NCBI GenBank assembly: GCA_934154805.1
Contig: CAKPGM010000009.1
Coordinates: 372-64,371 of the forward strand
Reading direction: 5' to 3'
DNA from: an uncultured Clostridia bacterium
Lineage (GTDB): Bacteria; Bacillota; Clostridia; TANB77; CAG-508
Length of the DNA stretch: 64,000 nucleotides
The position numbers and the translations under genes were made by a program. Of this stretch, positions 1-64,000 are shown one piece after another. Numbering within the stretch: position 1 is the first letter of the stretch; each line of letters opens with the position of its first letter. The notes beneath the pieces are model-generated. The model made no database searches. It was not told the origin of the DNA and saw nothing but the letters and a program-made list of their open reading frames with translations.

Positions 1-93
1 ATAAATGTCCTTATAAATACTATAAAAAAACTGTTGAACAAAATACTTTCACATATTTTTTCAACAGTCAGGGAAACTTTTACAAGTTCCTTT

Positions 94-1881
94 TTATTTT
101 ACTTTTTCCAATTCAATTGTTTCGTTGTTTTTTACTACTCTATATAATGTATCTCTTTGTACTTTACCACCTTCAAAACACTCTTTTATATTGTCGACTG
201 TATCTGCATTTGTTCTATATACAAAAACATAGTCATATCTTTCTATCACTTTTTTAAATTTTTCTGCCGACTCATAATTTCCTGATATCATATTTTGTAT
301 TTTTACCGGCATCATTACATATTCATTCATAGCTTTTAAGTATTCTATATTAGCTTTATCTCCCGCCATATATAATATTTTATCATCAGCATCTAATTTA
401 TCTTTATATTTTTCTATTTTTGTATATATGTCTCTGTTTGTATTAGATGTTTTGACATAATTTTTTCCTCTTATATATTGAGTATAAATATTATCAATCG
501 GCATCAATGTTATTATTATACTTGCAATTACTATAAACTCAATGCTAAACTTTGTTTTTATATCAAACATAGCAAATGCGTTAAAACATAAAGTAGCAAG
601 AAGAATTGTTGAGGTATATCTATCAAAACAAGTTAACATTGTTCCTTCTATATTCTCAAATATTGTCATATATGTTATTGCTAATGATATTAAATATATT
701 GGTATACTCACTAGCATAGCTATTGCATAATAAGTAAAATTCTTGTTCTTCACTTTCTTTATTGAATATATTTGTAAGCCAATTAGCAATATCATTACCG
801 CAAATACAGTTAATTGCTTTGTTGTTATGTCCTGTCTCATAAATACAGACATTGTGAAACTTTTTAATATATCCGAACTGTTTTGTCTATCTTCTTCTGC
901 ATTCACATACTTTGAAAAGTCCCATCTTTTTTGTGAATTGTTAACTTTTATATACCATATTGAAGTTAGTATAGCTGTTATAACACATATTACAATTAAG
1001 CTTTTTATGCTTGATTTAAATTTACTTTTATCCTTTTTTCTATCTATAATAATTTTAATCAATATTATTATTAATGCTAATACTGCTAACCCCAGTCCTG
1101 ATGTCTTTGTTAAGCATAACATTATTGTACCAGCTAATATTTTTAATGTTTTAAATATTGAGCTGTCATCTTCATATGCGGAATATATCGTATAGGCAAA
1201 CATTATGCCAAGTATTCCATCAACCAATATGTTTAAAAAGAAATTCTTATATAATATCATCGGCATAAATATAATTAACGGAATAGCTGTTAGTATTTTT
1301 AATGCTGATTTGTCCCACTTTATTTTTTTAGTAATCGGTATTATTATTGATAAATATAAGACATTTTGAGCAATTATAACAGTATCTTCACTGTACACTT
1401 TCTGCACTGCTAAGAACAAATACTGAAATACTGCCGTAAATGGTGGATACTCATTAAATCTTACTATTGTTTCTGGATTTGTTCCGTAAGTGTTGTATAT
1501 AAACATATTCTTTATTATTACTGCCCAATGGTTAAATTCATCATAATCTTCAAATATTCTGCCTTTGTTTATTACAACATTTACTATAAATAACAAAGTA
1601 TATATTAGTAGTCCCGGTGTTAATATTCTACCAAGAATTTCCTTTATCCCGTCTTTATCTTTTTTTAGTATAGTTATTAATATAAATATCAACTCTATTA
1701 TCGTTAATATTTGTACTATTATTGCCCCTATTTTAAGATTATCTAATAGTCCTGCTAAGAATATTATTAGTACTATTCCTACTGTTGATATTGGCATTGT
1801 CTCTTCTATTCTTTTTTTGAATGTTATTGATAACATTGTTGCAAATGTTATAAGTATTGAGAATATTATACAGTAATTCAT
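94..1881 (-). CDS. Large polytopic membrane protein, possibly GT-C-type glycosyltransferase (function uncertain)
   Basis: 595-aa ORF; many hydrophobic helices over the first ~470 aa, then a soluble C-terminal domain; acidic loop motif FEDYDEF; no family recognised with certainty. Confidence 0.5.
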   Translation of the reverse strand: MNYCIIFSILITFATMLSITFKKRIEETMPISTVGIVLIIFLAGLLDNLKIGAIIVQILTIIELIFILITILKKDKDGIKEILGRILTPGLLIYTLLFIVNVVINKGRIFEDYDEFNHWAVIIKNMFIYNTYGTNPETIVRFNEYPPFTAVFQYLFLAVQKVYSEDTVIIAQNVLYLSIIIPITKKIKWDKSALKILTAIPLIIFMPMILYKNFFLNILVDGILGIMFAYTIYSAYEDDSSIFKTLKILAGTIMLCLTKTSGLGLAVLALIIILIKIIIDRKKDKSKFKSSIKSLIVICVITAILTSIWYIKVNNSQKRWDFSKYVNAEEDRQNSSDILKSFTMSVFMRQDITTKQLTVFAVMILLIGLQIYSIKKVKNKNFTYYAIAMLVSIPIYLISLAITYMTIFENIEGTMLTCFDRYTSTILLATLCFNAFAMFDIKTKFSIEFIVIASIIITLMPIDNIYTQYIRGKNYVKTSNTNRDIYTKIEKYKDKLDADDKILYMAGDKANIEYLKAMNEYVMMPVKIQNMISGNYESAEKFKKVIERYDYVFVYRTNADTVDNIKECFEGGKVQRDTLYRVVKNNETIELEKVK

Positions 1882-1944
1882 TTGTGTTCTCCTTTGTTTT
1901 TTTATATATTATACTATTCTCTGATTTTTTTCAATATTTTATAT

Positions 1945-1979
1945 TAAAAATAGAACACTCCCTTCATGAAGTGTTCTAT
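1945..1979 (-). terminator. Intrinsic terminator downstream of clpC
   Basis: 10-bp inverted repeat atagaacact/agtgttctat (1950-1959 / 1970-1979) followed on the minus strand by a U-run. Confidence 0.6.
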
Positions 1980-1984
1980 TTGTT

Positions 1985-4432
1985 TTATTTAATTATAATT
2001 TCATCATCTTTTGCTGTTGCTACTGCTTTCTTTCCCTGTTTTATTATTCCATCTAAGATTGCTTCTGCAATTTTATCTTCTAACATATTTTGTATAGATC
2101 TTCTTAATGGTCTTGCGCCATAGTTGTTGTCTACACCTTTCTTAGCAATTAACTCTTTTGCTGAGTCATCAATTTCTACTTTATAGTTTTGAAGTTCTAA
2201 TCTCTTTTGAACTTGTTTTAACATTATCTCCATTATTTTGTTTATATCTTCGTTGTTTAGTTTATGGAATACAATGATGTCATCAATACGGTTTATGAAT
2301 TCTGGTCTAAATTGTTTCTTTAATTCTGCTAGAACTTCTTTTTTGATGTTCTCATATTCTTGTTTCTCATCTTCTGCACTCTTAGCATTAGCAAATCCTA
2401 ATTTGTTCTTGTCTGTTATTAGTTTTGCTCCAACGTTTGATGTCATTATTATAATTGTGTTTTTAAAGTTTACAGTTCTTCCTTGTGAGTCTGTTAGTCT
2501 TCCATCTTCTAGTATTTGTAATAACATATTCATTACATCAGGATGAGCTTTTTCCATTTCATCAAATAATATTACTGAATATGGTTTTCTTCTTACTTTT
2601 TCTGTAAGTTGACCACCTTCGTCATATCCAACATATCCTGGAGGCGAGCCTATTAATTTTGCAACAGAATGTGATTCCATAAATTCTGACATATCAATTC
2701 TTATCATTGCATCTTCATTTCCAAACATTGCTTCTGCTAATGCTTTTGCAAGTTCTGTCTTACCAACACCAGTTGGTCCTAAGAATAAGAATGAACCTGT
2801 TGGTCTGTTTGGATCTGTTAGCCCAACTCTACCTCTTCTTATAGCTTTTGCTACTGCTGACACCGCTTCATTTTGACCAATTACTCTCTTATGAAGATTC
2901 TCTTCCAAATGTCTTAATTTATCACTTTCTGTTTCTGTAATCTTGTATGCAGGAATTCCTGTCCATCTTGCAATAACTTCTGCTATGTTTTCTTTGTTTA
3001 GCGTAATTACATTTTTAGTATTGCCATCTTTCCATTTTGCCTGTTCTTCTTCTAGTTTTTCCTTTTTGGTTCTTTGTTTATCTCTTAATTTTGCTGCTTT
3101 TTCAAAATTTTGTGTTGCTATTGCTTCTTCCTTTTCTTTGTTGACTTTTTCTATTTCTTCTTCTAATTTTCTTATTGAGTCTGGTTTTGTATATGATTGC
3201 ATTTTTACCTTTGAAGCCGCTTCATCAATTAGATCTATCGCCTTATCTGGTAAGTATCTGTCATTTACATATCTTATTGATAAATCAACTGCTGCTTTTA
3301 TGGCATCATCCGTTATTTTTACATTATGATGAGCCTCATATTTATCTCTTAATCCTTCTAGTATTTTTATTGCATCTTCCTCAGATGGTTCTTCTACTGT
3401 TACAGGACTAAATCTTCTTTCTAGTGCTGCATCTTTTTCTATATATTTTCTATATTCGTTTGTTGTTGTTGCTCCTATTACTTGAATTTCACCTCTTGCC
3501 AAAAGTGGTTTTAAAATATTTGCTGCATCAACTGCGCCCTCTGCAGAACCAGCTCCAACTATTGTATGGATTTCATCTATGAATAAGATTACATCTCCTG
3601 CTTTTCTTACTTCATCTAGTGATTTTTTGATTCTTTCTTCAAAATCTCCTCTATATTTTGCACCAGCTACCATACTTGATATGTCAACACTTACCACTCT
3701 TTTATTCTTTAATGTCTCTGGTACATCTCCTGCAACTATTTTCTCAGCTAATCCTTCTGCGATAGCAGTTTTTCCAACTCCTGGTTCACCAATTAAACAA
3801 GGATTATTCTTTGTTCTTCTTGATAATATTTGGATTACTCTATCTATTTCTGTACTTCTTCCTATTACTGGATCTAGCTTTCCTTCTGTTGCTCTTTTTG
3901 TTAAATCACTTCCATATTGATTTAATGTTGGTGTAGAATTGAAGCTTCCTCTATTTGAGCTTCTTTTGGCTCCTTGTTCTTTGCTATCAGCTTCATTTAT
4001 TGTTTTGACAATTTCGTTGTATAATTTTTGAGGATTTACATTTAAATCCATCATTATTCTTACAGCTACACTGTCGCCTTCTCTCATTATTCCGACTAAT
4101 AAATGTTCAGTTCCTATATATTGACTATTTAATCTTCTTGCTTCCATAAATGCATTTTCTATTACTCTCTTTGTTCTTGGAGTAAATCCTATTGCATCTA
4201 TATCTGTAATAGAGGCTTCTTCATTTATTCCTATAAGGTTCTCAATTTCTTTAAGCACTTCCGCACTAGTAACTCCTTGATTTGCTAACACTTTGCTTGC
4301 AACACCATTTGCCTCTTCTACTAATCCGTATAAAAGATGTTCTGTGCCTATATAATTGTGTCCTAATTTTGCTGCAATTTCATTTGCGATTTCTAATGCA
4401 ATTTCTGCACTGTTTGTAAATTTGTATTTCAT
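1985..4432 (-). CDS. clpC: ATP-dependent Clp protease ATP-binding subunit ClpC
   Basis: 815 aa; N-terminal Clp_N repeats, two Walker A loops (GEPGVGKT, GPTGVGKT), UVR-like linker (NFEKAAKLRDKQ); last gene of ctsR-mcsA-mcsB-clpC. Confidence 0.95.
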   Translation of the reverse strand: MKYKFTNSAEIALEIANEIAAKLGHNYIGTEHLLYGLVEEANGVASKVLANQGVTSAEVLKEIENLIGINEEASITDIDAIGFTPRTKRVIENAFMEARRLNSQYIGTEHLLVGIMREGDSVAVRIMMDLNVNPQKLYNEIVKTINEADSKEQGAKRSSNRGSFNSTPTLNQYGSDLTKRATEGKLDPVIGRSTEIDRVIQILSRRTKNNPCLIGEPGVGKTAIAEGLAEKIVAGDVPETLKNKRVVSVDISSMVAGAKYRGDFEERIKKSLDEVRKAGDVILFIDEIHTIVGAGSAEGAVDAANILKPLLARGEIQVIGATTTNEYRKYIEKDAALERRFSPVTVEEPSEEDAIKILEGLRDKYEAHHNVKITDDAIKAAVDLSIRYVNDRYLPDKAIDLIDEAASKVKMQSYTKPDSIRKLEEEIEKVNKEKEEAIATQNFEKAAKLRDKQRTKKEKLEEEQAKWKDGNTKNVITLNKENIAEVIARWTGIPAYKITETESDKLRHLEENLHKRVIGQNEAVSAVAKAIRRGRVGLTDPNRPTGSFLFLGPTGVGKTELAKALAEAMFGNEDAMIRIDMSEFMESHSVAKLIGSPPGYVGYDEGGQLTEKVRRKPYSVILFDEMEKAHPDVMNMLLQILEDGRLTDSQGRTVNFKNTIIIMTSNVGAKLITDKNKLGFANAKSAEDEKQEYENIKKEVLAELKKQFRPEFINRIDDIIVFHKLNNEDINKIMEIMLKQVQKRLELQNYKVEIDDSAKELIAKKGVDNNYGARPLRRSIQNMLEDKIAEAILDGIIKQGKKAVATAKDDEIIIK

Positions 4433-4468
4433 AATAATTCACTTCCTTCTTTGTATATTTTGACAAAT

Positions 4469-5482
4469 TTACTCGTTTATAATCTGTCTAATTACCTCTG
4501 TTCTCTTTGCATCTCTTTCTTTTTTAGACATTTCTTTTCCTAGATATTTCTGTAGATTATATGGTTTTGTGTATAAATATAATTTTTTTATTTTGAAATC
4601 ATTTAACTCTGCAATTACTCCCATATCTGTTCCTAGTTTCACATCTGATAGTAGGTTTAAACATTCGTTGCTGCTCAATAATCTTGCATTTGATAGTACA
4701 CCAAATGCCCTATAGACTTTATCAGCAAATCCAATTTCGTTTTTACCTAGATATTTTCTAGCAACTCTTTCTTGCTCTATGATTTTTTCTACTATTGTTT
4801 TCATATTTTTTACTATTTCTTGCTCTGTTACTCCTAGAGTTTGATTGTTAAATATTTGATACATATCTCCTATATTTTGATTTTCATCTCCATATATTCC
4901 TGTTATGCTCATTGCAAAACTATTTACTGCGTGAAATACCTTGTTTAGGTTTCCTGTCTTTGCTAACCCTGGAAGATGCATTGTTACTGATACTCTTGCT
5001 CCTGTTCCAACATTTATTGGACAAGCTGTTAAGTATCCATATTTTTCACTATATGCATATGGTAATAACTTTTCCATTTTTTGATCTAATTCAACTGCCA
5101 AATTCATAAGTTCTTCTAAAGCTATTCCTTCTCCAAAAACTTGAAGTAATAAATGATCTTCGCTATTTATCATTATGCAGATGTTTTCTTCTTTGTTTAT
5201 TGCTATTGCTGTGCTCTCACCTTTTTCTATAAAATCTGGTGTAATTAACTTCTTTTCTACTAATGATATTTTAGTTATTTCATCCATATCTTTTAGTTTT
5301 AATAGCTGAAGTCCATAGCCTAATGAAGGGATGATCTCTTCAACTTTGTCTAATATTTGCTTTTTTTCGTCTTCACTGCATTTGTTTTCAAATTTAAATC
5401 CTTTTAAATTTCTTGCTAGTCTAACTCTTGTACTAACAACCACATCTGAATCTTTTCCATTTTGTAAATACCAGTTTGACAT
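4469..5482 (-). CDS. mcsB: Protein arginine kinase McsB
   Basis: Guanido phosphotransferase motifs (NSEDHLLLQ, CPINVGTGARVS); ATG at 5482 lies 4 nt after the mcsA stop and is preceded by AAAGGAAG; the ORF-track start at 5500 is probably too long. Confidence 0.9.
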   Translation of the reverse strand: MSNWYLQNGKDSDVVVSTRVRLARNLKGFKFENKCSEDEKKQILDKVEEIIPSLGYGLQLLKLKDMDEITKISLVEKKLITPDFIEKGESTAIAINKEENICIMINSEDHLLLQVFGEGIALEELMNLAVELDQKMEKLLPYAYSEKYGYLTACPINVGTGARVSVTMHLPGLAKTGNLNKVFHAVNSFAMSITGIYGDENQNIGDMYQIFNNQTLGVTEQEIVKNMKTIVEKIIEQERVARKYLGKNEIGFADKVYRAFGVLSNARLLSSNECLNLLSDVKLGTDMGVIAELNDFKIKKLYLYTKPYNLQKYLGKEMSKKERDAKRTEVIRQIINE

Positions 5483-5486
5483 ATTA

Positions 5487-6020
5487 TTACTTCCTTTCAT
5501 TTAGTTTTTTGATTTCATCTCTTAGTTTTGCTGCATCTTCATATCTTTCTTCTTTTATTGCTTGATTTAATTCTTGTGTTAATTTTTCTGTTTCGCTCAT
5601 TTTCTTCTCTGGCTTTTTATTTTCACCTATGTTAGAAAGTTTTTCATCTATATTTAGAGGTTTTCTTCCTATATGTTTTGTTCCTCCTTGTATATTTCTC
5701 AATACACTTTCTAGTCTATCCCCAAACATATCATAATCAGAAGGACATCCTAAAAGTCCAGTTTTTATAAAATCATCATACAATTCTCCACAGTTATTGC
5801 ACTGACTGTGTTTTTCTCTTACGAAACTTGGTAAAAGTTGCTCATCTGTGAAGAAGTCATCTAAGAAATTAGAAAAATGTATTGGCATATTAATTTTGAA
5901 ATTATCAATTCCTAATTTAGATGCACAGTCCTCGCATAGCACCATTTCCTTTTTTACTCCATTAACGATTTGTGTATATTTTACATTTGCTTCATTCTTT
6001 CCACAATTTTGACATAACAT
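5487..6020 (-). CDS. mcsA: McsA, activator of protein arginine kinase (UvrB/C motif protein)
   Basis: 177 aa; N-terminal Cys pairs (CQNCG, CEDCA, CNNCG) and C-terminal UVR motif (EERYEDAAKLRDEIKKL); position between ctsR and mcsB. Confidence 0.85.
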   Translation of the reverse strand: MLCQNCGKNEANVKYTQIVNGVKKEMVLCEDCASKLGIDNFKINMPIHFSNFLDDFFTDEQLLPSFVREKHSQCNNCGELYDDFIKTGLLGCPSDYDMFGDRLESVLRNIQGGTKHIGRKPLNIDEKLSNIGENKKPEKKMSETEKLTQELNQAIKEERYEDAAKLRDEIKKLNERK

Positions 6021-6041
6021 AGTAATTACCTCCTTTTATGT

Positions 6042-6491
6042 TTAGTCTTCAACTAAATTTACTAACATATTTTTAAATATGTTTGCTCTTAGTTGATCTC
6101 TATCTTTTGGGTCAATGTTTAAAACATTGTCACTCGTTGCGACCTTTAAAAGTTTTGCCTCATTTTGTGTTATCATTTTATATGATAGAAAATTGCTAAT
6201 AAAAATGCTTACTTCTTGCGCTGTTATAGAATTTCCCATACTTGATATTATATGCATAAAATAATTGCTTTTTGTGATGTTTACTTTTGTAATTGTAATA
6301 TGTCCTCCTCCACCACGCTTACTTTCTACATAGTATCCTTGTGTTGGTTTAAACCTTGTTGATATTACATAGTTTATTTGTGATGGTACACAATTAAATT
6401 TTTCTGCTAAGTCATTTCTTTGTATTTCTATTTTATTCTCTTCTTCAAAAAGTTCTTTTATAAATTCTTCTATCATATCTGACATTCTCAT
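6042..6491 (-). CDS. ctsR: Class III stress gene repressor CtsR
   Basis: 149 aa; HTH N-terminus and glycine-rich loop KRGGGGHI typical of CtsR; first gene of the clpC operon; CtsR box upstream. Confidence 0.9.
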   Translation of the reverse strand: MRMSDMIEEFIKELFEEENKIEIQRNDLAEKFNCVPSQINYVISTRFKPTQGYYVESKRGGGGHITITKVNITKSNYFMHIISSMGNSITAQEVSIFISNFLSYKMITQNEAKLLKVATSDNVLNIDPKDRDQLRANIFKNMLVNLVED

Positions 6492-6513
6492 TTCAGTCGC
6501 CTCTTTTCTTTGT

Positions 6514-6537
6514 TTTTGACTTTGACTTTCTTTGACC
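6514..6537 (-). promoter_or_regulatory. CtsR operator (direct heptad repeats)
   Basis: Minus strand reads GGTCAAAGAAAGTCAAAGTCAAA, matching the A/GGTCAAA-NAN-A/GGTCAAA CtsR box plus a third GTCAAA; located just downstream of the -10 element. Confidence 0.75.
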
Positions 6538-6546
6538 TACATAAAT

Positions 6547-6574
6547 ATTATAGCACGATTTTTTATGTTGTCAA
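6547..6574 (-). promoter_or_regulatory. Sigma-A type promoter of ctsR operon
   Basis: Minus strand TTGACA (6574-6569), 16-nt spacer, TATAAT (6552-6547). Confidence 0.6.
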
Positions 6575-6676
6575 TATATTTTTAATAAAATTTTTAAATT
6601 TTATTTTTCTCATTGACTTTGGTTACTGTAAGTTATACAATATAAAGCATACAATCATCAAAAAGGAGTTTTACTT

Positions 6677-7705
6677 ATGATTATTTTATTAGATGCTATG
6701 GGTGGAGATAACGCCCCTGATGCTAATATTAAAGGTGCCGTAGCTGCTATAAATCAAGTTAATGCAGAGATATGGCTAATCGGAAAAGAAGATGTAATAA
6801 AAAATAAACTAAAAGAATTCTATAATAAAACAGCTGAGGAAATTTCACCAAAATTAAAAATTTATCATGCACCAGACACTATAGAAATGGAAGACACTCC
6901 TACTGTTGCAATAAAACGCAAAAAAGAGTCTTCTATGGTTGTCGGATTTAACCTTTTAAAAGAAGGTAAAGGAGATGTGTTTATCTCTGCTGGAAATTCA
7001 GGTGCACTTCTAACTGGTGCTACTTTATTGGTTGGAAGAATTAAAGGTATTGACAGACCTGCTATTGCTGGTATCTTACCTTCATACCACAAAAGATTAG
7101 TTCTTATGGATTGTGGTTCAAATACTAATTGCAAACCTATTAATCTTTTACAATTTGCACAAATGTCTAATATTTATATTCGTGATGCTCTAAAAATAGA
7201 AAATCCAGCCATTGGTTTATTAAACATTGGAACTGAGGAGACAAAAGGTAATGAATTAATAAAAGAAAGTTATCAATTATTAAAAGAAAAATCTGAAGAA
7301 TTAGGAATCAATTTTATTGGTAATATTGAAGGGCGTGATGCTTTCTCTGGTAAAGTTGATGCTATTATAGCTGATGGATTTACAGGAAATATCTTTTTAA
7401 AGACTGTTGAAGGAATGGGTAAATTCATAAAGAAGTCTTTAAATGAAAGTATAAAGAAAAATATATTTTCTATCATTGGTGCTCTTCCTACTCTTCCTGC
7501 TTTAAATAGATTTAAGAAGATGATGGATTATAAAGAATATGGTGGAGCTTTATTCTTAGGAGTAAAGAAACCTGTTGTAAAGGCTCACGGAAGTAGTGAT
7601 GCAAAAGTTTTCGAATTTACTATAAAGCAAGCCGAACAATTTGTAAATAATAGAACTGTAGACAAATTGATTGAAGCTTTTGAATCTCAAAATGAAAATA
7701 AATAA
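6677..7705 (+). CDS. plsX: Phosphate acyltransferase PlsX
   Basis: 342 aa; LDAMGGDNAP N-terminus, GNSGA and KAHGSS motifs. Confidence 0.9.
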   Translation: MIILLDAMGGDNAPDANIKGAVAAINQVNAEIWLIGKEDVIKNKLKEFYNKTAEEISPKLKIYHAPDTIEMEDTPTVAIKRKKESSMVVGFNLLKEGKGDVFISAGNSGALLTGATLLVGRIKGIDRPAIAGILPSYHKRLVLMDCGSNTNCKPINLLQFAQMSNIYIRDALKIENPAIGLLNIGTEETKGNELIKESYQLLKEKSEELGINFIGNIEGRDAFSGKVDAIIADGFTGNIFLKTVEGMGKFIKKSLNESIKKNIFSIIGALPTLPALNRFKKMMDYKEYGGALFLGVKKPVVKAHGSSDAKVFEFTIKQAEQFVNNRTVDKLIEAFESQNENK

Positions 7706-7746
7706 TAAAATTCGCCCTAAAGGATTTTCCTCTTGGGCGATTCATT

Positions 7747-8625
7747 TTAGTCTTTTTTTATTAATTCTTTTAAATCTTCTTTTGTAAATGTATATTTCTT
7801 ATTGCAGAAATTACATACAATCTCTATCTTTTCTTCTTCATTTATTATTTTTTCTAACTCTTCTTTTCCTATTGCTATAAGACCTTTCTCGCATTTCTCT
7901 TTTGAGCAATTACACTGATATTCTGGATTAACTTCTGATAGTATTTGTAGATTTTCATCTCCTGTTACTTCTTTTGCTATTTCTTCTAATGTTTTGTTTT
8001 CATCTAGCATTTTGCTTATTGGTTCTATGTTTTTTACCTGTTCTTCAATTTTTGTAATTATTTCATCTGTTGCATCTGGCATTAACGAAAGTTTATATCC
8101 TCCCGCTTCTTTTACTCCATTTTTATCAACTAATACACCTAGTGCAATAACACTTGGAGTTTGCTCTGATGTTGCAAAGTAGTTAGTAAAGTCTTCTGCA
8201 ATTTCTCCACTAACAATTGGAGTCATTCCTACATATGGTTTGCCAATTCCTAAATCTTTAATTATATACAGCATTCCATATTTTCCGACAGCTTTTCCTA
8301 CATTTAACTTTCCGTTTTCTTCGTTTAATGGTAAATCTAATTTTGAGTTTTCTACATATCCTTTTACATTACCATTACATTCTCCAACTGCTGTTACCAT
8401 TCCTATTGGTCCATCACCCTTTATTTGGTTTGTTATAGATCCTTTTTCTTCTTTAGTTTCGTATCCCATTATACTTGTTATTGTAAGTAGTCTTCCTAGA
8501 GTAGCAGTTGCTGTTGGGCTTAAATCGTGTAATTTTCTTGCTTCTTCTACTAAATTTGTTGATGAAATACATTTTATACTTACTTTTCCATCATATGCTA
8601 AACAATCTATTATTCTGTCTTTCAT
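7747..8625 (-). CDS. hslO: Redox-regulated chaperone Hsp33
   Basis: 292 aa; C-terminal zinc/redox switch CxC...CxxC (YQCNCS ... VCNFCNKKY). Confidence 0.9.
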   Translation of the reverse strand: MKDRIIDCLAYDGKVSIKCISSTNLVEEARKLHDLSPTATATLGRLLTITSIMGYETKEEKGSITNQIKGDGPIGMVTAVGECNGNVKGYVENSKLDLPLNEENGKLNVGKAVGKYGMLYIIKDLGIGKPYVGMTPIVSGEIAEDFTNYFATSEQTPSVIALGVLVDKNGVKEAGGYKLSLMPDATDEIITKIEEQVKNIEPISKMLDENKTLEEIAKEVTGDENLQILSEVNPEYQCNCSKEKCEKGLIAIGKEELEKIINEEEKIEIVCNFCNKKYTFTKEDLKELIKKD

Positions 8626-8626
8626 T

Positions 8627-9574
8627 TTATTGCTCCTTTTTTATAAATTTTGCTACAAAAAATCCTTCCATTTCTTTTGACGGTAGTATTCTTTTTGCTT
8701 TGCTAATTTCTTTATTTGAATCTGTATTAAATGCTGGCATCATCTGTTTTACTTCTAATTTTACTTCTTCTTGCTTTATCTCAAAATTATCTAATGCCCA
8801 TTCTATTATATTTTCATTTTCTTGTCTATTTAAAGTACAAGTTGAATATACTAATGTTCCTCCTGGCTTTAGTGCTTCATATGCACTTTTAAATAATTTT
8901 TTCTGTACTTTCACTAGTTCATTTACTGTTTTCTCTGACCATTGTTTATAACTTTGAACATTATAAATTGTAAATCTTCCTTCTCCACTACAAGGTGCAT
9001 CTAGCAATACTTTATCAAATTGTTCTTTGTAGTTTTCCCCTATCTTCTCACCTCTGCCATTTACAATTTCCACAATATTTGCTCCTTGCATTTCTACATT
9101 GTATTTTAATCTTTCACATCTTAGCTTGTCTAATTCATTTGCTAAGATGTATCCTTTACCATTCATAAGTGCTGCCATTTCTGTTGTTTTTCCTCCAGGA
9201 GCCGCAGTTAAGTCTAATACCTTTTCACCTGTTTTTGGAGAGAGTACTAATGGTGGAATCATACTTGGAAGACTTTGCAAATATATTTTTCCTTCTTTGT
9301 AGATATCTAGCTTTTGCAAATCTTTTTCATTTGCATTTTTAATGATTAGTGCATCATTATACCATAATACTCTTTCGAATTTTATATTGATTTCTTTAAA
9401 ATATCTCATTAAGTCCTGTATATTATATTTTAAGGTATTTACTCTTATTGTTGTAAATCTTTTTTCTGCTATTCCTCTAAAGATATTATCTACAATCCCC
9501 GGTGAAAACATTTCATATAATTCTTCTACAAATTTTTGTGGTAGTCGATTTTTTATTTCTGTTATTGATGCCAT
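8627..9574 (-). CDS. RsmB/RsmF-like (NOL1/NOP2/Sun) RNA m5C methyltransferase
   Basis: 315 aa; SAM motif DLTAAPGGKT, catalytic DAPCSGEG and YSTCT. Confidence 0.8.
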   Translation of the reverse strand: MASITEIKNRLPQKFVEELYEMFSPGIVDNIFRGIAEKRFTTIRVNTLKYNIQDLMRYFKEINIKFERVLWYNDALIIKNANEKDLQKLDIYKEGKIYLQSLPSMIPPLVLSPKTGEKVLDLTAAPGGKTTEMAALMNGKGYILANELDKLRCERLKYNVEMQGANIVEIVNGRGEKIGENYKEQFDKVLLDAPCSGEGRFTIYNVQSYKQWSEKTVNELVKVQKKLFKSAYEALKPGGTLVYSTCTLNRQENENIIEWALDNFEIKQEEVKLEVKQMMPAFNTDSNKEISKAKRILPSKEMEGFFVAKFIKKEQ

Positions 9575-9648
9575 TCAGTTTTCCTTTCTTTTTATCGGAT
9601 ATATTATAACATATAATTCTCTACATTAAAAGCTCCCTAGTACAAACG

Positions 9649-9789
9649 TTATTTTTTGTTTTTCTTTTCCGTCATTTTTTGTAGTTCTTCTGCTCTTTTT
9701 CTTTGTTCGTCCATTCCTAACCAGCAAAAATATGATGTTACAAATTCTCCATAGTTACTTGTTTTACCTTTTAATTCTTTTTCATCCAT
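9649..9789 (-). CDS. Small hypothetical protein (46 aa), not in ORF track
   Basis: ATG preceded by GGAGGTG at ~8 nt; MDEKELKGKTSNYGEFVTSYFCWLGMDEQRKRAEELQKMTEKKNKK; fills an otherwise empty 280-nt gap. Confidence 0.45.
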   Translation of the reverse strand: MDEKELKGKTSNYGEFVTSYFCWLGMDEQRKRAEELQKMTEKKNKK

Positions 9790-9853
9790 AAAAAAATACA
9801 CCTCCAAATAATTTTTATTATTTATTGTGTGTATTTTACATATTTTTATTATT

Positions 9854-10729
9854 TTAATTTAATATAAATTTTTCTATTGCTTCCGCAACTCCATCTTCAT
9901 TGTTGTTTGCCACTATTACATCTGCTAATTCCTTTATATATGGTGCTCCATTATCCATTATTATTCCCAGACCAGCATTTTGCACCATTTCTTTGTCATT
10001 TATATTATCTCCTATAGCCATTATTTCCTTAGGCTTTATGTTTAATATTTGTGATAATACTTCTAATGCACTCCATTTATTTACATTTTGACTAGTAATT
10101 TCTGTATAATGATATTCAATTTTTATTTCTTCTGTTCCTGAAGTTATATATTTTCTCGCCATATGTTGTATATCTAATACATCTATATTTTTTATTTCTC
10201 TTAGCTTCTTTATTATTCCATCAAATATTATTTTATTTTCATCACATATTGTAATTTTTAATATTCCTATATCAGGGTTTTCCATCACATATTTATATAC
10301 ATCATTTATTATTTTTATATTTGTTTTTCTATCATCTGGAGTTTTCTTGTTTTCGCTATTAAAGAATTGTATATTGTAATTTAATGATTTTGATATTATT
10401 AAATTTTCTGTATATAAACTATAAAAAATGCTGTTTTCTTCGCATATTTTTATTATTTGCAAAACTTTATTTCTTTCTATAAATTTATTATATAATATTT
10501 GTTCTTTTTGGATATCATATAAAGCAGAACCGTTGCCACATATCATATAATGATTTGCTCCTATTTCTTTTGCAAAACTTCTTGCTGATGATAAAGGTCT
10601 TCCTGATGCTATTACTATTTCTGTTCCTTTTTCTATTGCTTTTTTTATTGTTTCTTTATTTTTTTGCGAAACATTGCCATATGAATTAAGCAAAGTTCCA
10701 TCTAAATCTATTGCTACTAATCTATACAT
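9854..10729 (-). CDS. Cof-type HAD-IIB family hydrolase
   Basis: 291 aa; nucleophile motif AIDLDGTLL, C-terminal GDNINDKEM. Confidence 0.85.
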   Translation of the reverse strand: MYRLVAIDLDGTLLNSYGNVSQKNKETIKKAIEKGTEIVIASGRPLSSARSFAKEIGANHYMICGNGSALYDIQKEQILYNKFIERNKVLQIIKICEENSIFYSLYTENLIISKSLNYNIQFFNSENKKTPDDRKTNIKIINDVYKYVMENPDIGILKITICDENKIIFDGIIKKLREIKNIDVLDIQHMARKYITSGTEEIKIEYHYTEITSQNVNKWSALEVLSQILNIKPKEIMAIGDNINDKEMVQNAGLGIIMDNGAPYIKELADVIVANNNEDGVAEAIEKFILN

Positions 10730-10906
10730 ATTTTTTCCCTTCTTCAGTTTTTTATTATATCATATTATTTGTATTTTTGAACAGTATATTTTAAAATTTA
10801 TTTTTCATAAAATTACCAGTTTATTTTATGAATTTCCGCGCATTATATATATTGAAAAAGCAAAAAGTTTTTTTCAAGTATATTCACATTCTAGGAGGTG
10901 AAAATT

Positions 10907-11113
10907 ATGGCACATTCATCAAGCAACAGCAATTACAAAGTAGTTCCAGAAGCTGCTGACGCATTAAACAAATTCAAATATGAAGTAGCTAGCGAAGTTG
11001 GTGTTAATCTTAAAGATGGATACAACGGAGACATTTCTGCAAGAGATGCTGGTAGAATAGGTGGTAACATGGTTAAGAAGTTAATACAACAAGCTGAAAG
11101 CCAAATGAAATAG
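10907..11113 (+). CDS. Small acid-soluble spore protein, alpha/beta type
   Basis: SASP signature (KFKYEVASEVGV ... ISARDAGRIGGNMVKKLI); ATG 10907 follows AGGAGG (10893-10898); the ORF-track GTG 10898 overlaps the SD. Confidence 0.9.
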   Translation: MAHSSSNSNYKVVPEAADALNKFKYEVASEVGVNLKDGYNGDISARDAGRIGGNMVKKLIQQAESQMK

Positions 11114-11230
11114 TTTTAGTTTTATAGTTTTATAATACTACTATTATTAGACAGGATTTTAAGTTTTGAAATATGATTTAATTTAAGTAATCATTTTTGT
11201 TCTTTATCTCATTATTTAAATTAAATACAT

Positions 11231-11264
11231 AGGGCAGGATTTATTATCCTGCCTCTTTTGTTTT
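11231..11264 (+). terminator. Intrinsic terminator after SASP gene
   Basis: gggcaggat-ttatt-atcctgcc stem-loop followed by tcttttgtttt. Confidence 0.65.
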
Positions 11265-11808
11265 ATCCTATTTTATATTTTAATACTTTATATTCATAGT
11301 TTTCATATTTTTCTACTGCTTTTGTTAGCATATTTTTGTATTCTTTTGAATTTTCGTTATATTTTGTTTTGCAAAATGCTTGTATTAAAGATGTTTCTAT
11401 TATTTTTCTGTTATATTTTACTATATCTGGATTTATTACTATTGTTTTGTCTTTGTTATTTTTTATAAAACTTTCTTTCATTCTTTTTATTGTGTAATCT
11501 TTTGGTGCAAAACCAAGCATTACTCTTATTTTTTCCATACTATTAGCAATTTCTATTTCTGCTATTTCATTGTACATCTTTTTTATTGCTTCACTTACAA
11601 TCTCTACTGTTCCTGCATCTTTGTATCTTGTTGGTAAATAAATGTTTATTTCTTTTTCCCCTATGTCTAATTCTGGCACATTTATTTTTTTATAGTTTAT
11701 ATTTAAATTTAGATTTTTTCCTAACACACTTATAGTTAGATATGTTTTTATCTCTACTGGTTTTGTTAGATCTATTATTTTGCTGTTCTTGTGTTTTAGA
11801 ATACTCAT
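11263..11808 (-). CDS. YgjP/DUF45-like protein lacking the HExxH metal site
   Basis: 181 aa; C-terminal half resembles DUF45 layout, but the position expected for HELCH reads QAFCK (alignment from memory). Confidence 0.4.
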   Translation of the reverse strand: MSILKHKNSKIIDLTKPVEIKTYLTISVLGKNLNLNINYKKINVPELDIGEKEINIYLPTRYKDAGTVEIVSEAIKKMYNEIAEIEIANSMEKIRVMLGFAPKDYTIKRMKESFIKNNKDKTIVINPDIVKYNRKIIETSLIQAFCKTKYNENSKEYKNMLTKAVEKYENYEYKVLKYKIG

Positions 11809-11965
11809 TTAAATTTCCTCCTCTTTTATTGATAAACTTCTGTTCGCTTTATGTACCTATTTTACATTTTTATTTTTCATTTGTCAATACTTTTTACAAA
11901 CATTTTTTTGTATTTTTATCATTCGTCAAACATAGCTATTTTAAGCCTTTTTCTTATACTCGACC

Positions 11966-11996
11966 ATAAAAAATCAGCACTATTGCTAGTGCCGAT
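11966..11996 (-). terminator. Intrinsic terminator after eno
   Basis: atcagcac/gtgccgat 8-bp stem (one G-U on the minus strand) followed by a U-run on the minus strand. Confidence 0.6.
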
Positions 11997-12004
11997 TTTT
12001 TATA

Positions 12005-13327
<1,323 letters not shown>

Positions 13328-13419
13328 TCAATTTAACGAATTATACGAAATTCAGCTTACATTATATTATATATTTTATATTTTTTCAACATTTTTATAT
13401 TGCTTTATAAGTAGTATTT

Positions 13420-13743
13420 TTATGCTACTTTTATTCCCGTATCTATAATCTCTTTTACAAAAGAACTGGAAACTTTTTTATATTCTTCTGTTTTTATTGG
13501 ATGCGGTTCAATTCTCGGATCAATATCCCAAGTCATTCCCATTAAATCTGCCATGCAATCAAATATATCATCAAAATCATCAGAAACAACTGCTATATCG
13601 ATATCACTATCTTCATTTTCTGTTCCCTTTGCATAAGATCCAAACAATATGATTTCTTTAACTTTATATTGTTTTTTTATCTCCTTCGAAAATCGATTTA
13701 TACTATCAATTATTTCTTTATTTATTGATTTTTTAACCATTCT
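13420..13743 (-). CDS. Minimal nucleotidyltransferase (MNT-like) domain protein
   Basis: GSYAKG-x9-DIDI motif; likely start MVKKSI at 13743, overlapping the HEPN gene stop by 22 nt. Confidence 0.75.
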   Translation of the reverse strand, partial: RMVKKSINKEIIDSINRFSKEIKKQYKVKEIILFGSYAKGTENEDSDIDIAVVSDDFDDIFDCMADLMGMTWDIDPRIEPHPIKTEEYKKVSSSFVKEIIDTGIKVA

Positions 13744-14093
13744 AGTACCTCCCCTATGTATTTTACTTGTTTTGATGTATAATCGTCTGTACATTTTTCA
13801 TCAAAACTTCTTTTATAATCATCATATCTAGCACTTATATTAAATGTATTTATGGTTTGTATCATGTTTCTTATTTTGATTGGCGGTTCTAATTTTGCCT
13901 TACGAGAAAGTATAATTAAGTTATGCATTTTAGGAGCTATTGGATTTTTCGGATTATTTTTTGCATATACTCCTTTCAATGTTTTTTCAATTACTAAATG
14001 TCCTATAAATAGGCACCATGTATTTTTCTTATTCTTGCATAATACCTTCATTGTTTCATAATCACTTTCAGCACTTTCAAACCAATATTTCAT
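13722..14093 (-). CDS. HEPN domain protein
   Basis: 123-aa helical protein, HEPN-like; translationally coupled to the NT-domain gene. Confidence 0.65.
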   Translation of the reverse strand: MKYWFESAESDYETMKVLCKNKKNTWCLFIGHLVIEKTLKGVYAKNNPKNPIAPKMHNLIILSRKAKLEPPIKIRNMIQTINTFNISARYDDYKRSFDEKCTDDYTSKQVKYIGEVLEWLKNQ

Positions 14094-14199
14094 TAAGTCT
14101 GTATTATTTATATATATTTCTCTCTTTCATTCTCATATTATTATAACACCAAAGTAAAGTTTTTACTACATATACTAATACTTTTGTAAAAATATTGTT

Positions 14200-16551
14200 T
14201 TAGAATCCTGTTCTTGGTAATTTTTTCTTTTCTATAATGTTATATATTGTTGAAATTGCTGTATCTTCATCACATACCTTGAAGTTATTTATATCTCCTT
14301 CTAATATTGTGTAATTTTTTATTTTTGTATCATTTTCTAAGTTTGAATTCATCTGCATAAATATGTGTGGTTTTTCTATATTTGAAAATCCTATCTTCAC
14401 CGCTCCGAAGTTAATTTTTACTTCTGTTATTTTTTCTCCCTCTTCTAAATGTATATTTGATAAATCTATATAATTATTTTCTGTGGTTTTCAAATCTGCT
14501 TTAGCTATCATATATACATCCTTTTGATTTGTTTTATAACATACATTATATATAAGCTCCTGGTTATAAGTTCCTGTCGAAATCTTTGTGATTTTTGCAT
14601 ATTCATTTGGCAATATATCATACCAGATAAATTCGGTAAGTTCTGTTTCTCCTGAATTCATAATCTCGAATTCATAGTCCACTTCTTCATTTGATTTTAC
14701 ACTATTTTTGCAAGTTTTATTTATATTTACTCGTGGTTGTTTTGACTTGTTCGTAACATTGAGTTCTACTGTTTCTTCATCTTCTGATATTTTTATTCTG
14801 TTTTCTTCTTCATCTATTTTGTACCATTCACCTGCATCAGTTTCTCTAACTATGTACTCTCCTAATGGAAGTCCTTTGCTTTCTGCTTTTCCTTCATCGT
14901 CTGTCACTAATTCTTCTATAAAATTTCCTTCTAAATCAAATATATTAAATTTCACTCCCGGTATAGGACTTCCAGCTTCCGTTTGCAATACTTCGTTTTT
15001 ATCTTCACTCGTTTTTATAATTTTTATATAACCTTTTTTCTTCTCGTTTTCTATTTCTAGTTCTAATGTTTCATTATGTTTTATTACAACATCTTGATCT
15101 ATTCCAATTTTGTATTCTTCTTTTGTTTTTGTTTCTCTTAAAATATATTCTCCTTCATCTATGTTTGTAGCCTTTGCTTTTCCTTGTTTATCTGTTTTTA
15201 ATTTTGCTACTACTTCTCCGTCAAAATTTACAAGTTCAAACTCCACACCTTCTAACACCGTATTTTTATCATCTTTATCTACCTTTGTTATTTCTATATT
15301 TCCTCTTTTTCGTTTGTTCTTTATTTCTATTACATATTTCCCATTGTATCTAGGATTTACTTCTCTTATGTCGCTATTTAATGCGTATTTTTCATTTGCT
15401 TCAATCTCTTTTATTAGTATTGGTCTTGCATATAATTCTCCTACAGTTATTATTCCATCCTTGTCTGTAGTATATGTACCTATTATTTCTCCATCTTTGT
15501 ATGATAATTCAAATGTTGTTCCTTCTATTGTTTCTTTTGTTTCTTCATCAATTTTTATTATTTCTAACGTAGAGCAATTTCCTTTTATATCTAAAATTAA
15601 TTCTCTTTCTGCAAAGTCTTCTCTATCCTGAATTATTATATAGTTTTGTTTGTTTTCCATATTACTTGTTGCATAATATACTGGGTAAGTCGTTTCTTTT
15701 GATGTATATTTTACTTTCACTTCTAAATCTGTATTTATTTTTTCTGTTGGAACTAAGATTTTAAATTTTTCACCAACATTAAGAGTTGTTTTTATCTTTC
15801 CATTTAGATCTACAACTTGTGCTCCTTCTAAATTAATTCCAATTATATTTATCTCTGAGTTAGCCTTTTTTACTTGATATTCCTGAGAATAATATTTTCT
15901 TTTGTATCTGTCTTGTTTAAATTCTCCTATCTTGGCAAACTCAGGCTCCTCAGAATTTACATCTTGCGATGCTCCATTATATCCTATCTCAACAAGTTTA
16001 TAAATTGCGTCAACTACTTTTCTTCCTCTTCGTTGAATATCATCCAGACTTTGACCATTTATTTCTGTTTGTCCTGGTCTAAAGTATCCATAAACATCTT
16101 CTAATTTTTTCTCTCGTATAATCCAATATATTGCTTGTTTAGTAGCTAAGTAACCATCATCTTCTGTTTCTACTCCCAATTGAGCTAACGATACATAAGG
16201 ATATCCATTTTTTAATACCCTATGTATTCTTTCATCTGTTAGTCTATGTTCAACTTTTGTAGAATAACTTTCTTCTTCTCCTGGTAGCCATCCCACTCCA
16301 TTTAAGTCAGGATTTACACAATACGCTATCTTCTTATTGCCTTCTTTATCAGTATAATATGTTCTTGAATATGTTACATACATCCATTCATCTCTTGTTA
16401 CATCCCAATATTGAATTGTATAAAACCCAAGTGGACCTCTTTCTATGTTTATTTCATCTCCAATATTTATATTGCTTGCAAATGTTATTGTTGTTGGTAA
16501 TAATAACATTACTATCTGTAGAATTATCATTATTTTCTTTATTTTATTCAT
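14200..16551 (-). CDS. Surface adhesin: N-terminal thioester (TQXA-type) domain plus CnaB/SpaA-type repeats, C-terminal LPRTG
   Basis: Signal peptide from MNKIKK (ATG 16551, SD upstream); AYCVNP, NGYPY and ATKQAIYW motifs; at least 3 repeats of the type (T/K)K.DE/D..(L/I)EG..FEL....GE; ends LPRTGF-stop. Confidence 0.7.
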   Translation of the reverse strand: MNKIKKIMIILQIVMLLLPTTITFASNINIGDEINIERGPLGFYTIQYWDVTRDEWMYVTYSRTYYTDKEGNKKIAYCVNPDLNGVGWLPGEEESYSTKVEHRLTDERIHRVLKNGYPYVSLAQLGVETEDDGYLATKQAIYWIIREKKLEDVYGYFRPGQTEINGQSLDDIQRRGRKVVDAIYKLVEIGYNGASQDVNSEEPEFAKIGEFKQDRYKRKYYSQEYQVKKANSEINIIGINLEGAQVVDLNGKIKTTLNVGEKFKILVPTEKINTDLEVKVKYTSKETTYPVYYATSNMENKQNYIIIQDREDFAERELILDIKGNCSTLEIIKIDEETKETIEGTTFELSYKDGEIIGTYTTDKDGIITVGELYARPILIKEIEANEKYALNSDIREVNPRYNGKYVIEIKNKRKRGNIEITKVDKDDKNTVLEGVEFELVNFDGEVVAKLKTDKQGKAKATNIDEGEYILRETKTKEEYKIGIDQDVVIKHNETLELEIENEKKKGYIKIIKTSEDKNEVLQTEAGSPIPGVKFNIFDLEGNFIEELVTDDEGKAESKGLPLGEYIVRETDAGEWYKIDEEENRIKISEDEETVELNVTNKSKQPRVNINKTCKNSVKSNEEVDYEFEIMNSGETELTEFIWYDILPNEYAKITKISTGTYNQELIYNVCYKTNQKDVYMIAKADLKTTENNYIDLSNIHLEEGEKITEVKINFGAVKIGFSNIEKPHIFMQMNSNLENDTKIKNYTILEGDINNFKVCDEDTAISTIYNIIEKKKLPRTGF

Positions 16552-16564
16552 CTTTCCATCCTTT

Positions 16565-17101
16565 CTAAATGTTACTTTCCACAGCTTGTACACACAGCCT
16601 TTGATTTACTCTGTTTTTTATACAGGTTATCAATGTAAGTTTATTTTCACTAGAATTTTCTAGTGTACTCCAATCTGTTTCCAGTATGTCTTTTTTCTCA
16701 CTTACTTTATATTTTCTATCTCCATATTTATTTTGATAAATTATTTCGTCTCCTATTTCTAGCTCATTAATTCTCGCAAAATACGAATGTTGATTTCCTC
16801 TATTATGCGCCGCTAGTCCTACATTGCCATCATATTTAGCGGTTTCTTCTATATGTCCTATGTAATCTTTTAATATTTCTTGAGAACTTCCTTCTTTTAT
16901 TTCTCCATTTAAGCCTATCTTTTTGATTATTAATCTTCCCATTATCCCTTCTTCAAATTCTTCTGTTTTCTCTTGCTTGGCCTCTTCTGTTATGTTGTTT
17001 GTATTTTCTTTGTTTAACTTTTTTTGATTATATGCAACTAATCCCACTAATGAAATTAATAAAATGAGCACAATAAATAAAACAAACAGTTTTTTATACA
17101 T
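16565..17101 (-). CDS. Sortase (class D/other; membrane anchored)
   Basis: 178 aa; N-terminal TM, LAAHN His motif, TLITC catalytic Cys, downstream Arg; stop codon 13 nt before the adhesin start. Confidence 0.85.
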   Translation of the reverse strand: MYKKLFVLFIVLILLISLVGLVAYNQKKLNKENTNNITEEAKQEKTEEFEEGIMGRLIIKKIGLNGEIKEGSSQEILKDYIGHIEETAKYDGNVGLAAHNRGNQHSYFARINELEIGDEIIYQNKYGDRKYKVSEKKDILETDWSTLENSSENKLTLITCIKNRVNQRLCVQAVESNI

Positions 17102-17200
17102 ATTTGTATCTCCTTATATTTTTAATTATTTTTTGGATTTGTTTAAGAATTAATTTTCTTAGATTTTAATTTCATATATCAAAATACATAATTTTATTCT

Positions 17201-17228
17201 ATTATACTAAAAAGTGCAGTAAAGTCAA
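17201..17228 (-). promoter_or_regulatory. Sigma-A type promoter of sortase-adhesin operon
   Basis: Minus strand TTGACT (17228-17223), 16 nt, TATAAT (17206-17201). Confidence 0.55.
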
Positions 17229-17271
17229 TATTTTCCGGATATAATCGTATGTCAAATTTCGACATATAATA

Positions 17272-17307
17272 CAAAAAATAAGAGGAACTTTTATAATTCC
17301 TCTTATT
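17272..17307 (-). terminator. Intrinsic terminator after hpf
   Basis: 11-bp stem aataagaggaa/ttcctcttatt followed by a U-run on the minus strand. Confidence 0.7.
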
Positions 17308-17317
17308 TCTACATAAT

Positions 17318-17848
17318 TTATGCTTCTGGTTCTACTAAACCATAGTTTTTATTATCTTTTAATCTGTATATTACATTTACTTTGCCTGTTTCAATGTTTA
17401 CAAATGTTAAGAATTTATTTTGTGGTTGATCTTCTAATAGAAGTTTTGCATCTTCTGGTCCCATTGGTTTAATTGGATAGTATATTGTTTTTACTATCTC
17501 GTCTGTTATTTCAGTCTCTTCTGATCTATTTTCTTCTTTTAATCTTATAGATTCTGTCATATTTTGTTTGTCTTTTTTAGTTTTCATTTTTCTTATTTGA
17601 CCTTCTAATATGTCAACATCTTTATCTATAGATGCATATAAATCTCTACTTGCTGTTACAGCTCTGAAAGTTTCACCCATTGCAGATACTTGCATTTCAG
17701 CAACTTGATCTTCTCCCTCTTTTTTTATTGTTACATATAGATCTAATTCTTCTTCAAAATATTTTTGTATTCTGTCTGTTTTAGAATCAATATAATTCTT
17801 TATAGCTTCTGTAGCTTTTAAGTCCTTTCCTATTATTTTTATGTTCAT
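17318..17848 (-). CDS. hpf: Ribosome hibernation promoting factor (long HPF)
   Basis: MNIKIIGKDL start with GAAAGGAGC SD; S30AE/HPF N-domain plus C-terminal dimerisation domain; the ORF-track N-terminal 41 aa are probably not translated. Confidence 0.9.
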   Translation of the reverse strand: MNIKIIGKDLKATEAIKNYIDSKTDRIQKYFEEELDLYVTIKKEGEDQVAEMQVSAMGETFRAVTASRDLYASIDKDVDILEGQIRKMKTKKDKQNMTESIRLKEENRSEETEITDEIVKTIYYPIKPMGPEDAKLLLEDQPQNKFLTFVNIETGKVNVIYRLKDNKNYGLVEPEA

Positions 17849-18028
17849 AAAAATCGCTCCTTTCAATTTATCGCATTGTGTTTTGTTTTTGGTACTCTCA
17901 TTATATATGTTTTCTTTTATTTTTGCAACTATTTTTTGATTTTTTGCGTTAATCCTTGCAAAATTAACCATTTCGTGTTACAATAGTATCTGTTACAGAA
18001 ATAAACTTAATTCGAGGAGGTGCTAAAT

Positions 18029-18295
18029 ATGCCAAATATTAAATCTGCAATTAAACGTGTAAGCGTTATTGATAAGAAAACTGCTAGAAATAATATGATT
18101 AAATCTGGATATAAATCAGCTGTTAAGAAATTTGAACAAGCTGTTGAAGCTGGAAATGTTGAAGAAGCAAAGACATTATTCTCTGCTGCTACAAAGAAAA
18201 TAGATCAAGCTTGTACAAAAGGTGTTATCGTTAAGAACACAGCTGCTAGAAAAAAATCTTTATTAGCAAAAAAATTAAACGCTATGAATGCGTAA
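18029..18295 (+). CDS. rpsT: 30S ribosomal protein S20
   Basis: [10 protein letters not shown] start after GAGGAGG; typical S20 sequence. Confidence 0.95.
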
Positions 18296-18327
18296 AATAA
18301 AAAATTGTGCACAGTTTTTTGTTTTTT

Positions 18328-18358
18328 CGTCTAAGGTTCATCCTTGGACGATTTTTTT
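18328..18358 (+). terminator. Intrinsic terminator after rpsT
   Basis: cgtctaagg-ttcat-ccttggacg stem followed by T7. Confidence 0.75.
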
Positions 18359-18461
18359 GTTTGACTGCCTTCTCAGAAGTTCTGCTATAAATTTCCACTA
18401 TATTTCTTGTATTTTCTGTGTTATGATTAATATAGATACTTTTTTACAAGGAGAATGGATT

Positions 18462-18740
18462 ATGTTGAATAGTTTAAAAATTTCTTATAAAACTCTAATT
18501 TCGATTTTTGGTTTTAATTTGAACGAAAAAGCTAAAAAGATTATGAGTATTGGAATAAAAATTTCTTTTGTTTTGACATTGTTTGGAACACTGCTTATGT
18601 CATTATACATAACTACAAATCCAGCTTACATATTATTTGATTTAGGAACTAATTTATTCAAGTCCGGAACTTGTTTTATTTCTATGTTTATAGTATGTGG
18701 ATATTCTTTTAGTAAAATTTGCAAAGATTTAAAAAGATAG
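18462..18740 (+). CDS. Small membrane protein (92 aa), hypothetical
   Basis: ATG 18462 after AAGGAGA; two or three hydrophobic helices; the upstream part of ORF 18288 spans the rpsT terminator. Confidence 0.5.
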   Translation: MLNSLKISYKTLISIFGFNLNEKAKKIMSIGIKISFVLTLFGTLLMSLYITTNPAYILFDLGTNLFKSGTCFISMFIVCGYSFSKICKDLKR

Positions 18741-18769
18741 CCTCCTTCACCCACTTATGAGTAAAATGA

Positions 18770-18806
18770 AACTCCAAATATAAAAATTTGGAGTTCTGAT
18801 TTTTTA
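18770..18806. terminator. Bidirectional intrinsic terminator between convergent genes
   Basis: aactccaaat/atttggagtt 10-bp stem flanked by A-run and T-run. Confidence 0.7.
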
Positions 18807-20255
18807 TTTATTTAATTCTTCTATGAACATTTTGTTCAACATTTGTGGATTTGCTTTTCCCTTTGTTTGTTTCATTGCTTGTCCTACTAAGAATCCTAAT
18901 GCTCTATCTTTTCCTGCTTTGTAGTCTGCTATTGACTGAGGATTTGCCTCTAATATTTGCATTACTACTTCTTTTATTGCTCCTTCATCAGATATCTGAA
19001 TCCAGCCTTTCTCCTTAATTATTTCTTCTGGCATTTTCATAGTTTCTTTATTATAAGTAAATAATTCTTCTAGAACTTTTTTACCTATTGCAGAACTTAT
19101 TGTTCCTTTGTCTATTAATTCCACAAGTTGTGCTAATTCTTTTCCTGTAAATGGTATGTTTTCTGGCTCTAATTCTTCTTCGTTTAATATACGAGAAATA
19201 TCTGATAATATCCAGTTTGCAACTGCTTTTGCATTTCCACATATTTTTTCTGCTTCTTCAAATAAGTTTGATAAATATTTTGATGCTGTTAATAATCTTG
19301 CATCTTTCTCAGAAAGTTTGTATTCAGACATATATCTTGCCTTTCTGCTTTCTGGAAGTTCTGGCAATGTTTTTCTAATATCTTCTACATATTGATCTGA
19401 TAATCTTATTGCTACTAAGTCTGGCTCTGGGAAATATCTGTAATCTTGAGCCTCTTCTTTATCTCTCATAGAGAAAGTTTTTCCAGATACATCATCCCAT
19501 CTTAATGTTTCCTGATATATTTTGTTGCCTTTTTCTAATTCATCTATTTGTCTTTCTATCTCGTATTCAATTCCTCTTGTGATAGATTTAAATGAGTTCA
19601 TATTTTTCATCTCTGTACGTGTTCCAAATGGTGTTCCTTTTTTGTGAACTGATACATTGACATCTGCTCTAAATGAGCCTTCTTGCATCTTACAATCTGA
19701 TACTTCTATATATTCAAGTGTTGATTTTAGTTTTTTTAGATATCTGTCCGCTTCTTTTGCTGACCTTAAATCTGGCTCTGATACTATTTCTATAAGTGGT
19801 ACTCCAGCTCTATTTAAATCAACTAAACTTCCTCCGCTGAACTCATTATGATTTAACTTACCAGCATCTTCTTCTATATGAATTCTTAATATTCTTACTT
19901 GTTTTTCGTTTCCTTCATCGTCTTCTATTTCTATATATCCATGATTGCAAAGTGGTTTATCAAACTGTGATATCTGATAAGATTTTGGTAAGTCTGGATA
20001 GAAGTAATTTTTTCTATCATTTTTGCTGTCTTTTGCTATTGAACAATTTGTTGCAAGTCCTGCTCTTACAGCATACTCCACAACCTTTTCATTTAATACA
20101 GGTAAAGTTCCTGGCATCGCCATACAAACTGGACAAGTGTGTGTATTTGGTTCTGCACCAAATTCTGTTGAACAGCTACAAAATATTTTTGTTTTTGTAG
20201 AAAGCTCTGCGTGAACTTCTAATCCTATGACTGCTTCATATTCTTCTCTTGCCAT
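18804..20255 (-). CDS. gatB: Asp/Glu-tRNA amidotransferase subunit B
   Basis: 483 aa; full-length GatB (IGLEVHAEL, C-terminal YqeY-like domain). Confidence 0.95.
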   Translation of the reverse strand: MAREEYEAVIGLEVHAELSTKTKIFCSCSTEFGAEPNTHTCPVCMAMPGTLPVLNEKVVEYAVRAGLATNCSIAKDSKNDRKNYFYPDLPKSYQISQFDKPLCNHGYIEIEDDEGNEKQVRILRIHIEEDAGKLNHNEFSGGSLVDLNRAGVPLIEIVSEPDLRSAKEADRYLKKLKSTLEYIEVSDCKMQEGSFRADVNVSVHKKGTPFGTRTEMKNMNSFKSITRGIEYEIERQIDELEKGNKIYQETLRWDDVSGKTFSMRDKEEAQDYRYFPEPDLVAIRLSDQYVEDIRKTLPELPESRKARYMSEYKLSEKDARLLTASKYLSNLFEEAEKICGNAKAVANWILSDISRILNEEELEPENIPFTGKELAQLVELIDKGTISSAIGKKVLEELFTYNKETMKMPEEIIKEKGWIQISDEGAIKEVVMQILEANPQSIADYKAGKDRALGFLVGQAMKQTKGKANPQMLNKMFIEELNK

Positions 20256-20273
20256 TATTTCTCCTTCTTTCTT

Positions 20274-21734
20274 TTATTTTTTGAATTCTGGTTTATAATT
20301 CTCTCTGAATTTTATTTTTTGTTCAAATGTATATGCTGCATTTAATATTGTACTCTCTTGGAATTTATTTCCTATTAACTGCATTCCTATTGGCATTCCA
20401 GCTTTATCGACTCCACATGGAACAGAAATTGCTGTTACACCTGCTATATTTATTGATACTGTACATATATCTGCTAGATACATCTCTAATGGATTATCAC
20501 ATTTTGCTCCTATATCAAATGCTGTATTTGGTACTACTGGTGTTAATAATACATCATATTTAGCAAAGTTCTTATCGAATTCATTTTTTACAAATGTACG
20601 AACTTTTTGAGCTTTTTTGTAATATGCATCATAATATCCTGATGATAACACATATGTTCCAAGTATTATTCTTCTTTTAACTTCTGGTCCAAATCCTTCA
20701 CTTCTAGAATTTATAAATAATTCTTTTAAGTCTTTGTAATCCTTAGCTCTATAACCATAGCGAATTCCGTCAAATCTTCCTAAGTTCGAGCTAGCTTCTG
20801 CACAGGCAATTATATAATAAGTTGCTAACGCATATTCAGATACATCTAGTGAACATTCTTCTACAATTGCTCCCATTTGCTTATATGTTTCTATTGCTTC
20901 TTCTAGTTTTGCTTTGACTTCTTCATTTATTCCTTCTCCAAAGAATTCCTTTGGTACTCCTATTCTTAGTCCTTTCACATCATTTTTTAAAACTTTTAGA
21001 TAATCAACTTTTTCTCTGTCAGCTGATGTTGAATCTTTTTCATCATTTCCTGCAATTATATTAAGAAGTGCTGCACAGTCTTTAACGTCTTTAGTTATTG
21101 GTCCTATCTGGTCAAGTGATGAAGCAAATGCTACAAGTCCATATCTTGATACTAAACCATATGTTGGCTTTAGTCCAACCACTCCGCAGAAAGATGCTGG
21201 CTCTCTTATTGAACCACCTGTATCAGATCCTAATGCCCAAGGAACCATATTTGCTGCAACAGCAGCTGCTGAACCTCCTGATGATCCACCTGGAACTTTA
21301 TTCAAATTCCAAGGATTATGAGTAATCTTTATTGCAGAGTTCTCTGTTGAGCTTCCCATTGCAAACTCATCTAAATTTAATTTTCCTAAGCTAATGATTT
21401 GCTCATTTTTTAATTTTTCTACAACTGTTGCGTCATATGGAGCCACAAAGTTCTCTAATATTTTAGAAGCACAAGTTGTTTTTACTCCTGTTTGGCAAAG
21501 GTTATCCTTTAATCCTATTGGAATTCCTGCGAATTTACTCTTTCTTGGATTTGCATCTATTTCTTTTGCTTCTTGCAAAGCTGATTCACAAGTATTTGTT
21601 ATAAAAGCTTGTACATCATTTTCTTTTTCATTTATTCTCTCTGAGTATGCTTTTACTATTTCTTCTGATGTCAATTCTTTTTTATCTAATTTCTCTATCA
21701 ATTCACAAACTGTAAGATTTGTAATGTCTCCCAT
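20274..21734 (-). CDS. gatA: Asp/Glu-tRNA amidotransferase subunit A
   Basis: 486 aa; amidase signature [21 protein letters not shown]. Confidence 0.95.
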
Positions 21735-21755
21735 TTTCGTCCTCCTTGTATAAAT

Positions 21756-22340
21756 TTATTTTTCTTGCCACTCTAGCATATTTTTTATCTCTTCTTTTAC
21801 CACTTTTTCATCTCTACAATTATCAAGTTTGACAACATTGATTTTTGGATACTTTTCAGCTATTTCGTCTGCCATTTTCAAATATGCATTTTGTTGATTT
21901 ATACTACTCTGTTTATTAAATTTTGCATAAGCATTTTTTGCTTTTCCCGCTCTATTTAATCTCTTCTCAAATTCGTTCTCATCACTTAAGTATAGCGTAA
22001 TATAATAAATTTCGAAGTCCATATTAGCAAGTCTATTTAATAATTTTTCATATATATCGCTAAAAGTATATTCTTTAAATCCCAATCTGCAATAAATTTC
22101 TTCTGTAAAAAATGTTCTATCAAACAATAAATTAATACTCATATTTTGTAATTTTTCGATATAATCTACTAAATCAATATACATTTTTTCTGATTTTGCT
22201 CTGCCTGTTGGTGTTGAATCTGCTGTTCCACTTAATCTATATAGATTTGTATATGGAATTGCGTGTCTTATATAATCTGTTATTGTAGTTTTTCCTGCTC
22301 CTTGAGCTCCCTCTACTATTATTATTTTAGAATTTGCCAT
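21756..22340 (-). CDS. P-loop NTPase/kinase (dNK/thymidylate-kinase-like) inserted in gatCAB
   Basis: 194 aa; Walker A GAQGAGKT at residues 11-18, LFDRTFF, lid-like RLNRAGKAKN; tightly packed between gatC and gatA. Confidence 0.6.
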   Translation of the reverse strand: MANSKIIIVEGAQGAGKTTITDYIRHAIPYTNLYRLSGTADSTPTGRAKSEKMYIDLVDYIEKLQNMSINLLFDRTFFTEEIYCRLGFKEYTFSDIYEKLLNRLANMDFEIYYITLYLSDENEFEKRLNRAGKAKNAYAKFNKQSSINQQNAYLKMADEIAEKYPKINVVKLDNCRDEKVVKEEIKNMLEWQEK

Positions 22341-22361
22341 ATGTTCTTCACTCCTTATATT

Positions 22362-22646
22362 TTACATTACCTTTGGTATTTTAAACATTCCTCTTTCTTG
22401 CTCTGGTGCATTTTGTAAAAGTCCATCGTGGTTTTCAAAAACTTTTACTTCGTCTTTTCTAAAGACATTGCATCTTTCATTTTCTCCAATAGTTTCCTCT
22501 AATCCATCTACTGGAGCTTTATTTACTACATCTGCAAAGTTTAAAATCTCTTGTAAGTTTTCTAAATATTTATCTACTTCATTTTCTTCTAATTTAAGAC
22601 TTGCAAGTTTTGCTATATGCAATAATTCCTCTTTACTAACTTTCAT
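22362..22646 (-). CDS. gatC: Asp/Glu-tRNA amidotransferase subunit C
   Basis: 94 aa; typical GatC (VSKEELLHIAKLASLKLEENE ... FKIPKV). Confidence 0.9.
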   Translation of the reverse strand: MKVSKEELLHIAKLASLKLEENEVDKYLENLQEILNFADVVNKAPVDGLEETIGENERCNVFRKDEVKVFENHDGLLQNAPEQERGMFKIPKVM

Positions 22647-22752
22647 TTCTATCAGTCCTTTCGCTCTTAAAGTCTATACTATTATATAATTTTTTTGTCA
22701 GATAAACAAGCAATTATAGGCAATTTCTCAATATTTTTTTAATTTTTTGCAT

Positions 22753-22791
22753 AAAAAATGACCGTCTTAATGTAACTAACATTAAAACGGC
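22753..22791 (-). terminator. Strand-specific intrinsic terminator inside the gatC upstream region
   Basis: 12-bp stem (22763-22774 / 22780-22791) that is perfect only in the minus-strand RNA (one G-U); followed by UUUUUU on minus. Confidence 0.65.
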
Positions 22792-22869
22792 GAAGTTTAA
22801 AAAAAAATTTATAGAAAAACATTATACAAGAATTGGTTGTTTCCAATTTTTTTATCTTGTACGAACTTA

Positions 22870-22899
22870 TTATAAAACAATTCGTTATAAAATGTCAAG
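22870..22899 (-). promoter_or_regulatory. Sigma-A type promoter driving a ~105-nt terminated transcript (sRNA or gatC leader)
   Basis: Minus strand TTGACA (22899-22894), 18 nt, TATAAT (22875-22870). Confidence 0.55.
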
Positions 22900-22968
22900 T
22901 ATTTTTTTAATTTTTTAATACATTTTCTAAAATGAAATACACTGGAATATTTTGTCGAACGTTTTTCC

Positions 22969-22997
22969 TTGATTTATTTTAAATTATATGTTATAAT
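22969..22997 (+). promoter_or_regulatory. Sigma-A type promoter of the large ncRNA
   Basis: TTGATT (22969-22974), 17 nt, TATAAT (22992-22997). Confidence 0.6.
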
Positions 22998-23003
22998 ACA
23001 ATT

Positions 23004-23530
23004 GATGGTGCATTATTCTAGTAATGCTTTCTATTATGAGGGTGGGGCTAAAAATCCACTAAAGGGCACATCGTTGAAGTTCCTTGTTTGTGCGCGAAAT
23101 GCCAGTTTTGTGTGTTTGCAGGGAGTAAGATTCTAGGGAAATGTGTAATGGCATACATATTCCAACCCTATTATCGCGGAGGCTTAAAAAAGAACTACAT
23201 TTTAAGTATAACCTATGTTTTTATACATAGCGTAGCCTGTCTTGAGTGACTGTATTGGGATTATAATTTATCTTTTATATGAAATTACTGTTGCAAAAGG
23301 GACTAATCTTAGAAAAGTATTCCAAGGAAAACTTCTAGAATGTTTGTTTCATTAGAAGCATAGAATTATAGGGATTAAGGTACGGATTTAAGTGGCAATC
23401 TGGCATTCCTGATAACCGGAATATTTGCTTTAAAAGGAAACTGCTTTATAGTAATGTAAAGTAGCAAATAGAGAAATTCGGCTAGACCTCAAACCGTAAA
23501 ATTTACTTATAATTTTACCATCTATATCAT
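23004..23530 (+). ncRNA. Large structured non-coding RNA, OLE-like (boundaries approximate)
   Basis: No ORF >=60 aa on either strand; local GC clearly above the flanks; many hairpins; own promoter; immediately upstream of an OapA-like 4-TM gene; no RNase P, tmRNA or SRP signature motifs. Confidence 0.6.
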
Positions 23531-23553
23531 TTTTTTAGAAAGATTAATAATTA

Positions 23554-24141
23554 ATGGATTCAGAAAACAAAGAAATAAATTCAAAAAAAACAAACAAAGA
23601 TGCCAAAAAGTCAGCTAACAACTCTAATGTAAAATGGATTGTTAGCGTTTTTGTTACGACATTTATATTGTCGATAACTTTTTCATTTATATCAACAAAT
23701 GCAATTAGCAATTTATCACTTTTCCCCGCAATTTTAATTTTATTGCTAGTAATTATAATAGGTATAGTATTTGATATTATTGCTGTTGCGGTTACTGTTG
23801 CTGACGAAGATGAATTTCACGCAAAAGCTAGTAAAAGAGTTACAGGTGCAAAAACATCAGTTAAACTTATTCGTAATTCAGCCAAAGTTGCTAACTTCGG
23901 TTCTGATATAGTCGGTGATATATGTGGAGTTTTAAGTGGTTCTATAAGTGCTTTAATTGCTTTAAAAATTGGTTCAATATATAACCTATCTGTAGATTTA
24001 CAATTTATTATAAGTGCTGTTGTTGCTGCTGTTACTGTTGGTGGAAAAGCTATTGGTAAGAATATTGCAACAGAAAACTCTACAAAAATTGTTCACGCAG
24101 TTGCAAATGTTTTGAATAAATTACATTTAAATAAAAAATAA
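23554..24141 (+). CDS. Four-TM membrane protein, OLE-associated protein A (OapA)-like
   Basis: 195 aa (~21 kDa); 4 predicted TM helices; DxxxD motif in TM3 (GSDIVGDICG); position directly after the large RNA. Confidence 0.55.
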   Translation: MDSENKEINSKKTNKDAKKSANNSNVKWIVSVFVTTFILSITFSFISTNAISNLSLFPAILILLLVIIIGIVFDIIAVAVTVADEDEFHAKASKRVTGAKTSVKLIRNSAKVANFGSDIVGDICGVLSGSISALIALKIGSIYNLSVDLQFIISAVVAAVTVGGKAIGKNIATENSTKIVHAVANVLNKLHLNKK

Positions 24142-24147
24142 AAATAT

Positions 24148-24189
24148 CAAGAGTAGGTTCAGTTCATTCTGTTCCTACTCTTGTTTTTT
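24148..24189. terminator. Bidirectional intrinsic terminator
   Basis: caagagtagg/cctactcttg 10-bp stem followed by T6; lies between convergent genes. Confidence 0.75.
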
Positions 24190-25030
24190 AATCTCTATAT
24201 TTAAAACTTCTATATTCTATTTTTAATATTATTTTCCATACCGGATTATTTAATGGATATGATCTATGTAGTCCTGCTAAGTTAAGCGTATTACTTCTAT
24301 TTATCTTGTTGTCTGTTAAGTTTTGTATGTATCCTTCTTTTCCCATTACATCAAGCTCTTCGCTTGTACATAACCCATATGGATAGGTAAATACTTTTAG
24401 CATATTCTCATCTTGTAAATTATTTTTCAAGTTTTCATATGCCTGATTAGTTTGTTTTACTAATTCTTCAGTTGTTACTTCATCATATTTACAATGTGTT
24501 AATCCGTGTGAATATATAGAAATTAGTCCACTATCATGCATTTCCTTTGCTTCTTCCCAAGTATAATATCCTGGTATTCCAACACAGTCATCTATTAAAA
24601 ACGATGTCATTGGTATATTATATTTTTTTGCTATTCTATATGCATTCTTATATATTCCTTCATAACCATCATCAAATGTGATTAGATAACTTCTTTTATA
24701 AATTGCTTTTTTACCTTCTTTGTAATCAACTAAATCTTGATAACTTATTGGTTTATACCCCAATTTTGTTAATCCTACAATCTGCTTCTCAAATGTTTCC
24801 GTTGTCGATTGCATATAGTCATATTCTATTTGGCTTTCATCATCAACAATGTCATGATATACAAATACTGGTATCTTTAGATTTTTTTCTCCGATATAGT
24901 AAGTTTTATTAACTGTAATGGCTTCATATACTATAAAGCTTATTATTAAAATTATTATTGCTATTAATATTGATAATAGAACTTTTTGAGTTCTATTCAT
25001 TTTTCTTGATTGTTCATTTGTCTTTTTCAT
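24188..25030 (-). CDS. Polysaccharide deacetylase (NodB homology), membrane anchored
   Basis: 280 aa; N-terminal TM; TFDDGYEG motif and downstream His motifs (YSHGLTH). Confidence 0.8.
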   Translation of the reverse strand: MKKTNEQSRKMNRTQKVLLSILIAIIILIISFIVYEAITVNKTYYIGEKNLKIPVFVYHDIVDDESQIEYDYMQSTTETFEKQIVGLTKLGYKPISYQDLVDYKEGKKAIYKRSYLITFDDGYEGIYKNAYRIAKKYNIPMTSFLIDDCVGIPGYYTWEEAKEMHDSGLISIYSHGLTHCKYDEVTTEELVKQTNQAYENLKNNLQDENMLKVFTYPYGLCTSEELDVMGKEGYIQNLTDNKINRSNTLNLAGLHRSYPLNNPVWKIILKIEYRSFKYRD

Positions 25031-25063
25031 TTTCTATTTATGTCCTCTTTCTTGTAATTATTT

Positions 25064-25327
25064 TTATGCTGCAGCTATTAATACTAGAAGCACCATTGAT
25101 ATATATAGGAAAGCACATAGTGAAAGTCCTACTATTCCGGTAATTAATCCTGCTTTTCCTAATTTGCTTCCTAAACTTCTCGCTGTCTTTGCTCCAAATA
25201 TTATAGCTAAAATTCCTGTTGGAATACATATGTACCAAAATAAATTAAACACTATTGATACTATTCCTAATGTTAGTGCTGCTACACACATCCCAGTTTG
25301 TTTCTTTTCTTTTACTTCTTCAGCCAT
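25064..25327 (-). CDS. Small membrane protein (DUF4190-like)
   Basis: 87 aa; two long hydrophobic helices with a GIxxIxxGxxA pattern. Confidence 0.6.
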   Translation of the reverse strand: MAEEVKEKKQTGMCVAALTLGIVSIVFNLFWYICIPTGILAIIFGAKTARSLGSKLGKAGLITGIVGLSLCAFLYISMVLLVLIAAA

Positions 25328-25328
25328 T

Positions 25329-27338
25329 TTAATTTTCCCCCTTTATATCTAACTTTGATATTTCTTCTAAGTTGTCTAGTTTGTTTACCTTTATTGCTGT
25401 TTCTGATACAGTATATAAATTATCTTCTATCCAAAGCCCTCTTAATAATTTGCTGTTATATTGATAATATGGTTTGTAGTTCGATATTCTTTCGTGATTA
25501 ATTACTCCTTTTAATTTAAATCCATCTGTTAGATTTATATTATAAACAAAGTATCCTTCCGATGTATATTTTTCTTGATAATTTGTATAATTTTTAACTA
25601 GTGTAGAAATATCATCTTCATCTGTTGCAGTTATTTCTACATCACTTGGATAGTTATTTACTGGAATTGCTATTAATCCTTTTTCTTTTGAGAATAATAA
25701 TGCTTTATGATTTGTTAAAACTGCTGATGTTGCTCTGCTATCTCCTATTATTGTTTGCGAAACTTGAATTGGATTATTCACGTCTGATACATCAAATAAT
25801 GCCATCTTCATTCCTGTTATTATTGCAGATGTGCTTGTAATTCTTCCAGAAGAATTTCTATACACTCTTTCTTCTGTTTGCATTCCAATTCCTATAATAT
25901 GATTTTCATCATATGGGTGTAAATATGTGCTATATCCAGGAATTTTTAATTTTCCTAATACTTGAGGATTTTTTGGATCTTTAAGGTCTATTACATATAA
26001 AGGATCTGTGTTTTTATATGTCACCATATAAGCCTTATCTCCAATAAATCTTGTTGAATACATTTTCTCGCCTTCTGATAAGTAACTTGTTTCTCCTATT
26101 TTATTAAGTTTCTTATCAAATACAACTATTCTTGATCCTTTACTTGTATAAAGTCCCACTCTTAGATTATCGTTGTATTCATCTAAAGAGAATTGATTTA
26201 TTGTTGTTCCATTTATTTTAGTTCTATTTTTATATTCAACTTCGCCCTTGTCATTTATTTCATATTTATAAATATTAGTATTTTGGTCATATGAATAAGT
26301 ATCATACTCATCTGCTATATATTTGATAAATCCTATTATTCCTCCAGGTCCAAATACATGTTTTAATAGTTCTTTTTTGTCAGTCTCGTTCGAATAATCT
26401 TCATTCAATAAATAAATGTTATTTTCTGATATATAAGCATTTTCCACATCAAATAAGTATGAATTTACTTTTACTTCACTGTTTGTTTTTAAGTCTAATC
26501 CTGCTATTATTGTTTGATCTTTTGTCTTTAAGTCTCTTAAGTATTTAATATCACTTAAAGCAATTTCTTTATTGTTATTGTCTTCAACATATTCTCTAAT
26601 AACTTTGTCATTTAACATTCTTAATTCGTCTGTAGATATTACATATAGTTTTCCATCTATACATCTTGATGTATAATATTTAGCATAAAGTGTGTATTCT
26701 TTTACTATTTTTGGATTTGATTTTGTAGTAATATCGTATACAGTTACCATTGTATTGCTTTTGCTATAATTGATATATTTAGTTGAAATTACAACTAGTT
26801 TATTTTCATATAACATTAAATCTTCTGGTATATAATCTGAATCTGTTGATATTTTTGTTTCTATTTTTATATTTTGTTGTTCTTGAACATTTGTTATTAT
26901 AACTTTGTTCTCAGATATTGAGTATATGTAGTCTCCATCTGTTTTTGTAATATCTGCTTCATCTACATTTTCAACTTGTAAATTTGTTGTTGAATGTTTT
27001 TTTGTCGATGATGCAGAAGATATTATACTATTAGTACTTTCACTTGTAGCAGAATCAAGTGTCCAATCCGACTTTGTACCATATGCCAAATCATATCTTT
27101 TTCCATAATAGTTGGGTCTATCTAATATCTCTGTTATATAAAGTGGCATTGCAAACATTTTAAGATATTCACTCATCTCATAGTTATCTTCTTGTTCACA
27201 AATTCTTTGTAATTGCGATTCTGATTTAATTGATAAAAGTTCACCTTTACTTTTATTACAATAAATAATAGCAGTTAAAATAGTACATAAAATTAATACT
27301 ATAACTACTGCTATCCATAGTTTCTTTTTGTTTTTCAT
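25329..27338 (-). CDS. Secreted beta-propeller domain protein (PF09826-like)
   Basis: Start MKNKKKLW after AGGAGG; motif RFIGDKAYMVTYKNTDPLYVIDLKDPKNPQVLGKLKIPGYSTYLHPYD is typical of the family. Confidence 0.75.
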   Translation of the reverse strand: MKNKKKLWIAVVIVLILCTILTAIIYCNKSKGELLSIKSESQLQRICEQEDNYEMSEYLKMFAMPLYITEILDRPNYYGKRYDLAYGTKSDWTLDSATSESTNSIISSASSTKKHSTTNLQVENVDEADITKTDGDYIYSISENKVIITNVQEQQNIKIETKISTDSDYIPEDLMLYENKLVVISTKYINYSKSNTMVTVYDITTKSNPKIVKEYTLYAKYYTSRCIDGKLYVISTDELRMLNDKVIREYVEDNNNKEIALSDIKYLRDLKTKDQTIIAGLDLKTNSEVKVNSYLFDVENAYISENNIYLLNEDYSNETDKKELLKHVFGPGGIIGFIKYIADEYDTYSYDQNTNIYKYEINDKGEVEYKNRTKINGTTINQFSLDEYNDNLRVGLYTSKGSRIVVFDKKLNKIGETSYLSEGEKMYSTRFIGDKAYMVTYKNTDPLYVIDLKDPKNPQVLGKLKIPGYSTYLHPYDENHIIGIGMQTEERVYRNSSGRITSTSAIITGMKMALFDVSDVNNPIQVSQTIIGDSRATSAVLTNHKALLFSKEKGLIAIPVNNYPSDVEITATDEDDISTLVKNYTNYQEKYTSEGYFVYNINLTDGFKLKGVINHERISNYKPYYQYNSKLLRGLWIEDNLYTVSETAIKVNKLDNLEEISKLDIKGEN

Positions 27339-27435
27339 AACATACCCTCCTTTGGGCAAAATTATATTATAATAATGTACTTTTTTCAATACTTTTTGTT
27401 AATTTCATTCGATATAGTTATTACTTTTTTAACAT

Positions 27436-27473
27436 TCAAAAAGAACCTAAACTTTTAATAAATTCAGGTTCTT
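27436..27473 (-). terminator. Intrinsic terminator after ORF 27480-28331
   Basis: aagaacct/aggttctt stem followed by a U-run on the minus strand. Confidence 0.55.
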
Positions 27474-27479
27474 AATTTT

Positions 27480-28331
27480 TTATTTTTTACTTTCATCTCC
27501 GCTTGGTAATGCTGGAACATCTAGTACTATTCTAATCTTCATAACATACTTAATTGTTTGTACAAATTTACTTTGTTTAAATCTTTGCCATAATGAAGGT
27601 TTTACATTTACTCTTGTTTCTTCATAATATTGTGTATCTGCTATTGGAGTAGCTTCTTGTACTTTTTCTTCAACAACAGGTTTTTCTACTATTTGCTCTG
27701 CATCTTCTCTTGGAGTTGGTATTAATTTAAGCGCATCTGCTACTTCTATTCCTATGTAACTTAAAGCTTTTGATCTATCTTCTATTCTTTCCATATCTAT
27801 TTCGATATGTAGATTTGATTCTAAGTTTGCTATTCTGGCATTTATTAGTTTTAAAGCATCTTGATAGTTTTGTGATTTATCAGATTTTGATCTTCCTAGT
27901 ACTCCTAGTGTTTCTATTATATCTTCAGAAAATTCTGATGAAACTTCTTTTATAGAATTTTTCCAGCCATCTTCCTTATTTAGAACTATGCTAAGTACAT
28001 TCTTTAATTCTCCAGATAATGCTATATTTTTTTCTCTTTGTCTTATAAGATCTTCTATTTGCTTTGTATTTTCTTCAAATTCATTTGTTGCAAACTCAAC
28101 AAGCCCATAAGCTGCTTTATATACACTTTTTGGAAAGTTTTTCTTTTTTGGATATTCAATTAAATAAGTTTTAATAGATTCTACTAAGTCTTTGAAATAT
28201 GCATCATCTTCTAATTGTATGATTTGCTTCTTGCTGTTAGGATCTATCATTCTTTGAACTTTTGATATGTTTGATAATATCTTTTCTTCAGTTATTACCA
28301 TTCTTACATTTACTATGCCAGATCTAGACAT
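27480..28331 (-). CDS. Hypothetical protein (283 aa, helical, acidic)
   Basis: Long ORF with coding-like composition; no recognisable motif. Confidence 0.6.
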   Translation of the reverse strand: MSRSGIVNVRMVITEEKILSNISKVQRMIDPNSKKQIIQLEDDAYFKDLVESIKTYLIEYPKKKNFPKSVYKAAYGLVEFATNEFEENTKQIEDLIRQREKNIALSGELKNVLSIVLNKEDGWKNSIKEVSSEFSEDIIETLGVLGRSKSDKSQNYQDALKLINARIANLESNLHIEIDMERIEDRSKALSYIGIEVADALKLIPTPREDAEQIVEKPVVEEKVQEATPIADTQYYEETRVNVKPSLWQRFKQSKFVQTIKYVMKIRIVLDVPALPSGDESKK

Positions 28332-28475
28332 TGTAAAATCCTCCTTTTCATCTGTATCGCTATAATATATGATAATTATATATTATTCAACAAAAAATTA
28401 CAATACTTACGGCCCGTTTTTTTATTACACTTGTCTAACATTTTTATTACAAAATTGTTACAATAGTCTTTTTTA

Positions 28476-30329
28476 TTATTTTTTATTCATTTCTGCATAT
28501 CTTTTTATCTTCATAGTAGTCGTTTTTTCAAATTCATCTTTCTTTATTTCAATTTGCTTTACGGCTTTATATGATGTAAGCTTTTTATTGTTTTCTTTTA
28601 CCTTTTCCCATATAATTTTTTGTATTTCCTCTTCTGTTAAATCTTTTCCGTGTAGTTCTTCTATCTTTTTGTAGTCTGGTATTATTTTAGCTGTTATAAT
28701 TAGCTCTTTCTCCTTCTTTTCTTCCTTATCTTTTTCTCCATATACCATACATTCTGAAATTTCTGGAACATCATTTAACATCATTTCTATTTCTTCTGGA
28801 TATATGTTCTTTCCATTTTGTGTTACTATAACATTTTTACTTCTTCCTGTTATATAGATGTATCCATCCTCATCTATTCTTCCTATATCTCCTGAACAGA
28901 AATATCCATCTTGCATTACTGCATTTGTTGCTTCTTCATCTTCATAATATCCAAGCATTACTGTTGGACCTTTTATTAATAGTTCTCCTTCTCCATTCTC
29001 ATTTGGATTTAATACTTTGATTTCAGTATCTTTAACAGCTTTTCCAGTTGAAGCATATCTAGAAGTTTCATATTCTGGTGTTAGTGCCGCTATTGGTGCT
29101 GTTTCTGTAAGTCCATATCCTTGTAAAAATTCTATTCCCATATCTTCAACCCATTTGCAAATCTTTGCATCTATTGGAGCTGCTGCAGATACTATAATTC
29201 TTAAATTGCCTCCCAGGTTATCTAATATCTCTTTAAATACTTTTCTTTTTATATCTATATTAACTGTCTTTAGAACATTTGTAATATGGATCATAGAGTT
29301 TACCATACCTTCTTTTTTGCTCTTCTTTATTGTCTCATTTATTTTCTTATATAGATTTTCTATTAGCAAAGGTACAGCTAACATTGCTGTTGGTTTTGAT
29401 TCTTGCATATCAGGAATTATGTATCTTAGTCCTTCACATATTGCTACTGACGAACCAGTTGCAAATGGTAATAAGAATCCTATTGTTGATTCATATGTAT
29501 GATGTAATGGTAAAATTGAGAACAATCTATCTGCCGGAGTTAACCTTACATATGCAAATACTGCATTTATATTTGCAGCTAAGTTTCTACTACATATCAT
29601 TACTCCTTTTGATTTTGAAGTTGTTCCTGATGTGAATATTAACATCTTAAATTCTTCTGGATCTATTTCTATGTCCATAAACTCTGTACTACCATTATCT
29701 AATATTTCTTTTCCTTCTTTTATTAGATAATTCATTCCCATATGTTTATCAACTATATAATCATCTGAATCCATTTCTATAAAATATTTTACCGTTGGAA
29801 CATTTCCCTCGATTTTTTTAATTGCATCTTTCTTTTTTGCAGAATAGATTATAGCTGTTGCTTTTGATCTATTTACAACATTCTCTAATTCATTATCAGG
29901 TAATTCTTTATCTACTGGAACTGCAACAGTGTCTCCACAAAGTAAAGTCATATATGACACATACCATTGATAAGTAGTTTCACTTACTATTATAACTTTT
30001 GCTTTTTTAGGAAGCATCTTTAATAACTTTGTTCCAAATGCAACAACATCTTCGCCAAATTGTTTATATGTGATTTCTTTATATGGTTCTTTATGACTTG
30101 GTTTTTGTAGAATTAGAGTATTGTCTGAATACTTTTTCATAGATTCTACAAATATGTCTTTTACAGTTGTAAAAGTTCCTGCGTCATAAGGTTGTTTTCT
30201 ACTTTTCTTTTCTCCAGCTTCTTTTACTTTTTCATAATCTACCTTTACTTTTTCTATATCAGGGATGTCATTCATCTCTATTTTCTTCAATTTAAAATTT
30301 GGTATTTTAAAATCTTTTAATATTCTCAT
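28476..30329 (-). CDS. Long-chain fatty acid-CoA ligase (AMP-binding family)
   Basis: 617 aa; AMP-binding motif IFTSGTTSKSKGV, GYGLTET, GDIGRIDEDGYIYITGR. Confidence 0.85.
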   Translation of the reverse strand: MRILKDFKIPNFKLKKIEMNDIPDIEKVKVDYEKVKEAGEKKSRKQPYDAGTFTTVKDIFVESMKKYSDNTLILQKPSHKEPYKEITYKQFGEDVVAFGTKLLKMLPKKAKVIIVSETTYQWYVSYMTLLCGDTVAVPVDKELPDNELENVVNRSKATAIIYSAKKKDAIKKIEGNVPTVKYFIEMDSDDYIVDKHMGMNYLIKEGKEILDNGSTEFMDIEIDPEEFKMLIFTSGTTSKSKGVMICSRNLAANINAVFAYVRLTPADRLFSILPLHHTYESTIGFLLPFATGSSVAICEGLRYIIPDMQESKPTAMLAVPLLIENLYKKINETIKKSKKEGMVNSMIHITNVLKTVNIDIKRKVFKEILDNLGGNLRIIVSAAAPIDAKICKWVEDMGIEFLQGYGLTETAPIAALTPEYETSRYASTGKAVKDTEIKVLNPNENGEGELLIKGPTVMLGYYEDEEATNAVMQDGYFCSGDIGRIDEDGYIYITGRSKNVIVTQNGKNIYPEEIEMMLNDVPEISECMVYGEKDKEEKKEKELIITAKIIPDYKKIEELHGKDLTEEEIQKIIWEKVKENNKKLTSYKAVKQIEIKKDEFEKTTTMKIKRYAEMNKK

Positions 30330-30342
30330 CTTTTTCTCCTAT

Positions 30343-31350
30343 TTATCTTTTTGCTTTTTTTCCGTCTAAAACATCTAAATTATCTAGTGCTTTTCCTGTT
30401 CCAAGTGCAACACAAGATACCGAGTCTTGTGCAACCATTACATTTATTCCTGTACGTTCTTGCAGTAATTTATCTAATCCATCTATTAGACATCCTCCGC
30501 CAGTCATATAAATTCCTCTATCGCTTATGTCTGCTGCAAGTTCTGGTGGTGTTTTTTCTAATATTGAATGTACTGCTTCTACAATCTGTTCTCCAGACTC
30601 TCTTAATGCTTCTAACATTTCACTTGAGTACACTGTTACTGTTTTTGGTAATCCAGTTATCAAGTCTCTGCCTCTTATCTCCATTTCTGCATCTTGAATC
30701 TTTGGATACACACATCCTATATTTATTTTTAAATCTTCAGCTGTTCTCTCTCCAATTATGATGTTATGTTTTTTCTTTATATATTTTATAATAGCCTCGT
30801 CAAAATTATCTCCTGCAACTTTTATAGAAGTACTTATTACAGTTCCTCCTAAAGATAATATGGCTATATCAGTAGTTCCTCCCCCAATATCTACAACCAT
30901 ATTTCCACAAGGTTTTGATATATCTAGTCCTGCGCCTATTGCTGCAGCTAAAGGTTCTTCTATTAAATATACCTTTCTTGCTCCCGCTTGAGTAGCTGCA
31001 TCTATTACTGCTTTTTTCTCAACTTCTGTTACTCTTGAAGGAACACATATCATTATTCTTGGTGCAAATATATATTTTCCGCATACTCTGTTTATAAAAT
31101 ATTTAAGCATTTTTTCTGTTACTGTGTAATCAGATATTACTCCTTCTCTTAGTGGTCTCGTAGCTACTATGTTGCCAGGTGTTCTTCCTAGCATTCTTCT
31201 AGCTTCTTTTCCTACCGCAAGCACATCTCCTGTTTCTTTATCTACCGCAACTACTGATGGTTCTCTTAATACAATTCCTTTTCCCTTTACATATGCTATT
31301 ACAGTTGCTGTTCCTAAGTCTATTCCTATATCTTGTCCAAAATCAAACAT
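30343..31350 (-). CDS. mreB: Rod shape-determining protein MreB/Mbl
   Basis: 335 aa; actin-like ATPase motifs (GIDLGTA, VVDIGGGTTD). Confidence 0.92.
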   Translation of the reverse strand: MFDFGQDIGIDLGTATVIAYVKGKGIVLREPSVVAVDKETGDVLAVGKEARRMLGRTPGNIVATRPLREGVISDYTVTEKMLKYFINRVCGKYIFAPRIMICVPSRVTEVEKKAVIDAATQAGARKVYLIEEPLAAAIGAGLDISKPCGNMVVDIGGGTTDIAILSLGGTVISTSIKVAGDNFDEAIIKYIKKKHNIIIGERTAEDLKINIGCVYPKIQDAEMEIRGRDLITGLPKTVTVYSSEMLEALRESGEQIVEAVHSILEKTPPELAADISDRGIYMTGGGCLIDGLDKLLQERTGINVMVAQDSVSCVALGTGKALDNLDVLDGKKAKR

Positions 31351-31517
31351 TTGAATCTTCCTTTCGATCTTTTTTGTTGCGAAACTATTACAATTATATT
31401 ACATCTTAGCTAAAATTTCAAATGTTTTTCATAATATTATCAAGATTTATATTAAATTTCAAAAAAGATGTATAATTACTTTTTATTATACATCTTTTTT
31501 CCATTTTATATTACATT

Positions 31518-32024
31518 TTATAAGAAATGTTTAATTAAAATAATTGCTGCTAAAAATAATGCTATTTTAGATTGTCCATCATTACTTAATCCTAAATCTT
31601 CAAATTTGATAAGTTCTGATAATCCTTCTTTAACTTCTGCTTTGTCCGTAATTTCAATATTATATTTTACAATATTTTCTGCTCTAAACTCTATTTTAAA
31701 TTCTTTTTCTTCTCCTGCTTTTAGCTCATCAATTTGTATATATTTTGTTAATATTAAAGTTCCTCTTTTAGATATAAAATCTACTTTCATATATTTGGTT
31801 TGTATATCTTCTTGACTTACATTTTTTATTTTTCCATTAACTCTTCCATTAACAAGTGATGCTTCAGCTGTATCTATTGTTACTAGAATTTGATCATTTT
31901 TTATTATAACTCCATCTATTCCTTTGTATGATGCTCTAATATATCCATATGCAGTAACTGTGACAAATATATAGAATAACACAAACCACAAAAGATACTT
32001 GCCAAAAGTTTTCATTCTACCCAT
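31518..32024 (-). CDS. Membrane protein with N- and C-terminal TM helices, hypothetical; downstream of lexA
   Basis: 168 aa; TM near residues 8-27 and 150-166; beta-rich middle; 31 nt after the lexA stop. Confidence 0.6.
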   Translation of the reverse strand: MGRMKTFGKYLLWFVLFYIFVTVTAYGYIRASYKGIDGVIIKNDQILVTIDTAEASLVNGRVNGKIKNVSQEDIQTKYMKVDFISKRGTLILTKYIQIDELKAGEEKEFKIEFRAENIVKYNIEITDKAEVKEGLSELIKFEDLGLSNDGQSKIALFLAAIILIKHFL

Positions 32025-32055
32025 AATATTTTCTCCAATTCAATTCTTAGTCTTA

Positions 32056-32724
32056 TTACATTTTTCTAAATACACCTGCAACTTTTCCTAGTATCTCACA
32101 ATTTGGTACTATTATTGGATCCATTGTACTATTTTCAGGTTGTAATCTTATGTGATCTTTCTCTTTATAGAAGGTTTTTACTGTTGCTTCGTCTTCAATT
32201 AATGCAACAACAATTTGTCCATTTTCTGCTGTGTTTTGTTTCTTAACTAGTATATAGTCGCCATCTAGTATTCCAGCTTCTATCATACTTTCTCCTCTAA
32301 CTGTTAGCATAAAACAAGTACTGTTTCCTATAAAGTCTAATGGTATAGGAAATGTATCTGTGATATTTTCTACTGCTAGTATTGGAGCTCCTGCTGTTAT
32401 CTTTCCTACTACTGGTACATCTACCATTTCTTTTCCTGTATATAGTTCTTTTTCTTGTTTCTTTTCCTCTGTATTTGGTCTATATGGTTTGCCACCTTTA
32501 ATTAGTTGTAAGGTTCTTCCCATTTTATTTTTTCTTGTTATATGTCCTATTTTTTCTAATCTCTCTAAATATGCGTGCACTGTTGCAGTTGATTTTAGTC
32601 CAACAGCTTTACCTATTTCTCTTACAGATGGAGAGTATCCATTTTCTTTTATTTCTTTTTCAATAAACTTTAAAATAGCTTTCTCTCTTTTATTTAATTC
32701 ATTAGGTTTCTTTTTTCTAGACAT
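32056..32724 (-). CDS. lexA: SOS repressor LexA
   Basis: 222 aa; wHTH N-domain, Ala-Gly cleavage site (KITAGAPI), Ser/Lys dyad (RGESM ... KV). Confidence 0.93.
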   Translation of the reverse strand: MSRKKKPNELNKREKAILKFIEKEIKENGYSPSVREIGKAVGLKSTATVHAYLERLEKIGHITRKNKMGRTLQLIKGGKPYRPNTEEKKQEKELYTGKEMVDVPVVGKITAGAPILAVENITDTFPIPLDFIGNSTCFMLTVRGESMIEAGILDGDYILVKKQNTAENGQIVVALIEDEATVKTFYKEKDHIRLQPENSTMDPIIVPNCEILGKVAGVFRKM

Positions 32725-32755
32725 TATTCTTCCTCCTAAATTATTTTATGCAATA

Positions 32756-32795
32756 ATAATATCATAAAAAAGTCAAGATGTCAAACAAAAGTTTG
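32756..32795 (-). promoter_or_regulatory. lexA promoter with overlapping palindromic SOS-box candidate
   Basis: Minus strand TTGACA (32784-32779), 17 nt, TATTAT (32761-32756); perfect palindrome CAAAC-N4-GTTTG at 32782-32795 overlaps the -35 and resembles a degenerate GAAC-N4-GTTC box. Confidence 0.45.
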
Positions 32796-32802
32796 TAAAT
32801 TA

Positions 32803-32855
32803 TAAAAAATTATAACTATTTAGAAATTATTTTTTTATTTTTCTAAATAGTTATA
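32803..32855 (-). terminator. Terminator-like 15-bp AT-rich hairpin after obg
   Basis: tataactatttagaa / ttctaaatagttata (32811-32825 / 32841-32855) followed by a U-rich tract on the minus strand. Confidence 0.55.
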
Positions 32856-32860
32856 TTCTT

Positions 32861-34177
<1,317 letters not shown>

Positions 34178-34194
34178 TCAAAAGATTATCTCCA

Positions 34195-35208
34195 TTAAGC
34201 GAAATAATCTAATTTCATTGCTTTTTTCACTTTTTTCATTGTTTCTTGTGCTTCTTTTCTAGCTTTTTGAGTTCCTTCTATTAAGATTTTATCCACTAAC
34301 TCTGGATGATCTTCATAATATTTTCTTTTTTCTCTTATAGGTTCTAATGTTTTTATAATGTTTTGTGCTAATTGTTTTTTGCAAGCTACACATCCTCTAG
34401 TTCCGGATCTACATTCCTTGCAAACGTTTTCGTATTCTTCTTTTGCTGTGAATAGTTGATGATAATATGCAACCATACATACATCTGGATCTCCTAAATC
34501 ATCTTTCTTTATTCTCTTAGGATCTGTAACAGCGCTCATTACTTTTCTTGTAATTTCTTCTGGTGAGTCTGATAAATAAATAGCATTTCCTAAAGATTTA
34601 CCCATTTTTACATTTCCATCTAATCCTTTTATTCTTTTGCCTGAAGATAGAATTGCCTCTGGTTCTATTAATACTTCTCCATATATAGAATTAAATTTTC
34701 TTACTATTTCTCTACATTGTTCTATTAACGGAAGTTGGTCCTCTCCTACTGGAACTAACTCTCCACTAAATGCTGTTATATCTCCAGCCTGGCTTACAGG
34801 ATAACCTAAAAATCCATATGTTACACTTTCTCCAAATAGTTCTCTTTTTTGTGCTATTTCTGTTTTTACGGTTGGATTTCTTTCTAGTCTGGCTATTGTT
34901 ACTAGATTAGAATAGAATACTGTAAGTTCTGCTATTTCTGGTATCATAGATTGTATAAATATTGTTGACTTTTCTGGATCTATTCCTACTGATAAATAAT
35001 CCTTTACTACTTCTCTTACATTTTTTCTTACTTTATCTGGATTATTAAAGTTGTCTGTTAATGCTTGAACATCTGCTACTAATATGTATGGATCATATAA
35101 ACCTGAGTTCTGCATTTCAACTCTTTTTTGTAAAGATCCAAAATAATGACCTATATGTAATCTTCCTGTTGGTCTATCTCCTGTTAATATTCTCTTTTTA
35201 TTTTCCAT
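34195..35208 (-). CDS. trpS: Tryptophan-tRNA ligase
   Basis: 337 aa; HIGH (RLHIGHY) and KMSKS (KMGKS) motifs; size typical of TrpRS; C-terminal Cys cluster. Confidence 0.9.
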   Translation of the reverse strand: MENKKRILTGDRPTGRLHIGHYFGSLQKRVEMQNSGLYDPYILVADVQALTDNFNNPDKVRKNVREVVKDYLSVGIDPEKSTIFIQSMIPEIAELTVFYSNLVTIARLERNPTVKTEIAQKRELFGESVTYGFLGYPVSQAGDITAFSGELVPVGEDQLPLIEQCREIVRKFNSIYGEVLIEPEAILSSGKRIKGLDGNVKMGKSLGNAIYLSDSPEEITRKVMSAVTDPKRIKKDDLGDPDVCMVAYYHQLFTAKEEYENVCKECRSGTRGCVACKKQLAQNIIKTLEPIREKRKYYEDHPELVDKILIEGTQKARKEAQETMKKVKKAMKLDYFA

Positions 35209-35228
35209 AATAATCTCTTTCCCTTCTC

Positions 35229-36800
35229 TTAATGTAAGTATAAAACTCCTCCTGCGTTTAAGTCTTGTACTCTTTCATCTGTTTCATAATTGTATATCTC
35301 TTTTATTTGTTTCACAATATCTTCATATTGCACGCCTTCATTATAAACTAATATTAGTCCTTTTGATGTATCTTTTTCGCTTAGAACATTTCTAATATTT
35401 TCTTCATCTGCATTGCTGTATTTCATAATATAAGAATTATCTAACTTAGTAAACATATATATGTCATCTAAAAATCTGATATTATTTTCATTAAATACAT
35501 ATAATGCTGGAATGTCTGATTTTTCTTCCATTTTATCAGCTAAATGATTCATTTTTGTGTATGTAAAGTCTAAATGAGCTCCTGTAAATAGTGGCGAGAT
35601 TGTTATTATTGCAAATAATGCTACAGTTGCTATTTTTGCTGTTTTTTGTTTAAAGTTTAGCTCAAATAATCTCGAGAATGCATATATTAAATATATCATT
35701 GATACTGATATTATCGGCATTATATATCTTAGTTCTTTGTATGGTGACATTTTTGCTACTAGTACAAAATATATCGCTGTTGGTATAATTAATAGTTTTG
35801 TTTCATCATTGTCTACAATTGTACCTTTTTTTCTAACATCTAGCACTATAAACAATATTATAAGTGCAACGAAAGTATATCCTACTAGTCCTTTACTTAA
35901 AACATATAGATATACAGCAAGATCCGTGTATAATGTATCGCTATTGAATAGGCTGTTCATTGCCCCTTCGCCTCTATATCCCATGAACATATGCTTAAAT
36001 GAATATGGGAATATTATTAGAGATACAATTGCGGCAACAACAAAGCAAGATATGTATTTTATTAAGTTTTTGTACTCTTTTGCTTTTATGTATTTTACTA
36101 CAAATATTATAAATAGCACTGCCATATATATTAATGTGTAATAATGTGTTAATGAGCTTAATAATGCTACAATTCCAACTGTTACGACATCCTTTATTTC
36201 TAGCTCTTTTTTGTCGTACAATTTCATATGTATGTATGTTAATATTAATATGAATAAATTTGCTAGTTCATACATTCTTATGTATGCTGTTGTGTCTAGC
36301 GCTCCTAAACATAACCCTGATATCAAGCAAGTAAATAATGCTTTTTTCTCGTCTTTAAATACTCTTTTTGATATTAGATATATAAAGATACTTGAAAATA
36401 CATATATAATTATGTTTAGAATTATTCCTGTCCATTTTGTAAATCCATCTATTGTAAATGATGCAGCTATTCTTAGTAGTAAGTAGTATAAAGGTGGATG
36501 TACATCATTTTTTTGGTTCTCATATACTGGTTTTAAGTTCCATACTTCATCACTATTTACTGATAAATAATCTATATAATAATCTTTTGTGTGCCATGTA
36601 TCAAAAAAATCATCATTTTCTGTAATTTGAATTTTGTCATAGTTCATTAATGAGTACGAATATGCTTCATCTATGTGGAAATATTCTTTTTTGTATCCAA
36701 CATAAATTCTCGCCAATATTTGTATTATTATAATTATTGCTAATGATATAATTATAGCTTTTTTGCTTAGTTTTTTACTTAATGATTTTTCTTGTTTCAT
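35229..36800 (-). CDS. GT-C family (PMT_2/ArnT-like) membrane glycosyltransferase, putative
   Basis: 523 aa; ~11 TM helices; DE motif in first loop (FHIDEAYSYS); soluble C-terminal domain. Confidence 0.55.
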   Translation of the reverse strand: MKQEKSLSKKLSKKAIIISLAIIIIIQILARIYVGYKKEYFHIDEAYSYSLMNYDKIQITENDDFFDTWHTKDYYIDYLSVNSDEVWNLKPVYENQKNDVHPPLYYLLLRIAASFTIDGFTKWTGIILNIIIYVFSSIFIYLISKRVFKDEKKALFTCLISGLCLGALDTTAYIRMYELANLFILILTYIHMKLYDKKELEIKDVVTVGIVALLSSLTHYYTLIYMAVLFIIFVVKYIKAKEYKNLIKYISCFVVAAIVSLIIFPYSFKHMFMGYRGEGAMNSLFNSDTLYTDLAVYLYVLSKGLVGYTFVALIILFIVLDVRKKGTIVDNDETKLLIIPTAIYFVLVAKMSPYKELRYIMPIISVSMIYLIYAFSRLFELNFKQKTAKIATVALFAIITISPLFTGAHLDFTYTKMNHLADKMEEKSDIPALYVFNENNIRFLDDIYMFTKLDNSYIMKYSNADEENIRNVLSEKDTSKGLILVYNEGVQYEDIVKQIKEIYNYETDERVQDLNAGGVLYLH

Positions 36801-36889
36801 TTTGTTCCCCTTTTTGTTATTTTTATATGTAATATTTTACCACAAAACCTTGATAATAACAAGGAAATTTTTATTTTTTGCTATTGCAT

Positions 36890-36922
36890 ACAAAAACCCT
36901 AGCATCGTTTGTAATGCTAGGG
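36890..36922 (-). terminator. Intrinsic terminator after rpmA
   Basis: ccctagcat/atgctaggg stem followed by a U-run on the minus strand. Confidence 0.75.
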
Positions 36923-36930
36923 TTTAAATT

Positions 36931-37308
36931 TTATTTGCTTTCTACTTTTTCTTTTTTTGTAGTTGTTGTTTTTTTAGCAGGTGCTTTTTCTGCTTTCTTT
37001 TCTGTTTTTACAGCTTTTGGAGCTTTTGCTTTTTTTGCTTTAGCTTTTAATTCTTCTGCTGTATAAACGCTAACTTGTTTTTTATCTCTTCCAAGTCTTT
37101 CAAATTTAACAGTTCCTGTTACTTTAGCATATAATGTGTCATCACTGCCTATTCCAACATTTTTTCCTGGATGGAATTTTGTTCCTCTTTGTCTTACTAA
37201 TATATTTCCAGCTGGAACTACTTGACCATCAGCTCTTTTTAGTCCCAAACGTTTTGATTCACTATCTCTACCGTTCTTAACACTACCTTGACCTTTTTTG
37301 TGAGCCAT
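36931..37308 (-). CDS. rpmA: 50S ribosomal protein L27 (no N-terminal propeptide; Lys/Ala-rich C-terminal tail)
   Basis: [22 protein letters not shown] start, E. coli-like; ~40-aa tail [25 protein letters not shown]. Confidence 0.95.
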
Positions 37309-37352
37309 TTAGTTTCACTCCCTTCATGTTTTGTTTTATAATCTCTTAATTA

Positions 37353-37712
37353 TTATTTTGTTTCTTTTTTAGCTTCTGTCTTTGTTTCTTTCTTTTCAGC
37401 AGCTAATTTTATAGATGTTATTTCAACCTTTGTATATGGTTGTCTATGTCCTTGAGTTCTTCTGTAGTTTTTCTTAGCTTTGTATTTGTAAACTAATATT
37501 TTTTTAGCTTTTCCATGAGCTACTACTTTTCCCTCAACTTTAACACCTTTAACATAAGGAGCTCCAACTTCTATTTTCTTTCCGTCAGATACTAGAACTA
37601 CATTGTCAAAAGAAACTTTTTTTCCTTCTTCTGCTTCTAGTTTTTCGAAGAATACTACATCTCCCTCTGCTACTTTGTATTGTTTTCCACAGCTTTCAAT
37701 TATTGCGTACAT
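37353..37712 (-). CDS. rplU: 50S ribosomal protein L21
   Basis: [14 protein letters not shown] start at ATG 37712 after AGGGAGG; the ORF-track GTG 37724 abuts the SD; Lys-rich tail. Confidence 0.95.
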
Positions 37713-37858
37713 TGTATTGTACACCTCCCTTTATTCGTATACTCGCTAAGCATAAAATTCAAGGCATCTATCTATAATTTTTATTATGATAGAATTTAGT
37801 TGCCCGACCCAGGCGGCTTACAGATAATTATTTTATCACAAAAGAAAATCATTGTCAA
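37713..37858 (-). promoter_or_regulatory. rplU promoter plus ~110-nt structured leader (L21-leader-like)
   Basis: Minus strand TTGACA (37858-37853), 17 nt, TAAAAT (37835-37830); GC-rich element CUGUAAGCCGCCUGGGUCGGGCAAC and pairing segments in the leader. Confidence 0.45.
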
Positions 37859-37903
37859 TGGTTTTTGGCTATTTTAGTACCATCATCAATGATTTTCACT
37901 ATT

Positions 37904-39103
37904 TTATATTTTCTTTCTTGTCATTTCTAATAGATCTAATTGCGTAAATCCTACCACTTGTGTTTTGCTTCTGTCTTTTTTTAGTTCTTTGTCAAGCAAG
38001 TCTAGTATTTGTTTTCTTTCCTCGTCTTTTAGCATATCTATATAATCTATAACAATTATTCCACTTATATTTCTTAGTCTTATTTGCTTTGCTATTTCTA
38101 TCGTTGCTTCTCTGTTTACTCTCAATAATGCTAGTTCTTTGGTTTCTTTGTTTCTTCCTGTATATTTTCCTGAGTTTACGTCTATGGCTGTTAGCGCTTC
38201 TGTTTTATCTATTGTTATAAATCCTCCGCATTTAAGCCATATCTTTCTTTCGTGCATTTTTGCTATTTGACGTTCTAAGTCATGTTTTTTCATTAAGTCA
38301 TTTTCTTGTAAGTGCAGTTCTATGTTTGTCTTTTTTAATTCGCTAATTTGTTCTTTAATTTGTTCAAATACAGCTGTGTTGTTAACCGTTATTTGATTAA
38401 TGTCTGAATCTAGAACTCCTAATAAAAATTTTGATACAATGTTGTAGTTCTCAAATATTAATACTGGTTTGCCTTCTTTTGAAACTTCTTCATATGCGCT
38501 TTTTATTTGTTTCCAGTATTCTATTAATTCTAATATATCTCTTTCTATTTCTTCTTTGCTTTTTTCAGATGCTGCTGTTCTTAATATTAGTCCATACTTT
38601 TCGTCTTTTCCATATTTTTCTAATATTTCGGATGCTACATTCTTTAGTCTTTCTTTTTCTTCTTTGCTTTCTATTTTTTGCGATACTGTTATAAAATTTA
38701 CATTAATTAAAAGTACACAAAATCTGCCTACTAGACTTATGTCTTTTGACACTCTCGCACCTTTTAGGCTTTCTTTATCTTTTTTTATTTGAACAAGTAT
38801 TGGTTCTTTTTGTTTTACAAAATCCTTCATTTTGTATTTCGAATAATCTTCTTCTTTATTTCCTGTTACTTGACTTGTTTTTGGAATTATATCTTTTATA
38901 TGTATAAAAGCATTTTTGCTTTCTCCAATGTCTATAAATGCTGATTGCATATTTGGTAATACATTTCTTACAATTCCACAATATATATTTCCTTCTAATG
39001 TTTTTGTATTGTTTATATTGTCGTATTCTTCTACTAGCTTGCCATTTTCTAATAATGCCACTATTATGCCATTCTCGTCTTTGTTTATTATAATTTCCTT
39101 CAT
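37904..39103 (-). CDS. Ribonuclease G/E family endoribonuclease
   Basis: 399 aa; S1 domain (GNIYCGIVRNVLPNMQSAFIDIG) and RNase E/G catalytic core (TAIDVNSGKY, IIVIDYIDM). Confidence 0.85.
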   Translation of the reverse strand: MKEIIINKDENGIIVALLENGKLVEEYDNINNTKTLEGNIYCGIVRNVLPNMQSAFIDIGESKNAFIHIKDIIPKTSQVTGNKEEDYSKYKMKDFVKQKEPILVQIKKDKESLKGARVSKDISLVGRFCVLLINVNFITVSQKIESKEEKERLKNVASEILEKYGKDEKYGLILRTAASEKSKEEIERDILELIEYWKQIKSAYEEVSKEGKPVLIFENYNIVSKFLLGVLDSDINQITVNNTAVFEQIKEQISELKKTNIELHLQENDLMKKHDLERQIAKMHERKIWLKCGGFITIDKTEALTAIDVNSGKYTGRNKETKELALLRVNREATIEIAKQIRLRNISGIIVIDYIDMLKDEERKQILDLLDKELKKDRSKTQVVGFTQLDLLEMTRKKI

Positions 39104-39112
39104 TGCCTACCT

Positions 39113-39670
39113 CTAATTTAATGTATTCATTGCATTGTCTATTCCTATTTTTAAGCATAATTTAACTGCTTCTGCAGCTAATTCTACTCCTTTTTCTAAT
39201 CTTGCGTATTCCTCTTTATCAACTTTTTCTATAACGTAGCTTATTAGGTTTGCCATCTCTTCTTTTGAGCCTGTTCCCACTCTTATTCTTGGAAATTCTT
39301 TTGAACCTAATTCATATACAACAGATTTCATTCCATTGTGTGATCCTGGCCCACCTTTTTTTCTTATTTTTATTGTTCCTGTTTCTACATCTATATCATC
39401 ATATATTACAATAATTTTGTCCATATCTACCTTATAGAAATCTGCAAATGGTTTTATAGCCTCACCACTTAAGTTCATATAAGTTTGAGGTTTTAATAAG
39501 ATTACTTTTTCGTTTTCAATTGTCCCAGTTCCATATAAAGCATTGTATTTTTCTTTTTTTACCTCAATATCGAATTCTTTTGATAATTTGTTTATTACAT
39601 CAAATCCCATATTGTGTCTTGTTTTTGCATATTCTGGCTCTGGATTTCCAAGTCCTACTATTAAATACAT
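39113..39670 (-). CDS. pth: Peptidyl-tRNA hydrolase
   Basis: 185 aa; MYLIVGLGNPEPEY, TRHNMGF motifs. Confidence 0.93.
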   Translation of the reverse strand: MYLIVGLGNPEPEYAKTRHNMGFDVINKLSKEFDIEVKKEKYNALYGTGTIENEKVILLKPQTYMNLSGEAIKPFADFYKVDMDKIIVIYDDIDVETGTIKIRKKGGPGSHNGMKSVVYELGSKEFPRIRVGTGSKEEMANLISYVIEKVDKEEYARLEKGVELAAEAVKLCLKIGIDNAMNTLN

Positions 39671-39865
39671 TTTTCCTACTTCCTAGCATAAAAATATTAT
39701 GGTAAGTATAGCATAATTTTTGACACTTTGCAAGAAATATTATATAATTCTAGTGTTAGAAAAAGTTTGTCGAATTATTGTATATGAAATATTTTTTTAC
39801 TTACTATTTTCTACAAAATATTTAATTTAGATTATTTATAATAATTATAGAAATTGGAGAGCTAT

Positions 39866-40774
39866 ATGGAGAACGAAAATTTTAAATCAGGATTTGTATC
39901 AATGCTTGGAAGAACTAATGTAGGAAAGTCTAGCATTATCAATGCTCTAGTTGGTGAAAAGGTTGCAGCTGTTGCTAATAAAACACAGACTACTAGAACC
40001 GCTATAAGAGCTATTGTTAATCGTCCTAACAGTCAGATTATTTTTGTTGATACACCTGGAATTCATAAACCAAAGTCAAAACTTGGAGATGTTATGGTTG
40101 AAACAGCTTTTGGTGCTTCTTCAGATGTTGACATTGTACTTTTTGTAGTTGACGCAACATCAGAAGACATTGGCAAGGGTGATAGACTAATTTTAGACAA
40201 GATTATTGATTCTAAGAAAAAATGTATTTTGATAATTAACAAAGTAGATTTGGTAGATAAAGCACAAATTGCAAAATTAATTGAGCTTTATTCTAAAGAA
40301 TATAATTTCACTGCTGTTGTTCCAGTTTCTGTAATAAAAAACAAGAATCTAGATGTTCTTCTTGATGAGATAGAAAACAACTTAAAAGTTGGTCCTGCAT
40401 ATTATAATGTAGAGGAATATACTGACCAAACATTAAGACAACTAGCTGAAGAAACTATTAGAGAAAAGACTTTAAGGTTATTAGATCAAGAAGTTCCACA
40501 TGGAATTTATATTGAAGTCGAAAAAATGAAGTTCAGAAAAACCGTTGAGAAACAAAGCATTTGTGATATTTCTGCAACTATTTATTGTTTAAAGAAATCT
40601 CATAAAGGTATTATTATTGGTAAAGACGGAAAAATGTTAAAGAGAATTGGGACTTATGCAAGAGAAGATTTAGAGAAAACTTTAGATACAAAAGTCAATT
40701 TGCAATTATGGGTTAAAGTTAGAGAAGATTGGATTAATGATTCAAATTTAGTAAAAAAATTTAAATTACAATAA
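39866..40774 (+). CDS. era: GTPase Era
   Basis: G1 GRTNVGKSS, G3 DTPG, NKVD, C-terminal KH domain; ATG 39866 after GGAGA (the ORF-track TTG 39854 is less likely). Confidence 0.93.
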   Translation: MENENFKSGFVSMLGRTNVGKSSIINALVGEKVAAVANKTQTTRTAIRAIVNRPNSQIIFVDTPGIHKPKSKLGDVMVETAFGASSDVDIVLFVVDATSEDIGKGDRLILDKIIDSKKKCILIINKVDLVDKAQIAKLIELYSKEYNFTAVVPVSVIKNKNLDVLLDEIENNLKVGPAYYNVEEYTDQTLRQLAEETIREKTLRLLDQEVPHGIYIEVEKMKFRKTVEKQSICDISATIYCLKKSHKGIIIGKDGKMLKRIGTYAREDLEKTLDTKVNLQLWVKVREDWINDSNLVKKFKLQ

Positions 40775-40855
40775 TTGCTAGTATAAATGGTTTGAATTTA
40801 CAAAAGATAAATAAAAATTGGTATGCTTTTAATGCTACATAGGAGATGATTTCAT

Positions 40856-41017
40856 ATGATAAAAAAAATAGCTTGGAATACTTTTAAAAATACTGGAAAT
40901 ATTAATACTTTTTTAGAATTGCTAGAGGTTGAAAATGCTGAGAAGAATTTACAAAAAAGCGATCCTAATGTTACTAATATTGAAGTAAAAAATGATGATA
41001 AAATGAATAATTTATAA
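40856..41017 (+). CDS. yqzL: YqzL family small protein (53 aa), not in ORF track
   Basis: AGGAGA 9 nt upstream; MIKKIAWNTFKNTGNINTFLELLEVEN matches the YqzL W..F..TG.I.TYL pattern; conserved era-yqzL-recO position. Confidence 0.7.
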   Translation: MIKKIAWNTFKNTGNINTFLELLEVENAEKNLQKSDPNVTNIEVKNDDKMNNL

Positions 41018-41027
41018 GAAGGATTTT

Positions 41028-41753
41028 ATGGGAATAATAAAGACAAAAGGAATTGTACTACTAGAAAGTAATATGGGAGATTTTGATAAGATGGTTTCTA
41101 TTCTTACTCCCGACATTGGCAAGATTGGGTGTGCAGCTAAAGGTGCCAGAAAGCCTAAAAGCTCACTTTTAGCTGGTACTCAATTTTTAAGTTTCAGCGA
41201 TTTAGTTATTTTTAAGGGTGTAAACTCTTATAACATTAACTCTTGCGAAGCTATTGAAGTTTTTTATAACATTCGTACAGATTTAGATAAACTAAATTAT
41301 GCTGCTTTTATGACCAGATTGGTTTCAGACGTTACTTATGAGAACCAATATACTTATAATATTTTGCAACTATTGCTTAACACTCTTTACTTGCTTTCTG
41401 AAACTGATACTGATAAAGATTTTATATTGTCCGTTTTTGAAATTAGATTAATGGTTATTTTAGGTTTTTGTCCTAGACTAGATAAGTGTGCTTTATGTGG
41501 CAATAAAGAGAATATTGGTTATTTTAGCATTTCTAATAATGGTTATTTGTGTAATAATTGTGGATTTTTAGATAAATCCGCAATAAAAATCTGTAGAGAT
41601 ACTTTTAATGCTTTAAAATACATAGCATCTGCTCCAGCAAAAAAGCTGCATTCTTTTACAGTATCTGATGAAGCAAAAAAGGAATTAAAATTAATCAGTA
41701 ATTTGTTTGTTAATCATAATTTAGACAAAGAATATAAGTTAGAAAAATACTAA
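41028..41753 (+). CDS. recO: DNA repair protein RecO
   Basis: 241 aa; OB-fold N-domain, zinc finger CALCG ... CNNCG. Confidence 0.9.
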   Translation: MGIIKTKGIVLLESNMGDFDKMVSILTPDIGKIGCAAKGARKPKSSLLAGTQFLSFSDLVIFKGVNSYNINSCEAIEVFYNIRTDLDKLNYAAFMTRLVSDVTYENQYTYNILQLLLNTLYLLSETDTDKDFILSVFEIRLMVILGFCPRLDKCALCGNKENIGYFSISNNGYLCNNCGFLDKSAIKICRDTFNALKYIASAPAKKLHSFTVSDEAKKELKLISNLFVNHNLDKEYKLEKY

Positions 41754-41788
41754 AAGAACTGCCTTGCTTTTGGCAGTTCTTATTTTTT
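41754..41788. terminator. Bidirectional intrinsic terminator
   Basis: aagaactgcc/ggcagttctt 10-bp stem followed by T6. Confidence 0.75.
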
Positions 41789-41789
41789 A

Positions 41790-42860
41790 TTATTCTGTTA
41801 TTGTATTTGCCTCTACTGGTTCTTCTTGTCCTTCGATTACAACTTTTGCATCTATTGGACATATTTGCACAAATGTGTTTCCATCATTTACATCAATTTC
41901 GTTTCCTTCAAGGTCTTTATACACAGTTTGTTCACTTCTTGAGGATTTTTCACAAGTTATTTCTATTGCTCTACCATTTGTTATGTAGTAACCTTTTAAG
42001 TTGTTTACATTATATAGAGTTTGTCTTCCTTTTCCTTCTCCATCATTTAGTGTAGCATTTCTGGCAAATGTGATTATAATATTCTTTGTTGTGATTTTTT
42101 CGCCTGTATTCCAGTCTGTTTCTTCTACGCCTTTTGAATATCTTTGATATCTTTGTGTTTCTGCATCATATGTATATTTTACTGTATTTGAGTTTGTGTT
42201 TGTGTATGGTATTGTTATTGTATCTGCTTTTTGTCCATTTTCTAATGTTACATCATCTGTTACATAGTGTAATACACTCTTTTTGTCTGATGTCATTCTG
42301 TAGTTCTTACGTTGTGCGATTTCTTTTATTTTTGCTATGCTTGTTGCAACATTGTGTGGTGCGCTCTTGTCTTTTACTCTCCAGAATGATGTTGAACTTT
42401 CTGATATTCCGTTTATGTTATTTACCTTCAAATTAGATATATCATATTCTGCTTGTGGACTCCATCCAAAGTGTACATATATAGCATCATTTTCAAGTGC
42501 ATAATCTAAGAAATAATGTCTTGAGCTTCTTACTGGTCCTATTTTTTCTAGGTCCTTTCCTTTAAATAAAGCCATTAATCTGCTTTCTCCACCTTCAACA
42601 ATTATTTCATAAACCATATAAGCATCATTTAAACCACCTTGTGGTAAAGCTCCTTTATGATTATCTATCATTAAAGCTATTGGTCTTTCTGTTCCTGTAA
42701 AAATCTGAACCTCTTTTTTTGGTTCTTCTTTTGGCTCTTCTATAATTTCAGTTCCCAAGTCGGTTACTTGTTTTGTTTTATTTTTATATATTCTATAGCC
42801 TAGATATCCTCCAGCAGCTAGTATTACTATTACTACTAATATTATTAAAAATTTCTTCAT
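41790..42860 (-). CDS. DUF3048 (YerB-like) secreted/membrane-anchored protein
   Basis: 356 aa; N-terminal TM; motif PIALMIDNHKGALPQGGLNDAYMVYEIIVEGGESRLMALF. Confidence 0.75.
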   Translation of the reverse strand: MKKFLIILVVIVILAAGGYLGYRIYKNKTKQVTDLGTEIIEEPKEEPKKEVQIFTGTERPIALMIDNHKGALPQGGLNDAYMVYEIIVEGGESRLMALFKGKDLEKIGPVRSSRHYFLDYALENDAIYVHFGWSPQAEYDISNLKVNNINGISESSTSFWRVKDKSAPHNVATSIAKIKEIAQRKNYRMTSDKKSVLHYVTDDVTLENGQKADTITIPYTNTNSNTVKYTYDAETQRYQRYSKGVEETDWNTGEKITTKNIIITFARNATLNDGEGKGRQTLYNVNNLKGYYITNGRAIEITCEKSSRSEQTVYKDLEGNEIDVNDGNTFVQICPIDAKVVIEGQEEPVEANTITE

Positions 42861-42882
42861 TTTTTATTACTTCCCCTTTGTT

Positions 42883-43635
42883 TTATTGTATTTTAAATAT
42901 TGTTAATCCATACACAAGCATTACTATTAATACTCCCATACAAGCTCCAAATACTACTTCTGCTTTAGTTCTTGCATTGTTATATACTCTATTTCCGACT
43001 ACTAATAACGATAAGACTAATGCTAATGTAAATGTTACTATATCTTTACTATTAATCCAGATAGCTGTAAGTACTGCAAATGCTATTGCAGATTGTCCAC
43101 TTGGTACAAAACCTTCTTTTATAAGTTGTCCTCTTTCCTTTTTCTTAGAACAACTTGCCTTTATAGCAATTACCGCAATTACAACTAATATAATTGCTAC
43201 AAATGCTAAATGTTGAGGAGATTTAACCATATTGTTGAATATGCTATCGCTTATTGCTTTCATATTTTCTGCATTAAAGAATATAAAATATCCAACAATT
43301 AATGCATTACATGCAGATAAGACAACTGCTCCTGCTGCAACATCTTTTGCTATTTTTGCTTTTGGATGATATACATCTACAAATAAATCAACAACTGTTT
43401 CTATCGCTGTATTTACCATTTCTGCAAATATTACAAAAAACAATGCAAATACTAAACACAAAAACTCTGTTGTACCTAACCCATAAAATAATGATAAAGC
43501 CAGAACTATTACTGCTAGTATTAGTTGTATTCTAAAGTTTCTTTGTGTTGTTGCTGTGTAGATTATACCATTTATTGCATTATACCAAGCTTCTATAAAA
43601 TTATCATTTTTCAGTTTATGCTCATCCTTTTTCAT
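42883..43635 (-). CDS. dgkA: Diacylglycerol/undecaprenol kinase (DgkA) fused to a degenerate PAP2-like domain
   Basis: N-terminal ~120 aa DgkA (AEMVNTAIETVVD, KDVAAGAVVLS); C-terminal ~125 aa with PSGQ and NRVYNNARTKAE where PAP2 has PSGH and SR-x5-H-x3-D. Confidence 0.7.
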   Translation of the reverse strand: MKKDEHKLKNDNFIEAWYNAINGIIYTATTQRNFRIQLILAVIVLALSLFYGLGTTEFLCLVFALFFVIFAEMVNTAIETVVDLFVDVYHPKAKIAKDVAAGAVVLSACNALIVGYFIFFNAENMKAISDSIFNNMVKSPQHLAFVAIILVVIAVIAIKASCSKKKERGQLIKEGFVPSGQSAIAFAVLTAIWINSKDIVTFTLALVLSLLVVGNRVYNNARTKAEVVFGACMGVLIVMLVYGLTIFKIQ

Positions 43636-43643
43636 TTTAACCC

Positions 43644-44129
43644 CTATTGTCTTGTAATATTTAATTTACTTAGTACATTTTCTTCTTTTTCTCTCATCAC
43701 ACTTTTTTCTTCTTCGTTCATATGATCATATCCCATTATATGATAAAATCCGTGTACCACCATATATGCTAGTTCCCTTTGAACACTATGTCCATATTCT
43801 TCAGCTTGTTCGATTACTCTTGGTATAGAAATCATTATATCTCCTAAAACATCCTCTATTTGCTCATCATCTTCAGCAGAGATTATTGCTTCTATTTCAT
43901 CCTTTTCAAACATCGGAAATGATAGCACGTCAGTTTCTTTATCTATATTTCTATATTTTTTATTTGTTGTTCTTATTATTTCAGGATTTGTTAATATTAC
44001 ATTTAAATACAACTTTGTTTTTGTTAAATTTTCTACATTAAAACAAGTTTCTACAACATTTTCTATTAATTCTTTGTACTCTGCTGATTCTGGTATTTCT
44101 AAAAATTCTATTTGTGAATAATTTTCCAA
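43644..44129 (-). CDS. ybeY: rRNA maturation endoribonuclease YbeY
   Basis: 161 aa; H-x3-H-x5-H motif HGFYHIMGYDH. Confidence 0.92.
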   Translation of the reverse strand: MENYSQIEFLEIPESAEYKELIENVVETCFNVENLTKTKLYLNVILTNPEIIRTTNKKYRNIDKETDVLSFPMFEKDEIEAIISAEDDEQIEDVLGDIMISIPRVIEQAEEYGHSVQRELAYMVVHGFYHIMGYDHMNEEEKSVMREKEENVLSKLNITRQ

Positions 44130-44153
44130 AATATTACCTCTTTTATTGATAAA

Positions 44154-45383
44154 TTATATTACTTTTTCTTTTATAGAAATTTCTTCTGTTTTCTTGCCTG
44201 TATAGTCACCTTCTGAAATGCAACTATTCTTTAATTCTCTCATTGCATTTAGTGCTACTAATTTTCTCTTATAGAATTTTATAATTCTGCAATATCTGTT
44301 TTCATTTTTGAATACTTCTCTTAATTCTCTTTTTAAGAATAATTTTTCTTTTTCTTTTGAATATGTTATGTAATCGCTTTCTTTAATTTGCATAATGTTT
44401 TTATATGTATTCCAGAATTTTTTGTATGCTTCCCTATCTGCTAACTTGTCCCAATAGATTTTTGTAGATAATAGACGTAGATTGTAATCGTCTATTATAT
44501 TTATTAATAAACTATATGCTTTTTCTTGCTTTCTAGCTATTTTTGTGTCCATTATTAAAGTTCTAACATCTACCAATAATTTTTCGTAGCATTGTTCTGC
44601 AACTACTAATGGCAAGCTATGTGTGAATAGTCTCCTACTAATTCCTAATAGAATCATATTCTTCTCAATTATATCGTTTTGATCTAATTTTCCTACTGAA
44701 AATCTTTCAAAATTCTTATAGTCATTTAATATTTCTTTATATATTTTATTTTCTGGATCTTCCTTCATTTTTATTGGTAATATAGTTGTTATATATTCCT
44801 CAACTGTTGAGAATATTTTTCCATATATTATTTCTTTATCCATCTGTGAAATATTTTCAGACAATTTTATTGAATAATTTTTTAGAAGTTTTTTATACAA
44901 ATCTTCCATTCTCATTGCATAAAATTGCTCATATCTATTTATCAATTTTTCTTTATTTAATTCATTTACAGTATCGTAATCTAATTGCATTAAGAAGATT
45001 TGTTTTCTGTATTTATACTCTAAGTATTCTGTATCTTTTAAATGTATTACCATATAATATTTTGATAATGCTTCTTTTTCGAATCCTGTAGCTGTGTCAT
45101 TCTTAACTTTTTTATAGACATTATCCATCATATGTTTATCTATTGCTTCTAAATACAAAGAATAAATATCTTCATACTTCTTTTCAAGTTCACTTTGGTT
45201 TTCTGAAGACTCTTGTTGAGCTTCTTGATAAGTTTCATAAGCTTTTAGCACATTATTTCTCTTGATAGAGATTAACATTCCATTAATTCCTATCTTCGTT
45301 GGTATCAACAACTTTGTTATAGTATTTGTTATCTTCGTAAAAAATTTTTTGTCTGAATAGACTCTAAGACTTTTTTCTTCCAT
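44154..45383 (-). CDS. Hypothetical soluble protein (409 aa) between yqfD and ybeY
   Basis: ATG 45383 after AAAGGAAG; K/E/Y-rich, helical; no motif recognised. Confidence 0.6.
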   Translation of the reverse strand: MEEKSLRVYSDKKFFTKITNTITKLLIPTKIGINGMLISIKRNNVLKAYETYQEAQQESSENQSELEKKYEDIYSLYLEAIDKHMMDNVYKKVKNDTATGFEKEALSKYYMVIHLKDTEYLEYKYRKQIFLMQLDYDTVNELNKEKLINRYEQFYAMRMEDLYKKLLKNYSIKLSENISQMDKEIIYGKIFSTVEEYITTILPIKMKEDPENKIYKEILNDYKNFERFSVGKLDQNDIIEKNMILLGISRRLFTHSLPLVVAEQCYEKLLVDVRTLIMDTKIARKQEKAYSLLINIIDDYNLRLLSTKIYWDKLADREAYKKFWNTYKNIMQIKESDYITYSKEKEKLFLKRELREVFKNENRYCRIIKFYKRKLVALNAMRELKNSCISEGDYTGKKTEEISIKEKVI

Positions 45384-45397
45384 TTTATATCTTCCTT

Positions 45398-46582
45398 TCA
45401 AAATACTATTTTCTCTTTGGTCCCTATATTTTCTAACACTTCATAAGTAACTTCTACGTCTATGTAATCCTCACCTGCGTAAGAATTTTCGTACTTTTGT
45501 AACACATTTTCTTTGTTTGGTATTTCTTGTTCTATTTTTTCAGAAGCTTTATCTATACCAATCTGCTTTGCATCTTCTATTCCGTAAGTAATTTTCTCTT
45601 CCACTTTTTCTGTATTTGTAATTTTTATTAGCTCGATTGGTAAATATAAATCAGAAAATATTTTCAACTTTTTGCTCGCTTCTATTGTATCATATTTTTC
45701 AAATTTTGAAAGGGTTTTGAACAAATTTATTGAAAAATTATTTAATTTTATTTTGTATTTATTTTCTACATTCTCCGTACTCCTCTCTACGACTTGATTT
45801 AGCGAAATTCTTTCTTTTTGACTATACCATACTTTAGCTAATACTTCTCCCTCTGCATGCACATATCTAGTTCCTGTATACTTACCTTCTATCCAACCTG
45901 CAATTAAAGTATCACCTTTTGTTACAATATCTCCCTCTTTTACTACGGGGATACCATTTTGAGCACTCACCTTCACAATTTGTGCATCTTTTGTTGATAC
46001 AATACTGCAATAATCTTCATCATTTATAATCTCTGGCTTAGAATTTGCCTCTACTATTTTTACTGTTGCATTTGTTCCTTCTATTGAGATTCCAACCCAA
46101 GAAATATCATCTCTTTGCATTCTTATTTCATTGATTACCTTTTGTTTATTAATTGATGACTTCAATTTTCCGGTTGTTAGTCCATTCTCGTTTAATATGT
46201 TCTCGATTTCACTTTTTTCTATTTTATCTAGTCCTTCTATTCTTATATTCCATATAAATCTAGATAAGCCAATAAGAAGAGCAAATATCAGTATTACTAC
46301 TACTAAAAACACTTTCCTTTTTTTATATCTGTAAAGCAAGAATGGTAGTCCCTTTTTATCTAATATCTCAACTTTGCATTTTGTTTCTTTTGCTATTTTT
46401 CGTATCTTTTTAAACTCGTTTATGCCAACATTTGTGTAGACTATTGTAGATTTTTCTCTTTTTATATTCCAGAAGAATATTTTATTATTAATACATTTAT
46501 TTATAAATTTCTCTACAAAATAACCCTCAATTTTAATGCTGACATATCCTATTAAATTTTTTAATAATATCTTAAATAGCAT
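45398..46582 (-). CDS. yqfD: Sporulation protein YqfD
   Basis: 394 aa; characteristic N-terminus (GYVSIKIEGYFVEKFIN), single central TM, position after yqfC. Confidence 0.85.
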   Translation of the reverse strand: MLFKILLKNLIGYVSIKIEGYFVEKFINKCINNKIFFWNIKREKSTIVYTNVGINEFKKIRKIAKETKCKVEILDKKGLPFLLYRYKKRKVFLVVVILIFALLIGLSRFIWNIRIEGLDKIEKSEIENILNENGLTTGKLKSSINKQKVINEIRMQRDDISWVGISIEGTNATVKIVEANSKPEIINDEDYCSIVSTKDAQIVKVSAQNGIPVVKEGDIVTKGDTLIAGWIEGKYTGTRYVHAEGEVLAKVWYSQKERISLNQVVERSTENVENKYKIKLNNFSINLFKTLSKFEKYDTIEASKKLKIFSDLYLPIELIKITNTEKVEEKITYGIEDAKQIGIDKASEKIEQEIPNKENVLQKYENSYAGEDYIDVEVTYEVLENIGTKEKIVF

Positions 46583-46597
46583 CTTTCTCCCCTTGCT

Positions 46598-46879
46598 TTA
46601 CTCTTCTATCTTTTCAAAATCCACAGTTTCTATATCTCCTGTAACCATTATGTCATCAGAAGTCATCTCTCCTAGTTTTAAATTGAAACCATTAATATTA
46701 ACAATTCCAATATATGTTTTTATTCTAATATAAATGTCTTGATATTCCAAAATTGCTTTGTAATTTTCTATTAACATTTGTTTAAAGCCTGCAATTGTTA
46801 TTTTAGGCTCATTTGTAGATATTTCTTTTGGAACTTCAAGTAACCTATCTAATACTCTTTCTTTTTTGTTTCTCCTCAA
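46598..46879 (-). CDS. yqfC: Sporulation protein YqfC (YabP family)
   Basis: 93 aa; YabP-like beta protein; precedes yqfD. Confidence 0.8.
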   Translation of the reverse strand: MRRNKKERVLDRLLEVPKEISTNEPKITIAGFKQMLIENYKAILEYQDIYIRIKTYIGIVNINGFNLKLGEMTSDDIMVTGDIETVDFEKIEE

Positions 46880-46896
46880 ATTTTCTTCCTCCTGTT

Positions 46897-47727
46897 CTAT
46901 TTTTCAAATTGATCAATATTTCTAAACTCATATCCCATATTCTTTATTTCTTTTATTACATCATCTAAAATGTTCGCATTATCTTTTGATGTTGCATGAA
47001 GTAGCATTATCTCTCCATTATGAACATTGTCTAATATCTTCTTTCTTCCATAATCTTCTCTTCCTTGTTTTTTCTCATCCCAGTCGTCATAACCAAAAGA
47101 CCACATTACACTCGTATACCCCAATGTATTTGTATAAGCAACAGTTCTTTCACTATATTCACCTTTTGGTGGTCTGATAAATTTCATTTCGTATCCAAAC
47201 TTTTCGTATATAGCTGAATGTAAATCCATTACTTCTTTTTTTATGGTGTCTAAGCTACAAGATGGCATAGATTTGTGATTCACTGTATGATTTCCTACAA
47301 TATGTCCTTCATCTATCATTTGTTTTACTAAATCTGGTTGGGTATTTAAATAATGTGCGGTTATAAAAAATGTTGCTTTTACATCATTTTGTTTTAACAC
47401 TTCCAAAATTTTTGATGTATATCCTGCTTCATATCCCAAATCAAATGTCAGGTATATTAGCTTTTGCTCTTTGTTTCCCATATATATTCCTTGATATTTG
47501 TCCAATATCTTTCTGTTTACAGTTCCCACATCTGGTTGTTCATTATTGTCGTTTCTTTTTATTCCCCATCCAATTTTCTTATTGTCTAAACTGTCTATAT
47601 TCACTCCATCCACAGTTGTGCTAGTCAAAACATTCTTGTTTGTATCTGTATTTCCAACAATAATCACTCCTAATAGAAAAGCTGTCGCCACAACGAATAT
47701 AGATATTCTCTCGATTATCTTTTTCAT
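46897..47727 (-). CDS. pdaA: Polysaccharide deacetylase, PdaA-like (delta-lactam de-N-acetylase)
   Basis: 276 aa; signal/TM; IGWGIKRN, LTFDLGYEAGYT, GNHTVNH motifs. Confidence 0.7.
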   Translation of the reverse strand: MKKIIERISIFVVATAFLLGVIIVGNTDTNKNVLTSTTVDGVNIDSLDNKKIGWGIKRNDNNEQPDVGTVNRKILDKYQGIYMGNKEQKLIYLTFDLGYEAGYTSKILEVLKQNDVKATFFITAHYLNTQPDLVKQMIDEGHIVGNHTVNHKSMPSCSLDTIKKEVMDLHSAIYEKFGYEMKFIRPPKGEYSERTVAYTNTLGYTSVMWSFGYDDWDEKKQGREDYGRKKILDNVHNGEIMLLHATSKDNANILDDVIKEIKNMGYEFRNIDQFEK

Positions 47728-47823
47728 AATTTAAAAATTCTCCCTTCTTACTTTTTCCGTTTGCTATTCTAATATTATGAAAAAGAATACAAATATAGAA
47801 CTTTCGTAATTGTTCTTTTACAC

Positions 47824-47855
47824 AAAAAAACAAATAGCTAAATCGCTATTTGTTT
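47824..47855 (-). terminator. Intrinsic terminator ending the glycan operon
   Basis: caaatagc/gctatttg stem (47831-47838 / 47845-47852) overlapping the TAG stop, then U7 on the minus strand. Confidence 0.7.
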
Positions 47856-50293
47856 ATAAGTTGATTCACGTCACTTTCCAGTCTTTCTATTTCTTGCTTA
47901 ATTCCTTGTTGTTTGCTTATATGCAATCTTGATAATTCAAAATCTAACATATATGATTTCTTATTTTCAAACTCTTCTTGTGCTTCTTTATATATACTAA
48001 TCATTAATTCTTCGAATTCTTTATCTTGCATCTTTCTATTATAATTTTCTATCATCTTACCGAAGTTAATCATTTGATATATTCTATCTATTTGATATCT
48101 TGCATCAAATTTCCTTATTTCTTTTGTTTTGTAAAAATAGTTTTGTATCTCTCTTAAGCTGTTTATATCTTCGTGTTCATTCAAGCATGCACTCACATAA
48201 TCGCTTATATTGTAAGCTAAGAAATCATAGCCTGCAATGTAATATGCCTCTTTGTCAAATAGATACTTATAATTTTCAAGTTTAACCTTTCTATCACTTG
48301 TCTGTACTACAATATTTTCTCTAGTTTTTATATCATAAGGAAATATCTTAGCAACTTTTTCATATATTTTTACTCTTTCTTCTTTCCCTCTGTCTATAAT
48401 TGCTGTAGTATTTATTACATATATTCCATATACAAAATTATATAGAAACGCAACTAATGCAATTATATAAATTACACCGTTGATAATTTCATCTTTTATT
48501 TTTGTTTCTCTTTTTTCAGATTTATTTATACTAATAAAAGCTAGCAACAAGTATAAGACTAACATTACATATATAAATGCCATACTATAATCAAAGCAAG
48601 AATGGAATAACATACATCCAATTGCACACAGTATACTTATGCTTGAAATATCTTCATTTTTTATTGCAGTAATCATATTTTTTATCAATATGACTATAAT
48701 AGCAATGAATATTCCTAATCCAAGAACGCCAAACTCTAACCATATTTGTAAAGGATAATTATGCACATCTTTGCTCTTATATGCATAGCTTTGTACTTCA
48801 AGATACTTATATCTCCAACCATTTCCGCCAATTCCAAATATCCAGTTTCCATTTTCTTTCATAATCTTCAAAGCATCTTTATAGAAAGTTACTCTTTCCC
48901 AAGCATTTTTGCTCTTGGTTATTCCGCTACTAAATCTGTCCATCATACCCGTTGGTAGGTATTTATAATTTAATATTGCCTCTTGATCATTTAATAATAA
49001 TTTATTTATTTTAAAATATGACTCAGCACTAGGATTTCTAGATTCTATTTCTATACTAAAAGATGTTGTTGCTTTATCTGTTGTTATTTCAACCTCTTTT
49101 ATTCCAGAGAATTCTCCAAAGAATACATCTGTACCTTTGATGTAATCCATATATTTATCTCTTTCAACAATTACCATTTTATAATCGTCATCTTTTTTTG
49201 CATGCGATTCAATATCAAATTGCAATAAATACTTGTAGTCGCCTTGTACATTATATACATTTTTTTCTACCTTAGAGTATGATGATTTTGCATCAAACAC
49301 CACTAATGGTTTAGATATTTTTCTAACACTAAAGAAATATATGCCCACTAGTGCAATCAGTGTTGTTAAAACAATAATGCTTTTTTTGGCATTTATCTTT
49401 TTTATTTTTTCTATATTCTTTATAGCTATCTTGCATAATCCAGTAGTTATTATTGCATTTATTAATATTCCAATCCATATTTTATAATATTGTCCAGACA
49501 ATAATGTTTCACTGTATACTTTTGAATACACCATACCACATAGTATCATAATTATTGCAGTAACTATTAATTCTTGCTTTTGTTTTTTGTCTTTATTGAC
49601 TATGTAATAAAGTATTATTACCATTGCAAGTGTAACATACATTATTCTACTATATGTTAAAATTAATCCTAATATTAGTATTGATAATTCAACAAAATAA
49701 AATATTTTTAGTTTTTTGTTCTCTGTTTGAAGTAACTGTCCAAATGCTATAAATATTGTTCCACCAATTAGTGTTGCCAATGCATTTGGTGAATAGAATA
49801 TTGATTCTAATCTCGTCAATTCCGTATTATCATTTTCTAAAATATTGGCAGTCATTTTGTCAATGCCTATAAATATCAACATTATTGTTAATAAAATACT
49901 TACATTTATTAATACATTCTTAGTTTTAGGTTGTTCAATGCACAATTGTTTTATTATAATATAAAATTCTAACAACATAATATATTGATTAAATATAAAG
50001 ATTGAATCATCTATGCTAACAGCCCTTTGAAGTATAATTGGTACTGCCGAAGCTATAGTTAAACCTAATATACAAAAGTCTAGTTTATTAGTCAGTATTG
50101 CCTGTTTTTTTATAATTGATTTTATTATAATAATTATTCCTATTAAACAAATAGCAATATATTGATAAGCTAGTTCTATTGTTCCTTTTGGTGAATATTT
50201 TATTGTACATGCAGTATAAGTTAAAGTCACTATTATAAGAATTGTAAAAATATTCTCTTTTATTATTTTAAATAATCGTTTTATTTTACTCAT
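47846..50293 (-). CDS. Wzy_C-family (O-antigen ligase / O-oligosaccharyltransferase / polymerase family) membrane protein with extra domains
   Basis: 815 aa; >=10 TM; motif GIGGNGWRY...VHNYPLQIWLEFGVLGLG resembles the Wzy_C loop; ~170-aa soluble insertion and ~190-aa C-terminal helical domain. Confidence 0.6.
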   Translation of the reverse strand: MSKIKRLFKIIKENIFTILIIVTLTYTACTIKYSPKGTIELAYQYIAICLIGIIIIIKSIIKKQAILTNKLDFCILGLTIASAVPIILQRAVSIDDSIFIFNQYIMLLEFYIIIKQLCIEQPKTKNVLINVSILLTIMLIFIGIDKMTANILENDNTELTRLESIFYSPNALATLIGGTIFIAFGQLLQTENKKLKIFYFVELSILILGLILTYSRIMYVTLAMVIILYYIVNKDKKQKQELIVTAIIMILCGMVYSKVYSETLLSGQYYKIWIGILINAIITTGLCKIAIKNIEKIKKINAKKSIIVLTTLIALVGIYFFSVRKISKPLVVFDAKSSYSKVEKNVYNVQGDYKYLLQFDIESHAKKDDDYKMVIVERDKYMDYIKGTDVFFGEFSGIKEVEITTDKATTSFSIEIESRNPSAESYFKINKLLLNDQEAILNYKYLPTGMMDRFSSGITKSKNAWERVTFYKDALKIMKENGNWIFGIGGNGWRYKYLEVQSYAYKSKDVHNYPLQIWLEFGVLGLGIFIAIIVILIKNMITAIKNEDISSISILCAIGCMLFHSCFDYSMAFIYVMLVLYLLLAFISINKSEKRETKIKDEIINGVIYIIALVAFLYNFVYGIYVINTTAIIDRGKEERVKIYEKVAKIFPYDIKTRENIVVQTSDRKVKLENYKYLFDKEAYYIAGYDFLAYNISDYVSACLNEHEDINSLREIQNYFYKTKEIRKFDARYQIDRIYQMINFGKMIENYNRKMQDKEFEELMISIYKEAQEEFENKKSYMLDFELSRLHISKQQGIKQEIERLESDVNQLINK

Positions 50294-51935
50294 ATTTAAA
50301 TATTTCTCCGTCTTTTAAAATATATTTGTTCTCAAAGTTTTCTATATGTTTTAAGTTATGGGTAACAACTACTATAGTGTGTTCTGTTTTTAGTTTTTCT
50401 AGTAGTTCAAATATTGAATTTTCTATGTTTTCGTCTAATGCGTTCGTTGCCTCATCTAATAAGATAATTTTGCTTTCTCTTAGCAAAGCTCTTGCAATAG
50501 CAAATCTTTGTCTTTGCCCTCCACTCAAGTTTACACCATTTTCTCCTATTAGTGTTTCGTATTTTTCTGGCAAAGACTGTATGTATTTATCCAACTCCAC
50601 TTTTTTGCAAACTTCTTGCAATTCATCTTCTCTAGCATTTGGTTTAGCAAGTAATAAGTTATCTTTTATGCTCATATTAAATATATAAAAATCTTGAGAA
50701 ATCATTGAAATATTTTTTCTTAAATATTTCTCAGATAAGTCTTTTATATCCTTATCATCTATTTTTATTTTTCCTTCATTTGCCACATAAGTTCTTGCAA
50801 TTAAATTTAGAATTGTTGTCTTTCCGCTACCATTCTCTCCAATAATAGCTACTTTTTCGTTTGGCATGATAGAAAATGTACAATTATTTAGAATATATTT
50901 GTCATCATATTTGAATTTTACATTTTCAAAATCTATTTTACCTAAACATTCGCAATTACAATCTTCTTCCTCATTATTTTCTTCTTTATACATATCTATA
51001 ATATCAAATATTCTATTGCTAGATAGATTAAATCTTGCAATCATATCCAATAAGTCTGTGAAGTTGTCAACAAAGCTAAATAAGTTTACTCTGTACATAA
51101 ATATAGTAACAAATTGCTCAACACTCATAATATTTTTTTGTATCAAGTATATACTTAAAAATATTACAATAGCATTGGCTGCCCATTCTATTATTACTGT
51201 TAATTTCATATACAAATTGAATATAAAATCTGCTTTATATTGATAATTTTCTATGTTTTTAAAAGATTCCTGAGTTTTGTCAGAAAATTGTTTCTTGACA
51301 TTTAGTAATTTTATTTCTTTTATTCCATTAAGAATCTCATTCCATAAGCTAGTACTCTTCTCTTCTTCTTTTAAATATTGGCTCTTATATTTTCTTTTTG
51401 TGTTGACTCCCTTTTTTCTAATGTACAAACTCAATATAAATGATACTAAATATATTGTTCCTAATATAGGATTTAGGTATATAACATATATTATGACTCC
51501 AATGTTTGTAAATAATAGCAACATGTTTTGCTTTATTCCATTAAATAGGTCTGTAATAATATCTGGATCTTTATTTATTCTTTGTATAAATTTTCCTTTT
51601 TGTTCTTTATCAAAAGATTGGATTTCTAGATGAAAAATGCTTTTAGCTAAACTGCTCTTTATTTTCACTATAAAATCTTTTCTTAGGTCATAAAATGCTC
51701 TAGTACTTAATATCGTACTCAATAATTTTATTGATTGTAATACTGCCAGTATTACAATGTTTATAATAACTGCTTTATATTCAGCTTTTAGCATTGATGT
51801 TATTATATTAGCTATCAGCGCTGGTGTAAAAATAGAAATTATTATTGTCAAAGCACTAATTATGCTAATTTCATATATATTTTTTTTCTTAGCCATTTTG
51901 GCATATCTTTTTAGATATCTATAAAACTCTTTCAT
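50286..51935 (-). CDS. ABC exporter, fused permease/ATPase (MsbA/PglK-like half transporter)
   Basis: 549 aa; 6 TM; Walker A GENGSGKTT, signature LSGGQRQR, Walker B ILLDEAT. Confidence 0.85.
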   Translation of the reverse strand: MKEFYRYLKRYAKMAKKKNIYEISIISALTIIISIFTPALIANIITSMLKAEYKAVIINIVILAVLQSIKLLSTILSTRAFYDLRKDFIVKIKSSLAKSIFHLEIQSFDKEQKGKFIQRINKDPDIITDLFNGIKQNMLLLFTNIGVIIYVIYLNPILGTIYLVSFILSLYIRKKGVNTKRKYKSQYLKEEEKSTSLWNEILNGIKEIKLLNVKKQFSDKTQESFKNIENYQYKADFIFNLYMKLTVIIEWAANAIVIFLSIYLIQKNIMSVEQFVTIFMYRVNLFSFVDNFTDLLDMIARFNLSSNRIFDIIDMYKEENNEEEDCNCECLGKIDFENVKFKYDDKYILNNCTFSIMPNEKVAIIGENGSGKTTILNLIARTYVANEGKIKIDDKDIKDLSEKYLRKNISMISQDFYIFNMSIKDNLLLAKPNAREDELQEVCKKVELDKYIQSLPEKYETLIGENGVNLSGGQRQRFAIARALLRESKIILLDEATNALDENIENSIFELLEKLKTEHTIVVVTHNLKHIENFENKYILKDGEIFKYE

Positions 51936-51945
51936 TAGCGCTCCT

Positions 51946-52779
51946 TTACTTTATAATACTTCTTACTTTTCTTTTAAAACATATCCATATACATTTAAAA
52001 AGTGTTTTTGCTCCTATTTTTCCTCTCATGGTATAGCTAAATAACATTTCATCTATATTATCTATATCATACCAGATAAATGCTTTTTGTAAAATATCGA
52101 TTATAGCTTCTGCGTTATCAATTGTATCCACTTTAAAGTTAATCCCCATATCTACAGAATTTAAAAAGGAATTTTGTCCTGTTATGCCTATATGTTGTAC
52201 ATAACTGTTTTTTGTGCAAAAGATCCTAGCTCCCTCTTTAGTCAGCATATTGCAATAAAAATTATCAAAAGAAATCAACCCTGAATATTCTTTGTTAATA
52301 AATTTTTCTACCGCTTCTTTTGAAATAACAGTACCAGCAGAACCAATGTCTTTTTTTATTTCAAATCTTTCACTATATTCTTCTATTGCTTTATGAGTAT
52401 GAGCATTAAATAAAGAGAAAATTACTGTTTCATTTTTTTCTTCTAGTTCTTTTATTCCATTTTCAATATGCTTTAAGATGTCTGTATTAAATATCAAATC
52501 AGAATCAGCTACAAACAAATACTCATTATCACTATTAGCAAAATCTTTGAACATTTTTTGTGTATTATAATCAGCTCCCAGATTATCCTTATTTATAGTT
52601 ATTTTGTCCGCCATAGGATATTTTTCATTTAAATATTTTCTATCGTATTCTGTGCTGCAATCATCAAAAATTCTTACACAGGTATTTTGTATTCCTTCAA
52701 CCTCTCCTAATGAGCGTGATGTATATTCTATTAATTTTTTTCTATTATACGTGCATATGCCTATCATTAATTTTTTCAT
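51946..52779 (-). CDS. Glycosyltransferase family 2-like
   Basis: 277 aa; IGICTYNRK N-terminus, FDDCS and VADSD acidic motifs. Confidence 0.65.
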   Translation of the reverse strand: MKKLMIGICTYNRKKLIEYTSRSLGEVEGIQNTCVRIFDDCSTEYDRKYLNEKYPMADKITINKDNLGADYNTQKMFKDFANSDNEYLFVADSDLIFNTDILKHIENGIKELEEKNETVIFSLFNAHTHKAIEEYSERFEIKKDIGSAGTVISKEAVEKFINKEYSGLISFDNFYCNMLTKEGARIFCTKNSYVQHIGITGQNSFLNSVDMGINFKVDTIDNAEAIIDILQKAFIWYDIDNIDEMLFSYTMRGKIGAKTLFKCIWICFKRKVRSIIK

Positions 52780-52782
52780 TTT

Positions 52783-53670
52783 CTATATCCATTCCTCTAT
52801 CTTTTTCTGAGAAATTCCCCATTTTTTCATCTCTCTTCTATCTACATTACAATATCTGCAAAAAGGTGCTGGTTTAGCCAAGAAATTCAATATTTCTTCT
52901 TTGTTCTGAACTTTATATATGTCAATTCCATCATTCTCACAAACATGCAAATCACATTTAAAGTGATTTATAAAATGTTGTATATGTGGGATAGTAGAGC
53001 AGGTATACAATTTTCCATGTTTTAAAGTATGGCATGAATTAGCCAGATAACACTTCAAAAAGCTCTTTTCTGGTTGTTGTCTTCCCTCTATATCCAAAGG
53101 TAGGTGATTAAATGTTTCTACCGGTTGTTCACAGAAAAATCTAAACTGTACTCTTTCTTTATGACACTTCTCTTTAATTTTTTCTACATCTAAATTTATT
53201 GGATATCTTGTCACTGTTAAGTTTATATTATTCTCTCTTAGAGCTCTCCAAAATGGTTCTTTCATACTTAAAATCAATATTCCATTTGTATCAATGTCTA
53301 TAAGGGTGTTCGGAAAATATTTTCTTGTTATATCACAAAACTTAGCAATATCTGGATGTAATAATGGTTCTCCTCCCATAAGTCTAATAAAATTTGCTTC
53401 TTTATTAAACAATTCAGATAATCGTTTGCAATCTTTCTCATATTCATTTATATCTAAAAAACCTTCTTCTGCAATAGGACAAAAGTGAGAACAATATTTG
53501 CAATTCAAATTACAGTGTTCTACTAATTGTACTTCATAATCCAACATTGCTTTTGGTGTTTTTCGCACTTCCATTTCAACAATTTTTTCAACAGTTAAAT
53601 TACTTAAATCTTCCCCCTTTTTATAAGTAGCAGGAACTATTTTTTTCATAAATTTCTTAAATTTGTTCAT
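52783..53670 (-). CDS. Radical SAM enzyme
   Basis: 295 aa; CNLNCKYC (CxxxCxxC), GGEPLL; additional C-terminal Cys (C..C, CRYC). Confidence 0.8.
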   Translation of the reverse strand: MNKFKKFMKKIVPATYKKGEDLSNLTVEKIVEMEVRKTPKAMLDYEVQLVEHCNLNCKYCSHFCPIAEEGFLDINEYEKDCKRLSELFNKEANFIRLMGGEPLLHPDIAKFCDITRKYFPNTLIDIDTNGILILSMKEPFWRALRENNINLTVTRYPINLDVEKIKEKCHKERVQFRFFCEQPVETFNHLPLDIEGRQQPEKSFLKCYLANSCHTLKHGKLYTCSTIPHIQHFINHFKCDLHVCENDGIDIYKVQNKEEILNFLAKPAPFCRYCNVDRREMKKWGISQKKIEEWI

Positions 53671-53672
53671 TA

Positions 53673-54653
53673 TTAATCACTTTCCTTTTTATTCTTTCTC
53701 TTTCCATATACTTTAAATAAAAACCAATATTTCATCTGACAACCAAATATATGAAATATTTTTCTAAGTCCTGCTTTTCCTTCTCTTGCTATATCAATAC
53801 ACACTTCGTCCACAGGTGACGTTCTTAGTACTTCGTATGGGTCTTTTGTATATTCATCTATCAGTTGATTATAGTAAGCAGTTTTTTTAGCATATTGCCA
53901 AAAATATTTGTTATATTTAGAGTAGATATTCCTATATGGTTTTGTTACATATGTAAAATGTATGATTATAGGCTGTTCTACAAATAAGTCTTTATATTTC
54001 TTTTTACGAATTTTAGTCTTAAATTTATCATAAGAAGCCAAATTTGTTTGATAATTATACATCGGTTTCAACACTTTCATATTATCCTTGCACACAATAT
54101 TTAGTGCTGTTTGGTCTGGAAATCTGTAATTAGTATTTTTCTTCAAGACATCTAAGCATTTCTCTCTGATTTTTTGTTTTTTAAATTCTTTTGTATTAAA
54201 TACCAATACTCCTGAATTAAGATTTGTATAGATTTCATTTGTATAATACGTAAAGTCCATTATCATTGCTATAGGCTTGTTTTCTAAGTCCTCATTGTAT
54301 AGTTTTTCTATATCATCAATTACAATTGTATCACAATCTAGGTAAATTATTTTATCATACTTTAATATTAGTGGAGCATAATATCTATAATACATTTCTA
54401 TCGGATATTCTGATGTTGCATATAAAATATCATAATCCAAATATTCACTAACATCCATACATCTCACAGAAACATTGTCTTTAGATAACGCTTCCAAATT
54501 TAATATATCTTCTTTTTTTAGCCTCGTATGAAATACATAAATTTCGTATAAATTTTTATCTGATGCATTTTCAACTATTGATGATATTGCTACACTACAT
54601 AATGGTACATAATTTGAATCACACGAAAAGACTATTGGTATCTTTTTTTGCAT
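53673..54653 (-). CDS. Glycosyltransferase family 8
   Basis: 326 aa; IPIVFSCDSNY start, DxD in YLDCDTIV, NSGVLVFN. Confidence 0.8.
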   Translation of the reverse strand: MQKKIPIVFSCDSNYVPLCSVAISSIVENASDKNLYEIYVFHTRLKKEDILNLEALSKDNVSVRCMDVSEYLDYDILYATSEYPIEMYYRYYAPLILKYDKIIYLDCDTIVIDDIEKLYNEDLENKPIAMIMDFTYYTNEIYTNLNSGVLVFNTKEFKKQKIREKCLDVLKKNTNYRFPDQTALNIVCKDNMKVLKPMYNYQTNLASYDKFKTKIRKKKYKDLFVEQPIIIHFTYVTKPYRNIYSKYNKYFWQYAKKTAYYNQLIDEYTKDPYEVLRTSPVDEVCIDIAREGKAGLRKIFHIFGCQMKYWFLFKVYGKRKNKKESD

Positions 54654-55528
54654 ATTCTTCTCCTTATCTTAAACACTTTATAATATAAATTGGGAAATAT
54701 ATAAAAGCACATATATTTCATATTTCCATTATTTTTTAATTCTTTTCTAAATTCTGTTACTATTTCTTTTTTAGTAATATTGTTATCTTTAAATTGGCAA
54801 TATAAATATATATAATAATTCATATACAATTTGTAAAATATTTCTTTATATTTTGTATTCTCAAAAAATACATATCTATCTTTAAATACATTTAATATTT
54901 CTTGGTAGTAATTTAATCTTTTTGACGTTATTCCATTTGGATTATCACAATAGTTGTATGTTTTTTTACTAACAAAAGTTATTTTATTTGTTCTTTCCAA
55001 TATATGATAAATCATATACTCATCCTCTGCAATATGCACATCGGGATATTTCAATCCATCGAACAATTCTTTTTTCATAAGTTTGTTCCATTGCACCATA
55101 AAGTATTTTATTTTTTGATTAAAGATGTACTCATATTTATCATCTTTTATTGTTATATCCTTTGCACTAGAGTCTTCTATATTCCCTATCACCATATCAC
55201 TATTTGTTTCAATTAATTTATTATACAGTATCTCTATTGCATCTTCTTCCAAATAATCATCAGCATCAACAAAAAACAAATATTTAGTATTACATTTTTC
55301 TAATCCTAAATTTCTTGCACTGGCAACTCCTTCATTCTGTTTTTTATAAATTTGCACCCTGTCTTTATATTTTTCCAGTACCTCATCTGTTTTATCCGTG
55401 CTTCCATCGTTAATTACAATAACATCTAAGTTCTGATAACTTTGATTCAACACACTTTTTAGGCACTTTTCTATCGAATCTTCATTGTTGCATGTAGGAA
55501 TTATCACAGAAATCCTTTCTTTGTTCAT
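54632..55528 (-). CDS. Glycosyltransferase family 2
   Basis: ISVIIPTCNNEDSI, NDGSTD, FVDADD. Confidence 0.85.
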   Translation of the reverse strand: MNKERISVIIPTCNNEDSIEKCLKSVLNQSYQNLDVIVINDGSTDKTDEVLEKYKDRVQIYKKQNEGVASARNLGLEKCNTKYLFFVDADDYLEEDAIEILYNKLIETNSDMVIGNIEDSSAKDITIKDDKYEYIFNQKIKYFMVQWNKLMKKELFDGLKYPDVHIAEDEYMIYHILERTNKITFVSKKTYNYCDNPNGITSKRLNYYQEILNVFKDRYVFFENTKYKEIFYKLYMNYYIYLYCQFKDNNITKKEIVTEFRKELKNNGNMKYMCFYIFPNLYYKVFKIRRRICKKRYQ

Positions 55529-56472
55529 ATAACATTTCCTCTCTTTAATATTATAAAATCAGAAACTATATTAGGCATTATAGAAAAACAAAAATACTTT
55601 ATTTTTCTTTTAATATTTAGTTTAAAATCTATGTTATTGTATTCTTGTTCAAATATATTCTTCAAGTACTCTTGCTCTTCTTTTTGTTTGTTGATTTTGC
55701 ATAAACTGTACAAAAGTAGAATCATATCTATTTTAGCCATTCTGTTTTTTATTATAAGTTCTTTATCTTGAGGAAAATACTTTTCTCTTTCATCAAATAC
55801 CTCTAATAATTCTAGTTTCTTTTTGTTAAATGTTCTTTGTCTGCTATTTTTGTGTATTCTATAAAAATAGAGCTTTTGGTTGCTTACAACTATTTTATTT
55901 TTCGCTTCAAATATTAGTTTATGTACTATGAATTCGTCTTCATTTTCACGTTCTGTATCAAATCTTATCTTTTCAAATATTTCTTTTTTGTACAACTTAT
56001 TTGTTATTATTACTGTTCTAACCCCGTTTTTGCTATATAACCTAGACATCATCTGCCTTGGAGTAACTACTTCTTCTTGATCATCTATATTCTTTATTCG
56101 CTTAGCATTCATATATTGAATATCAGCTTCAACAATGTCTGCATTATATTTATTTTGTAATAATATTAGCATCTGCAAATAATTTTTATCTACTTCATCA
56201 TCAGAATCTATGAAACAAATAAAATCTCCTGTCGCTACATTAATTCCTTGATTTCTAGCATTACTTACACCTTCGTGCTCTAATTCTAATATTTTAATTC
56301 TATCATCTTCTTGTTGATATTTTTTGCATATTGATACAGACTCATCTTTACTTCCATCACTAACTATTATTAGCTCAAAATTTCTGTATGTCTGAGATAA
56401 TATTGATTCTATACATTGTTTTAAATATTTTTCCGAATTATAAATTGGTACAATTACTGATATTTTTTCCAA
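55525..56472 (-). CDS. Glycosyltransferase family 2
   Basis: ISVIVPIYNSEKYL, SDGSKD, FIDSDD. Confidence 0.85.
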   Translation of the reverse strand: MEKISVIVPIYNSEKYLKQCIESILSQTYRNFELIIVSDGSKDESVSICKKYQQEDDRIKILELEHEGVSNARNQGINVATGDFICFIDSDDEVDKNYLQMLILLQNKYNADIVEADIQYMNAKRIKNIDDQEEVVTPRQMMSRLYSKNGVRTVIITNKLYKKEIFEKIRFDTERENEDEFIVHKLIFEAKNKIVVSNQKLYFYRIHKNSRQRTFNKKKLELLEVFDEREKYFPQDKELIIKNRMAKIDMILLLYSLCKINKQKEEQEYLKNIFEQEYNNIDFKLNIKRKIKYFCFSIMPNIVSDFIILKRGNVI

Positions 56473-56486
56473 ATTTTATCCTCCGA

Positions 56487-57404
56487 CTATCTTTTAAAAA
56501 GTTTATATAATATTTTATACATTGTGAAATCTGATATAAACAAATATAACTGCCACTTCTTCCATACAGTATATTTTGATTTTTTTATGCTTTCTACGTT
56601 ATTCTGCACTTGTTCTTTTACCTTTGACAATAATTCATTATTATATGAATCATTTAATATCATACTATTTGCAATAGCTATTGAATTAAATAACGAATAC
56701 GTTATATAATCATCAATCAACTCTGGGAATTTCTGTTTTACTAGCTCTCTATTTCCTAAGCAAGCTTTCATTCTGTCATCATTTTTAAAATATTTAGATC
56801 TACTGTCTTCTCTTTGTGTGTAATTGTATAATATTTTTTCTAGATAAACAACTTTATCAGCATTAGCAAAGGCTTCTACTGCAAATTTAATATCTTCAAA
56901 ATGATTAGATTTATCAAACCACAAATCTTTAAGCTTTTCTTTTCTAAAAATTTTACCCACTACAGACATTGGAATTTTCTCTGGCAATGCTATTAGGTAT
57001 TTAAAAGCTTCTGTCTTGTCTAATTCATATAGTTTTCCTGTATTATTTTTGTATGAACAAGCTACTATTGAAGCCTCTTTTTGTCTAATTAAGTTGATCA
57101 TTGTTTCCAAAAAATTTAGCTCTATTGTATCATCACTATCAACAAAGCAAATAAAATCACCAGTAGCTTCTTTTAGTCCCCTGTTTCGTGCTTGTCCAGT
57201 TCCTTGGTTTTCTTGGGTAAATACTTTTATTCTTTTATCTGAACATTTTTGTATTTTTTCCAATGTTTTATCTGTGCTTCCATCATTTATAACAATTAGT
57301 TCTAAATTATCATATGTCTGATTCAATACAGAATTAATACTTTTCTCAATCCTTTTTTCATCATTAAACACTGGTATAATTACACTTATTTTCTCCATAA
57401 TCAC
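56487..57404 (-). CDS. Glycosyltransferase family 2
   Basis: ISVIIPVFNDEKRI, NDGSTD, FVDSDD. Confidence 0.85.
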   Translation of the reverse strand: MIMEKISVIIPVFNDEKRIEKSINSVLNQTYDNLELIVINDGSTDKTLEKIQKCSDKRIKVFTQENQGTGQARNRGLKEATGDFICFVDSDDTIELNFLETMINLIRQKEASIVACSYKNNTGKLYELDKTEAFKYLIALPEKIPMSVVGKIFRKEKLKDLWFDKSNHFEDIKFAVEAFANADKVVYLEKILYNYTQREDSRSKYFKNDDRMKACLGNRELVKQKFPELIDDYITYSLFNSIAIANSMILNDSYNNELLSKVKEQVQNNVESIKKSKYTVWKKWQLYLFISDFTMYKILYKLFKR

Positions 57405-58459
57405 TCCATATATATTGATTCCATTTGTTTTATATATTGATTATTCTCCTCGATGTCGTATGCAACCCTTTGGTAATTCAGTTCTTTATTTATTTTGTTG
57501 GCCCATTTATAAGGGGTATCATTTAACTTCATTTTTACAATATTTTTATCATTAAAGTTATGTGATACTTTTGTTGGAACAAAACACTTCAATGATGAGA
57601 TTAAGGCTTCATAAATAGTCAATCCATATCCCTCGTATTTCGAAGTAGACACATAGCAGTCAAACATCTGGTACATATTCTCTATATGTTTTTCCTTCCC
57701 TAACATAATTACATCATTAGTTAGTTTTTCTTGTTCTATCAATTTACAAATGTTCTTTTGTTCATTTCCTGTCCCAATTAAAAACAATTTCGAATTTGGT
57801 CTCAATCTCTTAAATTCAGCAAAAACTCTTATTAGGAATTGTTGATTTTTTTGTTTTGTTAATCTTCCTATATTGCCAATTACAATCTCATCTTCACTAA
57901 TGTTGTATTTTTTTCTTGTTTCTATTCTCTTCTCCTCATTATATATAAATCTTTTGCGGTCAATTTCACTTTTTACAATTTCATACTTCACACCATTTTT
58001 AAAGCAAAACTTTGCTGTTTCTTTAGAAGATGCTATATATCTATATTTTTTACTACTAAATATACATCTAAATATGCTAGCTATAATTGTTTTCATTTTT
58101 AAAATGTCATTATCAAAACTTGAATTATGTGCATATACTACAACTTTGTTAGATTTACGTTTAACTAACAAAGCATAAAAAAGTCCAATTGGACTATGTA
58201 TGTTTATATTTATAATATCAGCGTTTTTAGTATATCTTCTGATATTAAAACTGGTTTTTATAAATCTGTATATTGGATTTTTGTATTTTTTATTTGATAT
58301 ACTTTGTACTTTATCATTGTACAATTGAGAATTGTTTATTGTGCACAATATCTCTGTAGAGAATTTGTCTTTGTCGATATTTCTTTTTATGTATGTTGAT
58401 ATTTTCTCAATACCACCATTTCCAAAATAATCACAAAAAATTATTAGCTTTTTACTCAT
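57401..58459 (-). CDS. Glycosyltransferase family 4 (GT-B)
   Basis: 352 aa; C-terminal SKYEGYGLTIYEAL (E-x7-E-like). Confidence 0.75.
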   Translation of the reverse strand: MSKKLIIFCDYFGNGGIEKISTYIKRNIDKDKFSTEILCTINNSQLYNDKVQSISNKKYKNPIYRFIKTSFNIRRYTKNADIININIHSPIGLFYALLVKRKSNKVVVYAHNSSFDNDILKMKTIIASIFRCIFSSKKYRYIASSKETAKFCFKNGVKYEIVKSEIDRKRFIYNEEKRIETRKKYNISEDEIVIGNIGRLTKQKNQQFLIRVFAEFKRLRPNSKLFLIGTGNEQKNICKLIEQEKLTNDVIMLGKEKHIENMYQMFDCYVSTSKYEGYGLTIYEALISSLKCFVPTKVSHNFNDKNIVKMKLNDTPYKWANKINKELNYQRVAYDIEENNQYIKQMESIYME

Positions 58460-59247
58460 ATTTTTATCCGTTCTAAGTATTTATTTTTTACTTCATCAAT
58501 ATTGATATTCTTTCTATCATAGTATTTTTTTATATTAGCGATTTCTTCGCTTATTGCACATAATATAGATAATATGAATCCATTATATCCGCCTTTATAA
58601 TTTTTCTCTTTAAAGTAAAATTTATTAAAATTGCCAATAAAGCATAATAATGGCGATTTGAATTTTTTGTTATTAATTTCTAAATCTATATATCTTGCTC
58701 TCTTTTTCATCCATTGGTCTATGTTATCAAATGAAAAGTGTAACAACGCATACTCTTCTCCTTGAAGCCATAGCTCCTTGGAATCTTTTTTTACTTCTAA
58801 ATAATGGTGTACAATTCCAGTGACTATTATGTTTTGTTTTCTAAATAATCTACAATGATGGCAAGGATAATGCAATCCATATTTTGCCTTTTCTCCAAAG
58901 AAATAATTTATGGTTGGAAAATAGACAACATCGTATTTGTTTTCTTTTACTATGCTATCTATTTTTTCTGCCATTGTTTTCGAAATCATTTCATCTGCAT
59001 CGAACAATAAACACCATTCATTCTTTGCATTTTCTATAATTACACTTCGTGCACTATCAAAGTTCTTACAATATGGTATTTCTAATATTTTTGCTCCATA
59101 TTTCTTAGCTATATTTATAGTATTATCATTGCTATGCATATCTGCTATTAAAATCTCATCACAGTTTTTAAATGATTTAAGTGATTTTAACGCATATTCT
59201 AACTTTTCTTCTTCATTATAAACATTCATTATTACCGAAAACTTCAT
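58456..59247 (-). CDS. Glycosyltransferase family 2-like
   Basis: 263 aa; FSVIMNVYNEE, LLFDADE. Confidence 0.7.
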   Translation of the reverse strand: MKFSVIMNVYNEEEKLEYALKSLKSFKNCDEILIADMHSNDNTINIAKKYGAKILEIPYCKNFDSARSVIIENAKNEWCLLFDADEMISKTMAEKIDSIVKENKYDVVYFPTINYFFGEKAKYGLHYPCHHCRLFRKQNIIVTGIVHHYLEVKKDSKELWLQGEEYALLHFSFDNIDQWMKKRARYIDLEINNKKFKSPLLCFIGNFNKFYFKEKNYKGGYNGFILSILCAISEEIANIKKYYDRKNINIDEVKNKYLERIKI

Positions 59248-60370
59248 TATCTTCTAATACCTCTTTATATAGTTTTGCTACTTTTTTCACAACTCTATCA
59301 GAACTATAATCTTCTATATCAATTGATTGATTATATTGTTCCTGTATGTTTTTATAATTATCTTTAACATATTTTATTTTATCATATATTTCATCTACAC
59401 TATTTACAATAAATCCATTTTTACCTTCAGTTATTAAATCCCTATTTCCTCTACAATTCGTTGCTACTACAATTTTTTTCTTATAGATTGCTTCTAATAT
59501 ATTTAGTGGTAGCCCTTCTTGTCTACTCGCAGAAATCACTATATCAGATGCATCTAAGAATTTATTAATTTGCTTTGTAAATTTTATAGTTTTTATACAT
59601 TTATCTAGCTTTTTCTTTTTGATTTCTTCTTGCACTTTTCCTTTTAGTATATCATCACCAATTAAAAGTACTTTTATATTTTGGTTTCTTATATCTGTTT
59701 TTGCTAGTTCTTTTATTAATTGAATTTGTCTTTTTCTTTTAGAATATTCTGCAATATACGAAACTATAAAATCTCCCTCTTGTAATCCATACTCTTTATT
59801 TAGCTCATCTAATTCACTCTTGGTAGTAGATGTTTGTAGTCTTTCTTTATTAAAGCCTGCACCATTTATATATTTTACATTAACATTCTTAAAGTGTTTC
59901 TTAGCAAAGTTATAATCTTCTGAATTCATTACTAATAAAAAGTCTGTGTATTTCATCAAATACTTTTCTATTGGATAAAATATCATCCAATAATACAATG
60001 GACATCCTTTATAGAAGTGAAAACCATGACAAGTATATATTACCTTCGCTTTTGTTTTAGCAAATTTACAAGCAAGCCTTGTAATTACAGATCCAACTGG
60101 TGTATGTGTGTGTATCAAGTCATAGTCGTTTTTCTTTAGGTTTTCTGTTAGTTTCTTTATTGCCTTAATGTTTTTTATACTAAATGGTTTTCTAGTTATA
60201 TCTAGATTTATCTTTTGGCATCTATTTATTTGCATATCTGTATTTGTAGCAACAGACACATCACAATTGTTATCTTCAAACCATTTTATATATGGCATAT
60301 GGCACAACATAATATGTCTGTCTGTATTAGCAGTTATTAAAATTTTTTTCCTCTTATTTTTCTCGTTCAT
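59216..60370 (-). CDS. Glycosyltransferase family 4 (GT-B)
   Basis: 384 aa; SRQEGLPLNILEAIY motif; first gene after the promoter. Confidence 0.75.
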   Translation of the reverse strand: MNEKNKRKKILITANTDRHIMLCHMPYIKWFEDNNCDVSVATNTDMQINRCQKINLDITRKPFSIKNIKAIKKLTENLKKNDYDLIHTHTPVGSVITRLACKFAKTKAKVIYTCHGFHFYKGCPLYYWMIFYPIEKYLMKYTDFLLVMNSEDYNFAKKHFKNVNVKYINGAGFNKERLQTSTTKSELDELNKEYGLQEGDFIVSYIAEYSKRKRQIQLIKELAKTDIRNQNIKVLLIGDDILKGKVQEEIKKKKLDKCIKTIKFTKQINKFLDASDIVISASRQEGLPLNILEAIYKKKIVVATNCRGNRDLITEGKNGFIVNSVDEIYDKIKYVKDNYKNIQEQYNQSIDIEDYSSDRVVKKVAKLYKEVLEDNEVFGNNECL

Positions 60371-60389
60371 ATTATTTTCCTATATGTAT

Positions 60390-60419
60390 AAAGCAATATA
60401 GTGTTCGCTATATTGCTTT
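60390..60419 (-). promoter_or_regulatory. 12-bp perfect hairpin in the 5' UTR of the glycosyltransferase operon
   Basis: aaagcaatatag / ctatattgcttt with a 6-nt loop, ending 20 nt upstream of the start codon at 60370; no U-run follows on the minus strand. Confidence 0.4.
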
Positions 60420-60495
60420 ATATTACTTTTATATTTATTTGTAATTTTTTATATAGCTCTAACTCAGGATTTCATATCTTCCTTTGCTTATCGCA

Positions 60496-60524
60496 AGTAT
60501 ATCATACCTGTTTTTTAGAGTCAA
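60496..60524 (-). promoter_or_regulatory. Sigma-A type promoter (extended -10) of glycosyltransferase operon
   Basis: Minus strand TTGACT (60524-60519), 17 nt, TATACT (60501-60496) with TG at -15/-14. Confidence 0.55.
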
Positions 60525-60541
60525 TATAACTGGTTTAAAGT

Positions 60542-61852
60542 TTATTTTACTATTAAAGTTGGGCGAGTACCAAGCAGTTTAAATCCATTGCTTGGAGCTC
60601 CTTGTCTGCTCCTACTACAAGCGGCACCTTCTAATCCATTCCATTGGCAATAGCCTCCTCTATATTCCCTATATAAATTTCTACTTGCCTCCTGAGTCCA
60701 CTCTACGCAGTTTCCAGCTAAATCATATATATTATTAGCTTTCCATGCTTCATTCGAACCAGTTTCTTTTAAGATAGCACTATAGGCTTGTGGTGGTTTC
60801 TCATAATTTCCTTCATTAGCAGGAGCAATTGAATCAACATAGTTTCCCCAGCTTCTCGAATCTACTATACTCTTCTTTTCTCCCTTGCTTGCTATAAAAT
60901 TACATACCATATCCCATTGACATCCCCATATCATTTGTGTTTCTACTTTTTCACTAGCATTCAATGTTTCACATTCATTATATAATTCATACCAGTTTTT
61001 ATCTACTAATGTTGATTGATTTTTTTGAACACCTTCTGATGATAATTCATACCTTCCTACATAAAAGCCACCATATTTATTTACACTATCTATCATAGAT
61101 TTATAATTTGCAATAAATGCTTTCGCCATTTCTTCAGAACTTCCAAATCCTAATATTTCATTATAGTATTTTTCTTTCAGGTCAAACTCAGTTATCAAAT
61201 CTGGTTCACGAATACTATTTCTATTTCCCGGTATTCCTCTTGGAGCAGCCTGTAATTCTTCTGACGCATATGGATTTATTGAAGAAGAATCTGTTTCTAT
61301 CTTTATAGGTCTTGAATATAATTTTGTTGTTACTTCGTCTGTTCCATCTAATGTATATTCTATAGAACTTGATGTATCACACATTACTGTTACATTTGGT
61401 ACAGGTACCCATACCCATTCATTACCACCATCGTCCGTTATCACTAATCCTTGGTCTACATCATTTTGCGTTGGAGCTTGTTCTCCATTTCCCCATTTTG
61501 ATGTATCTGTATCTATTGGAGTATATCCTTCTGGAATTATTGGATTATTAGATGTTGCTTTTTTTCCATTTATTGTTCCATTTGCTGTAGCTTTTGTATC
61601 TACTGCTACTTTTATAGGTCTTGGATTTCCTGTAACTTGTTCATCTATCCACTCAGATGTATTTTCTAAATCTTCTTGTTCATTCGCTCTTGACTGTGCA
61701 TATTTATTTTTTGCATCTTTTGACTTGCCAATTATTCCATTATTATCCAATACTAGGCTAATGCTCACTCCTGCTAGTATTAATAATACCACTATAGTAA
61801 CTACTAATGCTATTAAGGTTATACCTTTTTTTTCATTTAAGTTTTTTAACAT
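60542..61852 (-). CDS. Pilin-like N-terminal anchor + FGE/SUMF1-fold domain protein, paralog 1
   Basis: 436 aa; N-terminus KKGITLIALVVTIVVLLILAGV (prepilin-like but Ala at +5); GNEWVWVPVP, GFYVGRYELS, NNIYDLAGNCVEWTQE, RGG; ends GTRPTLIVK. Confidence 0.75.
   Translation of the reverse strand: MLKNLNEKKGITLIALVVTIVVLLILAGVSISLVLDNNGIIGKSKDAKNKYAQSRANEQEDLENTSEWIDEQVTGNPRPIKVAVDTKATANGTINGKKATSNNPIIPEGYTPIDTDTSKWGNGEQAPTQNDVDQGLVITDDGGNEWVWVPVPNVTVMCDTSSSIEYTLDGTDEVTTKLYSRPIKIETDSSSINPYASEELQAAPRGIPGNRNSIREPDLITEFDLKEKYYNEILGFGSSEEMAKAFIANYKSMIDSVNKYGGFYVGRYELSSEGVQKNQSTLVDKNWYELYNECETLNASEKVETQMIWGCQWDMVCNFIASKGEKKSIVDSRSWGNYVDSIAPANEGNYEKPPQAYSAILKETGSNEAWKANNIYDLAGNCVEWTQEASRNLYREYRGGYCQWNGLEGAACSRSRQGAPSNGFKLLGTRPTLIVK
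61689..61798. repeat. 110-nt perfect direct repeat, copy A (5' coding region of paralog 1)
   Basis: Identical by direct comparison to 63090-63199. Confidence 0.9.
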
Positions 61853-61879
61853 TCTCTTTTGCTCCTTTACTTTAATAAT

Positions 61880-63253
61880 TTATTTTGTCTTATTGTTTTT
61901 AATCGATGTGTAGATTATTTTACTATTAGAGTTGGACGAGTACCGTACATATGAACTCGTTTTCCAGTCTGGTGAGGCAAACCAACTATCGCTACGACTA
62001 AATACCGGAGATTCTCCAGTTCCAGAGTTTGCATAATTACCGCCTCTAGCAAGTCTGCTATTGAAACCAATTGCCTCTTGAGTCCATTCAGTGCAATTTC
62101 CCGCCAAATCATAAATATTATTTGCTTTCCAAGCTTCGTTTGACCCCGTATTCTTTTTTATTGCACACCAAGAAGCTAGTTCGTAATTTCCTGTATTTGC
62201 TGGCGACGTTGAATCACGATAGTTTCCCCATGATCTTGAATCTACTACACTTTTTTGTTCTCCCTTAGTTCCTATAAATTTACACGCCATATCCCATTGG
62301 CATCCCCATATCATTTGTGCTTCTGCTTTTTCACTTGCATTTAACTCTTTGCAATGTTTATATAATTCATACCAATCTGTTTCCGTTAGCGTAGCTTTAT
62401 CTTTTTGTACACCTTCAGCAGACAATTCATATCTTCCAATATAGAAACCTCCATATTTTTGTATGCTTTCTAGCATCTCTTTATAGCTTGCCACAAATGC
62501 TTCAGCCATTTGTTCAGAACTTTCAAAACCCAATGTTGTTTTATAGTTTTCTTCTTTTATATCATAAGCATCTCCTCCAGTATATCTTTCTATAACTAGG
62601 TCCGGTTCACGACAACCTCCCGTTGTTCCTGAAATAACTCTTGGCGCTGCATATAACTCATTATCTTTATATGGGTTAATTGACTCAGAATCAGTCACTA
62701 TTTGTATAGGCTTTGAATACAGTTTTGTCGTTACATTTTCTGTTCCATACAATGTATATTCTATGGTATTTGATGTGTCACACATTACCGTTACATCTGG
62801 TACAGGTATCCATACCCATTCATTTCCTTTTTCATCTGATATTACTAGACCGTGGTCTACATCATTTTGAGTTGGAGCAGTACTGCCATCTCCCCATTTT
62901 GATGTATCTGTATCTATTGGAATGTATCCTTTAGGGATAATTGGATTATTAGATGTTGCTTTTCTTCCATTGATTGTTCCGTTATCAGTAGCCTCTGTAT
63001 TCACCGCAACTTTCTTAGGTCTTGGCTCTCCTGTAATCAGTTCATCTATCCAATCAGAAGCATCTTCCAGATCACTTTGTTCATTTTTTCTTGACTGTGC
63101 ATATTTATTTTTTGCATCTTTTGACTTGCCAATTATTCCATTATTATCCAATACTAGGCTAATGCTCACTCCTGCTAGTATTAATAATACCACTATAGTT
63201 ACCACTAGAGCTATTAAGGTTATACCTTTTTCTTCATTTAATTTTTTTAACAT
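61880..63253 (-). CDS. Pilin-like N-terminal anchor + FGE/SUMF1-fold domain protein, paralog 2 (C-terminus in shifted frame)
   Basis: 457 aa; ~75% identical to paralog 1 by eye; the conserved terminal DNA is read as VRYSSNSNSKIIY..., while GTRPTLIVK-stop lies in the +1 frame (61915). Confidence 0.7.
   Translation of the reverse strand: MLKKLNEEKGITLIALVVTIVVLLILAGVSISLVLDNNGIIGKSKDAKNKYAQSRKNEQSDLEDASDWIDELITGEPRPKKVAVNTEATDNGTINGRKATSNNPIIPKGYIPIDTDTSKWGDGSTAPTQNDVDHGLVISDEKGNEWVWIPVPDVTVMCDTSNTIEYTLYGTENVTTKLYSKPIQIVTDSESINPYKDNELYAAPRVISGTTGGCREPDLVIERYTGGDAYDIKEENYKTTLGFESSEQMAEAFVASYKEMLESIQKYGGFYIGRYELSAEGVQKDKATLTETDWYELYKHCKELNASEKAEAQMIWGCQWDMACKFIGTKGEQKSVVDSRSWGNYRDSTSPANTGNYELASWCAIKKNTGSNEAWKANNIYDLAGNCTEWTQEAIGFNSRLARGGNYANSGTGESPVFSRSDSWFASPDWKTSSYVRYSSNSNSKIIYTSIKNNKTK
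63090..63199. repeat. 110-nt perfect direct repeat, copy B (5' coding region of paralog 2)
   Basis: Identical by direct comparison to 61689-61798; the flanking ~200 nt are also near-identical. Confidence 0.9.
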
Positions 63254-63280
63254 TTTCTTTTGCTCCTTTACTTTAATAAT

Positions 63281-64000
63281 TCATTTTCTCTTATTGTTTT
63301 TAATTGATGTGTAAATTATTTTACTATTAGAGTTGGACGAGTACCGTACTCTATTAAATGTGTGATACGTTCTAAATCCAGACCATTTTCCAAAAGCTGA
63401 AGCTCCCACGTCCATATAGTTACCTCCTCTATCAACTCTACTTACTCCTGCTTCTTGAGTCCACTCATTACAATTTCCCGCTAAATCGTATATATTATTT
63501 GCTTTCCATGCTTCATTTGATCCTGTATTCTTTCTTACAGCTGCATAACCATTAGTATCTTTCTCATAATTTCCCGTATCTGCTGGAGATATCGAATCTG
63601 CATAATTTCCCCAAGATCTTGAATCTATAATATCTTTCTTTTCTCCTCTGCTTGCAATAAAATTACAAGCCATATCCCATTGACATCCCCAAATCATACC
63701 TATTTCTACGTTTTCATTTACATTAAGATCTTTACACTTTACGTATAATTCGTACCATTTAATTAAATTCAAAGTTGGTTGATCTTTTTTCACTCCTTCG
63801 GCCGATAGCTCATATCTTCCTATATAAAAACCACCATATTTTTTAATGCTATTTATCATATTCTTATAATCTTGCACAAATGTTTCTGCCATTTCCTCTT
63901 TACTTGAAAAACCCATTATTCCATTATAATATTCTTTTTGAGAGTCATCACCTTCAACATATCCACCTATCACATCTGGTTCGCGATTTCCTCTTATGTT
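63281..64000 (-). CDS. Pilin-like/FGE-fold protein, paralog 3 (5' part beyond window end)
   Basis: Frame stays open to position 64000 (IRGNREPDVIGGYVEG aligns with paralogs 1 and 2); same shifted C-terminus as paralog 2. Confidence 0.7.
   Translation of the reverse strand, partial: NIRGNREPDVIGGYVEGDDSQKEYYNGIMGFSSKEEMAETFVQDYKNMINSIKKYGGFYIGRYELSAEGVKKDQPTLNLIKWYELYVKCKDLNVNENVEIGMIWGCQWDMACNFIASRGEKKDIIDSRSWGNYADSISPADTGNYEKDTNGYAAVRKNTGSNEAWKANNIYDLAGNCNEWTQEAGVSRVDRGGNYMDVGASAFGKWSGFRTYHTFNRVRYSSNSNSKIIYTSIKNNKRK

Follow-up and report, generated by a model that had tools for sequence, protein, structure and literature searches.

The question raised by this locus is what occupies the 907 nt between the start of gatC (22646) and the start of the next open reading frame (23554) in the window, a stretch of 64,000 nt from an uncultured Clostridia bacterium, and how it relates to the membrane protein encoded downstream. 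As the preliminary description had stated, the core of this gap contains no ORF of at least 60 aa (the longest inside are 55 and 53 aa) and is GC-rich, with 46.7% in 23041-23100 and 40.0% in 23101-23160 vs. 20.8% in 22700-22988 (28.7% in the whole 64-kb window). That description proposed an OLE RNA paired with the OapA protein, with an unclassified large RNA as the fallback. OLE is among the largest conserved bacterial RNAs without a known biochemical job, so any copy merits correct annotation.

We conclude, with a probability of about 0.93, that the locus 23004-24189 is a two-gene unit, ole-oapA, in which the OLE RNA has the reduced "variant 1" form (Table 1). The earlier OLE/OapA call was borne out by a full-length Rfam match together with OapA homology, the DxxxD motif and four transmembrane (TM) helices, and with the RNA identified as OLE the fallback reading does not apply. 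The reduced OLE form of uncultured gut Clostridia has already been published, hence the locus is no new kind of element. The modest addition made here is a 12-member subclade that lacks the P9 kissing loop and, judging from sequence comparisons, is still under structural selection.

Table 1. Features of the ole-oapA locus (window coordinates).
Feature	Position	Strand	Description and conservation
Sigma-70-type promoter	22969-22997	+	-35 TTGATT 22969-22974; -10 TATAAT 22992-22997
OLE RNA, probable reduced variant 1	23004-23522	+	~519 nt, from P1 5' strand to P1 3' strand; Rfam match 22989-23537
P1	23004-23009 with 23517-23522	+	GAUGGU; 100% paired (71 distinct sequences)
P2	23015-23021 with 23335-23341	+	AUUCUAG, carries CUAG palindrome; 99.4% paired (71 distinct sequences)
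P3	23023-23027 with 23317-23321	+	AAUGC; 89% paired (71 distinct sequences)
P3.1	23031-23037 with 23306-23312	+	CUAUUAU; 93% paired (71 distinct sequences)
P4 hairpin	23041-23060	+	A-rich loop GCUAAAAA; invariant in 72/72 sequences
P5/P5.1 hairpin	23080-23125	+	Loop GCCA 23101-23104; GCCA invariant (72 sequences)
P6/P6.1	23129-23175	+	Loop AUGGCA 23148-23153; GGCA invariant (72 sequences)
P7, shortened	23183-23206	+	
P8, shortened	23213-23230	+	
P9, shortened	23239-23303	+	Tip is a 5-bp stem with UUUAUCUU loop
3' domain (P10-P15 region)	23362-23516	+	
P12.2	23399-23404 / 23481-23486	+	
P13, reduced	23406-23421	+	UUCCUG/CCGGAA, loop AUAA; without GNRA tetraloop, without bulge
P14/P14.1	23422-23470	+	GUAA tetraloop invariant
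oapA	23554-24141	+	195-aa membrane protein, four TM helices, DIVGD (118-122) in TM3
Intrinsic terminator, two-way	24148-24189	both	10-bp outer stem, then U6; U-rich run on the opposite strand too

The OLE RNA and its transcription unit

A search of the window with Rfam covariance models returned OLE (RF01071) as the sole Rfam match in 64 kb, with 342.9 bits (gathering score 50) and an E-value of 4.4e-97, over the full length of the model (positions 1-616) and without truncation. The RNA is identical to the consensus at 202 of the 245 highly conserved (upper-case) positions, and about 230 alignment columns are invariant among 72 related loci. The earlier placement of the protein gene "24 nt on" was loose: the oapA ORF begins 16 nt past the Rfam match and 31 nt past the end of P1. 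A T-box or other known leader was also sought in the gatC-OLE spacer, and the candidate was rejected, as a permissive Rfam search of 22600-23000 yielded only a chance-level YenS match (17.9 bits vs. 80).

The secondary structure that we tested is that of the Rfam model, not one derived from these sequences, and 117 of its 128 retained pairs are canonical in this RNA. Covariation across the homologous loci supports the OLE fold: in the alignment of 72 loci 91.7% of the cells are paired vs. 35-50% with slid partners, with compensatory change at 64 pairs vs. 17-36. The helices P1, P2, P3 and P3.1 taken together are 95.7% paired (32-47% when slid), and P3.1, proposed in the literature as an aid to membrane spanning, exhibits compensatory changes at 7/7 pairs among 71 distinct sequences. 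Two of the four local hairpins named in the preliminary description, 23213-23230 and 23441-23464, correspond to the conserved OLE helices P8 and P14.1 (the latter with the GUAA loop), whereas 23010-23027 and 23332-23358 were rejected as conserved features, since they are not conserved as local hairpins and their bases pair long-range in P2 and P3.

The promoter (TTGATT-17-TATAAT) is present where it had been reported; its 17-nt spacer ends in an extended-10 TG (22989-22990), it has 10/12 matches, and the predicted transcription start lies at ~23003-23005. Promoter-like sites in this AT-rich region are not more numerous than in shuffled sequences (11 found vs. 13.4 expected), so the support comes from conservation: a TTG.. 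-35 element and a (TG)nTATAAT -10 element stand at a fixed distance from GAUGGUGCA in 72/72 related loci (T4 and A5 invariant, T6 to T9 at least 90% conserved). On the + strand between the OLE RNA and oapA a terminator-like site was looked for and none was found. The strong terminator claimed downstream of oapA was confirmed (hairpin 24148-24183 plus U6: -20.2 kcal/mol, z = -8.6, with 0/200 shuffles as stable); a simple terminator scanner missed it because of the inner loop of the hairpin. It serves oapA (+) as well as the polysaccharide deacetylase gene that converges on it (24188-25030, -).

Reduction of the RNA and comparison with other OLE forms

Variant 1 has been described from the order TANB77 as an OLE form that has lost the OapB site, in hosts without OapB and OapC, with a score band of 310-390 bits (PMC11332333). 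The RNA studied here fits this description in its sequence features, namely short P7, P8 and P9 and a P13 without the OapB site. In the Rfam alignment the deletions relative to the model fall exactly in the P7, P8 and P9 stems; the P8 segment comprises 17 nt vs. 31 in relatives and the distal P9 segment 16 nt vs. ~50, and neither the distal P9 arm nor its palindromic GGCC kissing loop is present. OapB depends on two features of P13, a GNRA tetraloop and a bulge of one base (PMC7936274). Both are missing here, consistent with the reported lack of OapB and OapC in such hosts, and the P13 tip is variable within the 12-member subclade. An OapC-like sequence was found neither in the 64-kb window nor in 80 related loci, and a bS21 (RpsU) homologue was not found in the window. 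The host, an uncultured low-GC gut Clostridia bacterium related to CAG-245, and the position of oapA directly downstream also agree with variant 1 (Fernando & Breaker 2024). The score of 342.9 bits lies inside the published band, but that band comes from a model built by its authors and our score from the Rfam model. We rejected the published bands as a separator of the subclade, as Rfam scores of the subclade and of relatives with full P9 overlap (both 288-351 bits); variant 1 was therefore assigned from the structural description, i.e. stem lengths and motifs.

Nothing essential distinguishes the locus from variant 1, but the full set of reductions, including the loss of the P9 GGCC, is confined to 12 of the 72 relatives sampled. 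The palindromic P9 loop is found in 0/12 sequences of this subclade, while GGCC is present in the P9 tip of 60/60 others; the P8 apical motif is retained in 1/12 (locus L003) vs. 60/60. P3.1 of the subclade contains two mismatches, U-U and U-C. Variant 2 (RF39 clade) is another reduced OLE, and its hosts too are uncultured gut bacteria whose genomes are small; its P7 and P8 are wholly absent (235-310 bits), whereas here short P7 and P8 hairpins are kept. With the full-length OLE RNAs of H. halodurans and of C. acetobutylicum and C. botulinum (cryo-EM) the RNA shares the P1-P15 architecture, the invariant blocks, the A-rich L4, the complementary L5.1/L6.1, the CUAG palindromes, the GA-rich k-turn strands, the P14.1 GNRA loop and the OapA partner. 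It differs in its length (~519 nt vs. ~577-610 nt), in the absence of the distal P9 arch with its kissing loop (bridge B3, L9.3, the fourth dimer contact), of the P8 apex and of the P13 GNRA tetraloop and bulge, and in the short P7.

The ~519-nt OLE of the subclade may be a working, natural "minimal" OLE that dispenses with the P9 arch and kissing loop, the P8 apex and the OapB site and tolerates the P3.1 mismatches, a proposal to which we give slightly less than even odds. Natural deletions under structural selection mark the dispensable parts of the RNA, here the distal P9 with the kissing loop, the P8 tip and the OapB site; the untouchable parts would be the L4, L5.1 and L6.1 loops, the CUAG palindromes, P1-P3, P14.1 and the DxxxD of OapA. 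If the proposal of a minimal OLE is true, the P9 contact and OapB are unnecessary for the core function, and such a small RNA would, together with the 195-aa protein, be well suited to structural studies and reconstitution.

The OapA protein and alternative explanations

The comparison with published OapA (the sequence in Supplementary Table 4 of PMC12286853) revealed 42% identity over 172 residues (E-value 9e-33). The four TM helices of the 195-aa product that the preliminary description had counted correspond to hydrophobic segments at residues ~28-50, 56-82, 112-140 and 146-170 in the hydropathy analysis; both the helix count and the size suit OapA, a protein of about 20 kDa. In all of 26 homologues D74, D118 and D122 are unchanged. 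Lys and Arg residues are concentrated in the loop 83-110 (6), the N-terminus (7) and the C-terminus (4), with none in the two short loops, which reproduces the cluster of positive charge expected on the cytoplasmic face of OapA. The AF2 model is all-helical (pLDDT 73.7), and its best PDB matches are MtCorB (7M1T, 7M1U) and TpCorC (7CFF), with TM-scores of 0.47-0.54 normalized on the query and 0.60 on TpCorC; the fold of OapA is thus predicted to be CNNM/CorB-like. The Pfam CNNM domain (PF01595) scored 19.6 bits, under the cut-off of 28.4, and no other domains were detected; NCBIfam contains no OapA model and gave only noise-level matches to the protein. The relation of OapA to CNNM/MpfA, the DxxxD motif and 7M1U as the top structural match have been reported (PMC11332333), and a shared origin and overlapping function with CNNM-type transporters have been proposed in the literature. 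Unlike these transporters, OapA acts together with an RNA.

The weak Pfam match and the CorB/CorC TM domains as best structural matches would also suit an ordinary, truncated CNNM/MpfA-type Mg2+ transporter that lies beside OLE by chance. We regard the chance of this as next to nil: CNNM domains lack DxxxD and have three TM helices rather than four (PMC11332333), the protein has neither the CBS pair nor the CorC domain and is 42% identical to published OapA, and 77 of the 80 homologous loci have an OLE gene immediately upstream, the other three being truncated by contig ends. It appears extremely improbable that the RNA is a remnant in decay within a reduced genome, the absence of the P9 arm, of the P8 tip and of the P13 loop reflecting lost function. 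Such decay could account for the deletions in P7, P8, P9 and P13 and the two P3.1 mismatches, and reduced genomes without OapB and OapC have been reported for the hosts (PMC11332333). However, among the 12 species-level relatives of the subclade, whose OapA proteins are 70-96% identical, the OLE columns retain a mean identity of 90%, 90.3% pairing (39-48% with slid partners) and 17 compensatory pairs (1-3 with slid partners), the promoter and oapA are intact, the P4, P5.1 and P6.1 loops are invariant, and the neighbouring gatC-OLE spacer can be aligned only with the same-species locus L001.

The region might instead act mainly in cis, as a long, riboswitch-like 5' leader controlling oapA, with no separate stable RNA. 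Its orientation on the same strand as oapA, the single conserved promoter, the lack of a terminator-like site before oapA and the mere 31 nt between P1 and the start codon all agree with a leader. We nevertheless consider this explanation very unlikely, since the OLE of H. halodurans is an abundant RNA that binds OapA and needs it for membrane localization (PMC12265935), the ribosome-binding region lies beyond P1, the helix that closes the fold at 23004/23522, and in many related loci the pairing is kept although the distance from OLE to oapA reaches up to a few hundred nt. The fold also lacks the switching terminator or sequestering helices of riboswitches. A role as a cis leader and a role as a separate RNA are not mutually exclusive.

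For the ole-oapA unit we envisage the following mode of action, in which the production and ends of the RNA, its dimerisation, OapA binding and membrane location are assumed by analogy with H. halodurans and two Clostridium species. Transcription would start at ~23004 from the conserved housekeeping-type promoter, read through oapA, which follows 31 nt after the RNA with no terminator between, and end at 24148-24189. In the fold supported by covariation, P1 and P2 close the RNA, with P3/P3.1 leading to the 5' domain (P4-P9) and P10-P15 forming the 3' domain. By analogy, two OLE RNAs may dimerise via the A-rich P4 loops and the complementary P5.1 (GCCA) and P6.1 (UGGC) loops, all of which are intact here. 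The dimer contacts of published OLE have been described (PMC12286853, PMC12265935): the P4 loop forms the A-A contact (bridge B1) in the cryo-EM structures (PMC12286853, PMC12265935) and P5.1-P6.1 are kissing loops (PMC12265935). As the P9 kissing loop is absent, a dimer, if formed, must use three of the four known contacts. According to a 2025 review OapA binds near the CUAG palindromes; here, too, OapA dimers may do so and hold the RNA at the cell membrane or threaded through it. The particle may aid in coping with alcohol, cold, excess Mg2+ and poor carbon sources, as its counterparts do, probably via control of a CNNM-like divalent-cation transport activity of OapA.

Genomic context and host lineage

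The classical neighbours of OLE (ispA, dxs, xseAB, nusB, recN and argR) are found nowhere in the 64-kb window, and the RNA has its own promoter, whereas full-length OLE is encoded within a long polycistronic cluster in which isoprenoid and DNA-repair genes abound. The preliminary description called the context "atypical, stand-alone"; the unit indeed possesses its own promoter and terminator and lacks classical neighbours, but its context is typical of the gut lineage. In the gut clade OLE as a rule has no isoprenoid genes nearby, the present arrangement being one of several, and the gene order gatCAB-OLE-oapA-deacetylase is common to the nearest relatives. Together with the promoter in 72/72 loci, this indicates a lineage-typical context and not an oddity of one genome.

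The close relatives are assemblies named gut "Clostridium sp. CAG:780", "CAG:245" and "CAG:440" (one record is mislabelled), CAG-245 being a genus of TANB77 (PMC11680825). All are gut Clostridia, in agreement with the known OLE hosts, which are anaerobic or extremophilic Bacillota; from the habitat we infer that the host is anaerobic. TANB77 has been linked to cancer immunotherapy response and has thereby gained recent medical interest, so a stress-response particle of such bacteria may hold secondary interest.

A P-loop protein is encoded at 21756-22340 and was considered as a candidate diverged thymidylate kinase; compared with Tmk of the sister loci only its P-loop aligns, and a search for relatives in the PDB found none. 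A thymidylate-kinase or P-loop gene recurs beside OLE in TANB77. This adjacency, which is not covered in the published surveys, as these left out variant OLEs, could point to a functional link with OLE.

Identity of the RNA and of its partner protein

The Rfam scan of the window detected OLE (RF01071, gathering score 50) as the sole Rfam family, with a match spanning the full model (342.9 bits, E-value 4.4e-97), as the preliminary description had predicted; the sequence is identical to the model at 202 of 245 highly conserved positions. The RNA lies in a 907-nt gap between the gatC start (22646, - strand) and the oapA ORF, within which the longest ORFs are of 55 and 53 aa. The GC enrichment noticed in its core was confirmed (46.7% at 23041-23100 and 40.0% at 23101-23160; upstream spacer 20.8%, window 28.7%). 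Searches for relatives with the downstream protein, with one genome per GTDB species, yielded 80 loci, each belonging to an uncultured member of the gut Clostridia (e.g. 'Clostridium sp. CAG:780, CAG:245, CAG:440'). According to nhmmer the OLE gene is located directly upstream, on the same strand, in 77 of them, and the remaining three end at contig edges. The RF01071 scores range from 288 to 351 bits for 13 of the 14 relatives scanned (183 bits for a truncated one, L043), and subgroups of OLE are inseparable by Rfam score.

The Rfam structure projected on the window sequence leaves 128 pairs, 117 of which are canonical. Covariation analysis of homologous loci, proposed from the sequence as a check, supports the fold: in the alignment of 72 full-length OLEs, with partners slid by 1-3 columns as the control, 91.7% of the Rfam-structure cells are paired (35-50% slid), two-sided changes occur in 64 pairs (17-36 slid) and the covariation score is 0.271 (<=0.077 slid). 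Helices P1, P2, P3 and P3.1, missing from the Rfam structure line, are 95.7% paired (32-47% slid); the pairing in P1 therefore places the functional ends of OLE at ~23004 and ~23522. Among the four hairpins initially offered as examples, 23213-30 corresponds to P8 and 23441-64 to P14.1, but the other two are unconserved and their bases form P2 and P3.

Features of the OLE-oapA unit and of its surroundings
Feature	Position	Strand	Description
Promoter	22969-22997	+	TTGATT-17-TATAAT, extended -10 TG
RF01071 match	22989-23537	+	model 1-616
P1 long-range helix	23004-09 with 23517-22	+	
P2 long-range helix	23015-21 with 23335-41	+	
P3 long-range helix	23023-27 with 23317-21	+	
P3.1 long-range helix	23031-37 with 23306-12	+	
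oapA	23554-24141	+	195 aa
Terminator	24148-24183		hairpin, then U6
5' of unit, in order			clpC-mcsB-mcsA-ctsR, plsX, hsp33, rsmB/F, enolase, NTase/HEPN pair, SpaA pilin + sortase
5' of unit, continued			HPF, gatB, gatA, P-loop protein, gatC
Unit			OLE-oapA
Directly 3' of unit			deacetylase, DUF4190 protein, beta-propeller protein, acyl-CoA ligase, mreB, lexA, obg
Next after obg			class I (Trp/Tyr-type) tRNA synthetase
Farther 3'			L27/L21, RNase G, pth, era, recO, ybeY, yqfD, glycosyltransferase cluster
NTase/HEPN pair	13420-14093	-	
Pilin/adhesin locus	14200-17101	-	
P-loop protein	21756-22340	-	194 aa
Element upstream of gatC	22751-22898	-	promoter and hairpin + U-run (22791-22751)
Polysaccharide gene run	47846-60370	-	
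Large ORFs	60542-63973		three, without Pfam match

In this AT-rich DNA promoter-like matches are no commoner than in shuffles, so the near-consensus promoter pointing into the RNA, although present as described, proves nothing as a lone match. Its support comes from conservation: a TTG-type -35 and a (TG)nTATAAT -10 are found at a constant distance from the invariant GAUGGUGCA that opens P1 in 72 of 72 loci, thus the promoter is conserved clade-wide, with the start at ~23003-23005. We infer that OLE and oapA are co-transcribed, because there is no terminator-like site on the + strand between them. The unit is closed by the strong terminator recognized earlier (-20.2 kcal/mol, z = -8.6), which is shared with the convergent deacetylase gene.

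The ORF product exhibits 42% identity over 172 residues (E-value 9e-33) to OapA from Supplementary Table 4 of the cryo-EM paper (PMC12286853), in line with the predicted homology. Its hydropathy profile reveals the expected four TM segments, with the N-terminus, central loop and C-terminus rich in K/R, and DIVGD is found at residues 118-122. D74, D118 and D122 are invariant among 26 homologues; the latter two form the DxxxD motif, a hallmark of OapA absent from CNNM domains (PMC11332333). The sole coherent PDB matches of the AlphaFold2 model (pLDDT 73.7) are MtCorB (7M1T, 7M1U) and the TpCorC TM domain (7CFF, 7CFG), 7M1U being also the published top match for H. halodurans OapA; Pfam CNNM gives a sub-threshold match, as likewise published for OapA.

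Altogether, the promoter, the covarying fold and the partner gene of the ole-oapA locus are all conserved, and the locus has a terminator. By analogy to other species, the OLE RNA may dimerise, bind OapA dimers near CUAG palindromes and be tethered to or inserted in the membrane, and it could play a role in stress adaptation, perhaps via control of divalent-cation transport through the CNNM-like OapA.

Variant class and genomic context

'Variant 1' OLE RNAs (Fernando & Breaker, PMC11332333) have shorter P7, P8 and P9, often miss the OapB site at the P13 tip and occur most often in the uncultured gut order TANB77, in hosts mostly devoid of OapB and OapC. The window OLE is alike: its deletions with respect to the Rfam model fall precisely in P7, P8 and P9, and its P13, six pairs capped by an AUAA loop, is devoid of the GNRA tetraloop and the bulge, both required by OapB (PMC7936274). 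A syntenic relative, L007, belongs to CAG:245; the genus CAG-245 falls within TANB77. The OLE-oapA pair is real, correctly identified and already known, a member of the published variant in the published clade; the near-identical genome of L001 (protein identity 96-100% over 20 kb) is already within the public species set surveyed for OLE. The L001 record (CAVFFR010000014.1) is titled 'Bacteroidaceae bacterium', with proteins 90-100% identical to those of the Clostridia-type window over ~20 kb, and mislabelling or contamination of its bin is probable.

Pfam annotation of the whole window revealed no classical OLE neighbours among the annotated genes of the 64 kb, so the suggestion of an atypical context stands for the window. 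However, the gatCAB-OLE-oapA-deacetylase order is common to the nearest relatives, and the context is typical of the lineage rather than anomalous. Farther TANB77 loci show other recurrent orders, most commonly an HD-domain (dGTPase-like) phosphohydrolase (opposite strand), either Tmk or the P-loop protein, OLE, oapA, a short-chain dehydrogenase and DinB; the dehydrogenase recalls the dltE association known from the literature and is a candidate dltE.

Almost all window genes are on the - strand; OLE-oapA is among ~5 units on the + strand (with plsX, a 150-aa ORF at 18288, era and recO), and so is transcribed against the prevailing direction. The P-loop protein between gatC and gatA shows a weak likeness to dTMP/deoxynucleoside kinases, limited to the N-terminus, and no relative of it was found in PDB. 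A true thymidylate kinase occupies its slot in four sister loci (L005, L006, L010, L017), and in ~33 farther TANB77 loci a thymidylate kinase or the P-loop protein is encoded on the OLE strand, directly 5' of the RNA; the kinase and the 194-aa protein have just the P-loop in common.

The element upstream of gatC comprises a perfect TTGACA-18-TATAAT promoter directed away from OLE, a 13-bp hairpin with a U-run ~70 nt past the predicted start and a second promoter-like site past the hairpin, the gatC start being ~105 nt beyond it. It has no Rfam match and is conserved in L001 alone; it may attenuate the gatC operon or encode a small RNA of ~110 nt. Elsewhere in the window, overlapping nucleotidyltransferase (PF01909) and HEPN (PF05168) genes form a usual toxin-antitoxin-like pair. 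A 797-aa surface protein with a thioester domain and three domains of SpaA type constitutes, together with the sortase encoded after it, a sortase-assembled pilin/adhesin locus, part of which is kept in L004. The surface-polysaccharide run, which precedes the large ORFs, encodes a Wzy-like protein, an ABC exporter, eight glycosyltransferases and a radical-SAM enzyme.

Loss of the P9 kissing loop in a subclade

The distal P9 (~50 nt, with the palindrome GGCC) and the P8 apex GUGCCAAGACAC are kept in 60 of the 72 aligned OLEs. Distal P9 is wholly absent from the window and 11 relatives (L001-L008, L010, L017, L030), and the P8 apex is also absent from this subclade, except for L003. GGCC belongs to the L9.3 kissing loop, known from the cryo-EM structures as bridge B3 or the 'fourth dimerisation centre' (PMC12286853; PMC12265935). 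Compared to those structures the subclade is devoid of the L9.3 contact, whereas L4 (A-rich) and the mutually complementary L5.1 (GCCA) and L6.1 (UGGC) are invariant. The 2025 review states that P7 and P8 make no dimer contacts and leaves the P9 loop loss unmentioned.

Decay of the subclade OLE was considered and rejected, since the RNA is conserved (column identity averages 90%; OapA identity 70-96%) and shows compensatory changes in 17 pairs (1-3 slid), while the adjoining spacer can be aligned within the same species alone. U-U and U-C mismatches occur in P3.1 of 11 of the 12 members.

In L043 (9214-9588) an OLE gene of 375 nt, devoid of the equivalent of window ~23100-23277 (from the distal P5 up to and including the 5' half of P9), precedes an intact oapA; either a drastic natural deletion or a misassembly may account for this. 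L041 (7728-8477) and L044 (9126-9876) carry a ~110-nt palindromic insertion in the distal P9 stem, just 3' of the GGCC loop, which resembles a small mobile repeat and extends their OLE RNAs to ~750 nt.

Follow-up and report, generated by a model that had tools for sequence, protein, structure and literature searches.

Tandem genes for lectin-domain proteins with a pilin-like anchor in an uncultured Clostridia bacterium resemble relics of a diversity-generating retroelement target family

The window analysed here (the whole 64,000-nucleotide stretch of contig CAKPGM010000009.1 from an uncultured Clostridia bacterium) ends in a tandem array of genes that couple a pilin-like N-terminus to a domain resembling FGE/SUMF1, raising the question of what such proteins do and why several diverged copies are kept side by side. 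The earlier note, made from the sequence alone, described at least three paralogues head to tail on the minus strand, with starts at 61852 and 63253, and attributed them to tandem duplication. The open reading frame list bears out the arrangement, the starts and the duplication, and the copy number can now be given as exactly three. Genes 1 and 2 encode proteins of 436 and 457 aa, and gene 3, listed as an open reading frame at 63281-63973+, runs past the end of the window (Table 1). The suggested search past position 64000 for more copies and pil genes was made through a matching metagenome contig (L001), which completes the third gene (7178-8572, 464 aa) and places an agr-like quorum-sensing locus before the array; no further copies and no pilus genes precede the array in that contig. 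The three window genes share 73-78% DNA identity, each is preceded by a ribosome-binding site of the AAAGGAG type or GAAGGGGA, and the motifs quoted previously were all found: KKGITLIALVVTIVVLLILAGVSISLVL, GNEWVW(V/I)PVP, GGFY(V/I)GRYELS, WGCQWDM, NNIYDLAGNC.EWTQE and RGG.

Table 1. Features of the three-gene array and of the gap that follows it, in window coordinates (VR, variable region)
Feature	Position	Strand	Description
Gene 1	60542..61852	-	Pilin-like N-terminus, helical stalk, FGE-type C-type-lectin domain; canonical-frame C-terminus ending in GTRPTLIVK
Gene 2	61880..63253	-	Paralogue; conserved C-terminal element read +1 out of frame, protein ending in VRYSSNSNSKIIYTSIKNNKTK
Gene 3, 3' 720 nt	63281..64000	-	C-terminal +1 frame offset as in gene 2
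Gene 1 leader and hydrophobic segment	61748..61852	-	MLKNLNEKK-G, then 26-residue ITLIALVV...SLVL; class-III-signal-like, Ala at +5
Gene 2 leader and hydrophobic segment	63149..63253	-	Hydrophobic segment identical to that of gene 1
Gene 1 lectin domain, residues 125-436	60545..61480	-	FGE-type C-type-lectin, from domain model, Foldseek and Pfam
Small beta module inserted in gene 1 lectin domain, residues ~153-193			Weak CHB_HEX_C/Fn3_assoc match
Gene 1 VR equivalent	60572..60652	-	27 codons, RGG to GTRP; eroded NNC imprint
Gene 2 VR equivalent	61945..62038	-	
Gene 3 VR equivalent	63346..63421	-	
Gene 1 conserved 3' element	60542..60571	-	GGTACTCGCCCAACTTTAATAGTAAAATAA, in frame; its homologue in relatives is the 3' boundary/IMH region of the VR
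Gene 2 conserved 3' element	61915..61944	-	+1 offset to the ORF, which continues to 61880
Gene 3 conserved 3' element	63316..63345	-	+1 offset to the ORF
Promoter-like site	60496..60524	-	TTGACT-17-TATACT with TG, in the gap between gene 1 and the first glycosyltransferase gene; consensus match only

An AlphaFold model of the gene 1 domain (pLDDT 77.8, pTM 0.83) was compared with the PDB using Foldseek, and the matches listed were all FGE-type C-type-lectin proteins. Among them were PorK (probability 0.98), FGE (0.94) and the variable proteins TvpA, TaqVP and Mtd of diversity-generating retroelements (DGRs); the best E-value was 7e-3, with none at or below 1e-3, and TM-scores were around 0.3. 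The Pfam FGE-sulfatase model (PF03781) gave 12.8 and 13.5 bits (E 0.05-0.09) against a cut-off of 23.3, and a profile search of the PDB returned SUMF2 as its sole match (E 0.047). The FGE/SUMF1 fold previously proposed is thus supported at the level of the predicted fold, as an FGE-type C-type-lectin fold, by the model and the Foldseek matches, but the Pfam gathering score was not reached. The family consensus, RGGxYxxxGSxxPASxR, is without the conserved Cys pair after RGG, and the two Cys residues of gene 1 have a spacing other than that of the FGE pair and are not kept in gene 1 orthologues. Because the copper-binding Cys pair of FGE is absent, a check run on the family consensus, the domain is read as non-catalytic, in line with what the earlier note had considered. 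Its statement that the window holds no sulfatase agrees with a partial Pfam annotation and a reading of the translations, which turned up none.

At the other end of the proteins, a short hydrophilic leader ending in Gly (MLKNLNEKKG) is followed by about 20 hydrophobic residues (ITLIALVVTIVVLLILAGVSISLVL), and this N-terminal sequence aligns with geopilin N-termini at an E-value of 0.17. The prepilin methylation model that had been recommended as a check (Pfam N_methyl, PF07963) scored 15.5 and 14.5 bits in the window genes, below its cut-off of 21.2, but 21.9 bits in the homologue at locus L062. The residue at +5, where type IV pilins carry Glu, is Ala in all three window genes, as originally described, and the replacement extends across the family, 84 N-termini carrying either Ala (81) or Ser (3) and a further comparison giving Ala in 41/41. 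Motif searches, tblastn, partial Pfam annotation and reading of the translations confirmed the earlier observation that no prepilin peptidase or pilus ATPase (GspE-type) lies in the window, and they likewise revealed no further pilin-like gene there. Two related genomes (L008 and L013) do encode a Peptidase_A24 (E 2e-19 and 4e-19), in the gene context HAD-A24-PepQ-EF-P. Across 1.2 Mb of related loci, no GspE-type pilus ATPase or platform gene was found, which weighs against display on a filament; two ORFs with the motif GSTGSGKST were considered as pilus ATPases and rejected, both being ABC transporters. The N-terminal helix probably just keeps these proteins in the membrane; that they are processed by a prepilin peptidase and then displayed at a type IV filament tip appears rather unlikely. 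Absence of Glu5 is also a feature of tip subunits such as GspK.

Attention had initially been drawn to the Thr/Asn-rich middle of the proteins as their variable part, but the relevant variability lies in the final ~30 codons, from RGG to G(T/S)RPTL, where the family alignment places a hypervariable segment between RGG and G(T/S)RP. In relatives, this C-terminal segment is the variable region (VR) of a DGR. The L051 homologue aligns with the window family over its full length, VR included (hhalign probability 100, E 7e-79); its VR differs from the template repeat (TR) at 21/135 positions, 19 of these 21 falling at TR adenines, and the accessory gene Avd and then a reverse transcriptase (RT) follow. 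Cassettes of a MutS-like gene (MSL), Avd and RT, or their remnants, lie directly 3' of family genes at L062, L046, L026 and L055, and several of the DGR cassettes near relatives are decayed. Codons of the form NNC account for 0.43-0.64 of the VR vs 0.05-0.14 upstream in approximately 37 of 47 family genes, and a VR/TR pair with differences almost confined to adenines is also present at L079 for a different pilin-anchored target. The candidate template repeat at L062, downstream of the RT, proved to duplicate just 32 nt from the 3' end of the VR, beyond which the homology stops; because the copy is limited to 32 nt, this locus was taken as supporting evidence only. For the 'RFSSHFNNKV' subfamily, two metagenome pattern scans for a template repeat returned nothing, or only VRs and one deletion variant, and a synthetic Asn-rich template-like peptide used as a query against a protein database found no match. 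The window genes are homologous to these proven DGR targets, with the C-terminal VR set in a C-type-lectin fold.

For the window copies themselves, sensitive blastn with the three 3' ends detected no template repeat in the window or in the 10 kb upstream (L001), only the paralogues matching, and motif searches and tblastn found no RT, Avd or MSL in the window; overall, about 74 kb of this genome were covered. Comparison of the window with contigs L001-L003 showed 100% identity of the 3' ends, with differences in other parts of gene 2, and across this set the VR shows none of the variation between or within populations that is expected of a DGR. A total of 5 contigs encode exactly the gene 1 protein, and the NNC fraction in the window VR equivalents is just 0.11-0.18. 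On the combined grounds of no nearby RT or TR, identical VRs across assemblies and an eroded codon imprint, the window copies look like non-diversifying DGR relics. That they are instead active targets, on which an RT/TR cassette located elsewhere in the chromosome acts in trans, seems quite unlikely, even though the family is a proven DGR target family, all three genes retain the conserved 3' element and remote targets are documented, with seven in Treponema denticola (PMC5758913). Besides the VR identity in independent assemblies and the almost vanished NNC imprint, the VR is invariant across 12 protein variants of a related species, and the three window VRs differ in length and sequence, so that one TR could not serve all three.

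Taken together, the three genes probably encode paralogous surface ligand-binding proteins of a DGR target family, frozen in the copies present in the window. Each protein would consist of a basic leader ending in Gly, a Glu5-less pilin-like helix, a long helical stalk and the non-catalytic lectin domain, the last ~30 residues of which would form a variable binding surface; from this layout we infer display at the cell surface and a binding role, as adhesin or receptor. In some relatives, a DGR composed of a MutS-like accessory, Avd, RT and template repeat rewrites the C-terminal segment by adenine-specific mutagenesis. In this genome, rewriting of the three copies would have stopped, and diversity would come from the upkeep of three diverged copies together with gene conversion among them. 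Support for gene conversion comes from gene 2, whose 5' portion is closer to gene 3 in the window and closer to gene 1 in L001.

The location of the array offers a different candidate role, namely that of lectin-like pseudopilins working with the adjacent glycan operon, perhaps as binders or organisers of polysaccharide on the cell's own surface. A glycosyltransferase/radical-SAM/ABC-transporter/Wzy-like cluster does follow the array immediately downstream on the same strand, and three contigs of the species preserve this order. The link to the operon implied in the earlier note is, however, not conserved, as family genes in other genomes stand among housekeeping genes (enolase, YgjP, HAD, RsmB). 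In addition, a promoter-like consensus match between gene 1 and the operon suggests that the operon can be transcribed on its own, and a variable C-terminus fits changing external ligands better than a fixed self-glycan, so a partnership with the operon is improbable.

The C-termini of genes 2 and 3 require separate consideration, since their last conserved strand is out of frame, which could amount to a damaged C-terminus. The same offset is found in 56/85 close homologues and in the apparently intact DGR target/TR pair L079, and it is therefore not a private lesion; where the element is out of frame, its variation is still confined to sites that would be synonymous in the unread frame. Programmed +1 slippage is unlikely as the main explanation, because the codon before the junction is hypervariable and no conserved slippery site is present. 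A rather improbable reading is that a DGR template itself carries the one-base offset and homing spreads it to paralogues, with +1 recoding or frame toggling yielding a switchable receptor repertoire. The offset would then separate the diversified codons from the conserved last-strand/boundary element, homing would write it into many paralogues at once, and the synonymous-only variation would fit translation that recodes by +1 at the junction to enter the G(S/T)RPTLI(I/V)K frame; alternatively, copies would switch between an in-frame and an out-of-frame form, adding on/off control to hypermutation. If this were true, then in combination with the Glu5-less anchors and the lone prepilin peptidase it would imply interchangeable, switchable surface or pilus-tip receptors. 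The DGR literature searched makes no mention of a one-base offset at the VR boundary, and its wide occurrence bears on how DGR boundaries constrain coding sequence.

The frame offset, the decayed DGR cassettes near relatives and the occurrence of the same fold in phage tail-fibre proteins might also be taken as signs of decaying pseudogenes or prophage-derived receptor-binding-protein remnants, a possibility that the earlier note had itself raised. This is very unlikely in view of intact ORFs with ribosome-binding sites that are under purifying selection (dN/dS 0.03-0.27) and 97-100% identical across strains, and in view of the recurrence of the offset in most close homologues and L079. Moreover, no relatives were found in IMG/VR or in phage GenBank records, no phage genes were recognised on reading the window's translated ORFs, and PHROGs gave only weak matches, to functionally uncharacterised families. 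That the proteins are FGE/EgtB-type enzymes, active in formylglycine generation or C-S bond formation, is a reading which the Foldseek resemblance to FGE and EgtB would allow, but it is scarcely credible given the absence of the copper-binding Cys pair from the family consensus, no sulfatase or DinB-like partner domain being seen, an N-terminal anchor that predicts an extracytoplasmic protein, and the coincidence of the FGE active-site region with the family's hypervariable region.

The family extends well beyond this locus; it is very large, with thousands of members in uncultured gut Clostridia, and is unnamed. Matches were obtained for 7889 of 8000 scored candidates, cluster representatives numbered 20513 at E<=1e-3 and 2722 at E<=1e-10, and a single metagenome-assembled genome (CAKOVU01) holds at least 17 family copies. 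Uncultured gut Clostridia thus devote many genes to one unnamed family, for which DGR-type variable receptors on a pilin-like anchor provide a testable role, in which binding could be altered to suit ligands from the host, the diet, phages or bacteria. Among the loci examined are an apparently intact cassette, decayed cassettes and frozen targets, a spectrum useful for following the fate of hypervariable receptors after loss of the mutator. The earlier note had known of no characterised protein with this architecture; none is characterised, but the architecture itself (IPR012902 + IPR005532) was already catalogued among 'modular pilins', with 8 proteins (PMC8179133 Dataset S1).

Among known systems, the family shares its fold class with the DGR variable proteins TvpA (Treponema denticola) and TaqVP (Thermus aquaticus) and, distantly, Mtd (Bordetella phage). 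As in these proteins, the variable segment occupies the extreme C-terminus, from an RGG-type motif to the G-x-R-P last strand, family members with a true VR/TR pair show adenine-specific differences and are accompanied by Avd and RT, and a genome can carry multiple paralogous targets. In contrast to them, the family has no detectable sequence similarity to the solved proteins, carries a pilin-like N-terminus instead of a lipoprotein signal or phage tail-fibre module, and includes window copies without a cognate TR/RT nearby, in which no diversification is seen; many members also have the +1 offset before the last strand.

Tip minor pseudopilins of the GspK/PilX class are Glu5-less and carry a bulky additional domain alongside an N-terminal helix of the pilin type. 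The window family shares these traits, but neither a GspI/J-like partner nor a secretion system lies nearby, and sequence similarity to that class was not detected. The modular pilins of Streptococcus sanguinis retain Glu5 and are encoded within the pil locus, whereas Ala or Ser replaces Glu5 in every family N-terminus examined, no pil genes lie nearby and a globular pilin module is not evident; common to both are the short Gly-ending leader, the hydrophobic pilin-type helix and a grafted ligand-binding module. In S. sanguinis, this module is a vWA module in PilB, which has a canonical class III signal peptide, and a lectin module in PilC, and GspK has been discussed as a modular tip pilin as well (PMC8179133). 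Cellular DGR targets have been described as membrane-anchored and proposed to bind extracellular substrates, in a survey with no description of a pilin-type anchor, of this Clostridia family or of frozen relic copies (Roux et al. 2021, PMC8144416). Those targets and the window family have in common a transmembrane or signal segment at the N-terminus and a C-type-lectin VR at the C-terminus.

The three genes at the end of the window lie head to tail on the minus strand, and the ORF list bore out this arrangement together with every motif quoted in the earlier note. The central observation of that note, three paralogous genes combining a pilin-like anchor with an FGE/SUMF1 fold, was confirmed; the nature of the C-terminal segment, which is that of a diversity-generating retroelement (DGR) target, was missed. 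Genes 1-3 fit best as frozen members of a family of pilin-anchored variable receptors of the DGR type. The spacers between the genes are 27 nt and a ribosome-binding site precedes each of the three. Beyond position 64000, L001 (a metagenome contig encoding the exact gene 1 protein and reaching 10 kb past the window) completes the third gene and contains no further copies, so the array ends at three.

Coordinates of the array, the adjacent regulatory locus, and the DGR cassettes of relatives (L026-L062)
Feature	Position	Strand	Size or content	Basis
Gene 1	window 60542-61852	minus	436 aa	ORF list
Gene 2	window 61880-63253	minus	457 aa	ORF list
Gene 3	window 63281 onward, beyond window end	minus	464 aa in L001	ORF list and L001
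agr-type quorum-sensing locus	L001 3776-6687, just past window 64000, immediately upstream of array		AgrB, 39-aa AgrD-like ORF, GHKL histidine kinase, LytTR response regulator	Pfam
L051 cassette	4179-5208		RT split by frameshift
L062 cassette			RT, bAvd (E 3e-20), MutS_I (E 7e-11)
L046 cassette	2325-2742		RT truncated
L026 cassette	11380-12228		without RT
L055 cassette	11563-11676		MSL remnant only

The least conserved stretch among the paralogues and homologues comprises ~27-31 codons between the RGG motif and the conserved G(T/S)RPTLI(I/V)K end. In most family genes of related genomes, this stretch displays the signature of adenine mutagenesis from an AAC-rich template: the NNC codon fraction is 0.43-0.64 vs. 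0.05-0.14 in the 200 codons upstream, G+C is 0.45-0.64 vs. 0.33-0.37, and A content is about half in the variable stretch. Direct proof that the C-terminal segment of the family is a DGR variable region (VR) comes from the related locus L051, which carries a full-length homologue aligned to the family profile from the pilin-like helix through the VR (hhalign probability 100, E 7e-79). Its template repeat (TR; ...RGGYYNNNGSNNPARNRNNNNPNNTNNNRGSRPTL) lies 232 nt downstream of the VR start, and of the 21 VR-TR mismatches over 135 aligned bases, 19 replace a template adenine (by T in 10 cases, by G in 8, and by C in 1). The TR is followed by the accessory protein Avd and then by the reverse transcriptase (RT) in two ORFs; the MutS-like (MSL)/Avd/RT cassette is 'architecture D' of Wu et al. 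(PMC5758913). Four other loci have this cassette or its remnants immediately downstream of family genes; such cassettes are often decayed. In a further locus, L079, an apparently intact cassette targets another lectin-type protein, one that shares the pilin-like N-terminus. One paper (PMC11661182) briefly names a GspG-type pilin domain as one of the rare DGR target domains.

Several observations suggest that genes 1-3 are frozen copies. No template-like copy of any of their three 3' ends was found in the window or L001, nor was an RT, Avd, or MSL gene found in the window. Over their 3' 360 nt, genes 2 and 3 show 100% identity to the L001 copies, five contigs encode the exact gene 1 protein, and the NNC imprint of the window copies (0.11-0.18) is among the family's lowest. 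Additionally, in a related species the VR is fixed across 12 protein variants and the N-terminal part is mosaic. Pseudogene status is contradicted by pairwise dN/dS values of 0.03-0.27 across the anchor/stalk, middle, and lectin parts. Variation has other sources: identity among the three lectin domains is only 62-77%, and genes 2 and 3 are 98-100% identical in a portion of the stalk (alignment nt 300-450). Gene conversion between paralogues is probable, since the 5' part of gene 2 is gene 3-like in the window and gene 1-like in L001.

The question that stands out from the analysis is the frame of the conserved 3' element (GGT ACT CGY CCA ACT YTA ATA GTA AAA TAA, 30 nt). The element is in frame in gene 1 and offset by +1 in gene 2 (61915-61944) and gene 3 (63316-63345), whose ORFs end ...VRYSSNSNSKIIYTSIKNNK(T/R)K. 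The offset is not private to the window genes: it was found in 26/53 unique 3' ends with an ORF reading through the element, always as one extra base before GGTTCT, and among close homologues 56/85 were offset and 18/85 canonical. At L079 it is present in both VR and TR (16130-16170 and 16410-16450), where the ORF frame reads YRFPSSCGCALAL followed by a stop and the other frame IGFRPVVVVP followed by a stop. The 24-nt core has 13 distinct variants in the offset group; 8 of them are synonymous in the canonical frame, which these ORFs do not read, and none is in the open frame. Tails past the canonical stop display no conservation. The simplest account would be a one-base insertion in the template, spread to every target by homing, and tolerance of the scrambled tail. 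Alternatively, recoding or on/off switching could underlie the offset.

The fold proposed in the earlier note was largely right, though Pfam FGE-sulfatase matches of the window proteins are sub-threshold (E 0.05-0.09); the sole PDB match of the family profile is human SUMF2 (E 0.047). The AlphaFold model of the whole gene 1 protein has a pLDDT of 74.8, and that of residues 125-436 a pLDDT of 77.8 and pTM of 0.83. The best 50 of 57 Foldseek PDB matches of this domain model all have the FGE-type C-type-lectin fold, including PorK (prob 0.98), copper-bound FGE (0.94), EgtB, OvsA, SenA, ToxD, and the DGR variable proteins TvpA, TaqVP, and Mtd, with E-values of 7e-3 to 1 and TM-scores of ~0.3. The top two matches of the full-length model are TaqVP and TvpA; a SUMF-like phage protein and tail collar fibres lead the named matches in the Foldseek viral library. 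On these models, the FGE-type C-type-lectin fold was accepted. A catalytic FGE was rejected because the copper-binding Cys pair is absent from the family consensus, which reads xYxxxGSxxPASxR after RGG. Within the gene 1 lectin domain, a small insert at residues 153-193 (window 61274-61396; IEYTLDGTDEVTTKLYSRPIKI) resembles a chitobiase/hexosaminidase C-terminal and Fn3-associated motif (E 0.001, below threshold).

In the agr-type locus, the genes for the kinase and the regulator point divergently from the array, suggesting that this locus could control it. An inverted repeat, ATTGGT-N15/16-ACCAAT, occurs twice between the LytTR regulator gene and gene 3, at a distance of 290 nt (L001 6730-6757 and 7020-7046); located in the gene 3 promoter region, the two copies may be operator sites. 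RluA, methyltransferase, and UvrC genes lie farther upstream. Glycosyltransferase, radical-SAM, ABC-transporter, and Wzy-like genes cluster downstream of the array in the window; the previously proposed link of the array to a glycan-biosynthesis operon was unsupported. A palindrome with a 17-bp stem (60386-60423) closely precedes the start codon of the first glycosyltransferase gene; it looks unlikely as an array terminator, with no T-run after it on the coding (minus) strand. Otherwise, the ORF translations of the window (G+C 25-35%) read as sporulation and housekeeping proteins from a small Clostridia genome. At 14200-17101, a sortase gene adjoins the gene of a 797-aa LPxTG protein that combines thioester (TED) and three SpaA domains, a second, sortase-dependent surface adhesin or pilin system.

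The family is large, and no published study of it was found. The gene 1 protein matched 7889 of 8000 candidates scored, none of which bears a name or precomputed Pfam domain, and an exhaustive search of cluster representatives returned 20513 matches at E<=1e-3, 2722 at 1e-10, and 282 at 1e-30. Giant proteins among the matches contain up to 17 domain copies per polypeptide; P0136 (5309 aa), P0251 (6477 aa), and P0138 (3424 aa) each have 12-17 matched stretches of the same domain, so the module also exists as long tandem repeats inside single polypeptides. Relatives in species-representative genomes belong to uncultured gut Clostridia: Clostridium sp. CAG:780, UMGS1901, UMGS1650, and UMGS1476, together with MAGs of Hadza, rabbit, and chicken origin. 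At least 17 copies are present in one MAG, CAKOVU01. No relatives were found in IMG/VR or phage GenBank records. The related locus L004 and the window share the gene order GatCAB-S20-sortase-SpaA-enolase-YgjP-HAD-RsmB-Hsp33. In L004 (10001-18459), three family genes and a PDDEXK_2 gene are inserted between enolase, YgjP, HAD, and RsmB, whereas the window counterpart (9575-12004) has only short intergenic gaps and no family genes; the family is thus polymorphic for presence and absence among conserved neighbours. At L086 85-109, a family gene middle (...KAMAEAFTA) is fused directly to the conserved 3' element, the entire lectin domain being deleted.

The pilin-like anchor was also largely as first described, with a leader ending in Gly, 26 hydrophobic residues, and Ala at +5. 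The window proteins score below the N_methyl threshold, which the L062 homologue narrowly exceeds. At +5, 81 of 84 family N-termini of the fetched loci have Ala (3 have Ser, none Glu); Ala also occupies this position in 41/41 close homologues with a complete N-terminus. Prepilin peptidase requires Gly at -1. Glu5 is required for a subunit to assemble inside the filament and is missing from tip subunits such as GspK. Of the pilus and prepilin genes sought beyond the window, Peptidase_A24 is present in related genomes (E 2e-19 and 4e-19), where it lies among housekeeping genes (HAD-A24-PepQ-EF-P) and not in a pilus operon; 1.2 Mb of related DNA yielded no GspE-type ATPase. The proteins may therefore be displayed in one of two ways: cleavage with filament-tip presentation, or plain membrane retention. 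The filament-tip mode would resemble that of the 'modular pilins' of S. sanguinis (PMC8179133); the dataset of that paper lists 8 proteins with an architecture of N-methyl motif plus SUMF domain. Overall, the family relates to two known kinds of protein, the DGR variable proteins and the modular pilins.
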